From assembly GCA_963924565.1 (NCBI GenBank), contig OZ004610.1:4898001-4962000 (forward strand): 64,000 nt of DNA, in the 5' to 3' direction. Under the pieces are notes generated by a model. It saw only the letters and a list, made by a program, of their open reading frames with translations, was not told the DNA's origin and made no database searches. This document shows positions 1-64,000 of the stretch, one piece after another. The DNA is from Ascidiella aspersa. Lineage: Eukaryota. Both the position numbers and the translations under genes were made by a program. Position 1 is the stretch's first letter. Each line of letters opens with the position of its first letter.

Positions 1-147
1 GCTCTACAAACTTGATATTATGCCTATATATTAAATAAAAACATTTTGGGCGTAAATTATATTAGATCATTTAAAATTTGTTAGTTATACTTTGTAAGTA
101 CCGTCCTAAAAGTATTTCCGTTAAACACAGCAATGGGCGACGTATAC

Positions 148-3100
148 CTTGTAGAATGGAAGGTTTTCCTTTGGTTTGGTTTGTATGTTTATTAGACTTA
201 GTTGATCTTGCTTTCCAACATGCTTCAACACTGAATCTGCAAATTACGGTTTTTAGGGCGGATTTACAGTGAAGCAATGAAATCAATATTTTGGTGTCTA
301 AACTGTCTTTTACATACTCGTTTGTTCAGATTAAATAAATGAGCAAAAGGTGCTTGTTAAGCAGACATAAATATTTTACTTTAAATGGTGGACATAGCAC
401 ACACAACTTACTACAAAAAATCACTACTGTGAGGTTACATCGTAGTTTTGCAAAAATAAAAATATGTCAAACGATGACAGTCGACTTCTCTGTTAAAACA
501 GAAGCAAATTGTTAAACTGTGTTTAAATTTCGGCCCGAAACAACGAATTGGTAATTGCCGATGGGTCGTATCATGAGTCTTGAGCACCCCATCCGTCAGA
601 AATCAGTGCAGTTCTAAGCAAAAAGGTCTACGACAATCAGTGCATTCAAAGGATCAAAAAGTCCGACTTTTAGACTTTGAGGTCTTGGACAACGCACTAA
701 TTTGCATTAACAAATGTGCATAAGAAGATTAAGTTTAACAATACTTGACCCAACCAAACCCAAACGCTAACCAGCGCCCTAACCCAAATAATGTGCGATA
801 ATTTAATAATTATAACGCTTCAGGCCCCAGTACCTCAATTTGTGACGTAATAATCTTAAATACAATGGACGAGAAACCATCTTATGCCCATCCGAGTATG
901 GGCTTTTTTCCCCAGCATTTAAAGAATTATTAAAATAACGCACATTATTTGGGTTAGGATTCGGGTTAGCGTTAGGGTTTAGGTGGGTCAAGTTACCTAA
1001 AGGTCCAAATCAGTACATTGCCAGGACCTCAAGGTCTAAAAGTCTAGACTTTTCTGCCATTGGATGCCCTGATTGTCGTAGACCTTTTTGCTTAGAAATG
1101 CACTGATTTCTAACGGATCGGGTGACCTTGAGTGAGTATATGAAACAGTGCGTGTGGTATGATAAATCTGAAGTGGCTTTGTTTTCCGCTGATTATTTTT
1201 TACCGAAACCTTACCTTTGCAAGATCCATCACTTTTTTGCTTCAGATGATCAGCACTGACTAACGCCAATTGTTGTTTGCCCTGCGTTTTTAAGGTAGCT
1301 TATGATTTTTTGGCCTTAAAAGGCTAATCGAAACAAGTGCAAAAGAGAAAGCGTCTTTTAACAAGGTTTCGAATTAACCAAAAGGTTTGTTGAATGCCTT
1401 TAGGCTGATGTGCGTATTAAAAAAGTATTTCAAAATCCTGACGCTTTTCCAAAGTTTTGTCATTTTTTTTGGAGTGTAGCTTGAAAGCTATGTGTCAAGT
1501 GAAGCAGTTAAAAACATTTTGTTAATGTTAACTTTTTTTATTAGGTTGAACATGGTATCGATACTGTTTTGTTTTTGAGTTATATTAAAAAAACTGTCCA
1601 GCGTTCCAATTTTAAGTCTTCGAATGTCTTTACATTTTTTTCCTAGAACTGTTCGTCGGGCAATATGACTAAATAAAAATAAAGTTAATTATCATCCACT
1701 TACCTGGCCGTCAGTTACAGTTGTAAGGACGAATTGTGGAGTTTTTTGCAGGGGTTTGGCCTGCTGTGTCCCTCCTAAAAAGCAAAGCGCATGATGTAGA
1801 CAGATTGTATTGCGAGTTTTGAAACGAGTTTAACCGGAAATGACGTAGTGTCGCCGAACGCATTGATAAATGCAGGCCCCTATAAACTATTACTAAACAG
1901 TCACGACATTTTAGCCAACGGCTTAGCAACATGCGGTGCTAATTAAGGGAAGCATATAGCTTTACCAACAGTGTAACTAAACGCGGTGGTTAGTAGTGAA
2001 ATTACACAGTTGCCTGAAGTAAAGAGAAAGGTAATATAAAGTCCGACAGCTTTTTACCATTAAAAGCAGGGTTACCATACCGTCCTTATTTCTAAGATTT
2101 GTCCTTATTTTTAAGGGCAGGTCTTAGAAAACCTAACTGTCCTTATTTCCGACTTGTGTCCTTATTTTGTCTTATTTACAACAACCACAGAACTTTGATC
2201 GTTTTCCTCTGGTAACCGGTGTTGTATAATATTCTAAAATTATGCTTTTGTGCCGAGATTTTATGACATTATAAATGAAAAGGTGCTTCCGCGGCGTACA
2301 AGTCTCAGGATTTTACTTCTAAGTGGTGAGATAAGTAGGGCAGTGGTACAGCAGTTTTGGCTGCTCTACCAGGATACAGCAGCTGACGACATTTTAGCAA
2401 TAAACAGCAGTACAAGGTTACTGCTGTTTAGGCTGCTGCATAATGGGTGCGGCGAAGGCAGCATTGTTTGCAAAGAGGTTGGTAATTGGGAAATGGATGC
2501 GCAGTGCAATCGACACTTCGATTAAATAAGTAAAGCTATGAGCAGGGGTGGTGAACACTTCAATCGCGACCCACCGCTTGATCGCCACATTTCACCTGGT
2601 CGATCGCGTTATTTGTCGAATTTTTAAAATAGCCGTCAAGCAATACTAACAGGAGTAGACCAAAAACCAAACAATAAACCTTGATAAATTGCTGGAGCAA
2701 ATTTTTTTTTTTTTTAAACGTTTTTTAAATGCTAATCTAATTTTTCGGTTGTCCTTATTTTTGTGTCCATGTCGATGGCAACCCTGATTAAAAGTTATGT
2801 AACAAAGGCGATTGTAAAGTGGGCAGATAGTATTTCAAGACAAGGTATCCTTACAAGATGATTCCTTTTGCGAGACCTTATTATTGTTTTTACTAGGTTG
2901 AAAGCAGACTTGGAAAACTAGACTTATTTCAGCTTTTCAAAATTAGATTAGAATTAGAGCATTTCAGTGCTTTCGAAGTTAGATTAGAATTACCGAATTC
3001 TTCAAAACCAAAATTTAAACTAAAATTACATTTAATTATTCATAATCAATTTAATTTAAATTGTAATAAGAATGTGAATGCTTATTATTTGTTGCATAAT

Positions 3101-6100
3101 TTCGATAAGTAATAGCATAGCATATTCTTTTCAGAATGTAAAAATCAACTACCAGTCGATCCAACCAAACAGTATTTATTCGAATTCTTTGTTTCGACTA
3201 GGAGACCAAAAATGCCGTTGGACAAAGTAGCATTTTTTGTTAAATCCGAATTAGATTAAAACTAAAATTACGAGCACACAAGCAATTTAAAAACTAGATC
3301 AGAATTAGAATTAGCTGCATTTTTCACTAATTCATTGAATTAGAATACTATAACCACCCGGTTGGATTTGTTGTAGACGTTTGTAGCGCTCAAGTTAGGA
3401 TAATTCGGGGCTTTGAAGCGTCTGTGTTAGAACATGTGTTAGAAATTTTATGCTTCAAGCGAATTGTGTTATAACTGGATACAGGTGAACAAGAATGCGC
3501 ACACTAATCATGGTTTGGTATGAAAAATGATAACCAGGAACAGCATTATTAACCAGTACAGCAAACGTGTATAATTAAATAGATTTCCTAAACCGAAAAA
3601 TAAAGCCATTCCCAACGTAATCGTACTTATGTTGAATTAACAATGCTTTAGAAACAATAAAAGTCTTTAATCTACTATTATTAACCGGGTAAAATATTAT
3701 TAACCGGGTAAACTACTGCTATTAACCGGGTAAAATTTTAAACATTTATAATATACTAAACTGTAAGATAAAAAATCTGTAGTCTGCATCGCTTGGCAAC
3801 GTTTCGTTATGGATGATTAGTCTGCACATTCGCTGTTCACCTGTATCCAGTTATAACACAGTCCGCTTGAAGCGTAAAATTTCTAACACATGTTCTAACA
3901 CAGACGCTTCAAAGCCCCGACTTATCCTTTAACTTGAGCGCTACAAACGTCTACAACAAATCCAACCGGGTGCTATCTAGTTGTCAAAAGTCTGGTTGAA
4001 AGACTATAAATTATATCGTCTAACTCTGTGGGCTGATATTGTTATGTGAAAAAAGCAAATGGACCAATAAACAAAGTCGTTTCAGCAAATTCAATTCAAA
4101 ATACCAAAAAGCGATTACAATAAGGAGTTAAAAATCTCTACCCACCAGTGGTGGTAATACCCTTGGATTTGGCGCTTTGGCAAAATTTACCTTGAGTTTT
4201 TTCCAGTTTAACTTGCACCGGTTTGTTGATACTGACTCCGGCGCCAAGCAGAGCTGTTTGCAGTGCCTTGAGGGAAACCAGCTGCTGCTGAGATAAGCCT
4301 TTTACCACTTTTCCTTCGGTCTGGCGAAACAAATATTTGAACAGTTAACGCGCCAGTGGTTCACAATATGTTGAACGCACGCAGTAACAGTTGTACGCTA
4401 AAGGTTTCCAGGTACGAGGGCAGCTTTCGGTTCCTAAGCGGACTTGCGTAAAGTTACAGCAAGTGTTATTATAGTACGGCTGCTGTAAGTAACATTAGCT
4501 CGTTGTCAAATTCATTCTACATATAAATAGTCTTCGGCTGGCAATGGAGGCGATATTTTATTAATATACTTTTGGCTTTACTATTAGTAAGTTAATTTAA
4601 TTGAAGTGTTTTCTTCTAAAACCAGGAGGTAGACCGCGGCAGAAAACTTATTTGGTGGTTACGGCCAGAAAAGATTAAAAACCACTACTTTACGTGATAC
4701 CTGATACGGATGACTGATATGTAGCGTTTTAAAAAGTCGATACGCTAGTATTTTTACATGGGCATGGCTTTGCTGGACAGAGAATCAGGATAATTGCATG
4801 GCCACAATGGGTTTGAAGCGTGTGTGACCTAAACACCAAATATTTGTGTCTAGGTTAAGTGTTTCAAAGAGCATTGTGGCTCGTCAACGCTCACAGGGAA
4901 CGTATGTGTTTTTGCTTTGTATAAACACAAGTCTGGAAATCAAATATTTGGATAATGGGGCGTTTTATGTTTGTCAAAAGTGTTCTATAATTTCTTGTTT
5001 ATTAGTTGGATCTCCTTAATGTGACAGGTTACCGCTTAGGACAGCAAAATGCGAATGTTTAGTCTAATTTTATTAAATTTGCAAGAGACACTTTACGACA
5101 TTTTGTAAATCTATTTTAATGGCGACCAGCAAAACCTGTTTTAACCTGCAAAACATGTCAAAACCATCAAAATCGAAAAAAAAACGTACTTTGAAAACAA
5201 CACTTTTGACACAAAAACAGCAGACGTGATGACTGAAGGGTGTAGTACTGTAGTATAGTGGTTCTCAAACTTTTTTTTCACGCCTTTGAAAAAGTTTGTT
5301 GTACTTTCTTGACAAACTCGGAAATGAAAATTTTATTAATTTTTACTAAAACTCGTACGCTAAAGCCAATTATTATTTGTTCGTTTAGAAAAATCAGATT
5401 TGGTTTTGCGTAATACTAAGTTCGAATGCAATTTTAATAATATCTGCAAGCATTTTATTACCGCCATAACGTTTAGAGTTAGAAACTGTTACGTTTTCAC
5501 TGACACATTAATAACCTAAATCGGTTAATTGTCATCAGCCAAATCTCAGAGTTCTTATTATCATTAGGTTTTTTTTCAAATAGATCAATAGGGTCTTAGA
5601 TTAGCGCGTTCTAGCTTTTACATAATCAAATGTTTTTATTGGTGGCATAAAAGTATTATTTCATGATGTAGTGACTTGCCTGTGTTCAACACGTTTGTGT
5701 TCACTGTGTTACCAATTTAACCGTTGGCTTATAATTTACACTGGTGATTCGTAATATGACCCTTCCATTTCTTTTGTGTTAATATTTACCGGCCTTTCTT
5801 ACAATGGACGCTTTAAGATATTTCTCGCGTGACGCCAAAAGTGACCGTCTGGCGACGGGTTACAGTAGCGGTTTCCAAACTTTTCTAAATATTTTGCCTG
5901 GTGGCCCCGTTGCAATTATTTTGATAATTCGCGGCCCTATAAAACTCAAGGGTCAGTTGACCCATGTTTCTTGTACACTAGTGCGGTTACGAGTCTCTCT
6001 AATGTAACAACTTTCTGACTAATGCGAACGATTCGCTGAAAGAAGGTAGTACAACATAATAGATGCTCTATGATGTCAAGAGACATCATAAAACACGCTT

Positions 6101-9100
6101 TATTATAGAATAATAAAGTATAACTAAAGACTAATAATAATGAGAGATAATGTTTAAAAGACAGACTAATGTTTAAAAACATTCGCTAAAGCCTAATGTT
6201 AAAAAACTTAAAGACTAATGCGCCTTGCGGACGCTCCGAAACTATTGTACGGACCTAAGTTTGGAAACAGCTGGGTTGCACATAGACGTTTAAAATACTT
6301 GGCTAACTGACGGACGATTGAAATTATTGTTTGTAACAGTTATATTTTGTGTATATAAGCGTAAAAGCAGTTGGTTTTGCTCAGCCGTTAGACGGCAGAC
6401 GCCGTAATAGGCGGTCTGGCTCGCTCACATTAAGTTTAAAACAAATATATGTTAATTGCTGCTATTTGATAACGTTTAAATTCACATTGTAGTGTAAACG
6501 GGCTTTTAGGCATAAGGCCCACTAAACAAGTCATGGTAAGGCATAACATAAACGAAACGAAATCAGTTAGCTCTTGGAAAAATTAACCGACGAACCAGGG
6601 CGTCGCGATGCACATTTGGATAAACTCTGGTGTAAAACATTTTTACGACTTATCATTATGATGGCAACCGACAGCACTAGAGATAGACCGATATATCGGT
6701 TTACCAATAATATCGGCCGATATTTTGCTTCTACCGATATATCGGTATCGGTAGATGTAGGCCGATACTTTGACCGATATTTTAGGACGAAAATATAATA
6801 TAATTTTTCCTGACAACAAACAACTTACCCATTTTTGATATAAAAAAAATTGGTTTTAGCATCACGCCAAGTTAATATGCAAAATAATAGTTTAATAATT
6901 AATCAATAAAGGTATATATAAAAGCGTCATTTGGACATTTTCAATCAATTCAAGTTTTGAACATTTCCGAGGTACATAAAAAAATCGTTATGGTATCTAT
7001 CGGGTTGACAAAATTGTAAAAAATCGTTTATCGGTATCGGTCCAAAAAAGTGATATCGATCGACCGCACCAAGGCACACTTCGAAAAAAAAACTCGGCCC
7101 TCCAGACACTTACTTTCGTTTTAACGGTGGCCGCTGGCAGCTGGTAGGGCTTTGCCGACTGATGCTTGTCGCTGACCAGAACCAAGCCCTGTTTCGTGTT
7201 CTTGACGATGAAGGATTTCGGTTGCGCGGTATGAGGGTGATTTGAGCCAAGCAATGGCCGACCTGCCGTTGGCACAATTGAGCTCGTGCCTAGAAAACAC
7301 GTTGACGTTTAGTGGAAAAGATCAGAGAATGTGTACAACTTTTACCAAGCGCGGTCGTTGCTATTTGAAACGTTTCAAAGTTAGAAGCTTCAGGTCGAGT
7401 CAGAAACGTTTCAGTTAATTTGATATCGGATCGGCCACGATACCAGCCTAGTATCGGACAACTATCGATACTACCGCTCGTTGTGTATCGGCCCTGCACC
7501 TATATTTTCGGACATTCTACATAATATTAAAGAAAATCATGTTTATCATTTGAAACGTTTAAATAATTTTATTAAGTTTGTCCCAAAATGTCGATCGAAT
7601 GAGTTATAAGGTTATGTAAGTGGTCGAATCGGGAGCTGGAAAGGTCATTTCGCAAACAGTTTCAATATTTTTACCCAAGGGCGCATATATTACTGCTGAG
7701 GCTAAACACCGGCAAACTAGCTGCGAAAAACAGGTCGTTAGAAAATATTTACCGTTGCTCGAAACGCCAGAGCTGTTCAGCAGAGTGGTCGATACAATCT
7801 TCTGACTAAGTGGGTCGGACGACGACCTTCTTTTTTCCGGCAAACTCAGTTTAATCTGTTTTTCCGGCACCACGCTAAGCACGACGCTGCCTGGCGAAAG
7901 CTGCAACTGGCGTTTACGGGGGCTGGCGCTTGAAAGCTGGACAGCAGACGACTGTCCGGCCCCGGGAATTGATATCCGCTTCAAAACAGTGTAGTTTTGC
8001 CCGACCTGTGCGCCCAACTTGGCTGCTTCACCAGCGGACGACTGCGAGCGACCGCGAAGTACGACAACCTGTTGTTTGGAGCCTCCACCACCGCGTTGCA
8101 GTACAACCAGCTTGCCACTGCTGTCGGCCGACTGCGCGATCACGGAGCCGCTGTCGGCCGACACCGACCTCGGGCGACCAGCGTCGGCCGTCGCGCCTGT
8201 TGTTGCGCCTTTGGACGTCAGCGGTTTTGGACTGGCAGTCAGTATCACGCAAGTTTTGGAGCGCACCGGCGTGCCTGGCAGTGATAGGGACTTGGCGGGT
8301 GTGCCTGTTGGAGTTACGACGCCGCTGTTACTGCTACTGCTGTTGTTTGTGGTGTTTGTGGTCGGTGGTGTATTTTGGGAGGCGGCTTGGGTGGCGTGAG
8401 GTGATTGCGATTCGCTCGCTTCGGTGTTTGTTGCGTCTAAAGGCGCCCCGAGCTCGACTTTGACCTCTTTCGGCGAAGGTTGTGGCGTATCGCTGAAAAG
8501 GTAAATAGCAGTTTAGCGTTTAAGTCAGTGCAACGTATGTGTATGTAATCGCCTATCAGTTCTGCTGCGTGCATTGCACAGTAAAATATACTGTCTGAAA
8601 AGGTTAACATCAGTTTAGCGTTTGGGCCACTATAACATAGCTCTTTTTGTGCGCTAATCAGTTGTGCTGCGTGCATTGCACAGTGAAACAGAGGTACGTT
8701 GTTTACTTGTCGACGCAAACACTAGTAGCGAAAGTAGAACAAAAATACACATGGTGAGTCAGTTGACCTTGAAGGTATATGCAAAAATATTGTCGCGAAA
8801 AATGCTTAGAACAGGTTAAGAGTATAGTGTTCATGTTTGCCTCTTACCTTTTTGAAGTTTCTGTTTCTTCTATGACTTCGTTAGCTGAAATATCATATCA
8901 GAGAGAATATATTTTATTTGCACAGCATAATATGTCTTCCGTAATAGGTTAGAACATAGGTTAAGAATGATAACACTATATATTTCATTATTTCGATTGT
9001 GAATAGAACATCACTTATTTTACATAAAATTACTAAGTTTATTAAACTTTAAAACTGTTATAGCTCGTGTCGTGGCAATCATTGTACTTGAAGCCTGCGC

Positions 9101-12100
9101 TTTGTTGTCGCGCTTTTATATATTTTGCCCTACAGTGAGCACTTGATATATTTTGGTTGATATTTTGATAGCTGTAACAACACTTTGAAAACTAACATAT
9201 TACCACCAACCTGATAAAGATACGTCATCCAATTCTTGGTCTGACAAGTCTTCTATCAAGCACTTTTTCTGATCAAGAAAAACAATGATTAACCAGTTGT
9301 TACTTAGTCCTATGCCCTACAGCCGGGATAATAGCGTAGAAGTTAGATTTGAAATGTAAAGGCAATATACAAAGAGGACTAGCAACCAGGGTGAAGGTTG
9401 TGGCAATCCTGGGCCGAGCTTGAGACCAAATATGGCGTCGGTTCGGAGTTCGATTAATTACAATCTGGTAAGGTCGGTAACTTCATACGTTAAATTACCC
9501 TTAGAAGAACGGCTATTGTTAGGCCGTCGCAAGGTAAAAAGTTAAAAACAGTTGAAAAAGATAGAGGAATAAGGCGGCACTGTATAAAGTATAACAATTT
9601 TATTGAATTCTCGTCAAGCTTTTGCACAACCGTGCTTCATCAGGTCAAAGTAAACTTTAAAGCTTTGTCGAGAATTCAATGAAATTTGTCTTTACACAGT
9701 GCCATTTTATTCCTCTATTTAGAACAGTGGTTCAAAAATTGTGGGCTCGTCGCCCAGAAGTGGCCCAGAAGTGACCATTTTAAAGTGGGCCATAGAGCTA
9801 TTTGAAAATGTTGCAACTAAATTTGTTTTGTTCTACTTAAAAAATTGTTAGTCTAAAACAATATATAGAAACGAGTTCTTTTCCATAGTTTTGGCTATTT
9901 ATGAACTATATAGGTAAAGGCAATATCTCACGAATTATGCTTTTTATTTGCTACGCAGTTAGCACGGCAGTTTACTTGAAATTCAAATTGTTGTCAAAGA
10001 GATATTTAACTTCAATCTAAAAATGAACCGGATGTAAAAAGGATTATTTGTATGTTTTAGAATCAATACATTTATTGAAGAAGTGTCCGACTATGTAGAC
10101 GTAAATTGCAGACTTTTGCTATATGTATATCAGGCAGGTTGAAATATCTTATTTAGATGAAGGTCTAAAGTGCATATCAAAAAGGTTACGGCACATGGTG
10201 GGCCACAAACTGTTTTATAAAAAAATTAGGCTACGAAATTAAAAAGTTTGGGAACCACTGATTTAGAACTAGACATACACGGCCATTTAAGACTAAAAAA
10301 GGTAAGCGCCCGTTTACGCAAACTTACAGCTTCGTGGATCCCGTTCGTATCTTCTTGATCAGCCAAAGCACAACTGTCACCCCTTCTTCGTCGTGTTTTC
10401 TTCTCACTGACGAGCGCCACTTGCGTGTCCGTCTTTTCACCTTCTGAAGGTGATTCTGGCAAACTGCCTTGTGGTTTACCATCTGTAGCCAAAGGTTAAT
10501 AAAACTTAGTTGACAACGTAAGCCAGTGGTTCTTAACCTTTTTTCTTTCGTGGCACATTTTCGTTGCACAAAAATTCTGTGGCCCCAAAATTTTTTATGA
10601 AAGAACAAACTATAAAAAAGGTTTATATCAAAAACAGCGAAACATATACCAATACATTTACATTTCATTTACATTCCTTCTCAATTCCTCCCCAAGCCAT
10701 TATTCCAGTAAAATTAGGTATAGTGACACAAATGAAACTATCCTTCAATAAATCTAGCTTTTTTAAATTGGTCTGTGACCTACTTAAACTGTTTCCTTTG
10801 CCTACCAGTGAGCCATGGCCCACTGGTTGAGAACCGCTGACATAAGTAAATACGATAAACTGTGTCGGAGGAATTATGAGAAAGGCGTTGCGTTCCATTA
10901 AGTGGTAAACTAAAAAGCACAAAGGTAAAGGCGACACCTTCTTTTCAGGAATATGAGAAAATATAAAAACAAACTAAATTTGGATATCAGTTAAAATGCT
11001 TAGCCATGCCACAATTATCCGCAAATAGGGTTATAAAGGCAAATGCAACATTTTGACTGAAATAATCATTTAAATAAAAACGGAAAAGTTAACGGCGTAA
11101 TATGCCTGTAAAGGTAAAAAACAGCTTCAGAAGGGCTCGATCACAGTTGTTAAACACGTATATGTGTGTGTATCTTTCATTGAATGCTATAGTAAAGGGT
11201 TACAATCGTTAGCATCTATAATGCCACAGCTCTATTTAATTTAAGTTAATATTTAAATACCTAAACTTGACGAGGCATCATTTGCGTTTTCTGCGACATT
11301 TTCTTCCGATTCCTGTAAAACAACATTTACGAATGTTTTCCAAAATTAATATATAAGAAGTCAAAATCAAAGTATGTTTACCATGGGTTCGGCTTGGGAG
11401 ACGCTCCCGTCAAACTCCTTTTCGTTCACATCTGCATCTGCAAAAGGATAAATAGATTTGCACGGGAAAAAGCCATCGTAGTTCAACACTGATGTGGAGT
11501 AAGTCTAACGTGGTGTAAGCCGTAATCGTTGGTCAAAAAGGGCCAGATCACAGTAATTAACACACATATGTATGTGCATGAATGATATCGTACAGTAGAT
11601 CTCCTTCAATATGAAGTTGCTTATACCTACAGTATGTAGCAAGCATTGGCGTAGGGTTGTTTCTCGACTCGCTCCTCTCTGAGCCTGTGTAGCTCAGTTG
11701 GCAGAGCGACGGTCTCGGTATGGCCGGAGGTCGTGAGTTCGAACCTCACCACAGGTTATATGTTTTTCTAGCCTGTCCTGCTTGTATCATTGATCGACAG
11801 ATTCGGTGAGTCTGCAATGGCTTTCGGTGTAGTAGTGCTGTACTTACCCGCTTTATTCTGTTTATTCTCAAGCTCCTTGTCAGAAACAGGTTGATTCAGG
11901 AAGCGATCAATTCTTAAGTCGATGGTGCTTTGGTCAAGTTCGACATTGCACACAGTCTCGGCTCCAAGCGTCTGGAGGCCGGTGTAAGTCCTAAAGAAAT
12001 AACTAAAAAGGTAAAACGTCATACGAAATTAAGAGGTTAAGTTTAAAGGAATAGGCAACTATAGGACGTGCAATTACACTCTAGTCTGCGTTTGTATGGG

Positions 12101-15100
12101 AGTAGTCGAATTTGATGAGTAGTTAGATCGGTGAGTAGTCGGGTTCGGATGTTAGGTGATTTGGGTGAGTAGGTCGGTTAGGTGAGTAAGTGGTTAAGTT
12201 AGTTGAGTAAACGAGTTATTTGACTAGTTTATTTTGTCGATTAGTTGTTAATATTTTGCACATTAGGTTTGCCATAGTACACCGAAATTATTTTATTGAA
12301 ACTACACCGAAAGTCATTGCAGACTCAACGAATTTGTCGACCAATGATGCAAACAGGCAAAGCTAGAAAAACAACTAGCCGGCAGTGAGGTTCGAACTCA
12401 CGACCATCGACAGATTCGGCGAGTCCGCGATGGCTTTCGGTGTACTAATGATTCGTAGGCCGTAATCGTTGGTCAAAAATCAGCTTCAGAAGGGCTAGAT
12501 CACAGTTGTTAACACACATATGTGTGTGCAAGTTTCATAGGTTTCCCATATTGACAAGTTATATTACCTGTCAAGCCTCAAGTTGTGAATAATGTCGACC
12601 CGACGATTTCTCGGGTCGCAAAAGTGGAGCTGACAGCGAATCGGGAATTCCCCCCAGCCTCTCCTGGTCAGATGGAACGGCGCCTCGGTGACCTCTACAA
12701 GGTCATTCGGTCTGTAGCTCGGATGAAGGAAAAACCAAACCTTACAAAAATATGTCGAACTGTTCTAACGTGCTAACAGGGCTTGCATGTTACTAAAACA
12801 ATCGTAACGACTGTTAATCCGGGGTAACACTAGACAAGTGGTTCTTAACCGGGGGTTCGCGGCACTCTAGTGTGCTATTTTAACACTCAAGGGTGCCGAG
12901 ATATATTTCAAATTATTTAGTATTCCAATTTTCGCTCTATTGGTGAGCTTCTTAAAACAATTTTTTGGGTACGATAAAACGGCCAAACATTAGAAAGGTT
13001 TTGTTCAACCTTATTGCACAGTTATTGTGCTGTTTCAATCTCATTTATTGCACCGTTACAGTTAACCATTAAGCCAAAATACGAGCAAGGGTGTCGCGAA
13101 CTATTTATAACTTCTGTAGGGTGCCGCAACCTAAAAAAGGTTGGGAAAAAAAAACTAAAAAATACGAGAAATTACCTCGTGCCCAGTTTGTAAAATAGAT
13201 CGACGGGCGCATGATTTGCGTTGACAGGATATGGCGCGCGGGCCGTATGTTGCCCATTGTGTAAACTCTGTAAAGGGTTGTGCAACCTGCCGTCCGCAGA
13301 ACGAAATATGTGGCAACAGGCAGTCTTCCGTTTTAGACCCGTGACACTCCGGGTAGTTTGAAGTCCGGTTTAAATAAAACTTCAAATCGCACTTTTAAAA
13401 AAAAAAAAAAAAAAAAAACGAACTTCCCTTATCGACCGGTACTGACTAATAAAAATGGAGAATGGACTGTAAGGTTACTACCAAGTCAGTTTAGGGTGAA
13501 TTTGGTCGATGTGAATTGCTTTTGGTACACGGTCTTATCTGCACTCTGATTAAAATCGAGCATAGCTTGGGGTAATTTCGGTAATGGTAAATTGCTATTC
13601 TTAAGTCTGGTTGTTGTTTCAATGCGAAAGAGTTGATTGTTGGAAACACCTAAAATGTTAGAATATGACGTTTTGGCTTAGAACTTTTAACGCTCAAAAG
13701 TTAAACAAAACCTTTATGTGACACGCAAAATAGATGTGATACAAAGTACGTAGGATATCTGTCAATATTAAATGCTCCTACAAACGTTGGTTACTACTTG
13801 TTGTCAATCGAACTAGTTAGTAATCGCACGATTTGTCATTTGTCGCTTTATAAGGAATCTGTTTCACAAGATATGTCAGTATCCTGATGAAGGCGTTCTG
13901 TATAGGACGTCGAAACGTCGATTGATTATATACTACTGCTCGATGAGCAACACTCGGTCATACATTATGCCTGTCAGCAATAGCTCATTTCTAGAAACGT
14001 TGCTTTAAACAAGCTATCAATCGAGTAAAACACGCTTTTTGTACACCTGCACATCGTTAGGCATTAAATGTTACATTGAACAGGGTAAACTTTAATTTAA
14101 GGTTGATACCTTTCGAACAAAGTGGTCAATCCTGGGTTCATCTTTACTGCCGCGCACATACACCATCCACTTGTGCGTCGACTTGTCATTGCCTTCCCTT
14201 TTGTCAGGCGGGATGTACTTCGACACATTTCCTACGATTACCGTCTTCTTAATTCTGTGACGGGCCCTGCGCGAGCAATATGGCATGCGTGTCAGCTGGC
14301 AGCAACGCAACATGCAAACCACATTAATCTTTCATAGTAGTCTTTAGAAAAATCGCCCGAGGCCAAAAGGCGGCGTTAATCACTGGGTTGACTATTGCCA
14401 GGCGTTGCGCCAGGATGGCGGTTTCTTACCGCAGTTTAAATGTATTAGATTATCAGCCATTACCCGATGTTACTTTGGTTGTTGTTTGCCGGTAAAGAGG
14501 TTGTAGATTTTTTCGGCGTTGCATCTTGCATTTGAGCATCGCTTGTGATGTTTTTCGTGTCATTAATTTTCGTCTCTGCACCTGCAACAGTTAATTGGTT
14601 CAGATAATATGAATTGACCTAATAAAAAAGCTTATTGAAGATTACCTGTAGCAGCATCGTTTGGGCAGGGCAGGGATTCTTCAATAAGGGCTTCATCAAC
14701 CACAGAAGCTTGGTGAAGTTCATTTACAGACTCCTTTTGATCTTTGATATTATCTACTGGAGAATTTTTGCTCAAAACTGATGTAACAGCTTTTCGCAAA
14801 ATGTTCTGAAATGTAAAATATTATCTTACATTGCCTTGGTATCAACAATTTAAAGATCAAGACATAAGTGCAGAAATAGGCTTATTACCATATGACATTC
14901 ATGCAAATAATAAGTAGTATTCAGCTTTTGTTAGTTTTCAAATTGGAACACTAGTCTATATTTTAAAGTTTTATAACATTCTTATTGTGATATAGTTGAC
15001 ACTGAATGTGTTTCACTACATGCATAGAGCTGGCCACGTTAATCATCCTTTTACCAACCTCATGAATAATTTGTTAGCCAAACCCCTAAAACCTTTTAAA

Positions 15101-18100
15101 GGTAGACTAAAATGCAATGCTTTTTAAGTATGTTGGAAAGATAGTAAGGTAAGACACATGTATAACAACCTTGGTTATTTTTAGAAATCTTAGGTTTTAT
15201 GATAAAATAATGGGAAGTTTTGCAGGGCATGCGTTGCCAGGAACGTTTTTTATATTATTTGGTATCTGGCTGACAGCAAGGTCGTCATACAAGTAAGTGA
15301 ATTGATTGCAGTTATTTAGTCTGAACTGTTTTATGTATTAATTTTCAGTATGGAAAAGTTGTTTTTGCATTTAGGATAATTGAAAAACACAATTGTTAAC
15401 AACATTCCTCGCCATTTTACAGTAAACCCTGTATTAATCATGTTGTTTATTGATTTTGTTACCTATATCACAATATTATTATGGACTCCAGCCTTACGAT
15501 CAAAATTAGAACAACACTAATGTCGTAATAAAACACAATTCGGAATAAGGCCTAATATATGTCGGAATGAGACCTAAATGGCCAGTATAAGGACTATACA
15601 CTGTTTATCCTAACCCAACACCTCAAACCCAACGCCTAGCTTTATCACTAACTCCCCTAATAATTTAAATTAGAATTTTAGGCGTATTTTGACCATTTAG
15701 GTCTTATTCAGAGTCTTATTCAGACAATTTTAGATTTTATTTTGCAGGGTTATTACTCCAAATTAGGCCTTATTATGTTGCTGGTCTTAATACTGTGGTA
15801 TTATAGATCAGGGGCGTGCAACCTGCGGCCCGCGGAACCGAAATATGTGGCCCGCGGTGTGCTTTGATTTTTGGCCCGCACCATTTAACATTCAGGTAAC
15901 TGTTAAAATTAGACTTCCTGAATGTTCCTTAGTCTAGGTCGCCTTATATAGCATGTAAATTTTCAGTTTATTAGAATTAGAATATAATGGACCTGCTAAC
16001 ATATTAGAATAGAATGTGACCTGCTAACAAAATAAAACTACAAAATGTGTTTTGGATGCTGTTGCGGAAAGTGTACAACTTTGTGTGAAAGTGAATTGCA
16101 CTGAGCGCTGCAATATTTTTGTTCTTGAAATGCTTTCGAATAGCTACTTATGGCCATGTAAAGATAGCATGTTAAAAATGTCCGTTTGTTCTTTGGCGCT
16201 CATATGAAATGTTATTGTTTTACATTCAATTTCAATGATCATGTGAGTTGTAAAAAAAAGAAACAAATTTCTCTCTGCGCAGCCAAAAAGTATTTTTTTT
16301 ACCGCGAACATCTCAATCTAAATAAGTTTCCACAGCTGAGAAAATTTGTCGCATTTAAGGTGGCATTGTTCGGTTCAACGTACGTACGTGTGTGACCAAA
16401 TTTTTTTGTGGTAGTCACTAACACAGTGGTAGGCCAACTGTGGACCGCGAGTTATTTTTGAATAGCTTGGTGTTATCATGTACCGTAGTTGTTGGCCGCA
16501 TGATAGCCGTACATTCATTGCACTTTATTTTAACAATTGGTGTGGCATATAATGTTTTAAATTGGCTCAGCTTGGAAAGACCCACATGCCAAATGTGGTC
16601 TTGTGAGCCTGTAAAACTATATTTTCTGCCAACTTTAACTCTAAACGCAAAATTTTCGCGCTTCGCGCGTATATTCTTTTTTTATATAATGTTTTATATT
16701 ATAGCATGGTAGTGTTTTGGCCATTAAGCGCCATACAATATTTCACCTTAAAACCAAATATCCCCCAGAATTCGCCACTGTTTTCGTGGTGGTTTTACGT
16801 AGTGGGCCTTTAAGTAGCTCTGAAAAGGTTACTTTGGGCCGCAACAAAATGTTTGCCGACGACTGCACTAACAGGTAGACGATGAGATATGCAAGTGGCC
16901 CGTGGTCTAATCCGAATACAGATATTTGGCCCGGCAGTATGAAAGGTTGCACGCCCCTGTTATAGATTATTATAATTTGGATATTGTTGCTCTATTTATT
17001 TTGCTAAACAACATTATTTCAGTAATAACACTAAGTTTATTACTAGACATTTTGCTTCGCTAAGAAAAACAAATCAACAAAAGAAAAGGTGCTGCAGGTG
17101 TAATGTGGTATTGTTTGAGGGAATAACAAAAGTCTTCTTATCTGCTATTGGTATGTATAACCAACATCAAATTAGAGTTGTTATTTTGCATAACTTTTAT
17201 AGTAAAAAACATACTCCAAAAAATCTAAAACACTAATAAATTGAGATTATCTGTGTCACACAGGCTCAGTCAGGTCAACACAATAGATAAATACAATAGA
17301 TTAAATACCCTATTAAATGTGTCTCTTATCCAAATGCAGGATTTCTTATGGAGCAAGTTACCAACAATGGGCCTGAATTTCATATTATGAACCCAAATAA
17401 ACCAACAGAATTCCAAATGGGTAACAACTGGTCTCACTGCACAATGTACACATTCTTTATCTTTGCCGGAATGGCAGATATTCTTGTGGTATATTTTCCA
17501 AAAGGAACACCTAAAGGTTGGTTAAACCAGTTAATTGTAGCTCTAAGAAAATCATTGTTTGATAAGATCCAGTTAGAATCATATACTGAAATATAATATT
17601 ATTTTGGAACACAATACACAGGTTTCTTTCGTAATTTCTGTTGTGGTCTCACTCCGTTTACTTTCCTTAAGGCAGTAATTGCGTATGCGCATTTCACAGT
17701 CACGTGATTCATTAATTGTACCGCATTTATTTACTGTTTTGCCTGTGGTGATTACTATTCATCTGTGCTATGTAAATTGCTAATTATCCAAGCTATAAAT
17801 GCTTGTTTCATTTATTCGTTACTCCCTTTCTATTTTACTCCTCGAGCGAACAATACAAGAAATACAACAATTTAAATGAAAAGATTAAAGCCGTTATATT
17901 CGAATATTTAGTGTTGCACTTAAATATAGTTACGGGGTCTTATTCTACAGCCATGAGAATTTGTTTTTTAGGTTCTTCGGATTTTATGATGAGCCTTGCC
18001 TTGTTTGTGGAAGGCTATCTGTTTTATTTTCACACTCACGGAAGAGAAGAATTGGATGTACGCCTTCATATGCTTCTGGTGCTTGCAATATGGACAGGGG

Positions 18101-20941
18101 CCTTTGCAATGCTACTATTGGCTGCTTTTCACGACGAGAAACTTCCACAAAGTAAGGCTGGTCACCAAAAACTATCTTGCTTTTAATGTATATATAAAAT
18201 GTATATATATATCACATATATATACATGTACATGGCTTTTTTGTGATGTTATATTTAACCTATTAGACAAATTCACCAAAATAGTTAGCATTTTTCTCAA
18301 TTTGCAAAAATAAAACATTAAACCAATTTAAATACATCAATGGTTAATTAAACATGGCTTTAGGTAAGCATTTCCAACTGGTTTGCCGCAGGCCAATGAA
18401 AGTATATTTAACATTCATTTTTTATCCTTTTTTGTTTCTATTTCGGGTAAGCTCATTGAGTACACAATACAGAAAATGCAACAATCTGCATTTTTTCAGA
18501 TGATAAAAAGTACAACAATAAAAGGTATGCTGCAATTGAAGAAAATGGCGAAGTGCTAGAAACAACATCCCTTGATGAAAATGATGCATTAGAAAATTCA
18601 AGATCGAAGATTTTTCATGATATGGACTTTAAACTACTTTTGCAAGCAATCAATGGTAAAATGGAGAAAAACAATAACAACTCGGAAAATGGATTTTCAA
18701 CTCTTATTAGATTTACAGCAGTTGCATCAATTTTACTTCAGGGATCTTGGTTTTGGCAGGCAAGTAAAATTAATCTCAGTTTATCTTAACATGGCATTTT
18801 TAAGTAAAGCATTGTTTCTTTTAATTAAACATGTAATATGGACTAGGAGTAAAGTTATTTCTTTAAAACATACAAAAAACTCTGAAGTAGAAGCATTTGA
18901 AGAATGGCAAATAAGCATCTCGTAAAAGTTATGACCATCAACTAAAGCAGGGTTGCCCAAGGCTTAAACGCAGTTCAGGGGGCCACATATGGACAACATA
19001 TCGTTGAGTCTAATCTTGTACCCCCTATATCAAGAAAATACCAAAAATGTACAATAAAAGCAGGTCAAATTCAGAAATAAGTGAAAACAAGACTGTGCCC
19101 CCTGAAATTACTTTTTGCCAAATTTTACTGTTAAACACAACAATTTAAACACAACAATTTTGCACTGGGGATCTTTTAGCCTGTTTGAATCAGTTCACTC
19201 CTGGGTCTCATGCATATCCTGTTTTTTGCAAACTTGAATTGGATTAACAAAAAAGTTAGCCCACTGCCTGAAAGTATTTTCTGACACCTTTTCTATATCA
19301 CTGCAGGCTAGCGATGTGTGGACTTCCATTTCTGCAAAATCTATTCAGTTAATGAATTTTTGCAATTTGGGGTAATTTTTTGAAACAAGACACCTCTTTT
19401 TCTTAGCACTTTGTCACAGCGCTTACACACATAGATCTAATGGCCCTCATAATTTGTAACCAATATCTTTTGATAAACAACCATATAACAAGCAACATGC
19501 AATCTCCTTTATGTGTCCAACGTATCTGTTTCTAAATTAAAAATTTGCCTAATTTAAACAAAAAGGTAAATTTCATTAATAGCTGTAAGTACGAGTTTGT
19601 TACAGAACATTTGGTTTATTTTGGAAGACTTGTTTCGAAAAAAAAAAAAAGCCTTTTGTGCTTGGCACAGCTATTTTTAAAAAGTATGTTTAACTTGATT
19701 TCCATCTGTCATTTTTCAGGTTTCTTTTATTTTATATCCACCAAATGGAGAACCATGGGCGCCAGATTTGCATGTCAACGTGATGTTCGCAACTATGTTC
19801 TTCACCTGGCATCTTGCTACAATCATCGTTTTTATGTCAGTTGTTCATTTTTTGGTTTTCCAATTCATGAAAAGAACGCAGGAAATTTAAGCTGTGGCAA
19901 CTGTCCAGAGCATTTTTGTTTTTTACCTTATTTAATAAATTGTTTTAAAGTTGTGTTGTGTAATTGCTTTATTGACTACAAACACTAGGGTCCACAGACA
20001 CTAGGGTCTTACATAAATTTGCAAAAATACAATTAACTGGAGTGCTAACAAGAAACACCTTATTAGCAATAAATACTATATCAAAATTGATAAATATAAC
20101 CTGGATAGCTGGGTGCTGAGCAGTTCCTGGAACAGAGCCTTTATTTTTCTCCAGTGGTTTTGTGAAACTTGACGCATAGTAACTTGCGACAATGCAAGCT
20201 CGAAGTCGATCTAAGAGCTGCCGGGTCTCCACTAAGCGATCAGTTATCAGAGCGGCCTCTTCTTCCTTTAGGAAAATCATAAAAGATTAGCACAAATTTC
20301 TAAGGGATAGAACAAAGCATATAAGTTAATGTCTAGTTGAAATACAAATGCGTATAAATTCGGGGCTGTTATTAACCTAAAATGTGCAATCAGCAGTAAA
20401 CTTTGTTTTATGTGGTGAAGTTACTAACAGAGGAAGATGGATTTTTAATTTTGTATGGATTTGTTAAATAAGAGGAAGATGGATTTTTAATTTTGTATTT
20501 TTTAAGGCCAGTATGTATTACATTCTTACATATTATTAGCCAATGTTTTGTAGTGGACAATCACTTTTTAGTAAATCATTAAAAGGTAGAATTCGGTCTT
20601 ATGGTGGAAGAAATTAATGTCTTTTATGAAGTAAAAAAATTATAAAAATAACACCTTTCGTAATATTTCCTGGGAAAATTGCTCCTTGATAATTTTTCTT
20701 ATCTTTTCTTTGGCCTGCTCACATCCTAGAAATAAAAATTTATGTTTTATATACACAGACTAAGCATAGAAAATATCCCTAATGTTGGCAGCATATATCA
20801 CAATGACAATTGCATATAACAGATAAACATAGGGTCATTTCTTCCCAACATACCACTCTGTTCCAGAAATCTTGATCCAATTTTGGTTTTGGGTTGGTGT
20901 TCTTCCACAGCCTCAAAAGCATAGTCAGGGTCAACTTCCAT
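148..20941 (-). CDS. YEATS2: YEATS domain-containing protein 2 (ATAC complex subunit), 3' end beyond left edge
   Basis: GT-AG exons in consistent phase: 20854-20941 (MEVDPDY), 20655-20725 ([10 protein letters not shown]), 20101-20265 ([20 protein letters not shown]), 14646-14805, 14464-14581, 14110-14266 ([34 protein letters not shown]), 12568-12740 ([28 protein letters not shown]), 11848-11990 ([12 protein letters not shown]), 11382-11437, 11261-11312, 10328-10482, 9211-9268, 8848-8884, 7753-8492, 7114-7289, 4191-4320, 1704-1774, 1215-1281, 148-236. N-terminus and YEATS domain match vertebrate YEATS2 from memory; the small low-complexity exons are less certain. Confidence 0.93.
584..1124. 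mobile_element. Foldback MITE with long imperfect TIRs and CCTAAC-like internal repeats
   Basis: ~584-704 is the reverse complement of ~1006-1124; ~743-797 is the reverse complement of ~939-994. Confidence 0.7.
2067..2786. mobile_element. Non-autonomous hAT-type MITE
   Basis: TIRs CAGGGTTACCAT/ATGGCAACCCTG; perfect 8-bp TSD ATTAAAAG; subterminal GTCCTTATTT repeats. Confidence 0.85.
3355..3972. mobile_element. MITE with ~157-bp terminal inverted repeats
   Basis: 3355-3511 and 3813-3972 are near-perfect reverse complements (CACCCGG...CCGGGTG); internal 3x TATTAACCGGGTAAA. Confidence 0.85.
6678..7066. mobile_element. CCGATA-rich MITE, same family as 23755-24129
   Basis: Starts TAGAGATAGACCGATA and aligns along its length with 23755-24129. 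Confidence 0.7.
9561..9718 (-). mobile_element. Inverted-repeat relic carrying a hammerhead-like motif (probable Penelope pLTR fragment)
   Basis: Arms ~9561-9622 and ~9659-9718 are inverted. Minus strand 9643-9615 reads CTGATGA-A-GCAC-GGTT-GTGC-AAAA-GCTT, followed by AATAAA. Confidence 0.5.
9725..10260. mobile_element. hAT (Charlie-like) MITE
   Basis: CAGTGGTTC...GAACCACTG termini; 8-bp TSD ATTTAGAA. Confidence 0.85.
10524..10839. mobile_element. hAT-type MITE
   Basis: CAGTGGTTCTTAACC...GGTTGAGAACCGCTG; degenerate TSD ACGTAAGC/ACATAAGT. Confidence 0.7.
11683..11757 (+). tRNA. tRNA-like gene / SINE-like head with aberrant anticodon arm (probably not a canonical tRNA)
   Basis: GCCTGTG/CACAGGT acceptor stem, GCTC/GAGC D stem with A-box, GTGAG-TTCGAAC-CTCAC T arm (B-box), T5 at 11763-11767. 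The anticodon loop is 9 nt (CTCGGTATG), or 7 nt lacking U33 in the alternative register. Confidence 0.6.
12300..12540. repeat. Rearranged copy of the tRNA-associated dispersed repeat
   Basis: 12300-12405 is the reverse complement of 11729-11833 (T arm plus tail), followed by a forward tail and a segment matching 11519-11580 and 11120-11180. Confidence 0.75.
13876..13926 (+). ncRNA. Minimal type I hammerhead ribozyme motif (Penelope-like element type)
   Basis: CTGATGA-A-GGCGTTCT-GTAT-AGGACGTC-GAAA-CGTC: intact core, 8-bp stem II, palindromic ACGT stem III, atc/gat stem I. Confidence 0.65.
15210..19890 (+). CDS. TMEM45: Transmembrane protein 45 (TMEM45/DUF716 family), 6 exons, nested in YEATS2 intron 3
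   Basis: Exons 15210-15292 ([14 protein letters not shown]), 17047-17150, 17340-17516 ([11 protein letters not shown]), 17972-18151 ([21 protein letters not shown]), 18500-18759 ([11 protein letters not shown] donor), 19720-19890 ([20 protein letters not shown]). AATAAA at 19934-19939. Confidence 0.92.
15809..16959. mobile_element. hAT-type non-autonomous element in TMEM45 intron 1
   Basis: Perfect 16-bp TIR CAGGGGCGTGCAACCT; perfect TSD TTATAGAT. Confidence 0.9.
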
Positions 20942-21602
20942 CACATAAACAAAATTTACTACCACCTATGCTAGGAATAGGAGAAAAAGTACTTAGTGGA
21001 ACTACCTTCGTAAAACCATAACATGCAACAACGCCAATTGAAATGGTATTTTAACACAGCAAGAAGAGATGAAATTTGACAAAGAAATTAATAACATAAG
21101 CGCAATAGTTGGCTTTCTTTTTAGGAACATGGTGCACATGTCTCAAGAAATGTTAAATCAAGGTATTCTCCTCAATTTCAGACTGAAATTTGCGGAAAAG
21201 TCTTAAAGAAAGTCCTTTCTTTAAGTGTCACCGGTTGCTCTTGAATCCAGCTTTTTCCATGCCTTTGCCTGAATAATTAGTCCAATCCAGTGGTTTTTAA
21301 TCTTTTTTCTTGCTGCTCCCCTTTTAAATCAACAAATTCGCAGACCACCTTCTAGAAAGTGCTTAAATAACAAATCCATTGTAATATACTTTTCATTCAG
21401 GTAACTGATAACACAGTAACAACATACCAAAATGTGAGTTAGTTTTAAATTTAACTGAGCAAAGAAAAATTATGGTAATACATTTTCTATGTCTGAGTCA
21501 GCATCCCCACACCCCCAGGAACAGTTCTTGCACCCCTGGTTGAGAAACCCAGGTCTAATGTGATGAACGTTAGCAAATGAATGAAATTTGATAATGTCGT
21601 GT

Positions 21603-24600
21603 TCATAGAAATGTCCCTGTTGTTTCAGCATGGGAGAACCTTGACGATAAACCAGCTGATTGTTTCATCATTCTTTTCTTTGCTGCTTCGTCAAATCTGT
21701 TTACCTATTTGAAAATTTTAATTATATAATTAATAAACTTGAATAAAGTACAAATACAATATCTATTTTAAAATAAATGTATATACAAAGGGAGCAGTGG
21801 TACCCAAACTTATTGGGCACCTTCCATGAAATGTAAATGTTTTTTTGCGGCACCCTTACTGCAATATTTCAAGTGGGTAACTGTGATGTCACAATAAACT
21901 TTCTTTGAACGTTACATGCTAACTGTACAACATAGAAAAACTATTTTGCTTTGTTTCACTCGTAATATTAGAGTACCAATGTAATATTAGAGTATCAATA
22001 GGGCCGACAATTAAAAGTGTTTTCTGAACTTTTAAACTCTCAGCAATTGCATTTGTTCAGTTAAATTACATTTATAAGGCAGGTAGTAAATGGCAATAAA
22101 TATGCTGTGACTAACAGGCATAGTACATAAAGAAAATAGGTTCTCTCTGGCATTCATTTGTTTATATGACGTTTCTGCTACCTTTCTAGGATACCTTATC
22201 AGGGAATGAAACTAAAACCACACAAAGTAAAAAGACACAAAAAAGAAATAAAAAAGTGCCAAATAATGTTTAAAAATGGGCATTGTCGCTCTTAGCGCAT
22301 TTTTATCTCCTTTTTGTGAGTCCCTGACGAAGGCTTTCTAAATAGGAAGCCGAAACGCACGATAAACAAATAAATACCAAAAGAACTTATTTTCAAGGTA
22401 GTAAATGACAAGTTTATAATTAAATTAAAACTAGAAAAAATAAAAACCTGAAGATCGGTGTCACGATCGAACGGACGCCTAACAGGGCCGTCTTTGCTCT
22501 CTTCCTTTAACTTTCGTTTTCTTGACTTTTCATGAAGAGACATAAGAGATTCTGCTTCTACTCCATCCTAATAAACAGTATGATATAGAGATCAATAAAG
22601 CATATGAAATATATGTAATAATATATCAAACCCAATAAGGAGAACATTATTGTTGATTGCTTGGTTTGTTATCATTTAAATCACTAACATAGCCAATAAG
22701 GTTGGAAATCACACATTCGCAGATCTGTTTTTGCCCTAAGTGTCAAGTGACTTTATATGTGCGATTCCATAACCACAAAGGTGGCATAAATTACATTTGT
22801 GCATATTTTCAACATAAAGTAAGTTTCGGTCTTTTTTAAAAGTAAACATTTACTTTGAAATTTGAATAATACTTTGTTGGTTGCATGATAACATTTAAAT
22901 AACACAAATTTCACTGAACAATGTAGCAACCAGTTTTAGAAATACTAGCATTTACATGTATGTTGCCTTATCACCACTGCTCTCGTATTCAACTAACATT
23001 TCCCTATTCAATATTAGATTTTTGTTCCACATCACACAAAGTTGTAACTGCTATAATAAATATCCCATGTTGTTCACATGGAAGTACTATTGGCCTTACC
23101 TCGTATTTTGAAATTTGCTGCGCAATTGCAGTGTCCCTTTCTTGGACATACTTTTCAGAAGGATCAATTTCAACTTTAGTAGGTTTTTTACTGGCCTAGA
23201 GAAAATTACCAAATTAAAACAGATTACCTCACACCAGATGTAATTCAAATCCAAGATTAAAATTAATTTTGTACATTTTTGCAAACATTTTTGCAAACAT
23301 TTGAAAGAGTGCTAAAGAATAACACAAGTACAGTAAAAGTACCTTATGGTCATCGGATCAAGCTGCCCATCAAAACTAAATTAGTTTAGTGGCAATGTTC
23401 AAAGTAACACTAATTGGAAATAAAAAGTGCATAGATAAACAACATATAGATTCTAACGGTTAAAACAAATTTTAGAAGAACAAAAATGACAAAGCAGTGG
23501 AAAAATTAGCTAAGCGCTAGGATAAATATATGCATTAAGGTTACGTACTGTAGGATTTTTTTAAATCTGTACGGCTGTAATTAGCAATAAAAGTTAAATC
23601 GGAACAAACCCGCTTGAGCTTATCCTCTGGTGTGTCTGTCCACACAGACCTGTCTCCAATCTGCGTTGGGTTTGCTTTAAACGCCCGTGGACCCATTCCA
23701 AAGCCCTATAAAGATCCTTGATTAGTTAGTTTTTGACCGCAAATGCTACAGAACTATAGATAGACCAATATACCGGTTTATCAATAATATCGGCCAATAT
23801 TTGGCTTCTACAGATATTTTGGTATCAGTAAATGTAGGCTGATACTTTGGCCGATATTTTAATATGATATAATTGTTACTGTACAATAAACAAATTTTTT
23901 TTCCCATTTTTGACCAAAAATTTTCTGTTTTAGCATCACGCTAAGTTAATATGCAAAATAATAGTTTATAAATGAATAGAGGTATATAATGTAAAATGGT
24001 ATTTCGATTTTATTTTCAATTAATTTAAGTTTTGAAGATTTCCCAGGTATATAAAAACTCAGGTATCGGTTAGCTAAATTTAAAAAAAATCGGGTATCGG
24101 TCTCAAAAAGTGATATCGGTCCATCTCTATACAGAAGTACGAATTACCTGAAGCACAGGGGGCAATTCTGTCATCCATTCCTCTCGTTCAAGCTTCTTAG
24201 GTTTTCCTTTGCCAGTTAGATTATCTTTCATTCTTTTAGATCTGTGTTCATGGAAATATAAGTTGGCTCAATAGTGAAAACCAGTAACTATGGGCCAGGC
24301 TACATATCAGTCAACTTATAAAGGAATGACTTGAAAGCCTATTTTTTTTCGTGGAAAAAATTTCCAAAATAAATAGGCGCCATAAAAAATGCTGTCATTT
24401 ATAAATCAAATAGCAATCTTCGACCACCTATTCCGGCAATCTTCTTCATGGCAATATTATTGCAAATATAGGCAAAAAAGATATATATTATACGTGACAA
24501 ACAATAAAGGAAAAAACACTGGACCTTGTTCTAAAGCATGAGGCAAAAAAAATCGAGATAAACACCCTTCCAAATTATAATTTATCTTTTTCGGTAAAAA

Positions 24601-26873
24601 GTTTTATTAGGGACTATTACGTATTGTTGCATGTTGAATATATTCCAGAAAAAAAAAAGATTCAATAAAAAATTACAATATTGTAATTCAAATTACAGAA
24701 ATTGTTTCTAAGAAAAAACATATTTCTTGTTAAAATAGGGTCGCATAAAATCATTTGTTGAACCCTGGTCAAAGTGGTTTAAAAACTTGAAAACGAGAAG
24801 ATCAGAATCTATATTGACTTTACACCAGTGTGGTAATGAAGCATTTTTTGGTAAAATTGGGTTATTTATCCATATTTTTGCACATAAAACAATTTACTTG
24901 CCCTCTATGGCCTTTTTGGTATTTTTTAGTTAAGTTATTGCTCATAATCAAACAAGTTTACCCAATTTTAATAGCTTAACATGTAATTTTTATGACAAGC
25001 ACTTGACTTGGAATTGACTTGCTTTAATTATGACTTGGCCTGTTATTTATTCAAAAAGACTCAAACTGAAGTTATTTTACATATGACTTGACTTAAACTG
25101 AAGTTATTTTACATATGACTTGACTTAAACTGAAGTTATTTTACATATGACTTGACTTAAACTGAAGTTATTTTACATATGAATTGACTTAAACTGAAGT
25201 TATTTTACATATGACTTGACTCAAACTGAAGTTATTTTACATATGACTTGACTTAAACTGAAGTTATTTTACATATGACTTGACTTAAACTGAAGTTATT
25301 TTACATATGACTTGACTTAAACTGAAGTTATTTTACATATGACTTGACTTAAACTGAAGTTATTTTACATATGACTTGACTTAAACTGAAGTTATTTTAC
25401 ATATGAATTGACTTAAACTGAAGTTATTTTACATATGACTTGACTCAAACTGAAGTTATTTTACATATGACTTGACTTAAACTGAAGTTATTTTACATAT
25501 GACTTGACTTAAACTGAAGTTATTTTACATATGACTTGACTTAAATTGAAGTTATTTTACATATGACTTGACTCAAACTGAAGTTATTTTACATATGACT
25601 TGACTTAAACTGAAGTTATTTTACATATGACTTGACTTAAACTGAAGTTATTTTACATATGACTTGACTCAAACTGAAGTTATTTTACATATGACTTGAC
25701 TTAAACTGAAGTTATTTTACATATGACTTGACTCAAACTGAAGTTATTTTACATATGACTTGACTCAAACTGAAGTTATTTTACATATGACTTGACTTAA
25801 ACTGAAGTTATTTTACAAATGACTTGACTTAAACTGAAGTTATTTTACATATGACTTGACTCAAACTGAAGTTATTTTACATATGACTTGACTCAAACTG
25901 AAGTTATTTTACATATGACTTGACTTAAACTGAAGTTATTTTACAAATGACTGACTTAAACTGTAGTTATTTTACAGATGACTTGACTTGGACTATGTCT
26001 GAAATTAAAGGGGATAATTTATTAATAAAAAAATAGTGAAAAAATGTAGTATGTATGTGCCAGTGAGTGTGTTGAAAAATTGGAGTAAACAAAAGTAGCA
26101 GTTATCTATAAACATGCAATAAGCAGAACAACCTCTCCTCGAATTCCTTGGCAATGATTTCTTTGCTGTCAATAGTTTGATCTTTTGAAGGAGGAAGAGG
26201 ACCTATGACATCATCATTGTCATCATCAACGTCTTCTTCATCACTCTGTCTTTTAAACACAATAATTTTAAACAAAAAAAACAGTAATTTAGATAGCAAT
26301 TTTAGTTTATTTGTTGTCCAACATAATTATGTGGATATTTTGACAGAAGTAGGTAGCAACCTACAGAAGTAGGTAGCAATTTGAACGTTTCAAATAACTC
26401 TTTATTCACTTTCAACATAGAGAGAAGGCACATGGATATTATTCTTAAAGTGTTACTTTATTTTTATTTGGTCCGATTAAACTCTATCAACAATAGGTGA
26501 GAGTTTAAGTTAGAAACTAAAATACTATCTGTATAAATAAACAAATGGCATACCTTAGGAACCCAGGTGGCAGTAAGGGTCCAACTACTCTTTGCTGTTC
26601 TGTGGATTGGGTCTTTTTGAAAGTTGGAGGAAGTGCCGGTCCAAAAATCTCATCATCAACCTCTGCATCTTCGAGTTTGCTTGCTGGTAATACTGGACCA
26701 ATACTTTTGTTTACAGAGTGTGTAGACGACTTTGTGGGCGGTAATGCTGGTCCACAGATGTCATTTTCTGATGAGCTTGTTTGAAAACCAGGTGGCATTG
26801 CAGGGCCAATTGTGTTGGCATCATCCCTAACTACCTTTGAGCTTGGAAGTGCGGGTCCAATAAACTCATCCAT
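21603..26873 (-). CDS. GPALPP1: GPALPP motifs-containing protein 1, 7 exons
   Basis: Exons 26554-26873 (repeated IGPALPP motifs), 26133-26249, 24148-24241 (REEWMTELPP), 23610-23705 (FGMGPRAF..DRSVWTDTP), 23100-23195, 22448-22567 (SLMSLH..RRPFDRDTDLQ), 21603-21704 (VNRFDEAAKKRMMKQSAGLSSRFSH..FL*). Confidence 0.93.
22321..22362 (+). ncRNA. Degenerate hammerhead ribozyme motif
   Basis: CTGACGA-A-GGCTTTCT-AAAT-AGGAAGCC-GAAA-CGCAC; the cleavage triplet is degenerate. Confidence 0.5.
23755..24129. mobile_element. CCGATA-rich hAT-type MITE
   Basis: TIR-like TATAGATAGACC/GGTCCATCTCTA; TSD TACAGAAC/TACAGAAG. Confidence 0.75.
25058..25990. repeat. Minisatellite, 32-bp unit x ~29, in GPALPP1 intron 2
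   Basis: Head-to-tail GACTTGACTTAAACTGAAGTTATTTTACATAT with few variants and no spacers. Confidence 0.97.
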
Positions 26874-28100
26874 CGTTGGTAGTGAAAACACACCAAAATA
26901 ATCTTTTACAATTTTTATCAAAAAATATAAGAAGGAATAATTGATACGGTGCTGTAAAGTTAAGTAATCAATGTAAACAATAAATAAATATAGTTACAGT
27001 TAGTTCATACTCTAACAGAGGGTGGTCCAAATCCAGGGCCCCAGTCTTTTCCTTTGACGGCAACATAGAAAGAACACTGGACTTATTTAAAATACAATTT
27101 GTACAACTTTAAACCAAATAAACAATAAAACTAAACACACTATTGGAAGTATTTTTTGACATGTTTTTTTATGTCTAAAAGCTAGATCCAAACCCAAAGG
27201 CATTTTTTGCATGAATCAATAAGTTGTTTGAAATTTGGTCAATTAGTCATAAGCACCTTTTCAACTTCAAACACAATACAATTTTGTGGCCCATGATGCA
27301 GGCAACCTTGGACCACCCTGACCTTGTACAACTCTACTACTTTCAGAAAGACGGTTCAAAGCTTTTAAACTTAAACTTTGTCATTTGAAAAAGTTATTTA
27401 CTTGCACACATGTGCAGCAAAACTGGGCAAATATATATAATAGAAAATATTCCAATAGAAACAACAAAATTGTTTTTGCAATACTAAAAATAATAGTAAG
27501 CAGAGCAGCTTACTTTGGTATTGAAATACACGGAACAAAAAATTACAATAGTATATTCAAAAACCGACGTTTAAATGAAGAACTAATGGAAACTTATTAG
27601 CATCGCATCAGGTCAAATCACACCATGAAATAGTTCACACAGTAAGCTAAAAACAGTATTTATTGCACTATTTTTTATTTTCAGAAAAATTTAATGATTG
27701 CTTAATGATTGCTTTATAGTTATACCTTAGAAATCAACGGAAAATTACAAAAAAAATAAAATGAGTTGTTTCCAATACCTTAGGTATAGTTATATGAAAA
27801 AAAAGTTTTTGTTAGTAGGTCAAATAAGAGTATCCTACAGTTTACCAATGTAAATAAAAGCTTATAAAATGGGAATTTTATTTATTATTGTTTTAAGGTT
27901 TAACAAACTATTTCTGAGGAATTTAAGTTTTAAGCTTTGTTAATTGTGCTTTTTGTCTAAAGTTATGTAAAAGGAAAACTTATTCAAACCAGTTAGTCCA
28001 AGACATATTGGATAAAAGAATATTTAACTTTTACGGTGTAATACAGCAGCTTGATTTTTCTCAAGCAAAAAATGTCCAACACATAAAATGGCACTGTTAA

Positions 28101-29969
28101 CTAGGCAGCAGAACCAGTCTTTTCTGTATTTTCAACGGCAATTAAAATGTTTGCGTCAAATTGTTCTGTCCTTATTGGCATTTCCAGGGAATAAAAAGGA
28201 TTCTTCAAAGCAAAGTCTGCATAGATTTGATAAAGTCTGCTGAGCAGGGAATCAACTCCAACCTGGAAACAAGCAACAATAAATATTGATATCTAGATAC
28301 TTGAAAATGCATTGCAAAAATTCTACAAACTAAACACACACATATATTTAAACCAGGGCTGCCGAGTCGGAGTCGGACTAGGGACTCAACGGAGTTGGTT
28401 TGTTTTGCTGGAGTCGGACTCGGGTGAGACCACAGAAAACTACCAGAGTCCAGAGTCCGACGTGTGCAGTTCCAAATTTAAAAACTGATATTACCGCCAT
28501 TTATAAATCGTAAAAGCGCAATACCAAATGGTGAAATATTTCCGGTATTGTGATTAAATGAATTATATGACACTCCTATGCAGGGACTGCTAAAAATCCA
28601 CCTTAATTGAGTTATGTAATTTGGTGAAATGCATTCTGTTGAATCGAAGCCTGATTCGAGGCTCGACAAAATCGCACATTTAGCCGAGGTCGGACTCGGG
28701 TTTATTTTTTTGGCCGGAGTTGGACTCCAGTTATTTTTAACTTACTCCGCAGCCCTGATTTAAACAACAATGTAATCAGTGTAAACCTGCTTTGGATCTG
28801 CTATAACCACAAACTTCACACCAGTGGAGGTTTGGTTACAGTGCAGCGTAAACATATCGGTTTCAAGCTTTTGAATGCCAGAACTTCCAGGCACTGGGGA
28901 AAGCTGGACACTGATTGCATACAAAGAATGAAACATGCTCGCCATCATGATTTTTTGGTTGGAGGAAAGTTTGGGCCTTCCAAACTTAATACTGATTGGA
29001 TAGTTCTTCTCATTTGCAATTGTCTAAAAAATGTGTAAACATCAATTCATTAATGTTGAGAAACATCTATCATTAGTTTTTATTTTTACTTGACCAGATG
29101 GCGGATATTAGTATTTTTACCACCCTTGAAGCCTTCTATAGTCTAATCGAATTAACCAAACCAGTCACTCAAGTGATAATTTAAGTAGATGTATGAATGT
29201 TCAGTCGTTCTCTACTATTAAATTATTTTGGCTGTAACTCAAAAAAGGAACTATTAGTGAAATAAAATATTTCCAATATACAATTGAGCTACTTTGAGCA
29301 CCCCTTTTTTCACATCATTTAAAAAAACATTCAGCATTTTGCACTATCCTTCAGTTTTATATTTAAGGTGCCTGCTTGTACTATTTTGGGGCTGCTTTTG
29401 GAAATATAAAACTTCTATGCTAAGGGATACAGTATGAGCAAACATTTTTTGTGACTGCGAAAGGCATTATTTGAACAGGACAGCATTTCAGCAAGTTTTT
29501 TAAGTAATATTAAATGGGACATGGCCCTAAACAGTAAAATTCTATTCTCAGAGCCTTAAATCATCAAACCTCAATAGTATCAGAACCATCTTCAAGCTTT
29601 CTTCCATTAGCTAATTTTCCATTTACAGAAAGGACAATGTGTCCTACATGAATACCGTCTCGCTGACCAAATACAACTGCCACCTGGTCTGACTGAAAAT
29701 CCAACTTTAAATCCAATGGATAACTACAGGAGCAACAAGAAATGTTACTTAAATTTAATTTAAAATTAAGAAACAGACATAACATGAAAAGAGAATATTT
29801 TGAACACTGAATTGGCTTCAATGTTGACAAATATGTTTCGATTGAATAGCAACAAATTTGGGGGATTCTACCTGAATGTCTTTTCCATTTCAACATTTGA
29901 TTTGTGGTGGTCACAATGAAAGATTAGCCCTCCAGCTTTGTTGATTATATATATTGCAAATACAGTCAT
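28101..29969 (-). CDS. TRAPPC4: Trafficking protein particle complex subunit 4 (synbindin/Trs23), 4 exons
   Basis: Exons 29872-29969 ([17 protein letters not shown]), 29570-29723 ([18 protein letters not shown]), 28787-29023 ([35 protein letters not shown]), 28101-28262 ([21 protein letters not shown] stop). Confidence 0.96.
28354..28757. mobile_element. hAT-type MITE (GAGTCGG-rich family) in TRAPPC4 intron 3
   Basis: CAGGGCTGCCGAGT...ACTCCGCAGCCCTG; perfect TSD ATTTAAAC. Confidence 0.9.
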
Positions 29970-30531
29970 CTTATAAAAATAGTAAGGACTAAGAAAAAAA
30001 AATAGTAAGGACTAGAAAATAATGGGAGAATACATATAATAATAATATTTGACCGACCTGAACCTAAACGCTAACTTGTACTGCAACCCAAATAATGTTA
30101 AACCCCGGACAAAACTGTTGTAGGATTCTAGACTTGCGCCAAGAGTGTTCTCTCACTCGGTAGTAACTTTCAAGAAAGAATGGAAAACAAATAACAACAA
30201 CAATCTAGGAATATTGCATTACGGCAAGCATGTCAGATGTCACCTGGCATATACCACAGTCAGAAATAACATAATATGTACCAGGATTTAATATGTATGT
30301 TACAGGTGATAATAAGTACATTTTGAAATATGATAAGAGTTTTGTAAAAGGTTAGCATTAAATAATAAATACGAAGCACATTTGCAAGTTGCACTTATTT
30401 ATTGGAACACCAAGCACTCAAGCATGACGCATATTAGGCCTGCGTTCATAGAGTTCTTAAACAAAGCATAATTTTGGTAACATAACGTAACGTCACAGCA
30501 ATGATACTATGGTTACAGAGTTACTTTAAAA

Positions 30532-31034
30532 CAGGGATGAACCCGCAGCCTGCCTGATCTTAACGTGCGGCCCATCACTTATTCTCATTTCCAGTATCCT
30601 TTATTGAAAACAATTGTTTTGACTATCGTCAAAACGTATTTAATGAAGGTCTCATGTCATATTTTTCTGAGACTATAATCGAGTTCAATGTCGCATTTCA
30701 ACAGCATCAAACATTTGTTTAGCCATCATTGTAAAAATGTGTGTTTTTGTGGACTGTTTTTAAGGCAATATATCAGCCCAAGGTGTCTTACCATGGCATA
30801 ATACGGCATGTAAACTGAATTTTTCGCGCTTCGCGCGATAAGGCCGGAATTTACTTGCATATTTGCACGCAAATTCACTCTGGAAGACGGGGTGTTTATA
30901 AGTTAAGTTGTTTTATGGCGTCACGATATGACGTAACTTATGACGTCAACCCCTTTAATATAATAGGTTTGCGGCCCATTGAAATTTTTAAAGTGACAAT
31001 GCAGCCCATTCTGCTATAAGGTTGGTCATTCCTG
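30532..31034. mobile_element. Degenerate hAT-type MITE related to 15809-16959
   Basis: CAGGGATGA...TCATTCCTG termini, shared AATTTTTCGCGCTTCGCGCG-like motif, TSD-like CTTTAAAA/CTATAAAC. Confidence 0.55.
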
Positions 31035-33397
31035 CTATAAACAATGAAAAAACGCTTACATTAAAAAAACATGCAGTGTTTTACCATTATTTTCACGCTG
31101 ATACAGAGTATGATTTTGTTGCATACTGGAGATAATCTGTAGTACCTGTTTTAGCCTATGTGATAAATATTTTGTGGCTCAAATTTATTCCATAACCAGC
31201 ATGTTAAAAATTATGATAAAAATTACCGAATAAACGTTGTCCTGAGATGTTTCATATTTTGATCACTTTAGGTTTTAAAACAGCGCAAAATTTGAACATG
31301 ATATAACTCCACTCTGTAAAACATAAGTCGAAAACTTATGTTCTGTAAAACATAAGTCGAAACTGTTCGATTTAATTCGACGTTCTGTTTCAAAGTGACT
31401 TGTTTACTGCATAGGACACTACTTACTGCTACTCTTAGCGGGTTCGATATCATTATATATCTAAATCATATTGACGATCCGAAGAATGTTTTTCGAAAAT
31501 ATACGAGTTTATATTCCCAACACTAGACGGCGATAAAGATTAACAAACACACGTCTAACTCGGTCCACATGTTTCGTGTTATTCATTGAATCATTGGGTT
31601 TTACTAATCAGAAAACCCGGTAATCGAATAACTCTATTCATAAATTGCCTTCGGTTTTGAGTTATATATTTCGAAAATTTCGATGAAAATGATGACCAAA
31701 CGTTCGAAACGTTCAAAATGCTACCTACTTCTTTATGGGCTTTTTGATATTCTTACTACGTCTTACTACAACCTCCAACCATTATGCTTCGAAGTGTTTA
31801 TTGTGGTAATCATTTTTATCGAAATTTTAATCTTAGTACAATAAAAACGACTTTGCTTTGTTTATTCTTTGGAATGGCGGTTTAACGGTGCACTCCAGCA
31901 AAGGAAACGCCAATACTTTGTTGCGCCTAGAACTTAAATTCGCCGAGTCATGTACACCAACATTTTACTAAATTACTCAATCAAAAAGCTTCAGATGCCA
32001 AAAATACAAAAGATTTCTCGAAAAGCATTCAAGTCTTTCAACGTCATTATTTATTCAGCAGAGTTAAGGTCTGACGATAGTAAGGCGACGACCATATAAA
32101 ATCAACTAAGTTCGATAATAATTTTATGCCACTGGATTTCCATACCTATTTAATTCATTAGTAAGTGCGTAAAGAAAACTTTAAAAATGTGTGACAAACT
32201 ATTTTTGTCTACCGTGTTATAAATTTAATATATAAACTCTTGCTACCGGGAATCGTAATAAACAATTGAAACTAGCAGAGGAGCTGTTTTTGATTTAGTA
32301 TTAATATTTGTCCGTATGTCAATAGTCCACTTTTACCAGCATCAGGTGTTTCCACATCAAATATTGACAAACATTCTGCCCCAATACATATTTAACAAAG
32401 CCCTCAAAAAATAGTCCAGTCAACTCGATACAGTGGGTATGTAAACATAGAGAGGTTGCTAATGATTTACATTTTTTATGTTGAAAACCGATGTTAAAAA
32501 AAAGAAAGAAGTATGTTGACAACAACATTAACGTTTAAAGCTTCCCATGTAAGAACCTATTTTAAAAAGGTGAGTTTCTCTGTTAAAGTACCATGTTTAC
32601 ACCTAGAACGATGTGAACTTTTTCGCCATTTGATATCGCCGCATCTATAGTGTTTGTTGGCAACATGCAAGCCGCCGTGTTTCGCGACGCCTGTTTGTGT
32701 TTTGCCAGAGATAGATAGAGAGAGAGAGAGAGATCCTTGTTTTCGGCGATGAGCGGCGACGCTCTCTCTACTTAACGGAAAGCGAACAAAGGGTTAGCAC
32801 TCGGGAGTTGCTGCTCCCCTTTTAATGCTTGTAGTCTGGCGCTGGTCATGTGACGAGGTAGCATTCGACGTAAACAAGTCTAGAAAAACAGCCAGCCGCC
32901 CAGCGCCGTGTTACCGCGCTACACGGCCGCGCGCAAATGGCTGGGTCTTTTTCGGCGAGAAACAGCCAGCCTCGCATAGTGGTGCGGCAGCGATATGGCA
33001 CCTCTTTCGGCATCAGTCATTCATTAATATTTTATTTCTATCGCGTGACGGCAAGTTTATAGAGCTTTGCCTGCTGCGAAATTCGCCACAAGGCGGCTCC
33101 GAACCACGGCGATTATATTGTTTTTTGTTGTTGTTTTTTTTGTTGTTGTTGTCGTCGGTTGAAGAGAAACCGACGCCACGAAATTCCCGGTTGCCGAGTT
33201 CGACACTTATCCCGAGTGACGCACGTTGTTATCGCTTTATGACGAAGACAAGCGCCCGGAAAACTATTTACGCCAAAAGCGTATATCCTTACGTATACCA
33301 TATACGCATAAAAATTCGACGCCAGATTTAACGATTGCGCTGAACACGACATCAGGGGTAAAGCAACACCAGCTAGTTTTACGAATACCCTCTGGTC

Positions 33398-33578
33398 GTA
33401 ATTTCAATAAAAATACCAAAGCCATAATATTCGATAAAATCGACATTTCGCAATTTACAGACGTTTCAGCAATAACTAATGCCATCTAACACTGGTGATG
33501 GTATTGCTGAAACGTTTGTAAATTGCGAAATGTAGATTTTATCGAATATTATGGCTTTGATATTTTTATTGAAATTAC
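33398..33578. mobile_element. Foldback element with 77-bp inverted arms
   Basis: 33398-33474 vs 33502-33578 near-perfect inverted repeat; CCTCTGGTCGT direct repeat at 33389 and 33602. Confidence 0.8.
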
Positions 33579-33786
33579 TACAAAAACCCGTATATTGTGT
33601 TCCTCTGGTCGTGTAATGGCATGTTAGAAGGACGAAAGGTGTAATGACCGGGATTGTCCAACTCAGGGTGAAAGGCGCATTGAAGCGATGCTGCCAAACC
33701 TGAATATTTCACGACAACCGCATCCGTCCTGAAAAACAACAGCTACCAATTTAAAAGGTGACGAGAGCGCCTTTGATCTTATGCAA

Positions 33787-34085
33787 CAGGGGTGGCCAAC
33801 ATGTCGATCGCCACATTTTACCTGGTCGATCGCGTCGAATATGTGTTACGTCATTGCGGTAACTGTCCCACACAAGCGAAACATTAGAATGACCAACTGT
33901 TGTCTGGACAAGCCTAATAAAGCGTTTCTTGACCTAACAAATTAACCTCCATCGCTGGCTTGGAATGCATTTAATCCCAAAAATGTTCAATAAGTGTTCT
34001 TGTGATATTTTACTGAACCAGTCGATCGAGAGTCTCTAAAAAATATTTCAGTCGATCAAAATCAAACATAAGTTGGCTACACATG
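33787..34085. mobile_element. hAT-type MITE (GTCGATCG family)
   Basis: CAGGGGTGGCCAAC...GTTGGCTACACATG; a related left end is nested at ~2543. Confidence 0.55.
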
Positions 34086-35606
34086 TTGTACAAGAACAAT
34101 AAAACTCTATTTTGTATTAGGGTGCTTTGCAGATTATTGGTATACCATCTAAAACTATAAATGGGCTGTATTTATATCTGACAAAGGAATAATACCAAAA
34201 TCAAGGCGCGAAAACAATACCCGCTGCCAGAGGCGGGTTTAGACAAACATATCAACTGGCAAAACAACCCGAGATCGCACGTCACAGAACGTAGTAAATT
34301 TCACACTATACGGGCCGTTTCAGCTAGGGGCGTTGCCAAAATCGTTTCCTCGACGGTTAAGCTCTCCGCGTTGGAAAACAAGGAAAAAGTTTCGGCCTAG
34401 GCGCGGACGACCACGGTGATGTCAGCGGCGACCGCACATTATCGGCAGGCGCTGGCACCGCAAGGTCACGTTCGCCCTCATTCGCTGCCAAACCGGTCGC
34501 TTTAGGGACAATTAACACGAAATTACTGCTTAGCTCGTCAGCAAGTATTGACACCGTTCCGCCAGCAATGTACGTCACTATACAAGGCCAAGGGGCGAAC
34601 TACCCTTGGAAGCGGCGTTTGCTGCCAACAGCTGTGACCAACTGCATCGTACATACAGCACTTTCACTCACTCTCGTTCACAACTGCAATATACTGGAAA
34701 AGTAGGCGACTCCATTACTTGCTCTACTTTAGAGCAATCTAGTTATTATTTGTCACTTTCTAAAACGTGCCTGTGTTTTGCTTTGTACGCATGTTTGTTT
34801 TTTTACGTTTTCAATGTTTTAACATACAACAACTACACGCCTATAGTAAAGGTTTTCCAATTTAAGTTATTCATTAATAGGGGTCGAAGGACGTTGTTTT
34901 AGTTTTAGTAATGGAACACTTATGGTTCTCGTAATTTATCGACTTAGGGCCTTGTATTTTTGCTACCAAACATTCGTTATATTTACGATGGTTTTCAACT
35001 CGTTTATTTAGATAACACCGCATTGCTTCCCAAGTAAAAGAAACAAAAACAAGAAACCATATTAAGATTTCATTGTCGTCTACTTAAAAAGACTACAAAG
35101 CCGTAAGTCAGAAACATTTATGAAAGCTCTGCAAACAAGGACTGAATCTTTTTTGTGCTTCGGGCATTCCTTTAACATCTTTGCAAAATGATCTAGCATC
35201 GGTATAAGTAGTTTGTTTTTATATAAACTTCCAAAAGTTATTCTTAAGGGTAAGCTCATCTTAATTTATTAAAAAAAACATCGATAAAGGGTAAGGGCAG
35301 GTTCAAATATGGAACTTTGACTTAGCAGTTTTGCCGCTTTGCTCGCATATCCAGTTCGAATGAGTGAATTACTCTCAGACGTATTTTAAAAGAAGCAAAG
35401 AGGGTAAGTTTTAATCAGTCTATAAATAACGTCACTCGGATCCGATTTCTTATAGTGCGGTACTTGTTACTCCATCGTTTTAAGTATCTGGGATTTTTGT
35501 TAATGCAGGTCAATTTGCACTACACTTTAAAATAGTGATCAATACTTTTTGTTGCTTGCCTATCTGTTTAATTTAATCATATGAGGCTATACACTTTCGA
35601 GATTAT

Positions 35607-35611
<5 letters not shown>

Positions 35612-35669
<58 letters not shown>
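35612..35669. repeat. (AT)n microsatellite
   Basis: About 29 AT dinucleotides. Confidence 0.95.
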
Positions 35670-35672
<3 letters not shown>

Positions 35673-38600
35673 CACCTTATAATAGTGACAAAGACTTTTT
35701 GTTGATTGCCTATCTGTTTAATTATATGAGGCTTTAGGCTAAGCTTACGAGATTATATATAGAAATAAATATATATGAATTTAATCCCGAATACCTTTTC
35801 AACGATTCGGTATTCTAAAAGACATTGGTAAAACTTAAAATATTTGCCAAAAGTTCACAAAGCTCTTGTAAATATATGAAATATGCTGTGTTTCCATCGG
35901 AATCGTTGACTAGAGATTGCAATATAAACAAAGTGGCGATACTCTATATTGTAATTTTCGTACGGAAATCGTATTAAGGTGTCGCGTTTCGCGTTCTTGT
36001 ATGAAGGGAATGAGTAAATATGGGATGAATACGTCAAGGTTTCATGACGCACATATATCGTGTCGTAAAGATGCCAAATCAACTTTTATGCCTTGCCTCC
36101 GGAATCAGTGACATTTGATTTTCGACTAAAATAGCAAGACTTGCCGCTTTGATTTTATTCAGGGCCCTATAATAAATATGTCTAGAAACCTGCCGCCAAA
36201 GGTTTCGGATTCAATAAAGATATTTTCAAAACACAAAACGGACATAATAAAACTATTCCTATGTAATAGTTTCGTATTATGTGATATTATTTAGCGTTTA
36301 TGGCTAATAAACCAATGCATATACAAATATTTTTAAACGGTCTAATTTAGTTAAGTTAATGGATGGAATACAAGCTGTATAGTCGAAGCCGGGAATGGGA
36401 GACGACGAATTTGGCTAATTTGTCTGGAGTCTGACTCGGTTTGTTTTTAACCTACTCCGCAGCCCTGGTTTAAACTGATAAAAGATAAAAAAATATAACT
36501 AAGTCATGAATGAAGCACAAGGTCAAAACGAGATGGAATTTACAAAACATCAAGTATGAGCGCAAGGTTGATGCAAATAACAAATAATAAAAGAAAATGA
36601 AAATGTCCAAAAATTAAACATAAATTTAAACAGTCCGACGTTTAAAATTATGAAATTCATTATGACCTTAATTTAAGGATCCAGCAAAGGTTAATACTAA
36701 GAACTGTGAGGAAAATGGCAAGTTAGTTGTTTTACTTATATTCCTAACGTGGCCAATGCGTCTTGGGTATCATTCTAAAAAACATTTTCGAACAATTAGA
36801 GCGAAAATACGATTTTACTTAAAGACGATTTTTGATGCAAGGCTTAAAAGTTGTAGTAAGACATAGAGAATATTAACAAAAACAAGGGATTGTCGGAATA
36901 TTCTAACAGAACACTGATTATTAGTGACGTCAAAAAGGTCGTAGAACGACAAGACTTAGTAAGGCCAGGAATCAATAGCAAGGTGGTAATATACTGTAAA
37001 TAAATCAATATTATGGGCGCTACAAAAACAACTGTTTTCTTGCAGCAATAAACGTTTATTTTGTAATACCTCTATAAAATATAGGGATGCCGATACTGAT
37101 CGATATTTAGGACAAAAATAATATGTCGTCCTTTCAAATATCAATGACGTCATTGCTATATATTACGATCGGCAAATTTAATAAAAATAAAACAAGTCAA
37201 GTTTATGTATGCAGGTTTCAGGTCAAAGTTGCATTAACGTTAATAAGGTAAAAATAAATGTACCTTTTGAGTTTAAATGCGCACGTTCCATAGCAAACCA
37301 TGACTAATTTCCTGTTTTTCTGTTTATAATCGCCGCCGATACAACCCTGGCATCAAAATAGCGACCTTACCATGTCAAATTAAAAATAGCGATTTTACCA
37401 TGTCAAATTAAACCGGTATTTTTTTATAGCTTTTAAAGATTCCCTGTTGAGGGGATGGACTGCTAGCGCAAGACTATTGTTTGTTTTGCCCTCCATTTTG
37501 TAGGCCTACCACGTGTTGGACAGGTGCGTATTTAATTGTAATGAAGACGTATTAACTCTAAAGTCTAAATATATATTTCATGCGTCTACTTGTAATGCAT
37601 AAACACAAATTGCATCTCGTGAGAACCTTATTTTAGCAGCTTTATCCAAATTTAATAGTTTATCACAGTGGTCCGCTATTAAAGGCCCAATTGGTGAAAC
37701 CACTTATACAACAGGGACACATAGGAAAAATGGGTTAAAATTATAGTTGGGAGGGGCATGGCCTAGTCGCCCGATGCAACAACGAGCCAGTATATAAAAT
37801 CTTACCAACATTCACTAAGTGCGAATGAACGGCTATCGCACGGTCCACTACTACATGATAAGACTAAAATAACATTAAATAGTTGCCCATTAAAAATTGC
37901 TAAAAGCACTGGTTTACAAACTAAACTTAGTGACTAGCCCGGATCCTTTATTAGTTCTAATTTTACAGCTGATGTTTTCAATTTGCCCTGTCTTGCATCT
38001 TTAGGACTTTTTTTACAGTAGCCTAGTGTCCATCCAATTTGATGTGAATGTTGGTACAATATTAGCTATAGTAAAAAAACTGATGTTGTTGCAGCCCTCT
38101 CTTAACATTGATTCTGGGACCTAGTTTAGAGCTGGTCTTTCAAGTTTAAACAAAGCTATGAAATAATACCGCATCCTTTTTTATTACTTACGACAACAAA
38201 CTCATTTGACAATGAAGAAAAATAATAGAATAAAAGAAGCAACCACATACAAAAAAAAACAATAACATTTTAGAATATTTTAAAAGAAATACAAAAATAA
38301 CAGACGAAAAAAACGGAAAAGAAGCCGTTTTAATAATAAATAGCTAAAGGTGGATGCCGGCCAGTTACTTCGCTGGAAACATCGAAGAACTGCCTGGGCT
38401 GTGGGCGTATGACATCACAGCAGTGGAGAAAATTAGGAAAATAATGACCGATTCTTTACAGATTGAAAGAGACGAAACTGAGGTATAAGCCATTTTGAAA
38501 GACGAATCGCGTTAAGTGTGGACAACCATGGGAAACAATTAGCCATAGATTGGAGTTTATAACCTTATTATTTAGGACTGGGACCATTTGGGTCGAATTT

Positions 38601-39922
38601 CAAATGCGTCACGAGAACAAAAAGCTGAGGCATTTCACAAGCAAAAAAATTGGCGGTTGCGTAAGTCGTCTTTCGATCGCGAGAATAAAATCGATTTCCG
38701 ACGCGCGCCCCATTTACGAGAATGACTGTGCTGGGCCCAACCGCCTCGTGCCTAAGTGTTCCCGAATTGGCTCGGGGTTGTCAAAAATAGCCACGTGTGG
38801 AAGCAGCCGCTTGCTGTCCCACGAATCCCGACAATCAAGCCGACGAATGAGGTCATAGCAAGCGGGCGAGAGCGCTAACGAACAGCACAAGAACGCGTCC
38901 GGGACCAGCGAAGCGCACACACACGCGCACACGCACTGGAACGATGACTCGGAGCGTTGATTTGAAGGGCGACATCCAAGCGGTCGGTAAATGTTTAGAC
39001 AACAGCTCGCTTTGGGCATGACTCAATTGCCCTTTCGGCGATTTTTCGGCGTGAGTAAAAAAATAGCGGCTTTGGTGCGTCACCTGGATCGCGCCCTGGA
39101 ACCTTGTTATTGTCACGTCTATTGTCGGCAAGGCAGCGTCAGGCGTTCGCAGAAATGAGGGCCACATGCCAAGGCCGCACAAAGGAGTCCCGTGTTTGTT
39201 TCGGCGCGCGCAACGGTTGGCGATTTCGCTTTTTTATTTTGAGTAACTGCTGTTTTGGGACCGTTTTTTTAACCAAGCTGCGGAAAATATTTTTGATATT
39301 ATGGATCAAAGGGCACCAAAGCGTTTTTTATGAATGGTCGGATAATTATTAAGGCCTGGTGACCGCGGCTTGGACAACTGTATAAATTGACGTTCGCGGG
39401 AAAGATACTAAAAATCTGCTCGTATTTTATTAACTTGTTTACCGTAAAGCGAAGAAGACGTAAACAACTATTTAATGAAAATTAGAGGTGATCTTTAAAA
39501 ACGAGACGCCCAGTTTCAAATTTCAACAACGTTTTAGTTCGAAATGACATCCGACAATTTTTTCAACTATATTTTATCCTCATTACGGCAATAGGCGGTA
39601 AGGCCAAGGCCGCACAAAGAAGTCCAATGTTTGTTTCGGCGATTTCGCTTTTTCATTTTGATGAACTGCTGTTTTCGAGTCGCGTACCGAACACGAACGC
39701 CGTGTTTTTAAACCCAGGTGCGAAAAAACGAGGGTGGCGGTTAGAGATCGACGCTTTGAAAACAGAAAAAAAATATAGCCGGCGATGGACGAGGTGGATA
39801 GGGCGGGAAACAACACGGCACACACACAAACTGCGGCTGGTACGTGTTGTGCGTAGGCGTAGGCGCCGACACAAGCGTTCAATGCGGAAAAAACAGCCGG
39901 GGTGACGCGGGAGTCTGCCTCC

Positions 39923-39990
39923 GGCCAACTAGTCGTCCTGTGGGCGCGAATAATTGCCTTTATTCGCGCCCACAGGACGACTAGTTGGCC
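39923..39990. repeat. Perfect 31-bp inverted repeat with 6-nt loop
   Basis: GGCCAACTAGTCGTCCTGTGGGCGCGAATAA-TTGCCT-TTATTCGCGCCCACAGGACGACTAGTTGGCC. Confidence 0.95.
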
Positions 39991-41175
39991 AGCGGCAGGG
40001 CTTTAGCTGCGCCTGTGGCTTCCGCAAGCTTGATGGATAGCGACGCTCGATCCGGCTTCCCCGGGCTTTTAATCCAGTCGCAATTTTCCCAGTAATTCGG
40101 ACGGTAGCTGGAACAGCGGGCGAATTTTGCTCGATCGATCTGCGCCCCCCCTACAGCAACAAAGCACCGCAAACAAACCAGCGCCGTTAGCAGTCCCACC
40201 CGTTAGAGTTAGAGCGAAGCGCGCGACTCGAGGCCTGGAGTTTTCCATTCATAAAATGGGGGAAACGACGCGCAATGACAAGCGAGAAAACGCGCGCGCA
40301 CAGAGGGCGTCTAACGGCTCCAGGAAAAATTCCGCGCGGAAACGCGTCGCGTTATTTTTTTAGCTGTGACGCTCCTTTAATTGGTCGCAGTCTTTGACTT
40401 GAAGACGCGGAAAAGACAATTAAGCGGTGTGTAGGATCGTAAACAGGGCGCAAATAACACCCAAGCTCGACAGATTGTTGATTTGTGGCAATCGAATAGC
40501 TAAGTGTAACGGTTTTACTAAAAATAATGTTTTAAGGGGGATAAACTTTTTTTTTCGGAACCTAAATGGCGTGAAAATTGTTGACAAATGCCCAGCACGA
40601 TATTCACGGAGTGGCACTTGGCGCAAGTTTTCTGATTTCGAGAAACACATTTATCCTGTTGCCGTTGCAATTTGCGTGTACAAAAAGTACGTTGACATCC
40701 AAAACTTTTTTGAAAAATCTGTTGGTAATCAAGTGAAACGTAAGGATCAAACAAGCAGATTATCAAGGGCGGGAACGTTTTACAGCGACTGTGATTGGCC
40801 AATTCACAACAACACAAAACTACTGTTTCGTTGCGAGCGATCACATTTTCGAGGATTTGGAAATTCGATAAAGATTTGTGAAATTAAATCTAACGTCGTT
40901 TATTGTAAGTGATTTACTGCTCTTGAAAAATGGCATCGTTTTATCTCCCCGGTCGGTCTTACGTCGTACTCTACGTACAGTAAAACAAAGGCGTTCTACT
41001 GTTCTCAACAATAAAAAGCGCGAAGCAATTACACGCGAATCGCATACATATTGCCTATTGCGCCTAAATTTTGTCGCTAAAGCAGCATAAAGAGAGAGGC
41101 CGCATGTATAATAGCATCAGACAGCCACTGGCCGTCAATCTCTGGAGACACGATCATAGCGTTTGCTTGAAGACG

Positions 41176-44100
41176 TCAGCGGCTCAAAGCGTCAAAGGTC
41201 ATGTCGGTGTAGTCGCTTCCGAGATCAGCGGCGGGCGTACTCTGCTTGAGAACGATGCGCGGCGTAGACGGGGTGTTCTTTGAAGATGTAACTGTGACGA
41301 CGTAAGGGGAGTTGGCCTGCTGCTGCTGCTGGGCCTTGCTGAAGTCTATGTTGACGTATTCCCCTCCTGGGGAAAGGGGAGGCCGGGCGTCAGCTGCGGT
41401 GCTGGAGCTGTTGTTGGAGGCGGTAGGCGGCGACGCGGCCGGGATCACGATGCGCGTCGATTCGAGACTCGGTTTCTTGCTGTGCTTGAGTGAGAAACTG
41501 CGCTTTGCGATGGTGTTACTGATCGGGTGATGGTTTAGGCCGCGAAGGGTCTTGGGACGCTTTGACTTATGCTTGGGACGGTCAAGCGAGTTGGTGGAGA
41601 AGCTGCGCTCCTTACGTTGGTGCGGGTACTTGGCCGACTGCTCGCCTTCCACGGCGCCGTTTAACAGCGGGCCGACGACAGTGGCGCGTCGGCCGTTGGC
41701 GCCGTTCGAAGAAAGGTTGCTGGAGCCGCTACCGACGCCGCTGCCGCCAACCGGGCTCATGGGTAAGTAGCCGTCCTTAAAGAATGCCTCGGAGTCGGGC
41801 GGGGATGAGGAAGCGTTTACTTTTGACACGACGTGTGCGCTCAGTTCGCGCAGTTCTTGGTTAAGTGGCCGCATGCTCAGATAGTCGGTTGAGTTAGAGG
41901 GACTGGGCGTTGAGAGGCGTGACGCGCTGTCAAGGGGCGTGGCTAGCAGAGGGTTGCCGCCCAACGTCGACACCGAGCTCTGGCTGCCCGGGGACGAGTC
42001 AGGAACGTCGCAGCCTTCGTTAGCGGCTGACAACTTTAGGTGGCAGTTGTAGTGTGGCGAGGAGGGCTGGATGCGTTGTGCGTAGCGCGAGTCAAAGTGT
42101 TCGCACGCGCCCGTCTTTACCGGGAACTCATAGGCGCAGTGGCATTTTTCAGGCGAGTGACTGTAAAGCCCGTTAAGCATGGAGCCGTTTCTCGGAGCGA
42201 CCGACGCGTCCGGCACCGAACGCCGACGCTTCTCAATGTCTTGCGGCATCGACTTGAACGCCCGCATCGGCACGTAGCCAGTACAGTTGGGAGCGTTGCA
42301 AGTTGCTTTCGGGGCGACGGTCTCCGGACCGGCCGCGGGTAAAGATACTGACATGATCGTGTACTCGGAAAGATTGGCATTGGTCGATGATGACGACGAT
42401 GATGACGTCACACTGGTGGCGAAGGAGGCGAGCCGAGCCAGGATGTTGGTGGATGACGGGGGAGTCGAAGACGGTTTGCTGCGCGCGCCACTGGAGGTGT
42501 TTATTTGGTGCGGATACCTGTGGATTGCGAATCATTGCTTTATTGCCATTTATCGCTTTTGGTATCTGTAGCCTTTTAAAAGCTTGCCCGAAAGTTATTT
42601 TAATACAAAAAATTTTGGGGCATAATGGTTGGAGGTTGTAGTAAGACGTAATAAGAATATCAAAGCCCATAGAGGAGTAGGTTCCATTTTGAACGTTTCG
42701 AATAATCATCGAAAAATGAATGAAGAGTTATTCAATACGATCAAAATGATACCTACTTCTGTATGGGCTTTAATATCCTTATTTATACGAAAAACAATTT
42801 TTTTTAACGTACTGGTGATTAGTTCACACCTAGTTGTAAATTTTCAGGGTTGTCTATCATCCGCGTGAAACCGTTAACCAATTTAAGTGTTTAATAGTCG
42901 TAATCTATTTCTACGTGCAAAAAATCGTTCCCTTATCCTACCGCGATACTTAAACGTGTCTTGTGTGTTCGCGGAAAATTTCGCAGAGAATAATCAAGTG
43001 ATTACCTGTTAGAGGCGTCAAAGTCCATCAGCGCGTAATCGTCAGGCGACGGTGAAAGGCAGTCGTTGGCGAGGACTTGGGCCAGCACTCCCTTAGGCGA
43101 GGCGGTTGGAAACGAACCGCTCTCGGACGTAAAGGAGTACTGTGAGGGCGATTGGCCGTAAGATTCACTGTGCTTTACTCCACGATCGACCGAATGGCAT
43201 ATATGCTCAGGGTGGTGGAGAAAGTGCGTGTGTTGCTGCGGGGAAGCTGACAAGGACGAGGCTGCCGTGCTGTTGCAGCTCAGACTATCATCCAAGGAGT
43301 GAGTCCGGGAATGGATGGGTACATTGACGTAGTCGTTCACTGGATGACTCACGGAGGAAGCGTTTGAAGAGGAGGTTAAAGGGTTGGAAGGGGGCTGCTC
43401 ATTGGGCGGGGGTGGAGCGGCGAATACGCGCTGGTGGCAGTAGTACTGCTCCGAGTTACCTTGCTGAGGCAGGTGGATTAAACAGTTGGGGCAGACCTTG
43501 CCAGGGGGCGTGTCCTCGTGTATGGGTGGGGTCGAGCAGGATGAGTTGAACACCTCAGGCGTGCTGCACCTTCCCGACTGCTGCTGTATATGCGATTTGC
43601 CGATGCGAGGCGGCGGCGGTGCGGTGTTTTTGTGGTTGGTCACCTGCATATAGCCGTTGGTGGGGCTGTGATGGCCGTCGGGGCCGTATTCGTCGGCGGT
43701 GTCGGAACCAGCGGGCGGCGCGCCGTTTGTACACATCGTGTAGCCGGATGAGAAGTCGCTGCTTGAGTTAAGCGCAGAGTTGAGCTGTTCTGTGCTGGAA
43801 GTTTCGCTCGAACTGTGGGAGGTGCCGGTTAATGATGCGCTGTGGCCGTGTGAGATAGAGCGGTGCTGGTTTTTCTTGCCGAACAAGCGATTTCTCATTC
43901 CCGGGCTGATAGAGCCGTTGGGCGAGCGCACGCTGTAGAACTTGTTGGGACGACGCATCGTGCCTTCTCCTTCACTCCCTGTGCGTAAACGAGAGTCCTG
44001 GGCGCCGACTCCGTGCGAGCCTGGCAGGCTGTCGCAGCGCATACGCTTGCTGGTAATGGTGTGCACTTTGCCCATGCCTATTTGGCTAGGCGGCGGGTTG

Positions 44101-47100
44101 TTGTGGTGGGATCGTATGGGGCGGGTGCGTCCAGTTCCCGAGCCCGAGCTGTTGGAGCGCCCGCGGCTGATGTTGGCTTCTTCCTCTCGCAAAGCGAACA
44201 TAACGCTAAGAATGGTGGTGTGCATTTGCGCTGCCATTACTTCGTCGCCAAGGTCCATCCATAGTTTGCCGCTGCCGATCCCCGAAAGGCGCCCGGGTTC
44301 TATGAAGAACGAGTTCTCCTTGTGCCCGCAAACGCGTATCGTTGTGATGCGGATTTCTACAGGGCTTCCGCCTCGAGAGCGATCGCGACCGCCTGAGTGG
44401 TTGGCGTGTACGAAGACCATGCAGTCGTGTGTGAGACAGACCCGGTGCGGCCCGTGCAGGTTCATTAGCAGGCTGCTGTCGGCCAGATCCAGCTCCTTGT
44501 TCTCGAGCGTTACGTGCCAGACGTGCTTGTAGAGCAGCGAGCCGGGCTCTGCGGAAAAACAGAGGTTTAGTGGCTGGGTCGGAAACAAACAATGTAACTG
44601 ATTATAGTGAATATTTAGAATAATAATAAAACATAAAGGACACAATTTTTTTTTTAAAGTGTTTTGCTGTCTTTTTCAAAAAAAAGTTTCAAAATTCCGG
44701 TACGTTATATTCTAACCAGTGCAAAATTGCTTATAAATTACAAAATGTGAGCTTTTAGATAACATCGTTTTATACTATGAAACAAACTATTTCGCCTTTT
44801 ATAACTATCTTTATTAGAGGTTTCCATTTTTTCTTTTTTTAAAAGTTTTCCAATTTTCGCAAAAAAATTTTGAATTTCCGTATAATTTGAAAACATGCTT
44901 TGGGGTTCTTTGGCCTCCTGTAACTGTGCTACATGAATTACTTTTGCACACTAAATTGATATTTGTATTTGGTGAAATTCCAGGGTATTTCGAAGCCCCG
45001 CAAGAAATTCCATGGCGTCTAAAACGCTCTGCACGCCCACGTTTGGCGCCTATGGACTCAGAAGCACATTTAACAACGAGTTTGGCGATGCAGCAACTGA
45101 ATAACTGATAGTTGACCGAGTGAACTCGCGACAGTGAGCTCACGCGACCGCCGTCTGAGCTGTCAAGCAACCACGCGTTTGGAAAAAGGTCGAATCGTGA
45201 GTCGTGAGTCATACCTGCGCCCGTGGTGCCTTACCCGCTTAAGCAAACGAACGACTTTGCTTGTGCGAACTGCGAACACGTCATCGCCAGCCGCCGGAGT
45301 CAGAATCGTACCACCCAAACTTTCCCATTGGCGGTTTGGTTTATTTGTCGCACGCAAGCAGTATTTTATAAATGATAGCGGTTGGAATTTTCCCAATAAA
45401 CCCTACAGCAAAATGTTGTATATCGTTAGTCAAAGTTGCGGCGGTGCAAAGGCCTTGTTCACTTTTTCGGAAACGGGCAAATTGACACATCCTAAGCAAC
45501 TCACGCTGCCAACACCCCAACGCGTATTCAATACTCTTTTACAACCCAAATGCGCAAAAACAGATCAATAAAATTATTTGTACTTTTGTAGGACACGAAA
45601 AAACACTAATACCGTAGGGCAGCGTTATCCTCAAAAGGGTAGCGTTTGGTCAAAAGGGTATCTAAAATACAGCAGCGCAACGGCAACGCAACACTATGGC
45701 GACAACTGGTAACTTCGCCATGCAGCTTTGAACACGCTAAGCACTCTCGTCGGCACAAAAATTCCAACGGCACAACACAACGGGAGCGCTGTTGTCTTTG
45801 TTTACCGGGATTTCTTCCCTCTACCATTCCGCGCGCGCGCCGCATCGCTTCAAAAGCGCGCCCAGGGCAAAACGATAAAAAGCAGGCATTCTTGGCGAGT
45901 TACGCTCTCAATCCGCGCGTTGCGCTTCCGAGCCGCGGCGCGTAGTACAACGGCACCGAGTTTATTGTGAAACCGAAGAGCACGGGCCTGGCTTTGTGAC
46001 CGCGCCGAGCCAATAATCCACAGCATGTTGTTTTGCTCGCGACTCGAGGGTCCGCTTCCTTCCGATCCTTTGTTTTAGCGCGTACCAGCGTTTCGAGCCT
46101 CGGTAAACGAGCTTTGTCGCGCGCCAAGAGAAATAGCAGGTATGGGGTTTCACATCAAAACAGGATGAGAACGGACAAGGGAATGTTCGCATCAGCACAA
46201 GCAGTTGCGATAAACAACCGACGTTTCTTGAAGTGGGCAACGTTCGCGCGGTTTCCAGTCCGGATTCCCACAACACTTCAACGCGATTTTAATCCGTCGA
46301 GTGCTGTTTTGACCAAGACCGGTTTATTGTGACACTCCCGAACGACGTAATGCCCAATATATATGTATATCACCACACCCGGTGCGAAAAGTTTTTACTC
46401 ATTTTGTACAACCACCAAGGTTTCTTAGTGTTTGTGAGATGGCTATCGAACAAAACAAAGGTTTGTTTCGCCTGTTTAGCTTTAATTGCTTAGTATTTTC
46501 ACCCCCTAAGCCTTAAATCAGCAACTTCCTTTTTTTATTGCTTTGTAAAATGAAAAAAGTGTGTCAAATGAAATAGCAGATTGCCTGGTCTTTTTTCCAG
46601 TTGGAAACTTACTCCTAAACCCTTTGAACACCAACTGTTTCAACGTTAAAAAAACTAATCAAAAGGCAGTGAGGAATAATGCTCGAACGAAAGCGGCTAA
46701 TTGTCGCCGCACTCCAACACTTCGGCTACATTTAATTACATGCGTGGGACACGCCTTTGCCGATAAACGGGAAAAGTTGCATTACAACAGCGAAAGCGGT
46801 CGGCCGACTGATCGTCAGTTGGCCTGGCGACGTCCTGCGTGTTTTCTTTGCGCGCAAGCATCCGTCGGCCTTGCGCGCTACAAAACGGCCATTCCGAATA
46901 ACAAAACAAGAAGGTAATAATGGGTTTAGCGGGAACTGAACAGGAGTCGACGGCGGCGTAGCTTGTTTGGCGGGCTGCTGGCCACCGGAGCATTTCGTGG
47001 CGCGCTTGCCAGAAATGGCCGCCGCAGGCGAACGGGCGGATTGACGGTGCAACAAACAAATCATGACCCTGGGCGACCTCGGGAAGAATAGCGCAGCAAT

Positions 47101-50100
47101 ATATTGTAGAAGTAGGTGTTTAGCACCAGCTTGTGCGTCGAAGCTACACCTCAGTGTAGTAATGACTTAAGTCATTGACTTCACTTGAGTGCACTTAAGT
47201 CACTGTTTTTAAATGACTTCACTTGACTTAAGTCTTTTGGACAAACGTCTTAATTTGGATTTAGGCCATTTTGTCAAATACCTTAGGGTTAAATTAAGTG
47301 TTTTTCATTAAAATTTATCTTAAGTTTTGCACATGAAACACTTTTATTGCTTACGTTTGTGTTATTTTTTAGCTAAATTGTTGCTTACAATCGGACAAGT
47401 TTACCAACTTTAATAATTTAACAGTTTACTTTTATGCCAATGACAAGATTTGAAATTGACTTGCTCTAATAATGACTGGGGAAACCGATGACTTGAACTG
47501 GGACTTGTCTTGTTATTTTTGCAAAAGATTTGAGTTGAACTCGACTTATTTTTCAAATGACTTAACTGAGACTGATTCATTTCAAAAAGACTTGTTTACA
47601 ACACTGCTACAGCCTTCTGATAAATCATCACACCGGCCGGTCATGTCACTATTTGTGTTTAGCGGTTCGCAGTACGAAGCGGGAAAATCCGACAAACGGT
47701 CATCGGCGGTCGTCGGTGTCTTATCCGCGGCGCTTAACGCGAAAATAATCAAAGCAGGTCGAGATGCGATGATGGGCGACCTGGTGCCTTTTCCTGTTTA
47801 CGACAGAAATCAACCGCCTGCTCTGGGAGCAATAGAGCTTTGTGTGAGCGCGGTTACGCCTTGTCGCGCCGCTGTTCGCGCTAATTCGAGCGGACACGTG
47901 AAACAAACCGCACACAGCTATTGCAATTGTGCGTTTGTTAGTGGGTATGCGTGGGTATATGTGTGTGTGTGTGTGGTAACGATAGCAGTAGCCGCGGCGG
48001 GTTTTTTTCATGGCGGCTAAAATATAAAATCGCGAAATTCCTAACGCGCGGTCGGGCAAAACGAGCGTCCGAAAATGAAGGACCGACTTTTTGGGGGGAC
48101 ATAACGGACCGCTGATAAAATAGCAGGTTTGTGTGGGCGGGTGCGGTTTAACAACGTCCGCCGTTCGCTCTTCTTTTCGAGTAAGTTCGCCATTGGAGCG
48201 AGTGCCGGCGATTCTTCTTGTGGGTTATTGCCCTCGTAGAATCAGACGACAACGGGGCTAATCACAGGAAGCCTGGAAAAAAGTACATAGGCGTGGCTGT
48301 TGGGCATCTGAATCACCAACGCGCACCTTCGATGACTTGTCATACGAGCGGGTTATTGACATTTTAAAGGTCACGCTCTAGTGGGATAATATCATACCTA
48401 AAAGGCTGGAGAGAAACAGGAGAGTAGCAACGCACAATCGACCCACACAAGAGCGAAAACAGCTTTCAAAATTGAACTGGCTTAGGTTCACCCTACTTCT
48501 GCGCTGCGGTTTAGACGGCCGCCTTTTACTGTGTGCTGTTTACCCTGCGACAATGGGCAACAAAACATAAGGCAGCCAGCCAGCCAGCGTTATTGATCGG
48601 CGACCACAATAACCCATAGTAACCTTCCACGTTCGACACTGATGTTTGCGTTGCTATTAATTACATAGGTTCCCAGAACTCGACGGGCGGTAAACAGGTC
48701 TGACTGCGCTTCTGGTAAAAACGAAAATCCAACGAAACGACGCACTCGAAAGCGGTGTTTGTTTCACTTTTCGTTTTGGCGGCACATTTCTAGCAAAACA
48801 CCTCGCGGAGACTATCCACGCGGTATGCAAAAGCTGTAGAAACAAGCGCGTCCATTGAAAAGGGCGGAAACGCCGAATGAAGTGGCTTGCCGCGTTTTCG
48901 TCAATGTGTTTTAGACGCGTCGCCAGCAGCGGCATCAAACATTGGAAGCGGCGGCGGCGGTGCCAACGGGCAGCGCGCCAAGTGCACAAGCCATCACGTC
49001 CCGTCCTTGGTCTGTTTATACTACGGGCACGACAACACCCCTTGTTTTCGTCTGGGACTTCAGTTCTCTCAGTCGGTGGGCGGACTGAAGAGAGAGAGGG
49101 GAGCCCGAAAACAAACAGGGTGCGTCGCTGATTGGTCTCCTGCGGCACTTAAAGAAACAGAGAGGAGCAATGAGCGCGGAGGAGAAACGAGAGGAGCGCT
49201 GCGGCTCAACGAACTCTGTACCGACGAGAAAAACACATTTATATTTCGGCAAAGGTCAGACTTTGGTCTCGCTGCGACCAAAGAACGGAAAACAAGTTGG
49301 ATCTAAAGGGGGAAATCGGGATTAGTCGGCCGTCCTCGGAATTTGTTGAAGGATCAAGCGAACCGTTTTTCGATGGCGGAAATGCGACTCTAGCAATGCT
49401 GGCCGAACATAATGATGAAAATCAATTTCGATAATTTTGTAGTGTTTCTATCTTTTCGAGAATTTTCAGCAACGAACATCTAACTTTAAAATTAAAACTA
49501 TAAATAAAAAATCCGCGGATATGTCAACTCGTTTCTTGTCGCGATACAGGAGTGGCGCGGCTCAAAACAACAACAACAGCAACAGCATCAGTTCCATTGC
49601 TTGCGGGCAAAGGGGCCGCCGACGCGGCACGACCTGCCATTTTTGTTGTTGACGAGTGCGCAATAACATTCGCAGCTCGATCGGTTGCCACACGAAGGTT
49701 GAAAATCGGCCGTAGTATTAGGGTAGACGCAAGGCGATTGGCAGACAAGCCCCTTCCGTTAAGGAGAGCACTGGCCGCTTACTTTGCTTTCTCTTGCCCT
49801 TCTCGCCGCCGACTAGGCCCTCTGGGGACTTGTCGGAAAGTAGGACGCTAAAAGGAAAGGCACGGCGAAATATCGCGCCACGTCTTGGCTGTTGTAACTT
49901 TTCCACTATTCAATGGATGCAGACGGCGCTTTATAGTAGTTCACTGAAGATGTGTACATCGCAATAACAACGCGCGCAAAACCGCCCATACTTTTGCTCA
50001 AGACAAACAGCCCACGCTTATTGCCAGCCAAAACTCGAGTGTATCTACTGGCCGCTAATTGGAACAGATACACATGAAAACCTATTTTAACTGTTCAACT

Positions 50101-52659
50101 GCTTTCATCAACACGTTAGTTTTATGACCACGGCAAATTAAACCGATAACTTATATTGTTTATTTTAGTTGTGAAATGGGAAAAACATTTAAAGTTTTTC
50201 TTGTTTGTGATAACGGCGGGTTTTAAATCCAACAATAGTAACTGTCGTTTGCCGAACAACCAATTAAAAACCATATTTTCCTGTAGACGTTGTACTATTA
50301 AGGCGCTGGTAATTATCGGACAAAATTTATGAATCAAAATTCGTATTGAATTAATCACGCGACACCAACGCGCAAAGCGGCGGAATCGTTCGCGTTAGTT
50401 GAAAACGAAAAGCAATTAAGTCTGGAGTTTCTCGAAATGTGCCACGACAACTAATGACAGAAGTGGCAACAAAAAAGATGCAGCGGGCGCCGATTGAAAG
50501 CGCAAATGGGGTCGGCTATCTAATGTTCCAATTCGTCCCTTTGTGTCGTCAACGCGCACGGCTCAAAACACTGCCGACTTATTAGCATCACACGAATTAG
50601 GAAAGGACGCGAGAACAGGCGGGAAGGTAATGATCACCTTTTGAAGGCTCTAAACAAAAAAGAGGTGGGCTGGGGGGTTATCGGTCGTGCTGCTGACACG
50701 GCCGCTTTTTGTGCGCGTTTGATGTCGTCTGAACAACAAGGAGAGCGCGGAAGAGCGCTAGAGCTGGAAAGAAAACAATCGCTCTGGCGACCGTTCCATA
50801 GTAAAGGCAGTTACGTAGACGAGCTGGAATGTAGAACGCTCCGACGAGTTGTTTTTCGCACAACGGCGATCAGGAATGTTCGCGCGCGGCCTTTCGACAC
50901 GCCCAGGCAGCGAGCGAGAGGCGCGTGCACGCACACACGCACACAGCGCCGACCACAACAGCATCCTTCATAGCGGATAGCATGACAAACAAGTCGAGGA
51001 CGAACAACACCACGGCTCGTCGGCGCAATCTGTCCATTTAGCGAAACACTCCTGTTATACCAAACTGCACAAAACCAAACTCTGTGCGTTTTCTTGTCGT
51101 GGAATTGTCGAGAAACTTGCCCGGTGTTATGGAAAGTTACTTAAACTTATGAGGCGGGTGATCGATAGTGGAACTTACGCGCCGCACTTTCGTTAATAAA
51201 TGACAATGCGAGCGGGCGACACGGCCATAAGCGAAGCGCGTGATCACGAGCAAAGTCGATTGGGCCGTGCCGTCGGTTACACAATGTATAGTGACCGTGA
51301 GGAGCACATCGGTTTGATGTCACCGGAGGTGTCAAGTCCGGTTCTAACCACGCCGAAAGCCTGTCGGGTGGTTGGCGTATTGACACAGCAACCCCCAGTA
51401 CAGTCGAGGAAATAAAAAAAGCGGCGCGTTCGCACATTGCTAAGCGAGTTCGGAATTCGTGCGAACAGGAGAGTGCTGGTATGAGAACTACACGGATGGT
51501 TAAACGGCGAGTATGCCCTCGCACTCGAGCAGGCCGTGGGAATCGCCTGGCTCGCATCGCTGCACATGCATAAGGCCCACAAAGCAACATCTCACACATA
51601 TAATTACGGGTATGCTGTTTTTTTTCGGCCCACTCACAGCCGAAACATCATAAACTGCTTTTTTAAATGACCTGCACTGTGTCAATATACACTTCCTTGT
51701 TGTGCAGTTGTAATGCCGACAACACAGATGCTGCAACACAGCTCTGCTAAACTAGTTTCGAATTGAACAATCACAATCAGCGCAAAAGACAATACATGAC
51801 TCACCCCGCTAAAACATATCGAACAGGTACACCTCTTGCACAATGTGTAGGGGTTGCTAACGTTTAATTGCAGCACATAAGAAATAAATTTCTGGTATAC
51901 TTATGTTTACCAGGCTAATTGGCTCATTATTTATGATCGACCAAATTTTACCTTTAGGAAAGCAACTGGCAGTAAACACAAAACACACACACACACTTGT
52001 CAGACAAAAATAGGCATCAGTAAGCATAAATACCAAATGAGCAATACCACCTGTTAGAAAACATATGATCAAGGCAACAACTTTCTAATAATGTTGTAAT
52101 TGAACCTATTCAACAACTTGTCCATTAACAATTGAAGCAATACATCGGCCGATTATCTGCAATTGAGACTTCCCATTGGAATGGCTTGCCAGGCAAGTAC
52201 AAATTGACAAAAATCTTAACGAAACGAAAGCTCAGCTATTATAAAAACATTAGGTGACCATTTTTCAAAAAAAAAATTTAAGAAAAAATATAAAAACAAA
52301 AGATAAAGGTGCATACCAGGCTTCAAAGCCTTTTGAAGAGCATCCACCCACTGTTGTTGTATATCTGCACTTTCGGCGGCCATTGTGAAATATTCATCTG
52401 CAGTGAAAATCACTATGAGAAAGTCATGCTTGGAGTCCTTCTTTTTGTTGATGTTCCATGGCTTGTCCAAATCAATTTGGCGTTTAGGCTTGTCAGATTT
52501 GAGGCCTTTCCATTTCTTTTCACTTTCGTAATATTCCAATTTGGGCCTTGGACCTTCCCGCAGAACAAAAAATCGTTTGTTCCATGTTTTTGCCTTTCTC
52601 AACGTTCCCTTGAATATGATATCAGTTGTCATTGTAGCGTAGTCAGGTTCAGGTGCCAT
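41176..52659 (-). CDS. IRS: Insulin receptor substrate (IRS1/2-like), 3 coding exons, ~1075 aa
   Basis: Exon 52317-52659: PH domain (KGTLRKAKTWNKRFFVLREG..LEYYESEKKW..QQQWVDAL). Exon 43006-44548: IRS-type PTB (IRVCGHKENSFFIEPGR..GSGKLWM..AAQMHTTIL), HHNNPPPSQIG, SEGEGTMRRP. Exon 41176-42517: tail with YVPM, YLSM, YLPMSP, YTDM (PI3K-type) and YVNI (Grb2-type). Splice phases are compatible. Confidence 0.93.
42622..42790 (+). repeat. Dispersed hairpin-containing repeat (other copies ~58660-58810 and reversed ~31680-31785)
   Basis: Shared ATAATGGTTGGAGGTTGTAGT..AAGAATATCAAAGCCCATA..GTAGGT..GAACGTTTCGAA with an internal ~45-bp inverted repeat. Confidence 0.75.
47152..47606. mobile_element. GACTT-rich hAT-type MITE in IRS intron 1
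   Basis: TIR CAGTGTAGTAA/TTACAACACTG; TSD-like CTACACCT/CTACAGCC; homologous to 24826-25057. Confidence 0.7.
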
Positions 52660-54024
52660 AGCAAAAAAGCTGATAAACTTATAAATATAATTACTAATGT
52701 ATACAGACAAAACTGATCTAGTAAGTCATCTGTAAATATTGCAAAATATTTAAAGAAAATGTTTTTTATTGACAGCCACAGCCCATTGAAAAACTACCTA
52801 ACATAACTTATTGAATAAAAAGTTAAAATAGCTATTTATACAAGACTGCATCCTAAAAATGTCACTAAATATATTACATAAACAAGGGAAATATTTCAGA
52901 CTGTTACATTGATTACCTATGTGTAACTTACTGTATTCAAACTGCACAAAAAGTATCAGTAGGTACTCAATAAAAGGCAAAATCCATACTTAATGACAAG
53001 GTCAACATGTAACAGGGTTCGGCCTAAAAGTCCATAAACAACAACTTATATGTAAAATCATACTACGATAACATCATAACGTTATATTCAATTCAAATCT
53101 TAACCTTACTAGCTGTCTAAAACTAAACAGCCAACATTCACCCAAAGTGTGATTGGCAATGTAAAATCCAGTCTGGAGTGCTTAACCAGCTGGTTGTGAC
53201 TGGTAATTATGGATGTGACCTTCGATTGAAGAAAACAGATACCTATATCTTATCTAACACACGTTTTTTATTTTAATTACCCTACTACTACTATTCTTTC
53301 AAGCATCATTTTACAACATTTTCACTAAATAATATATTACAGTTTGTACTACAGCTACTTAACCTCCCGCACACACACACGTGTTAACACAATTTAACTT
53401 TTTTATCGAAAGGTACAACATTACAACTCGCCGCTTGACTGGGCAAAAGTAAACCTTAACACTAAAGAGAAAAACAATCACAAAACGGAGACCCGGCATC
53501 ATCGGAGCATCAAACACTAAATATATTCCAACAAACAACAATCTATACGCTGATTATGCTTTGCGGGGTGGCAGCCTTTCTTTACTGCGCAAATCGATTC
53601 CCTACGGGCGGAGAAAAAAGGGCTGGAGCAAATGGCTCTCTTGCGAAGCGCTTTTATTCCGCTTTTCTCGGCCGATGTGGGTACTGATTTGATGTTTACT
53701 TCGCTGTTTTTCCCCTGACCTTGTTATTCATCGAAGGAACGATGAGCAACCATCACGCCTCGGTCTGTCACTGTTTTGAGACGTCGACGGTTCGTGATTT
53801 CATCAGATCGTAAAACAACATAGACAAGTCCACGTCAACTGACGATTCGTCAGCTGTTGAAGTACTTCCAGAGTTTTGTACCGTCACTTGAACGGTCGAG
53901 ATGGTGACGTTTTGTGTACAGAGACGTCGAGAGAAATTAAACCTTACGTCAAGCTGCTTTAGGTGTATTTTTATTAGGTTGTTTTGAAGACAAGCGTGTT
54001 TACAAGGGTTACTGGTGATTTGCG

Positions 54025-54327
54025 TTACTTTTTAAGGCAAAATAAGTTTCTTAATTCTCCTATAAGAAAACAACAGAAATTATAACAAAAAATTAAAACG
54101 CGCATTGTAAGAATCGTTAAAATAACACCGAGTAATAATATAATCAGCATATAGGTCATTGACGAATTCACTGCAACCAGTGCTATGGTGCCACCTAGCA
54201 GAAATAGTGCAGTAGCAACAAATACTATTAGACGTTCAACGTCCAATTTAAGGATTTGTGAATAGTCAATTTCCTCCCATTCAGAATTTTGCCGGTGGAA
54301 AGAGGACAATATGTATAAAACCGACAT
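54025..54327 (-). CDS. Possible small membrane protein ORF (100 aa, two hydrophobic segments); unverified
   Basis: ATG ORF with LIVFVATALFLLGGTIALVAV and MTYMLIILLLGVILTILTM; nearby splice-like signals (donor GTAAGT ~54639, acceptor 54517). No family recognised. Confidence 0.25.
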   Translation of the reverse strand: MSVLYILSSFHRQNSEWEEIDYSQILKLDVERLIVFVATALFLLGGTIALVAVNSSMTYMLIILLLGVILTILTMRVLIFCYNFCCFLIGELRNLFCLKK

Positions 54328-57132
54328 GCATAGATGTTTATTTTCGCCGCAACGGGTTGCATTGTTTGTGGCGAAGAAAATTTGAACAATTTAACAGAAT
54401 TGTGTTTCATGGTATAAGGAGAACAAACGGCAAAATAATTGGGCCCCTTAGCACTGTTACATTTGATAAAAACTTCTGTAACTTGTTAGTCGATTCGAGG
54501 TAAGTATTGTGTAAGCCTGTAAAATCAATAAAAAATTCAAAGTTTGAATGCAAAGCTATAAGCTGGGTAAAATCCTATGTTCTTAAAAAAAAAATCGTAA
54601 TACGAATCAATAAACGCAATTTTACTTACTTTTACTTACTGGTGCGACTTTTCTTATTTTTAATCATTGTGGAAAGTTAATCATAATTAAGAGGCGAGCA
54701 AGTGGTCGCATCAATTGGGCACAAACAACTTGTTTACGCGAGGGCCGTGTTGTTGAACCTGCTTGACACGCGGAGAAAACGAGAGAAAGATGAATGGAAG
54801 AAAGAAAAAAAGAGTTACAAGGAGAAAGAGGAGCAAGAAATATAGCGATGAGCACTATTAAAAACAGAAGGGTTCAGATGATTACGAAACCTCACAACAG
54901 AGTCTGTTGTTTATTAGAGACTGATTAACAATCGACTGCTGTTAAATTGTAAAAATTAACTAATCTGATGATATAATTTTAATTCTAACATGAAGCTTAT
55001 TGTTTTTAATCCAATCACCTATTCTCGGGGTAACTACCTAAAACATTTTTCCAGCTATGAAACCTTTTTTGATCGCTGCCAACTCAATCCGAACTGTTTT
55101 TGTATTTTAACATTAATATCCTTTACCTTTAACATAGAGATAGTCGCAAACTTAAGAACACCACACAGTTCTTTTCTATTTGCACCGTTTGTGTTGGAAA
55201 GCAGGGCCATGACTACAAGTTTTAGTCTTTGGAGGTGTTACTTTCAATTCTAAAACTATTTGTACATTACAAATATGTTATCGATTTGCGCAAAGCTAAA
55301 AAAGCTTTGCACATTCTGACGTAACTTGTAAAATCCTGGATTAGCGCCTGCCCATGGCCTACACCACCGTTGACCGAATTGTTGTTTGTTGTAATCAACA
55401 GAATTTGTTTTAAATAACCGCGATCGACGAGTTACAAATAAAAAGCTATATTATAAAAACATATGTAACAATTAGAGATGTACAAAACTTACGATACTTG
55501 GACAAAATGTATTCGAAACTAAAGGACTTCAATACTGGCCAAAATTTGCTTTGCGTTGTTAAGTTTAGTTGAGTTGTTCACATGTCATTTCTTGATAAAT
55601 TTACCTTTCGTAGAACAGCTTCGTTGAATAACAATTCATGGTGAAAATTCCCATATTATTTCGGTGTTGGATCAGGACTCCAAGTATCGGACGAATATCG
55701 ATACTAATACATGATATCGGGTGTGGGCTACGATCTGATTTTAGCGGACATACTTAGTCATAATGCAACTTTATTCTTTGAATTTACTATGAATCAAATT
55801 ACTATTTTTTAATCAGTTTTTCTTAGTTTTTAAGTGTTATTTAAAGCAAAACAGACAGACCAGCAAACAATGAGAAAAACAACCAAATGGCAACAGAATT
55901 TTTTTGTGATTCATCAACAAAGAAGATAGCCCCAAACTGGTTGTAAACCGTTTGTATTTAATCAACAGACAACATAAACGACTGTTGCAGTACTTCGGGG
56001 ATAACTTGCAAGGAGCGAAAATAGTTAAAAACAGCGCGAAAGGATAGACGTTATGTTAAATATTAAACACAACTGGTTGAACGATATACGCCTCCTACAA
56101 CTACTTTCAATAGGCTGGACGTAGTAGTGACAACCTTTTTAATGACAGAATATCACTAACGTTAAAATACTAGCAGTTTGGTGTGAAAGACAATAAAGGT
56201 ATGTTGATTAATACTATCTATATTCTATAATATAGTTTTGGGGCTATGTTTTAGGAAGTTTACGGGCTTTCACGAAGATGGTTTTTTACAAACAGTATAT
56301 GGTCTTGAGGTGAAAGGCAAACACGGAACCTTAATTACATCGTCCTTTCTCCACAAGCCCAAATTTGTGCTTTCCAAAATGATGTTTAATTTTTTAAAGG
56401 CTTTAAATCATTTCTTTCTATATGTATTACTTTTTACTAGAGTTTAAATATTGTTAGTAGTGCGGTTATAATTACCAAAATCTAATTTAAAACTTTACGG
56501 GAATGCAGCGGACGATGTTGCACAAAAACAGAAAATATATTAATAAAATTTGAATAAATTAAAAAGTAATTGACTATATAATTAAACAGATATTGCAGCA
56601 TAACTAATTTGGCCCAACACCAAAACCAGATATTATGGAAGGAAATTACTGCCGCAAGAGCCGATACAGTCCCTTAAAGAAAACAGACACAACAACGATA
56701 GATTCATAAACTGGTATGTTAGGAAATTCATTCAGTCGCATTTTGTTTAAATAACGTAATGTGAAATAGTTGATCCGGTAAAAAATGTTGTGGAATCGCC
56801 TAATGTTACCTTAAGATTTAAGATGACGAACAATACGATAGCAATATTTAGTTTAAAAAAAGTAATTTGTATAAATTGATGACCGGTAAAAAACGTTGTT
56901 GGATCGCTTAAAATGACGTTAAGATGTAAGCCGACAAAGGTAGGGTCGCTAACGATATCAATACCAAACAGTTTCGTGCAGCTACTGATACTAGGATCTG
57001 GTATCGGCTTTGTCCAAAAAACTGCCATAGCGACTCTTAAGTATAATCAACAAGAAGAAGAAACACCCGTAACGCGTTCGAACCTTTGCCTAAAAGAGAA
57101 AACAACAGATGGCAGAAAAGCAGCTAGTGACG

Positions 57133-60100
57133 TCATCTGGTTTCCGAATCGTCGCTGTCTTCCTCTTCTTCTTCATCAGAGCTGTTCTCGATCGGCTGGA
57201 TGAAGAGGCTGTCGTTGCGATGGAAGCCCGAATCACGGAGGAGCGGAAGAGAGGGGCCATCATCCTCCTGTTGGTCGACCTCGTCCGTGGAGCATCCAAG
57301 GATTGCGCGACGCGGGAAGTTGGCGAAGACCTTGAATCGAGGAGGCGAGCTCTCGTGCGAGTAAACGTAGTCATGGACCGCCTGCGGTAAAAGATAAGGA
57401 ACAGAGTGAAGGTTTAGGGCAGTGGTCGACAAAAATACGCCTTTTAGCCATTTTTAGGGAGCCGCGAAAAAGTTTAGTTTTTGAATAGTTTAGGTTTTTC
57501 AATAGCAATAGTTTAGTTTTACACGTAGAGTCATGGATCGCCTGCATCGAAAGATAAGGAGCAGAATGTTTAGGGCAGTGGTCGCCAAATATGGGCCTTT
57601 TAGCCATTTTGAGTGGGCCGCGTTTAGTTTAGTTATGCATTTGTGGGCCGCGTGATAACCGGACATTCGTTGTGCTGTTTTAAAAAGTTGGCGTGTGTAG
57701 CTAAAAGTTTTTAACTTGGCTTATTGTTGCATGACAAGGACTTCAGGCTAGGACCCCTAAACTACACTTTTAGTTTAAGTAAATTTCCGACCACGGGTTT
57801 AGGGTGACGCGATTGACGTCATTGTGGAACAACGCACAGTAAGGTACGAGAACCACCAACTAAACTGGTCGATATACGAAAAATTAGACAATAAAGTTAT
57901 GAAAAAATTAAAGTTAACAATCCTCAAAAATTGTTGTTCAATTTCTGCTGAAATCCAAATTAGAAACTGCGAGGGTAAATGGGTCGGGTTTCCGCGTTGA
58001 TACAAAGGTTAGAAAAGCGCTGCAGCTTTTTGACATATTGAAACCAAACACTGATATCACCTTTATATTATAAATTTAGGAAAATTAACGACAGAATACT
58101 CTACCAAAGCTACCAATCCAGGTCAGACACCATCAAAAGATCTTAAAAGGTATATATATTTCGCCAGCAAATGCATCGTCAGTATATCTTAACTTGAATG
58201 ATTAGAATTATCGAATTAAGATATTCTGACGATGCCTTTGCTCGCGAAATATATATATATATAAATAATTATATACAGATAAATATTTTGAAGATCAGAA
58301 ATTAAGGTCGACATTTATCTTGCAAGGGTCAAGTTTATTTACATTAACACATATTTAGAGCTACATTACAAGAAAATTAAATTAATAATGAAACGAAAAA
58401 ATCACCTTTACTGAATCGTTTGGGCTAAAGCGACGTTTGAGACGAGTTCCGTTTGGCATTTTGATTTGCAACGTCAGAACTTCCTCGTCATCAACTTCTG
58501 GTTCGCGTGGAAGCTCTGGTGTAAAGTTCATGGGCGTATTTGTTAAAACAGAGGAAATAAGCTGTCTAGTTAAAGCAGTGGTTCTCAACCGAGGTGCCAT
58601 TTCTAACGCCCAAGGGTGCCGCGAAATTTTCCAAATTATTAATTTTCAATTTTGGAGCATAATGGTTGGAGGTTGTAGTTAAACGTAATAAGAATATCAA
58701 AGCCCATACAGAAGTAGGTATCATTTCGAACGTTTCGAATAAATTATGTTGAAAATGAATAAAGAGTTATTCGAAACGTTCGAAACGATACCTACTTCTG
58801 TATGTGCTTTAGTAATTTTTAATTATTTAGGTTTCTAGTTTGACTTTATTAGTAAGCTTTTTCATACAATTTTTTGTGCACGATTGAAGTGTAATAAATC
58901 ACGAACTTTTTTCTAACCTTGGGCACAGTTGATCTGTGGTGTTTCAATCCCGTTTTGTGTGAAGCTACAGTAAATTGCTGAGCGAAAATTCTAGTAAGGG
59001 TGCCGCGAACTATTTATAATTGCCGTGGGGTGCCACAAGCAAATAAGGTTGGGAACCACTGAGCTGAAGAACAAGGCACAAAAGGGACTTGGCTAATCTC
59101 GGTGACTTGGGCGTTCTGTGCATTAAAGGGACAAAAGAAAGACATTTGTCGCGCTTATTGAATTGCCGATTGCTGATATTTGGCAAGACGTTGTTAACAC
59201 TAAACACAAACATTTTCATATTGAAAATATCTGCATCGATGTTTTGCCGATACACCTTTGGTGTGCAAGATCTTATTGCGATTAATATTTTTGCTTTTGT
59301 GTTAAGGGTATTGTAATACTCGTAACATGTCATAAAAGTGAATATTTTTAATAATGCAATCAAACTAATTGTTAACTAATGTGGCGACTGGCAGGTAATT
59401 TTTTCTAACGGGTATAATTTAAAACTGAATGCGTCTTATCCAACTTATTGGGCATTTATTTACACCAGGGCTGCGGAGTCGGAGTTGGACTCGAGGAGTC
59501 GGTTTGCTTTCGCTGGAGTCCGATTCGGGACTCGATTAAGACCTTGTAAAACTACCCGAGTCGCGAGTAAGACATGCGCATGCGCAGTACCGATTTTTAA
59601 AACTGATATGGCCGCCAAATGGAAATTGTAAAGGTGGAATATTATATGGCGGAATATTTTCCAACCATGTATTGTGAGTGAATGAATTATACGACACCCC
59701 TATAAGTGGATTGTTGAATATCCACGTTATTTTAGTTACTTAAATTGACGGAATACAGGCAGCAGTGTCGGGGCCGGACTTGGGACAAGGCAAAATCGCA
59801 CATTTGACCGGAGTCGGACTCGGGTTATTTTTAACCGACTCCGCAGTCCTGATTTACACTTGGCTACATCACAAAAAGGCAGAAGCAATCTTTGCGAATC
59901 ATTCGTATGTTGACGTGAAAAAAAGCTTAATTTATTATTTTATACTTATACCATGACGCCAACTTAAATGAAAGATACACACACAAATGTATTCGAAAAT
60001 AGTGATCTAGCCCTTCGGAAGCTGATTTATGGCCGACGATTGCAGCTTAAGTATGATTAGTACACCGAAAGTCATCGCAGACTCGCCGAATCTGTCGATT

Positions 60101-63100
60101 AGTGATGGAAGCAAGAGAGGCTAAAAAAAACACTAGCCTGCAGTGAGGTTCGAACTTAGGGCGTGAGTCTGCGATGGCTTTCGGTGAACTAATGACGACA
60201 ACTTAATGGGATTTGTGCTCAATTAAAATAATTTTCTTCAGAAGTATAAAACACCAGAAGAACTTAACAATCGTTTTAACAAACTTTAATTTTTTTCAGA
60301 AGTATAAAACACCCGAAATACTGTTAAAACTTTATTTTCAGAATTGTAACAAGTTGGTCGGCAGACGGGACAAACCTTGTTGACAGCTCTGCTTTCGTTT
60401 CCTGCAAATTTCCTTCGCCTCTACTTTGGCTTGTCGGATCTGGTTTAATTTCTCTTCGTGAAGACGAACTTCTTCTTCTTCCTTGATTTTCTTGTCGACC
60501 TTTTTTAATGGGAAAAACTTGTTTGGCAAAAATCGTAAGACTACTTATTTTATAAATAACTGCAACAACTGTAAGGTAAGTTAGGACAGTGGTAGCCAAC
60601 CTTTATATTACCCGACGCCTAATTTAATTAAACTGAAATCAGCATTAACATGCCACCCCACCTTGTTTTTAGATAAATAATACTGGAACTAAATAGAACA
60701 ACGATTGATTTTGCTTGAATTATACAGAAGTCCAGATTATGTTTTATCTGTTTTACATTTTTATTATACTTATTGGCATTGCGCTTGCCACGAGCGCATT
60801 GAAACAGCTAAAACCACAGGAATTGGTGAGCGATGGCGACCCCACATTGAGTCGGGACCCATAGGTTGAAGACCACTGAGTTATAATACTTATTTAGCGT
60901 TCCCTATGCCTATTGGTAGCAAAATATATTGACTTATAACGACCGAAAACGGCAGAAAAAAATTTTCTTTCACTAATATAATCAGCATTCATTGATAGAA
61001 ATTTAACAACGGGTTAAATGTTAGTTACGAAAGACCGGCATGCTATAATAGCTGTAAATTCAGCCCGCAAACAAGACGCAGCGATTTGACTTTTTGGCAG
61101 GCTGGGTATACCTTCTCCTTATCTCGCTGTAGCGATTCCAAATAGGCGACGTCCTGTTCTTGTCTGATGATTTGGTTCTGCATGAGTGCGTTACGATCGG
61201 CACGGGCAGCCACCAGCACTGGTTCGTACACCTCCACCACCTCGCTCAGCTTGTCGATCAAATCCTGCAAAAAAGACACAAGTTACATGTGAATCGAGCA
61301 AACAACGAATGGGGCATAGACTAATACTAATCCATTGTTAAAAACAGGGAGTCGAATCAGAATTGAACCGAACCGGAACATTATGACCATGTTTTGGGTC
61401 AAATTTTTCTGAACCGAAACTGAACCGTTTTTTTTAGATTTTAAGGAGCCAAACGGAAATGAACCGAACAATTCGAAAGTACCAGAACCATAATCGAACC
61501 CTAACCTGTAAACAAAAGCGGTTCACTCCAGCATGGCGTCACAACTTGTATTTTACAGAGTTGTTGCGCCATGTTAGAAATGTTATGACAAAAATATGAA
61601 TATTGATTTTATAAAACGTGGATTTTTTTTATTTTTCAGATATTTCAATAATGAGTTGTTTTTTTATCAAGTAAGTTGGATTAAATGACTTACAATTCAA
61701 GGATTATTCTCTACATGGAACTAGAGTAAACATTGAATGGGACACAGACTAGTCCATTGTTAAAAACTTGTAATTCGCGCTGCAGTAAATATTTTAACTT
61801 ATTTTGTAATATGCTTGTATTTCAAAACATAAATCGCCCTAACTTTGTAATGCATCGCTTAGCTTGTGGATAAAATCCTGCGGAGACAAATTACATTAAC
61901 TCGAGTAAACCACGAATGGGGCATTTCGATTTTATTGAATGCCTTTTATGCTTCAGAGCTGTGCAGTGCGTTTACAGTTAAAGTGCAGTGTTAAGTAGAA
62001 AAGCTCTGAAACAATCCTCGGACCTTCCTGTTTATCAGGAATTACCAATGTGCAAAACGTCTAAAATAGAAAGCAGAGTTGGATCACATGTAATTTGTAA
62101 TTGTAATTGGCGTAATTAAATACAGTTTTTAATGTAATTGACATGTTTTCATTCGGTGTATTTCTAATTGTAATTGTTTTTGCTAAAATTTTGGCTCAAT
62201 ACATTGATATTGAGAATATTGAAGTTTCAATGCCGAAAGATGTAATAGGTGTAACCCAGTGTTTTTTTAAGGTGTTTTTGGGTTTTTTTAAGGTGAAATT
62301 CCTCCAGCGGTTTTCCAAATTTTGAACTTGCAACTTTTTGGTATTTAAATGAAACACTTGCGGTCTCTTAAAACTACTTAGCGGTCACCCAAACCAAACC
62401 TAAAAAAAACCCTGGGTGTAACTAATTACACTCTTTAATGTAATTGTAATGTGATTGAAACATTGAAGAGAGTAATTGTAATTGAACTGAATTAGTGCAA
62501 TTGATCCAACTCTAGTAAAAAGCGTGGCTGTCACGCGAATTTGCCAGTTGCAAATATTAACGATAAATTTAATTTTTCGGCATATGTTCGCAACTTCGGC
62601 AACGTCTACGGCGGCTGTGGGACAGTTGTTAACTATTTACTACCTCGGCATACAACATGTAGAAAAATGAAGTTATTAAACGAACGGGAATTTCCGATAC
62701 TTGACATTTTGTTCCGATACTGATACCCGATATTTTGGACAAAGATTATCGTGATCGATCCGATACAAAACTACGTCATTGCCAAGATCGAACTAGAAAA
62801 ATTTATAAAACTGAAATGTTCAAAAGTATTTTTTTTTTTTTAGTTTGTAAAGCCAATATTTGCTTCAGCGTCACTAGGTTTAGTTACCTCCAGCTGTTAA
62901 CCTGTTATTTATTGAAAAAAAAAACATTTTAAGTTAAAATTTCTGCGTTGCATCGCAAATATTGACTGAAATTTCTAAATTAATTTGTTATAGGATTGGC
63001 AAGGATACTACCTTAGAACTAGAAAAAAAAATAGTTTTAAAGTCATACTTGCGAAGAAAGGCGACCTTCAAGTCTTCCAACCACTGTCATGCGATTTTGA

Positions 63101-63672
63101 TACAAACACACAACAGCCAAACACGGACATTCTGGGTAGCGCAAAATCTTGCATACTGAAAATCACAAAGTCAAAGGGTTAGTTTACATAAAAAATATAT
63201 AAAACTTAAAAACATACAAAAAAAATCAAAAACTATGTACATGTAATTATATATATTACAGTAACAAATTATTTTTATATGTCAGTGGTTGCAGCAGACC
63301 ATTCGTAGAGTACAATCAATACTTTGCATGAAGCAAATAATAGTTTCATCCATGCAATGTATTTTCAGCCAGACGTAGAGAGGAAAATATTTTGTTTATT
63401 GTCAGGTCACAATATGTGTTTGTAGGCATAATATATGGCTGTACATAAAACACTATATATATATTTAAAATTATTATACCTCTATAGCCTTCTGGCGTTT
63501 GTACGGAACAACCCCAGAATAACATGTTGCGGTTAATAAACTCAATCACATCAACATGACACAAAGATTCAAGACAAAACATTTCCGACTCTTCCTTGGT
63601 CGGATCATGTAGAAAAGCGAGTAAAAATCGCAATTCTTTCTTGGCTTCCGCTTGTGCCTTTGCATATGTTCC
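57133..63672 (-). CDS. FAF2: FAS-associated factor 2 / UBXD8 (UAS-coiled coil-UBX), 5' part beyond right edge
   Basis: Exons 63480-63672 (GTYAKA..AKKELRFLLAFLH..MLFWGCS..PEGYR), 63049-63155 (RMTVVGRLEG), 61112-61264 (IRQEQDVAYLESL), 60376-60499, 58406-58515 (LPREP..IKMPNGTRLKRRF), 57133-57381 (FANFPRR, acidic tail, TGA). Confidence 0.92.
58151..58260. mobile_element. Inverted pair of hammerhead-like motifs (probable Penelope relic) in FAF2 intron
   Basis: Minus 58151-58182 CTGACGATGCATTTGCTGGCGAAATATAT; plus 58226-58256 CTGACGATGCCTTTGCTCGCGAAATATAT. Confidence 0.45.
58576..59061. mobile_element. hAT-type MITE with nested repeat (related copy ~12836-13145)
   Basis: CAGTGGTTCTCAACC...GGTTGGGAACCACTG; TSD-like AGTTAAAG/AGCTGAAG. 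Confidence 0.75.
59466..59851. mobile_element. hAT-type MITE (same family as 28354-28757)
   Basis: CAGGGCTGCGGAGTCGG...CCGACTCCGCAGTCCTG; perfect TSD ATTTACAC. Confidence 0.9.
59965..60195 (-). repeat. Third copy of the tRNA-associated dispersed repeat
   Basis: Reverse complement contains GTTCGAACCTCACTGCAGGC, the tail ATCGACAGATTCGGCGAGTCTGCGATGACTTTCGGTGTA and TCAGCTTCCGAAGGGCTAGATCAC. Confidence 0.75.
62074..62514. mobile_element. TGTAAT-rich MITE
   Basis: TIR AGAGTTGGATCA/TGATCCAACTCT with subterminal TGTAATT repeats. Confidence 0.7.
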
Positions 63673-64000
63673 CTAAAATCATTTTTGTTTTAAAGATTGA
63701 ATTAGAATTAAAGCGTACAAAGCCTTTATGACAGTTAATGACAATGCTGTTTGATTAACAGAATTTAAATCAACTAATTACTACATCTAAGCATAACAGC
63801 TTCAGAACCGCTCATAGAATACTGTGTGCTTAAATTGATTTGAGTTGATAACATAAAACTTGCGACCTGAAACACTGCTATATGGCAGAACTTGCCAAAC
63901 TAAACCCTGACAAGCAAAATAACCAGGCCCGCTGCTCATTTAGAATAAAGATTTTTAGGTAAAAATAAGCTTTCACATATTTTTTTATCTTGATTGCAGA

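Follow-up and report, generated by a model that had tools for sequence, protein, structure and literature searches.

A minimal hammerhead ribozyme motif in a truncated Penelope-like element end within a YEATS2 intron of Ascidiella aspersa

The window that we analysed, a 64,000-nt stretch of the genome of the ascidian Ascidiella aspersa, contains a YEATS2 gene on its minus strand, and one intron of this gene, with GT and AG ends read from the sequence, holds a short repeat inserted 118 nt from the splice donor (Table 1). The intron splits the YEATS domain, with PF03366 matching both flanking exons (E 9e-18 and 9e-4), and the exon downstream matches human YEATS2 in the PDB at E 3e-30 as against E 8e-9 for YEATS4. 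RNA reads over the exons come from one strand, which fits a minus-strand gene if the library is of the usual type, and no spliced read was listed across the intron. Two further features were noted nearby: a tRNA-like sequence in the YEATS2 gene region (11683-11757, plus strand; Rfam tRNA, 52 bits, long anticodon loop), possibly the head of a tRNA-derived SINE, and, in the next YEATS2 intron, a very high-copy short repeat (12454-12527), with a DNA depth of ~1,600 compared to <10 for unique sequence.

Table 1. Coordinates of the YEATS2 insertion, its hammerhead and the other hammerhead-bearing fragments; positions are those of the window.
Feature	Position	Strand	Basis or remark
YEATS2 intron holding the insertion	12741-14109	-	GT/AG ends read from sequence
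5'-truncated pseudo-LTR (3' end), Penelope/Poseidon-type PLE, family A	13815-13991	+	177 nt, dispersed repeat
Minimal type I hammerhead	13881-13922	+	sequence, descriptor and Markov control, pair counts, published consensus
Stem I 5' arm ATC	13881-13883	+	sequence
Catalytic box CTGATGA	13884-13890	+	sequence
Extra unpaired A between CUGAUGA and stem II	13891	+	sequence
Stem II arms GGCGTTCT / AGGACGTC	13892-13899 / 13904-13911	+	sequence
GAAA box	13912-13915	+	sequence
C-G-T-C after GAAA	13916-13919	+	sequence
Stem I 3' arm GAT	13920-13922	+	3 pairs with ATC
Opening 25 nt of the element ORF	13967-13991	+	likely start codon 13967; copies end here
Damaged Neptune-type family F pLTR fragment	9561-9652	-	motif 9643; GAAA to AAAA (G12 lost)
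Inverted partial copy of family F fragment	9659-9724	+	
Inverted partner of family D fragment	22095-22212	-	core also damaged
Damaged family D pLTR fragment	22315-22393	+	ACGU-H changed to ACGCA; motif at 22324; alignment
Family G head-to-head damaged pLTR pair	58086-58260	58086-58192 (-), 58215-58260 (+)	

Inside the insertion lies a minimal type I hammerhead in which, as read from the sequence, 15/15 core positions are intact. Its stem II has 8 pairs, 2 of them G-U, with a GTAT loop (GUAU in RNA), and is closed by G13892-C13911, equivalent to G10.1-C11.1; GAAA is followed by C-G-U-C and therefore yields a palindrome ACGU at 13915-13918 (A15.1-C-G-U16.1) with no loop III. The predicted cut after C13919, equivalent to C17, is placed correctly. 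The initial annotation, which had read a hammerhead at 13876-13926, named the same cut and all of the parts (CUGAUGA, GAAA, an 8-bp stem II, the ACGU palindrome and a short stem I), and these are indeed present, but it left the unpaired A13891 unmentioned. A longer stem I, in which UCA and UGA pair past a bulge, occurs in the fold of this copy but was rejected as not conserved among copies, positions 4-6 being paired in 14/44, 21/44 and 10/44 rows. The intron being on the minus strand and the motif on the plus strand, the copy is antisense to YEATS2, as had been proposed; the antisense strand of the motif contains no core.

This architecture, compared at the level of sequence, equals the minimal hammerhead (min-HHR) consensus NNN CUGANGAH G..C GAAAN palindrome NUH NNN given in the available text of Cervera and De la Pena (2014, PMC4209133), where min-HHRs of Penelope-like elements (PLEs) are described as having a long helix II, a short helix I, an unpaired base between positions 9 and 10.1, and G10.1-C11.1. 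Motifs from Ciona and Oikopleura are included in the supplement of that study, and the Ciona intestinalis motif in its available part matches the copy at 13881 in its CUGAUGAA start, GUAU loop and CG palindrome. Compared to these published motifs, ours comes from a different ascidian, has different stem sequences and only 3 conserved pairs in stem I, and can be linked directly to a PLE ORF, whereas the alignment does not mark its Ciona row with the PLE asterisk (PMC4209133, available part). Our literature searches listed no paper on ascidian-specific PLE hammerheads, and the supplements of PMC4209133 and of a 2026 preprint (bioRxiv 10.64898/2026.07.22.740005) may list more ascidian elements.

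A hammerhead search, proposed in the initial annotation as a check, succeeded by one route and not by another. Our min-HHR descriptor matched 13881-13922 as the sole site on both strands of the window and gave 0 matches in 100 simulated 64-kb sequences (third-order Markov), but an Rfam covariance-model scan of the window reported no hammerhead family at E<=1, returning only the tRNA-like match and miRNA models that fit long hairpins. Genome-wide (308.6 Mb searched), the pattern CTGAYGAAG-N14-26-CGAAACGTC had 376 matches compared to 0 for the reversed control. Folding of the 51-nt monomer gave a weak z of -1.9, and its minimum-energy structure is a rod in which the core UGAUG pairs with CGUCG and no catalytic junction forms, so that folding energy alone is no argument for activity; two monomer rods, at -29.2 kcal/mol, are much more stable than a double-hammerhead fold at -18.3. 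The silent Rfam scan and the weak folding score are what would be expected of a chance match to a short motif, but the simulations, the genome-wide counts and the fixed place of the motif in a PLE pseudo-LTR (pLTR) leave this explanation a negligible probability.

The insertion starts at the 12th base past the stop codon of its parent element, contains no endonuclease coding sequence and is 84% identical over 177 nt to a tandem unit in locus L036. A genome search that used 231 nt spanning the motif as query returned at least 48 matches (40 of 462 candidates scored), most of which, among those listed, cover 13815-13991 and end at a common 3' position; the best other copies are 90-92% identical, and similar copies number in the hundreds. 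Members of this family, here called family A, share their 3' end, vary at their 5' ends and often have a head-to-head inverted partner. The flank search suggested in the initial annotation established the proposed link to Penelope-like retroelements, as longer copies extend upstream into a GIY-YIG frame and then into reverse transcriptase (RT), identifying the insertion as a truncated PLE end.

A parent element at C9:12.543-12.549 Mb is organised as pLTR-ORF-pLTR-ORF-pLTR with a 2,553-bp period, and the frames in L036 and L038 encode RT followed by a C-terminal GIY-YIG domain and are frameshifted. Judged by eye from translations, the family A endonuclease has a CCHH motif and a CxxC between GIY and YIG, with no CX2-5CxxC Zn-finger linker upstream; the parent's sequence motifs place it in the Penelope/Poseidon type, a call that follows the criteria in the available text of PMC8557442 (Craig et al. 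2021). Pfam matches to family A frames fall below the gathering score (GIY-YIG E 0.001 and 0.0035, RVT_1 E 0.004), with 3/6 frames matching nothing in Pfam, and a PDB search with the RT-endonuclease frame found nothing at E<=1. A family A frame is 40% identical over 290 aa to an open family E frame; this family E frame in turn finds 1,324 homologues at E<=1e-50, which carry PF00078/PF28514/PF26215. The window itself contained no PLE coding remnants at E<=0.01 when searched with family A, E, F and G proteins. In the tandem at L036, two inner hammerheads (5029-5200 and 7582-7750, minus strand) read AAAA, having lost G12, and GAAA is kept in the outermost 3' hammerhead only.

At the 3' end, the ATG matching 13967 continues in the tandem parent into the N-terminal frame of the next unit. 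Family A copies end about +24 to +27 inside the ORF, and loose ends of DNA reads accumulate at L038:3378/3379 (+26/+27; 149 and 277 reads), from which we infer that 13967-13991 corresponds to an internal start site of reverse transcription. DNA depth, counted at 85% identity and including family B reads, is ~740 on the pLTR vs ~6-12 over the N-terminal and early RT regions, and there are thus many stubs and few long copies. No convincing target-site duplication was found at 13815-13991; CTAG at 13813-13816 and 13991-13994 was not accepted, because it overlaps both element ends and because 9/9 reads from another study differ at base 13993.

These features resemble those reported for PAc of Anolis carolinensis, in which reverse transcription starts inside the ORF start and whose hammerhead cleaves only with the protein and is dispensable for insertion in vitro (Frangieh et al. 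2024, PMC11167929, available text). PAc, or Penelope/Poseidon elements generally, and the parent described here have in common an RT followed by GIY-YIG, a CxxC between the boxes and no Zn-finger linker, and PAc and the parent further share partial tandems, a hammerhead at the pLTR-ORF junction and insertions ending in the ORF start. They differ in detail: our parent has its predicted cut 48 nt ahead of the likely start codon, compared to 26 nt after the ATG in PAc, and copies end at about +25 here, whereas reverse transcription of PAc starts at +111 to +118 (PMC11167929, available text).

The initial annotation had also named retrozymes. In a rival reading, the 177-nt unit would be one monomer of a non-LTR retrozyme, that is, of a class of short tandem repeats that do not code for protein, are expressed as circular RNA and are moved in trans. 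Its length is near the 150-450 bp range of retrozymes (PMC7229834, available text), retrozymes and this unit alike are short, non-coding and equipped with a type I hammerhead whose helix III is palindromic, and the available text of the 2026 preprint derives animal retrozymes from PLE pLTRs (bioRxiv 10.64898/2026.07.22.740005). Yet retrozymes are defined by their tandem arrangement in the available texts of Cervera and de la Pena (2020, PMC7229834) and of the preprint, and we found no tandem repeat at the 13815-13991 site and no short same-strand arrays among the 48 listed matches or the first 100/376 pattern places. The 177-nt unit is moreover not bounded by the cleavage site, and the copies, with their variable 5' ends, run continuously into GIY-YIG and RT frames of coding PLEs. 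We consider the retrozyme reading very improbable and take the unit to be a truncated PLE end.

Turning to the genome as a whole, we identified at least seven hammerhead-bearing families (A-G), in agreement with the initial suggestion that several ribozyme-bearing mobile families populate it. The 376 pattern matches sort into families A, B and C plus D-like motifs; PLE coding sequence stands upstream in some copies of families A, B and C, and the hammerheads of families A, B, C, E, F and G lie downstream of PLE coding frames. Families A-D have a common tail starting ATG-CCT-GG, soon past which the copies end. Across families whose proteins are 26-66% identical and which span two PLE clades, the catalytic boxes, the G10.1-C11.1 pair and the U-H site recur. 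The predicted covariation of stem II among genomic copies was found in stems I and II between families: in 44 distinct A-D motifs, 84.5% of stem cells are paired vs 73.2% after shuffling, 8/11 pairs change on both sides, and 0/500 shuffles reach the observed paired-cell share or covariation score, with slid controls at 25-41% paired. Two of the five measures lie within the shuffle range (78/500 and 210/500), and the rows were picked by a pattern fixing core and stem length, their changes reflecting about four lineages.

Several observations were made alongside this survey. In families A-D, a purine-rich motif ending GAAGA recurs 15-30 nt past the cut site and before the ATG, despite differing surrounding sequence. 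Family E includes, in L134 (G000:C3:7032500-7039500), an open 815-aa RT and GIY-YIG frame at 2864-5308 (minus strand), the longest among 150 places scored, which stands between two identical hammerhead cores, overlaps the upstream ribozyme and has its first Met 25 codons in. A further hammerhead design, with a CUGAAGA box and a shorter stem II, occurs at L039:5650-5710 (minus strand). Positions 1-25 of the window are the inverted tail of a family B PLE stub that starts 28 nt before the window and whose hammerhead core (L037:9931-9981, minus strand) looks intact.

Three other motifs in the window, at 9615-9643, 22324-22360 and 58151-58256, had been described as relatives with different, covarying stems II. 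All three belong to real hammerhead-bearing families, but all three copies are damaged, and those at 9615-9643 and 58151-58256 represent separate Neptune-type designs (families F and G) and are therefore not covariants of family A. The remaining motif belongs to family D; searching for this family gave 277 candidates (40 scored), no PLE coding match was found in 15 + 16 partly overlapping loci, and a PLE origin is inferred because family D has the ATG tail of families A-C. The presence of families D, F and G behind these motifs upholds the broader expectation of several families.

Family F combines a 6-bp stem I, a 4-bp stem II and the palindrome AGCU; its core has 390 exact genome matches (control 0), and endonuclease frames lie upstream in 4/30 loci, with L169 also containing RT and L168/L169 a CxxxxCxxC linker. 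Family G combines an 8-bp stem I and a 3-bp stem II with a (UA)n helix III region; its core has 184 exact genome matches (control 0), Neptune-type coding frames lie upstream in 3/30 loci, and in the pair at 58151-58256 both arms contain a stem II mismatch (hairpin z -12). Both families resemble Neptune-type PLEs in their CX2-5CxxC linker between RT and GIY-YIG and their 3'-end hammerhead (Craig et al. 2021, PMC8557442, available text), a likeness that concerns the 9.6 and 58.2 kb sites and not 13881. Earlier readings, which took 58151-58256 and 9561-9718 for MITE-like hairpins and family F for a short RNA whose 5' end is fixed, were dropped because in unbiased pattern samples the 5' ends and the spacing varied and Neptune-type frames lay upstream. 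At L187:1490-1550, as at further family G loci, the helix III region consists of a variable (UA)n run and stands beside the 8-bp stem I; the part of the 2014 alignment available to us has no (UA)n run and includes Drosophila rows with a short UAUAU form (PMC4209133). Twice, at C2:28621540-28621612 and C2:28629601-28629673 (G000), two family F cores lie 46 nt apart on the same strand, a tiny tandem from which a double hammerhead in cis could arise.

Returning to the copy in YEATS2, its core is whole, as the phrase "intact-looking" had implied, but this is not special: an intact core occurs in 27/44 copies and, because 9/16 copies fetched regardless of ribozyme also keep it, intactness does not set this site apart. 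In these unselected copies, the core differs from the majority at 11/240 positions (4.6%) vs 123/1910 (6.4%) for the flanks, and so decays about as fast as they do. The 13815-13991 copy itself differs from the family majority at 2/42 ribozyme positions vs 18/135 elsewhere, part of which is a subfamily difference.

A search across sequencing runs listed no RNA dataset with a match, and we examined transcription in one raw RNA run bearing the same species label, of which 6% was read at low depth. Over the motif, the host-gene strand had a depth of 3.06 and the ribozyme strand one of 0.04. The reads there carry letters of other copies, no pile-up of read ends was listed at the predicted cut, and no back-joint occurred among the joints listed. 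In the same partial run, a near-full-length copy had no depth over 3542-4932 and about equal pLTR depth on both strands, with 81% of the pLTR reads running into unrelated sequence. A contig from a second sample and reads from a separate study also contain the 3' junction of the insertion, which is thus shared by more than one animal. None of four runs listed a joint corresponding to an empty site, a weak test given that single-copy depth was <10 in the raw DNA run and that a contig hole falls at the 5' flank.

These data bear on the idea that the host co-opted this PLE copy, so that its ribozyme would cut an antisense transcript across YEATS2 and tune the gene. The intact core, the fully paired stem II, the recurrence of the junction elsewhere and the lack of a listed empty-site joint are compatible with it, but intact cores are common even among unselected copies, there is almost no RNA on the ribozyme strand, no partner copy lies nearby and, in vitro, a lone min-HHR did not cleave (PMC4209133, available text), leaving co-option only a very slim chance. 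The available text of the same study reports no cleavage of min-HHR monomers and weak cleavage of dimers, and notes that most copies are single and probably derive from truncated PLEs, while some occur in pairs on opposite strands, separated by 100-700 bp (PMC4209133). Facing against its host gene, the 13881 hammerhead is likely silent at this site.

Taken together, the 13881 hammerhead is real and lies within a truncated Penelope/Poseidon-type pLTR, a new copy of a known motif class and ordinary mobile DNA of the kind described in 2014; with high confidence, we read the insertion as a 177-nt PLE leftover with a minimal hammerhead in its pLTR, lying against YEATS2 in an intron and likely inert. 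According to this model, the element's protein would have nicked AT-rich DNA, reverse transcription would have begun at the ORF-internal site on a tandem transcript, and synthesis would have ended after 177 nt, leaving the pLTR as the sole part copied. In tandem RNA of the parent, cleavage after C17 would require a double hammerhead or the help of the element's protein, and would trim the ends of units; at 13815-13991, with no cis partner and with YEATS2 pre-mRNA carrying the reverse complement, the hammerhead would not cut.

Whether the parents' ribozymes work is a separate matter, and one reading takes the hammerhead shape to be catalytically dead even in them and retained in the pLTR for a structural or protein-binding role. 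Consistent with this, the core is paired to the cleavage-site strand in the monomer folds predicted for families A-E, the inner two of the three hammerheads in tandem L036 are without G12, and, in the available text on PAc, mutating the ribozyme left insertion in vitro unaffected and the cut site was without RNA-seq ends (PMC11167929). The boxes, the G10.1-C11.1 pair and the U-H site have nevertheless been kept across divergent families of two PLE clades, and the PAc hammerhead cleaved with protein present, core mutants losing cleavage (PMC11167929, available text), which makes a dead shape unlikely; this reading is about the ribozyme of the parent and does not conflict with a PLE origin of the YEATS2 copy.

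A speculative model, which we hold to be improbable as it stands, is that Poseidon-type hammerheads carry a built-in off switch that the element's protein would open, beside a free-running design in family G. For families A-E, folding predicts that UGAUG is paired to the cleavage-site strand in the monomer; the element's protein, bound near the start of reverse transcription ~70 nt downstream, would open this pairing; in Neptune-type family G, the (UA)n helix III could close in the monomer. The predicted monomer folds of families F and G contain no such pairing between core and cleavage strand. Alternatively, the pairing may, in these fold models, be a by-product of the preferred GUC site. If an off switch exists, protein-gated and free-running designs would stand side by side in one genome, with the open frame of L134 available for tests. 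The predicted pairing involves 13885-13889 and 13916-13920 in the window and recurs in folds of L007, L043, L041, L096 and L134.

The 13881 site matters little in itself, being one of several hundred decaying PLE ends, but the genome offers a convenient test set for what PLE hammerheads do, with at least seven families from two PLE clades, different hammerhead designs and several long coding frames. For annotation, Rfam misses such motifs, which should be masked as PLE repeats and not recorded as host ribozymes. Elsewhere in the window, four long inverted-repeat elements (33395-33581, 58630-58819, 42612-42783 and 31703-31797), matched by Rfam miRNA models as hairpins only, are probably MITE-like repeats. 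An insulin receptor substrate-like gene with long exons occupies 41176-44675 and 52216-52725 on the minus strand, its best named match being Ciona intestinalis IRS1-like (E 1e-92).
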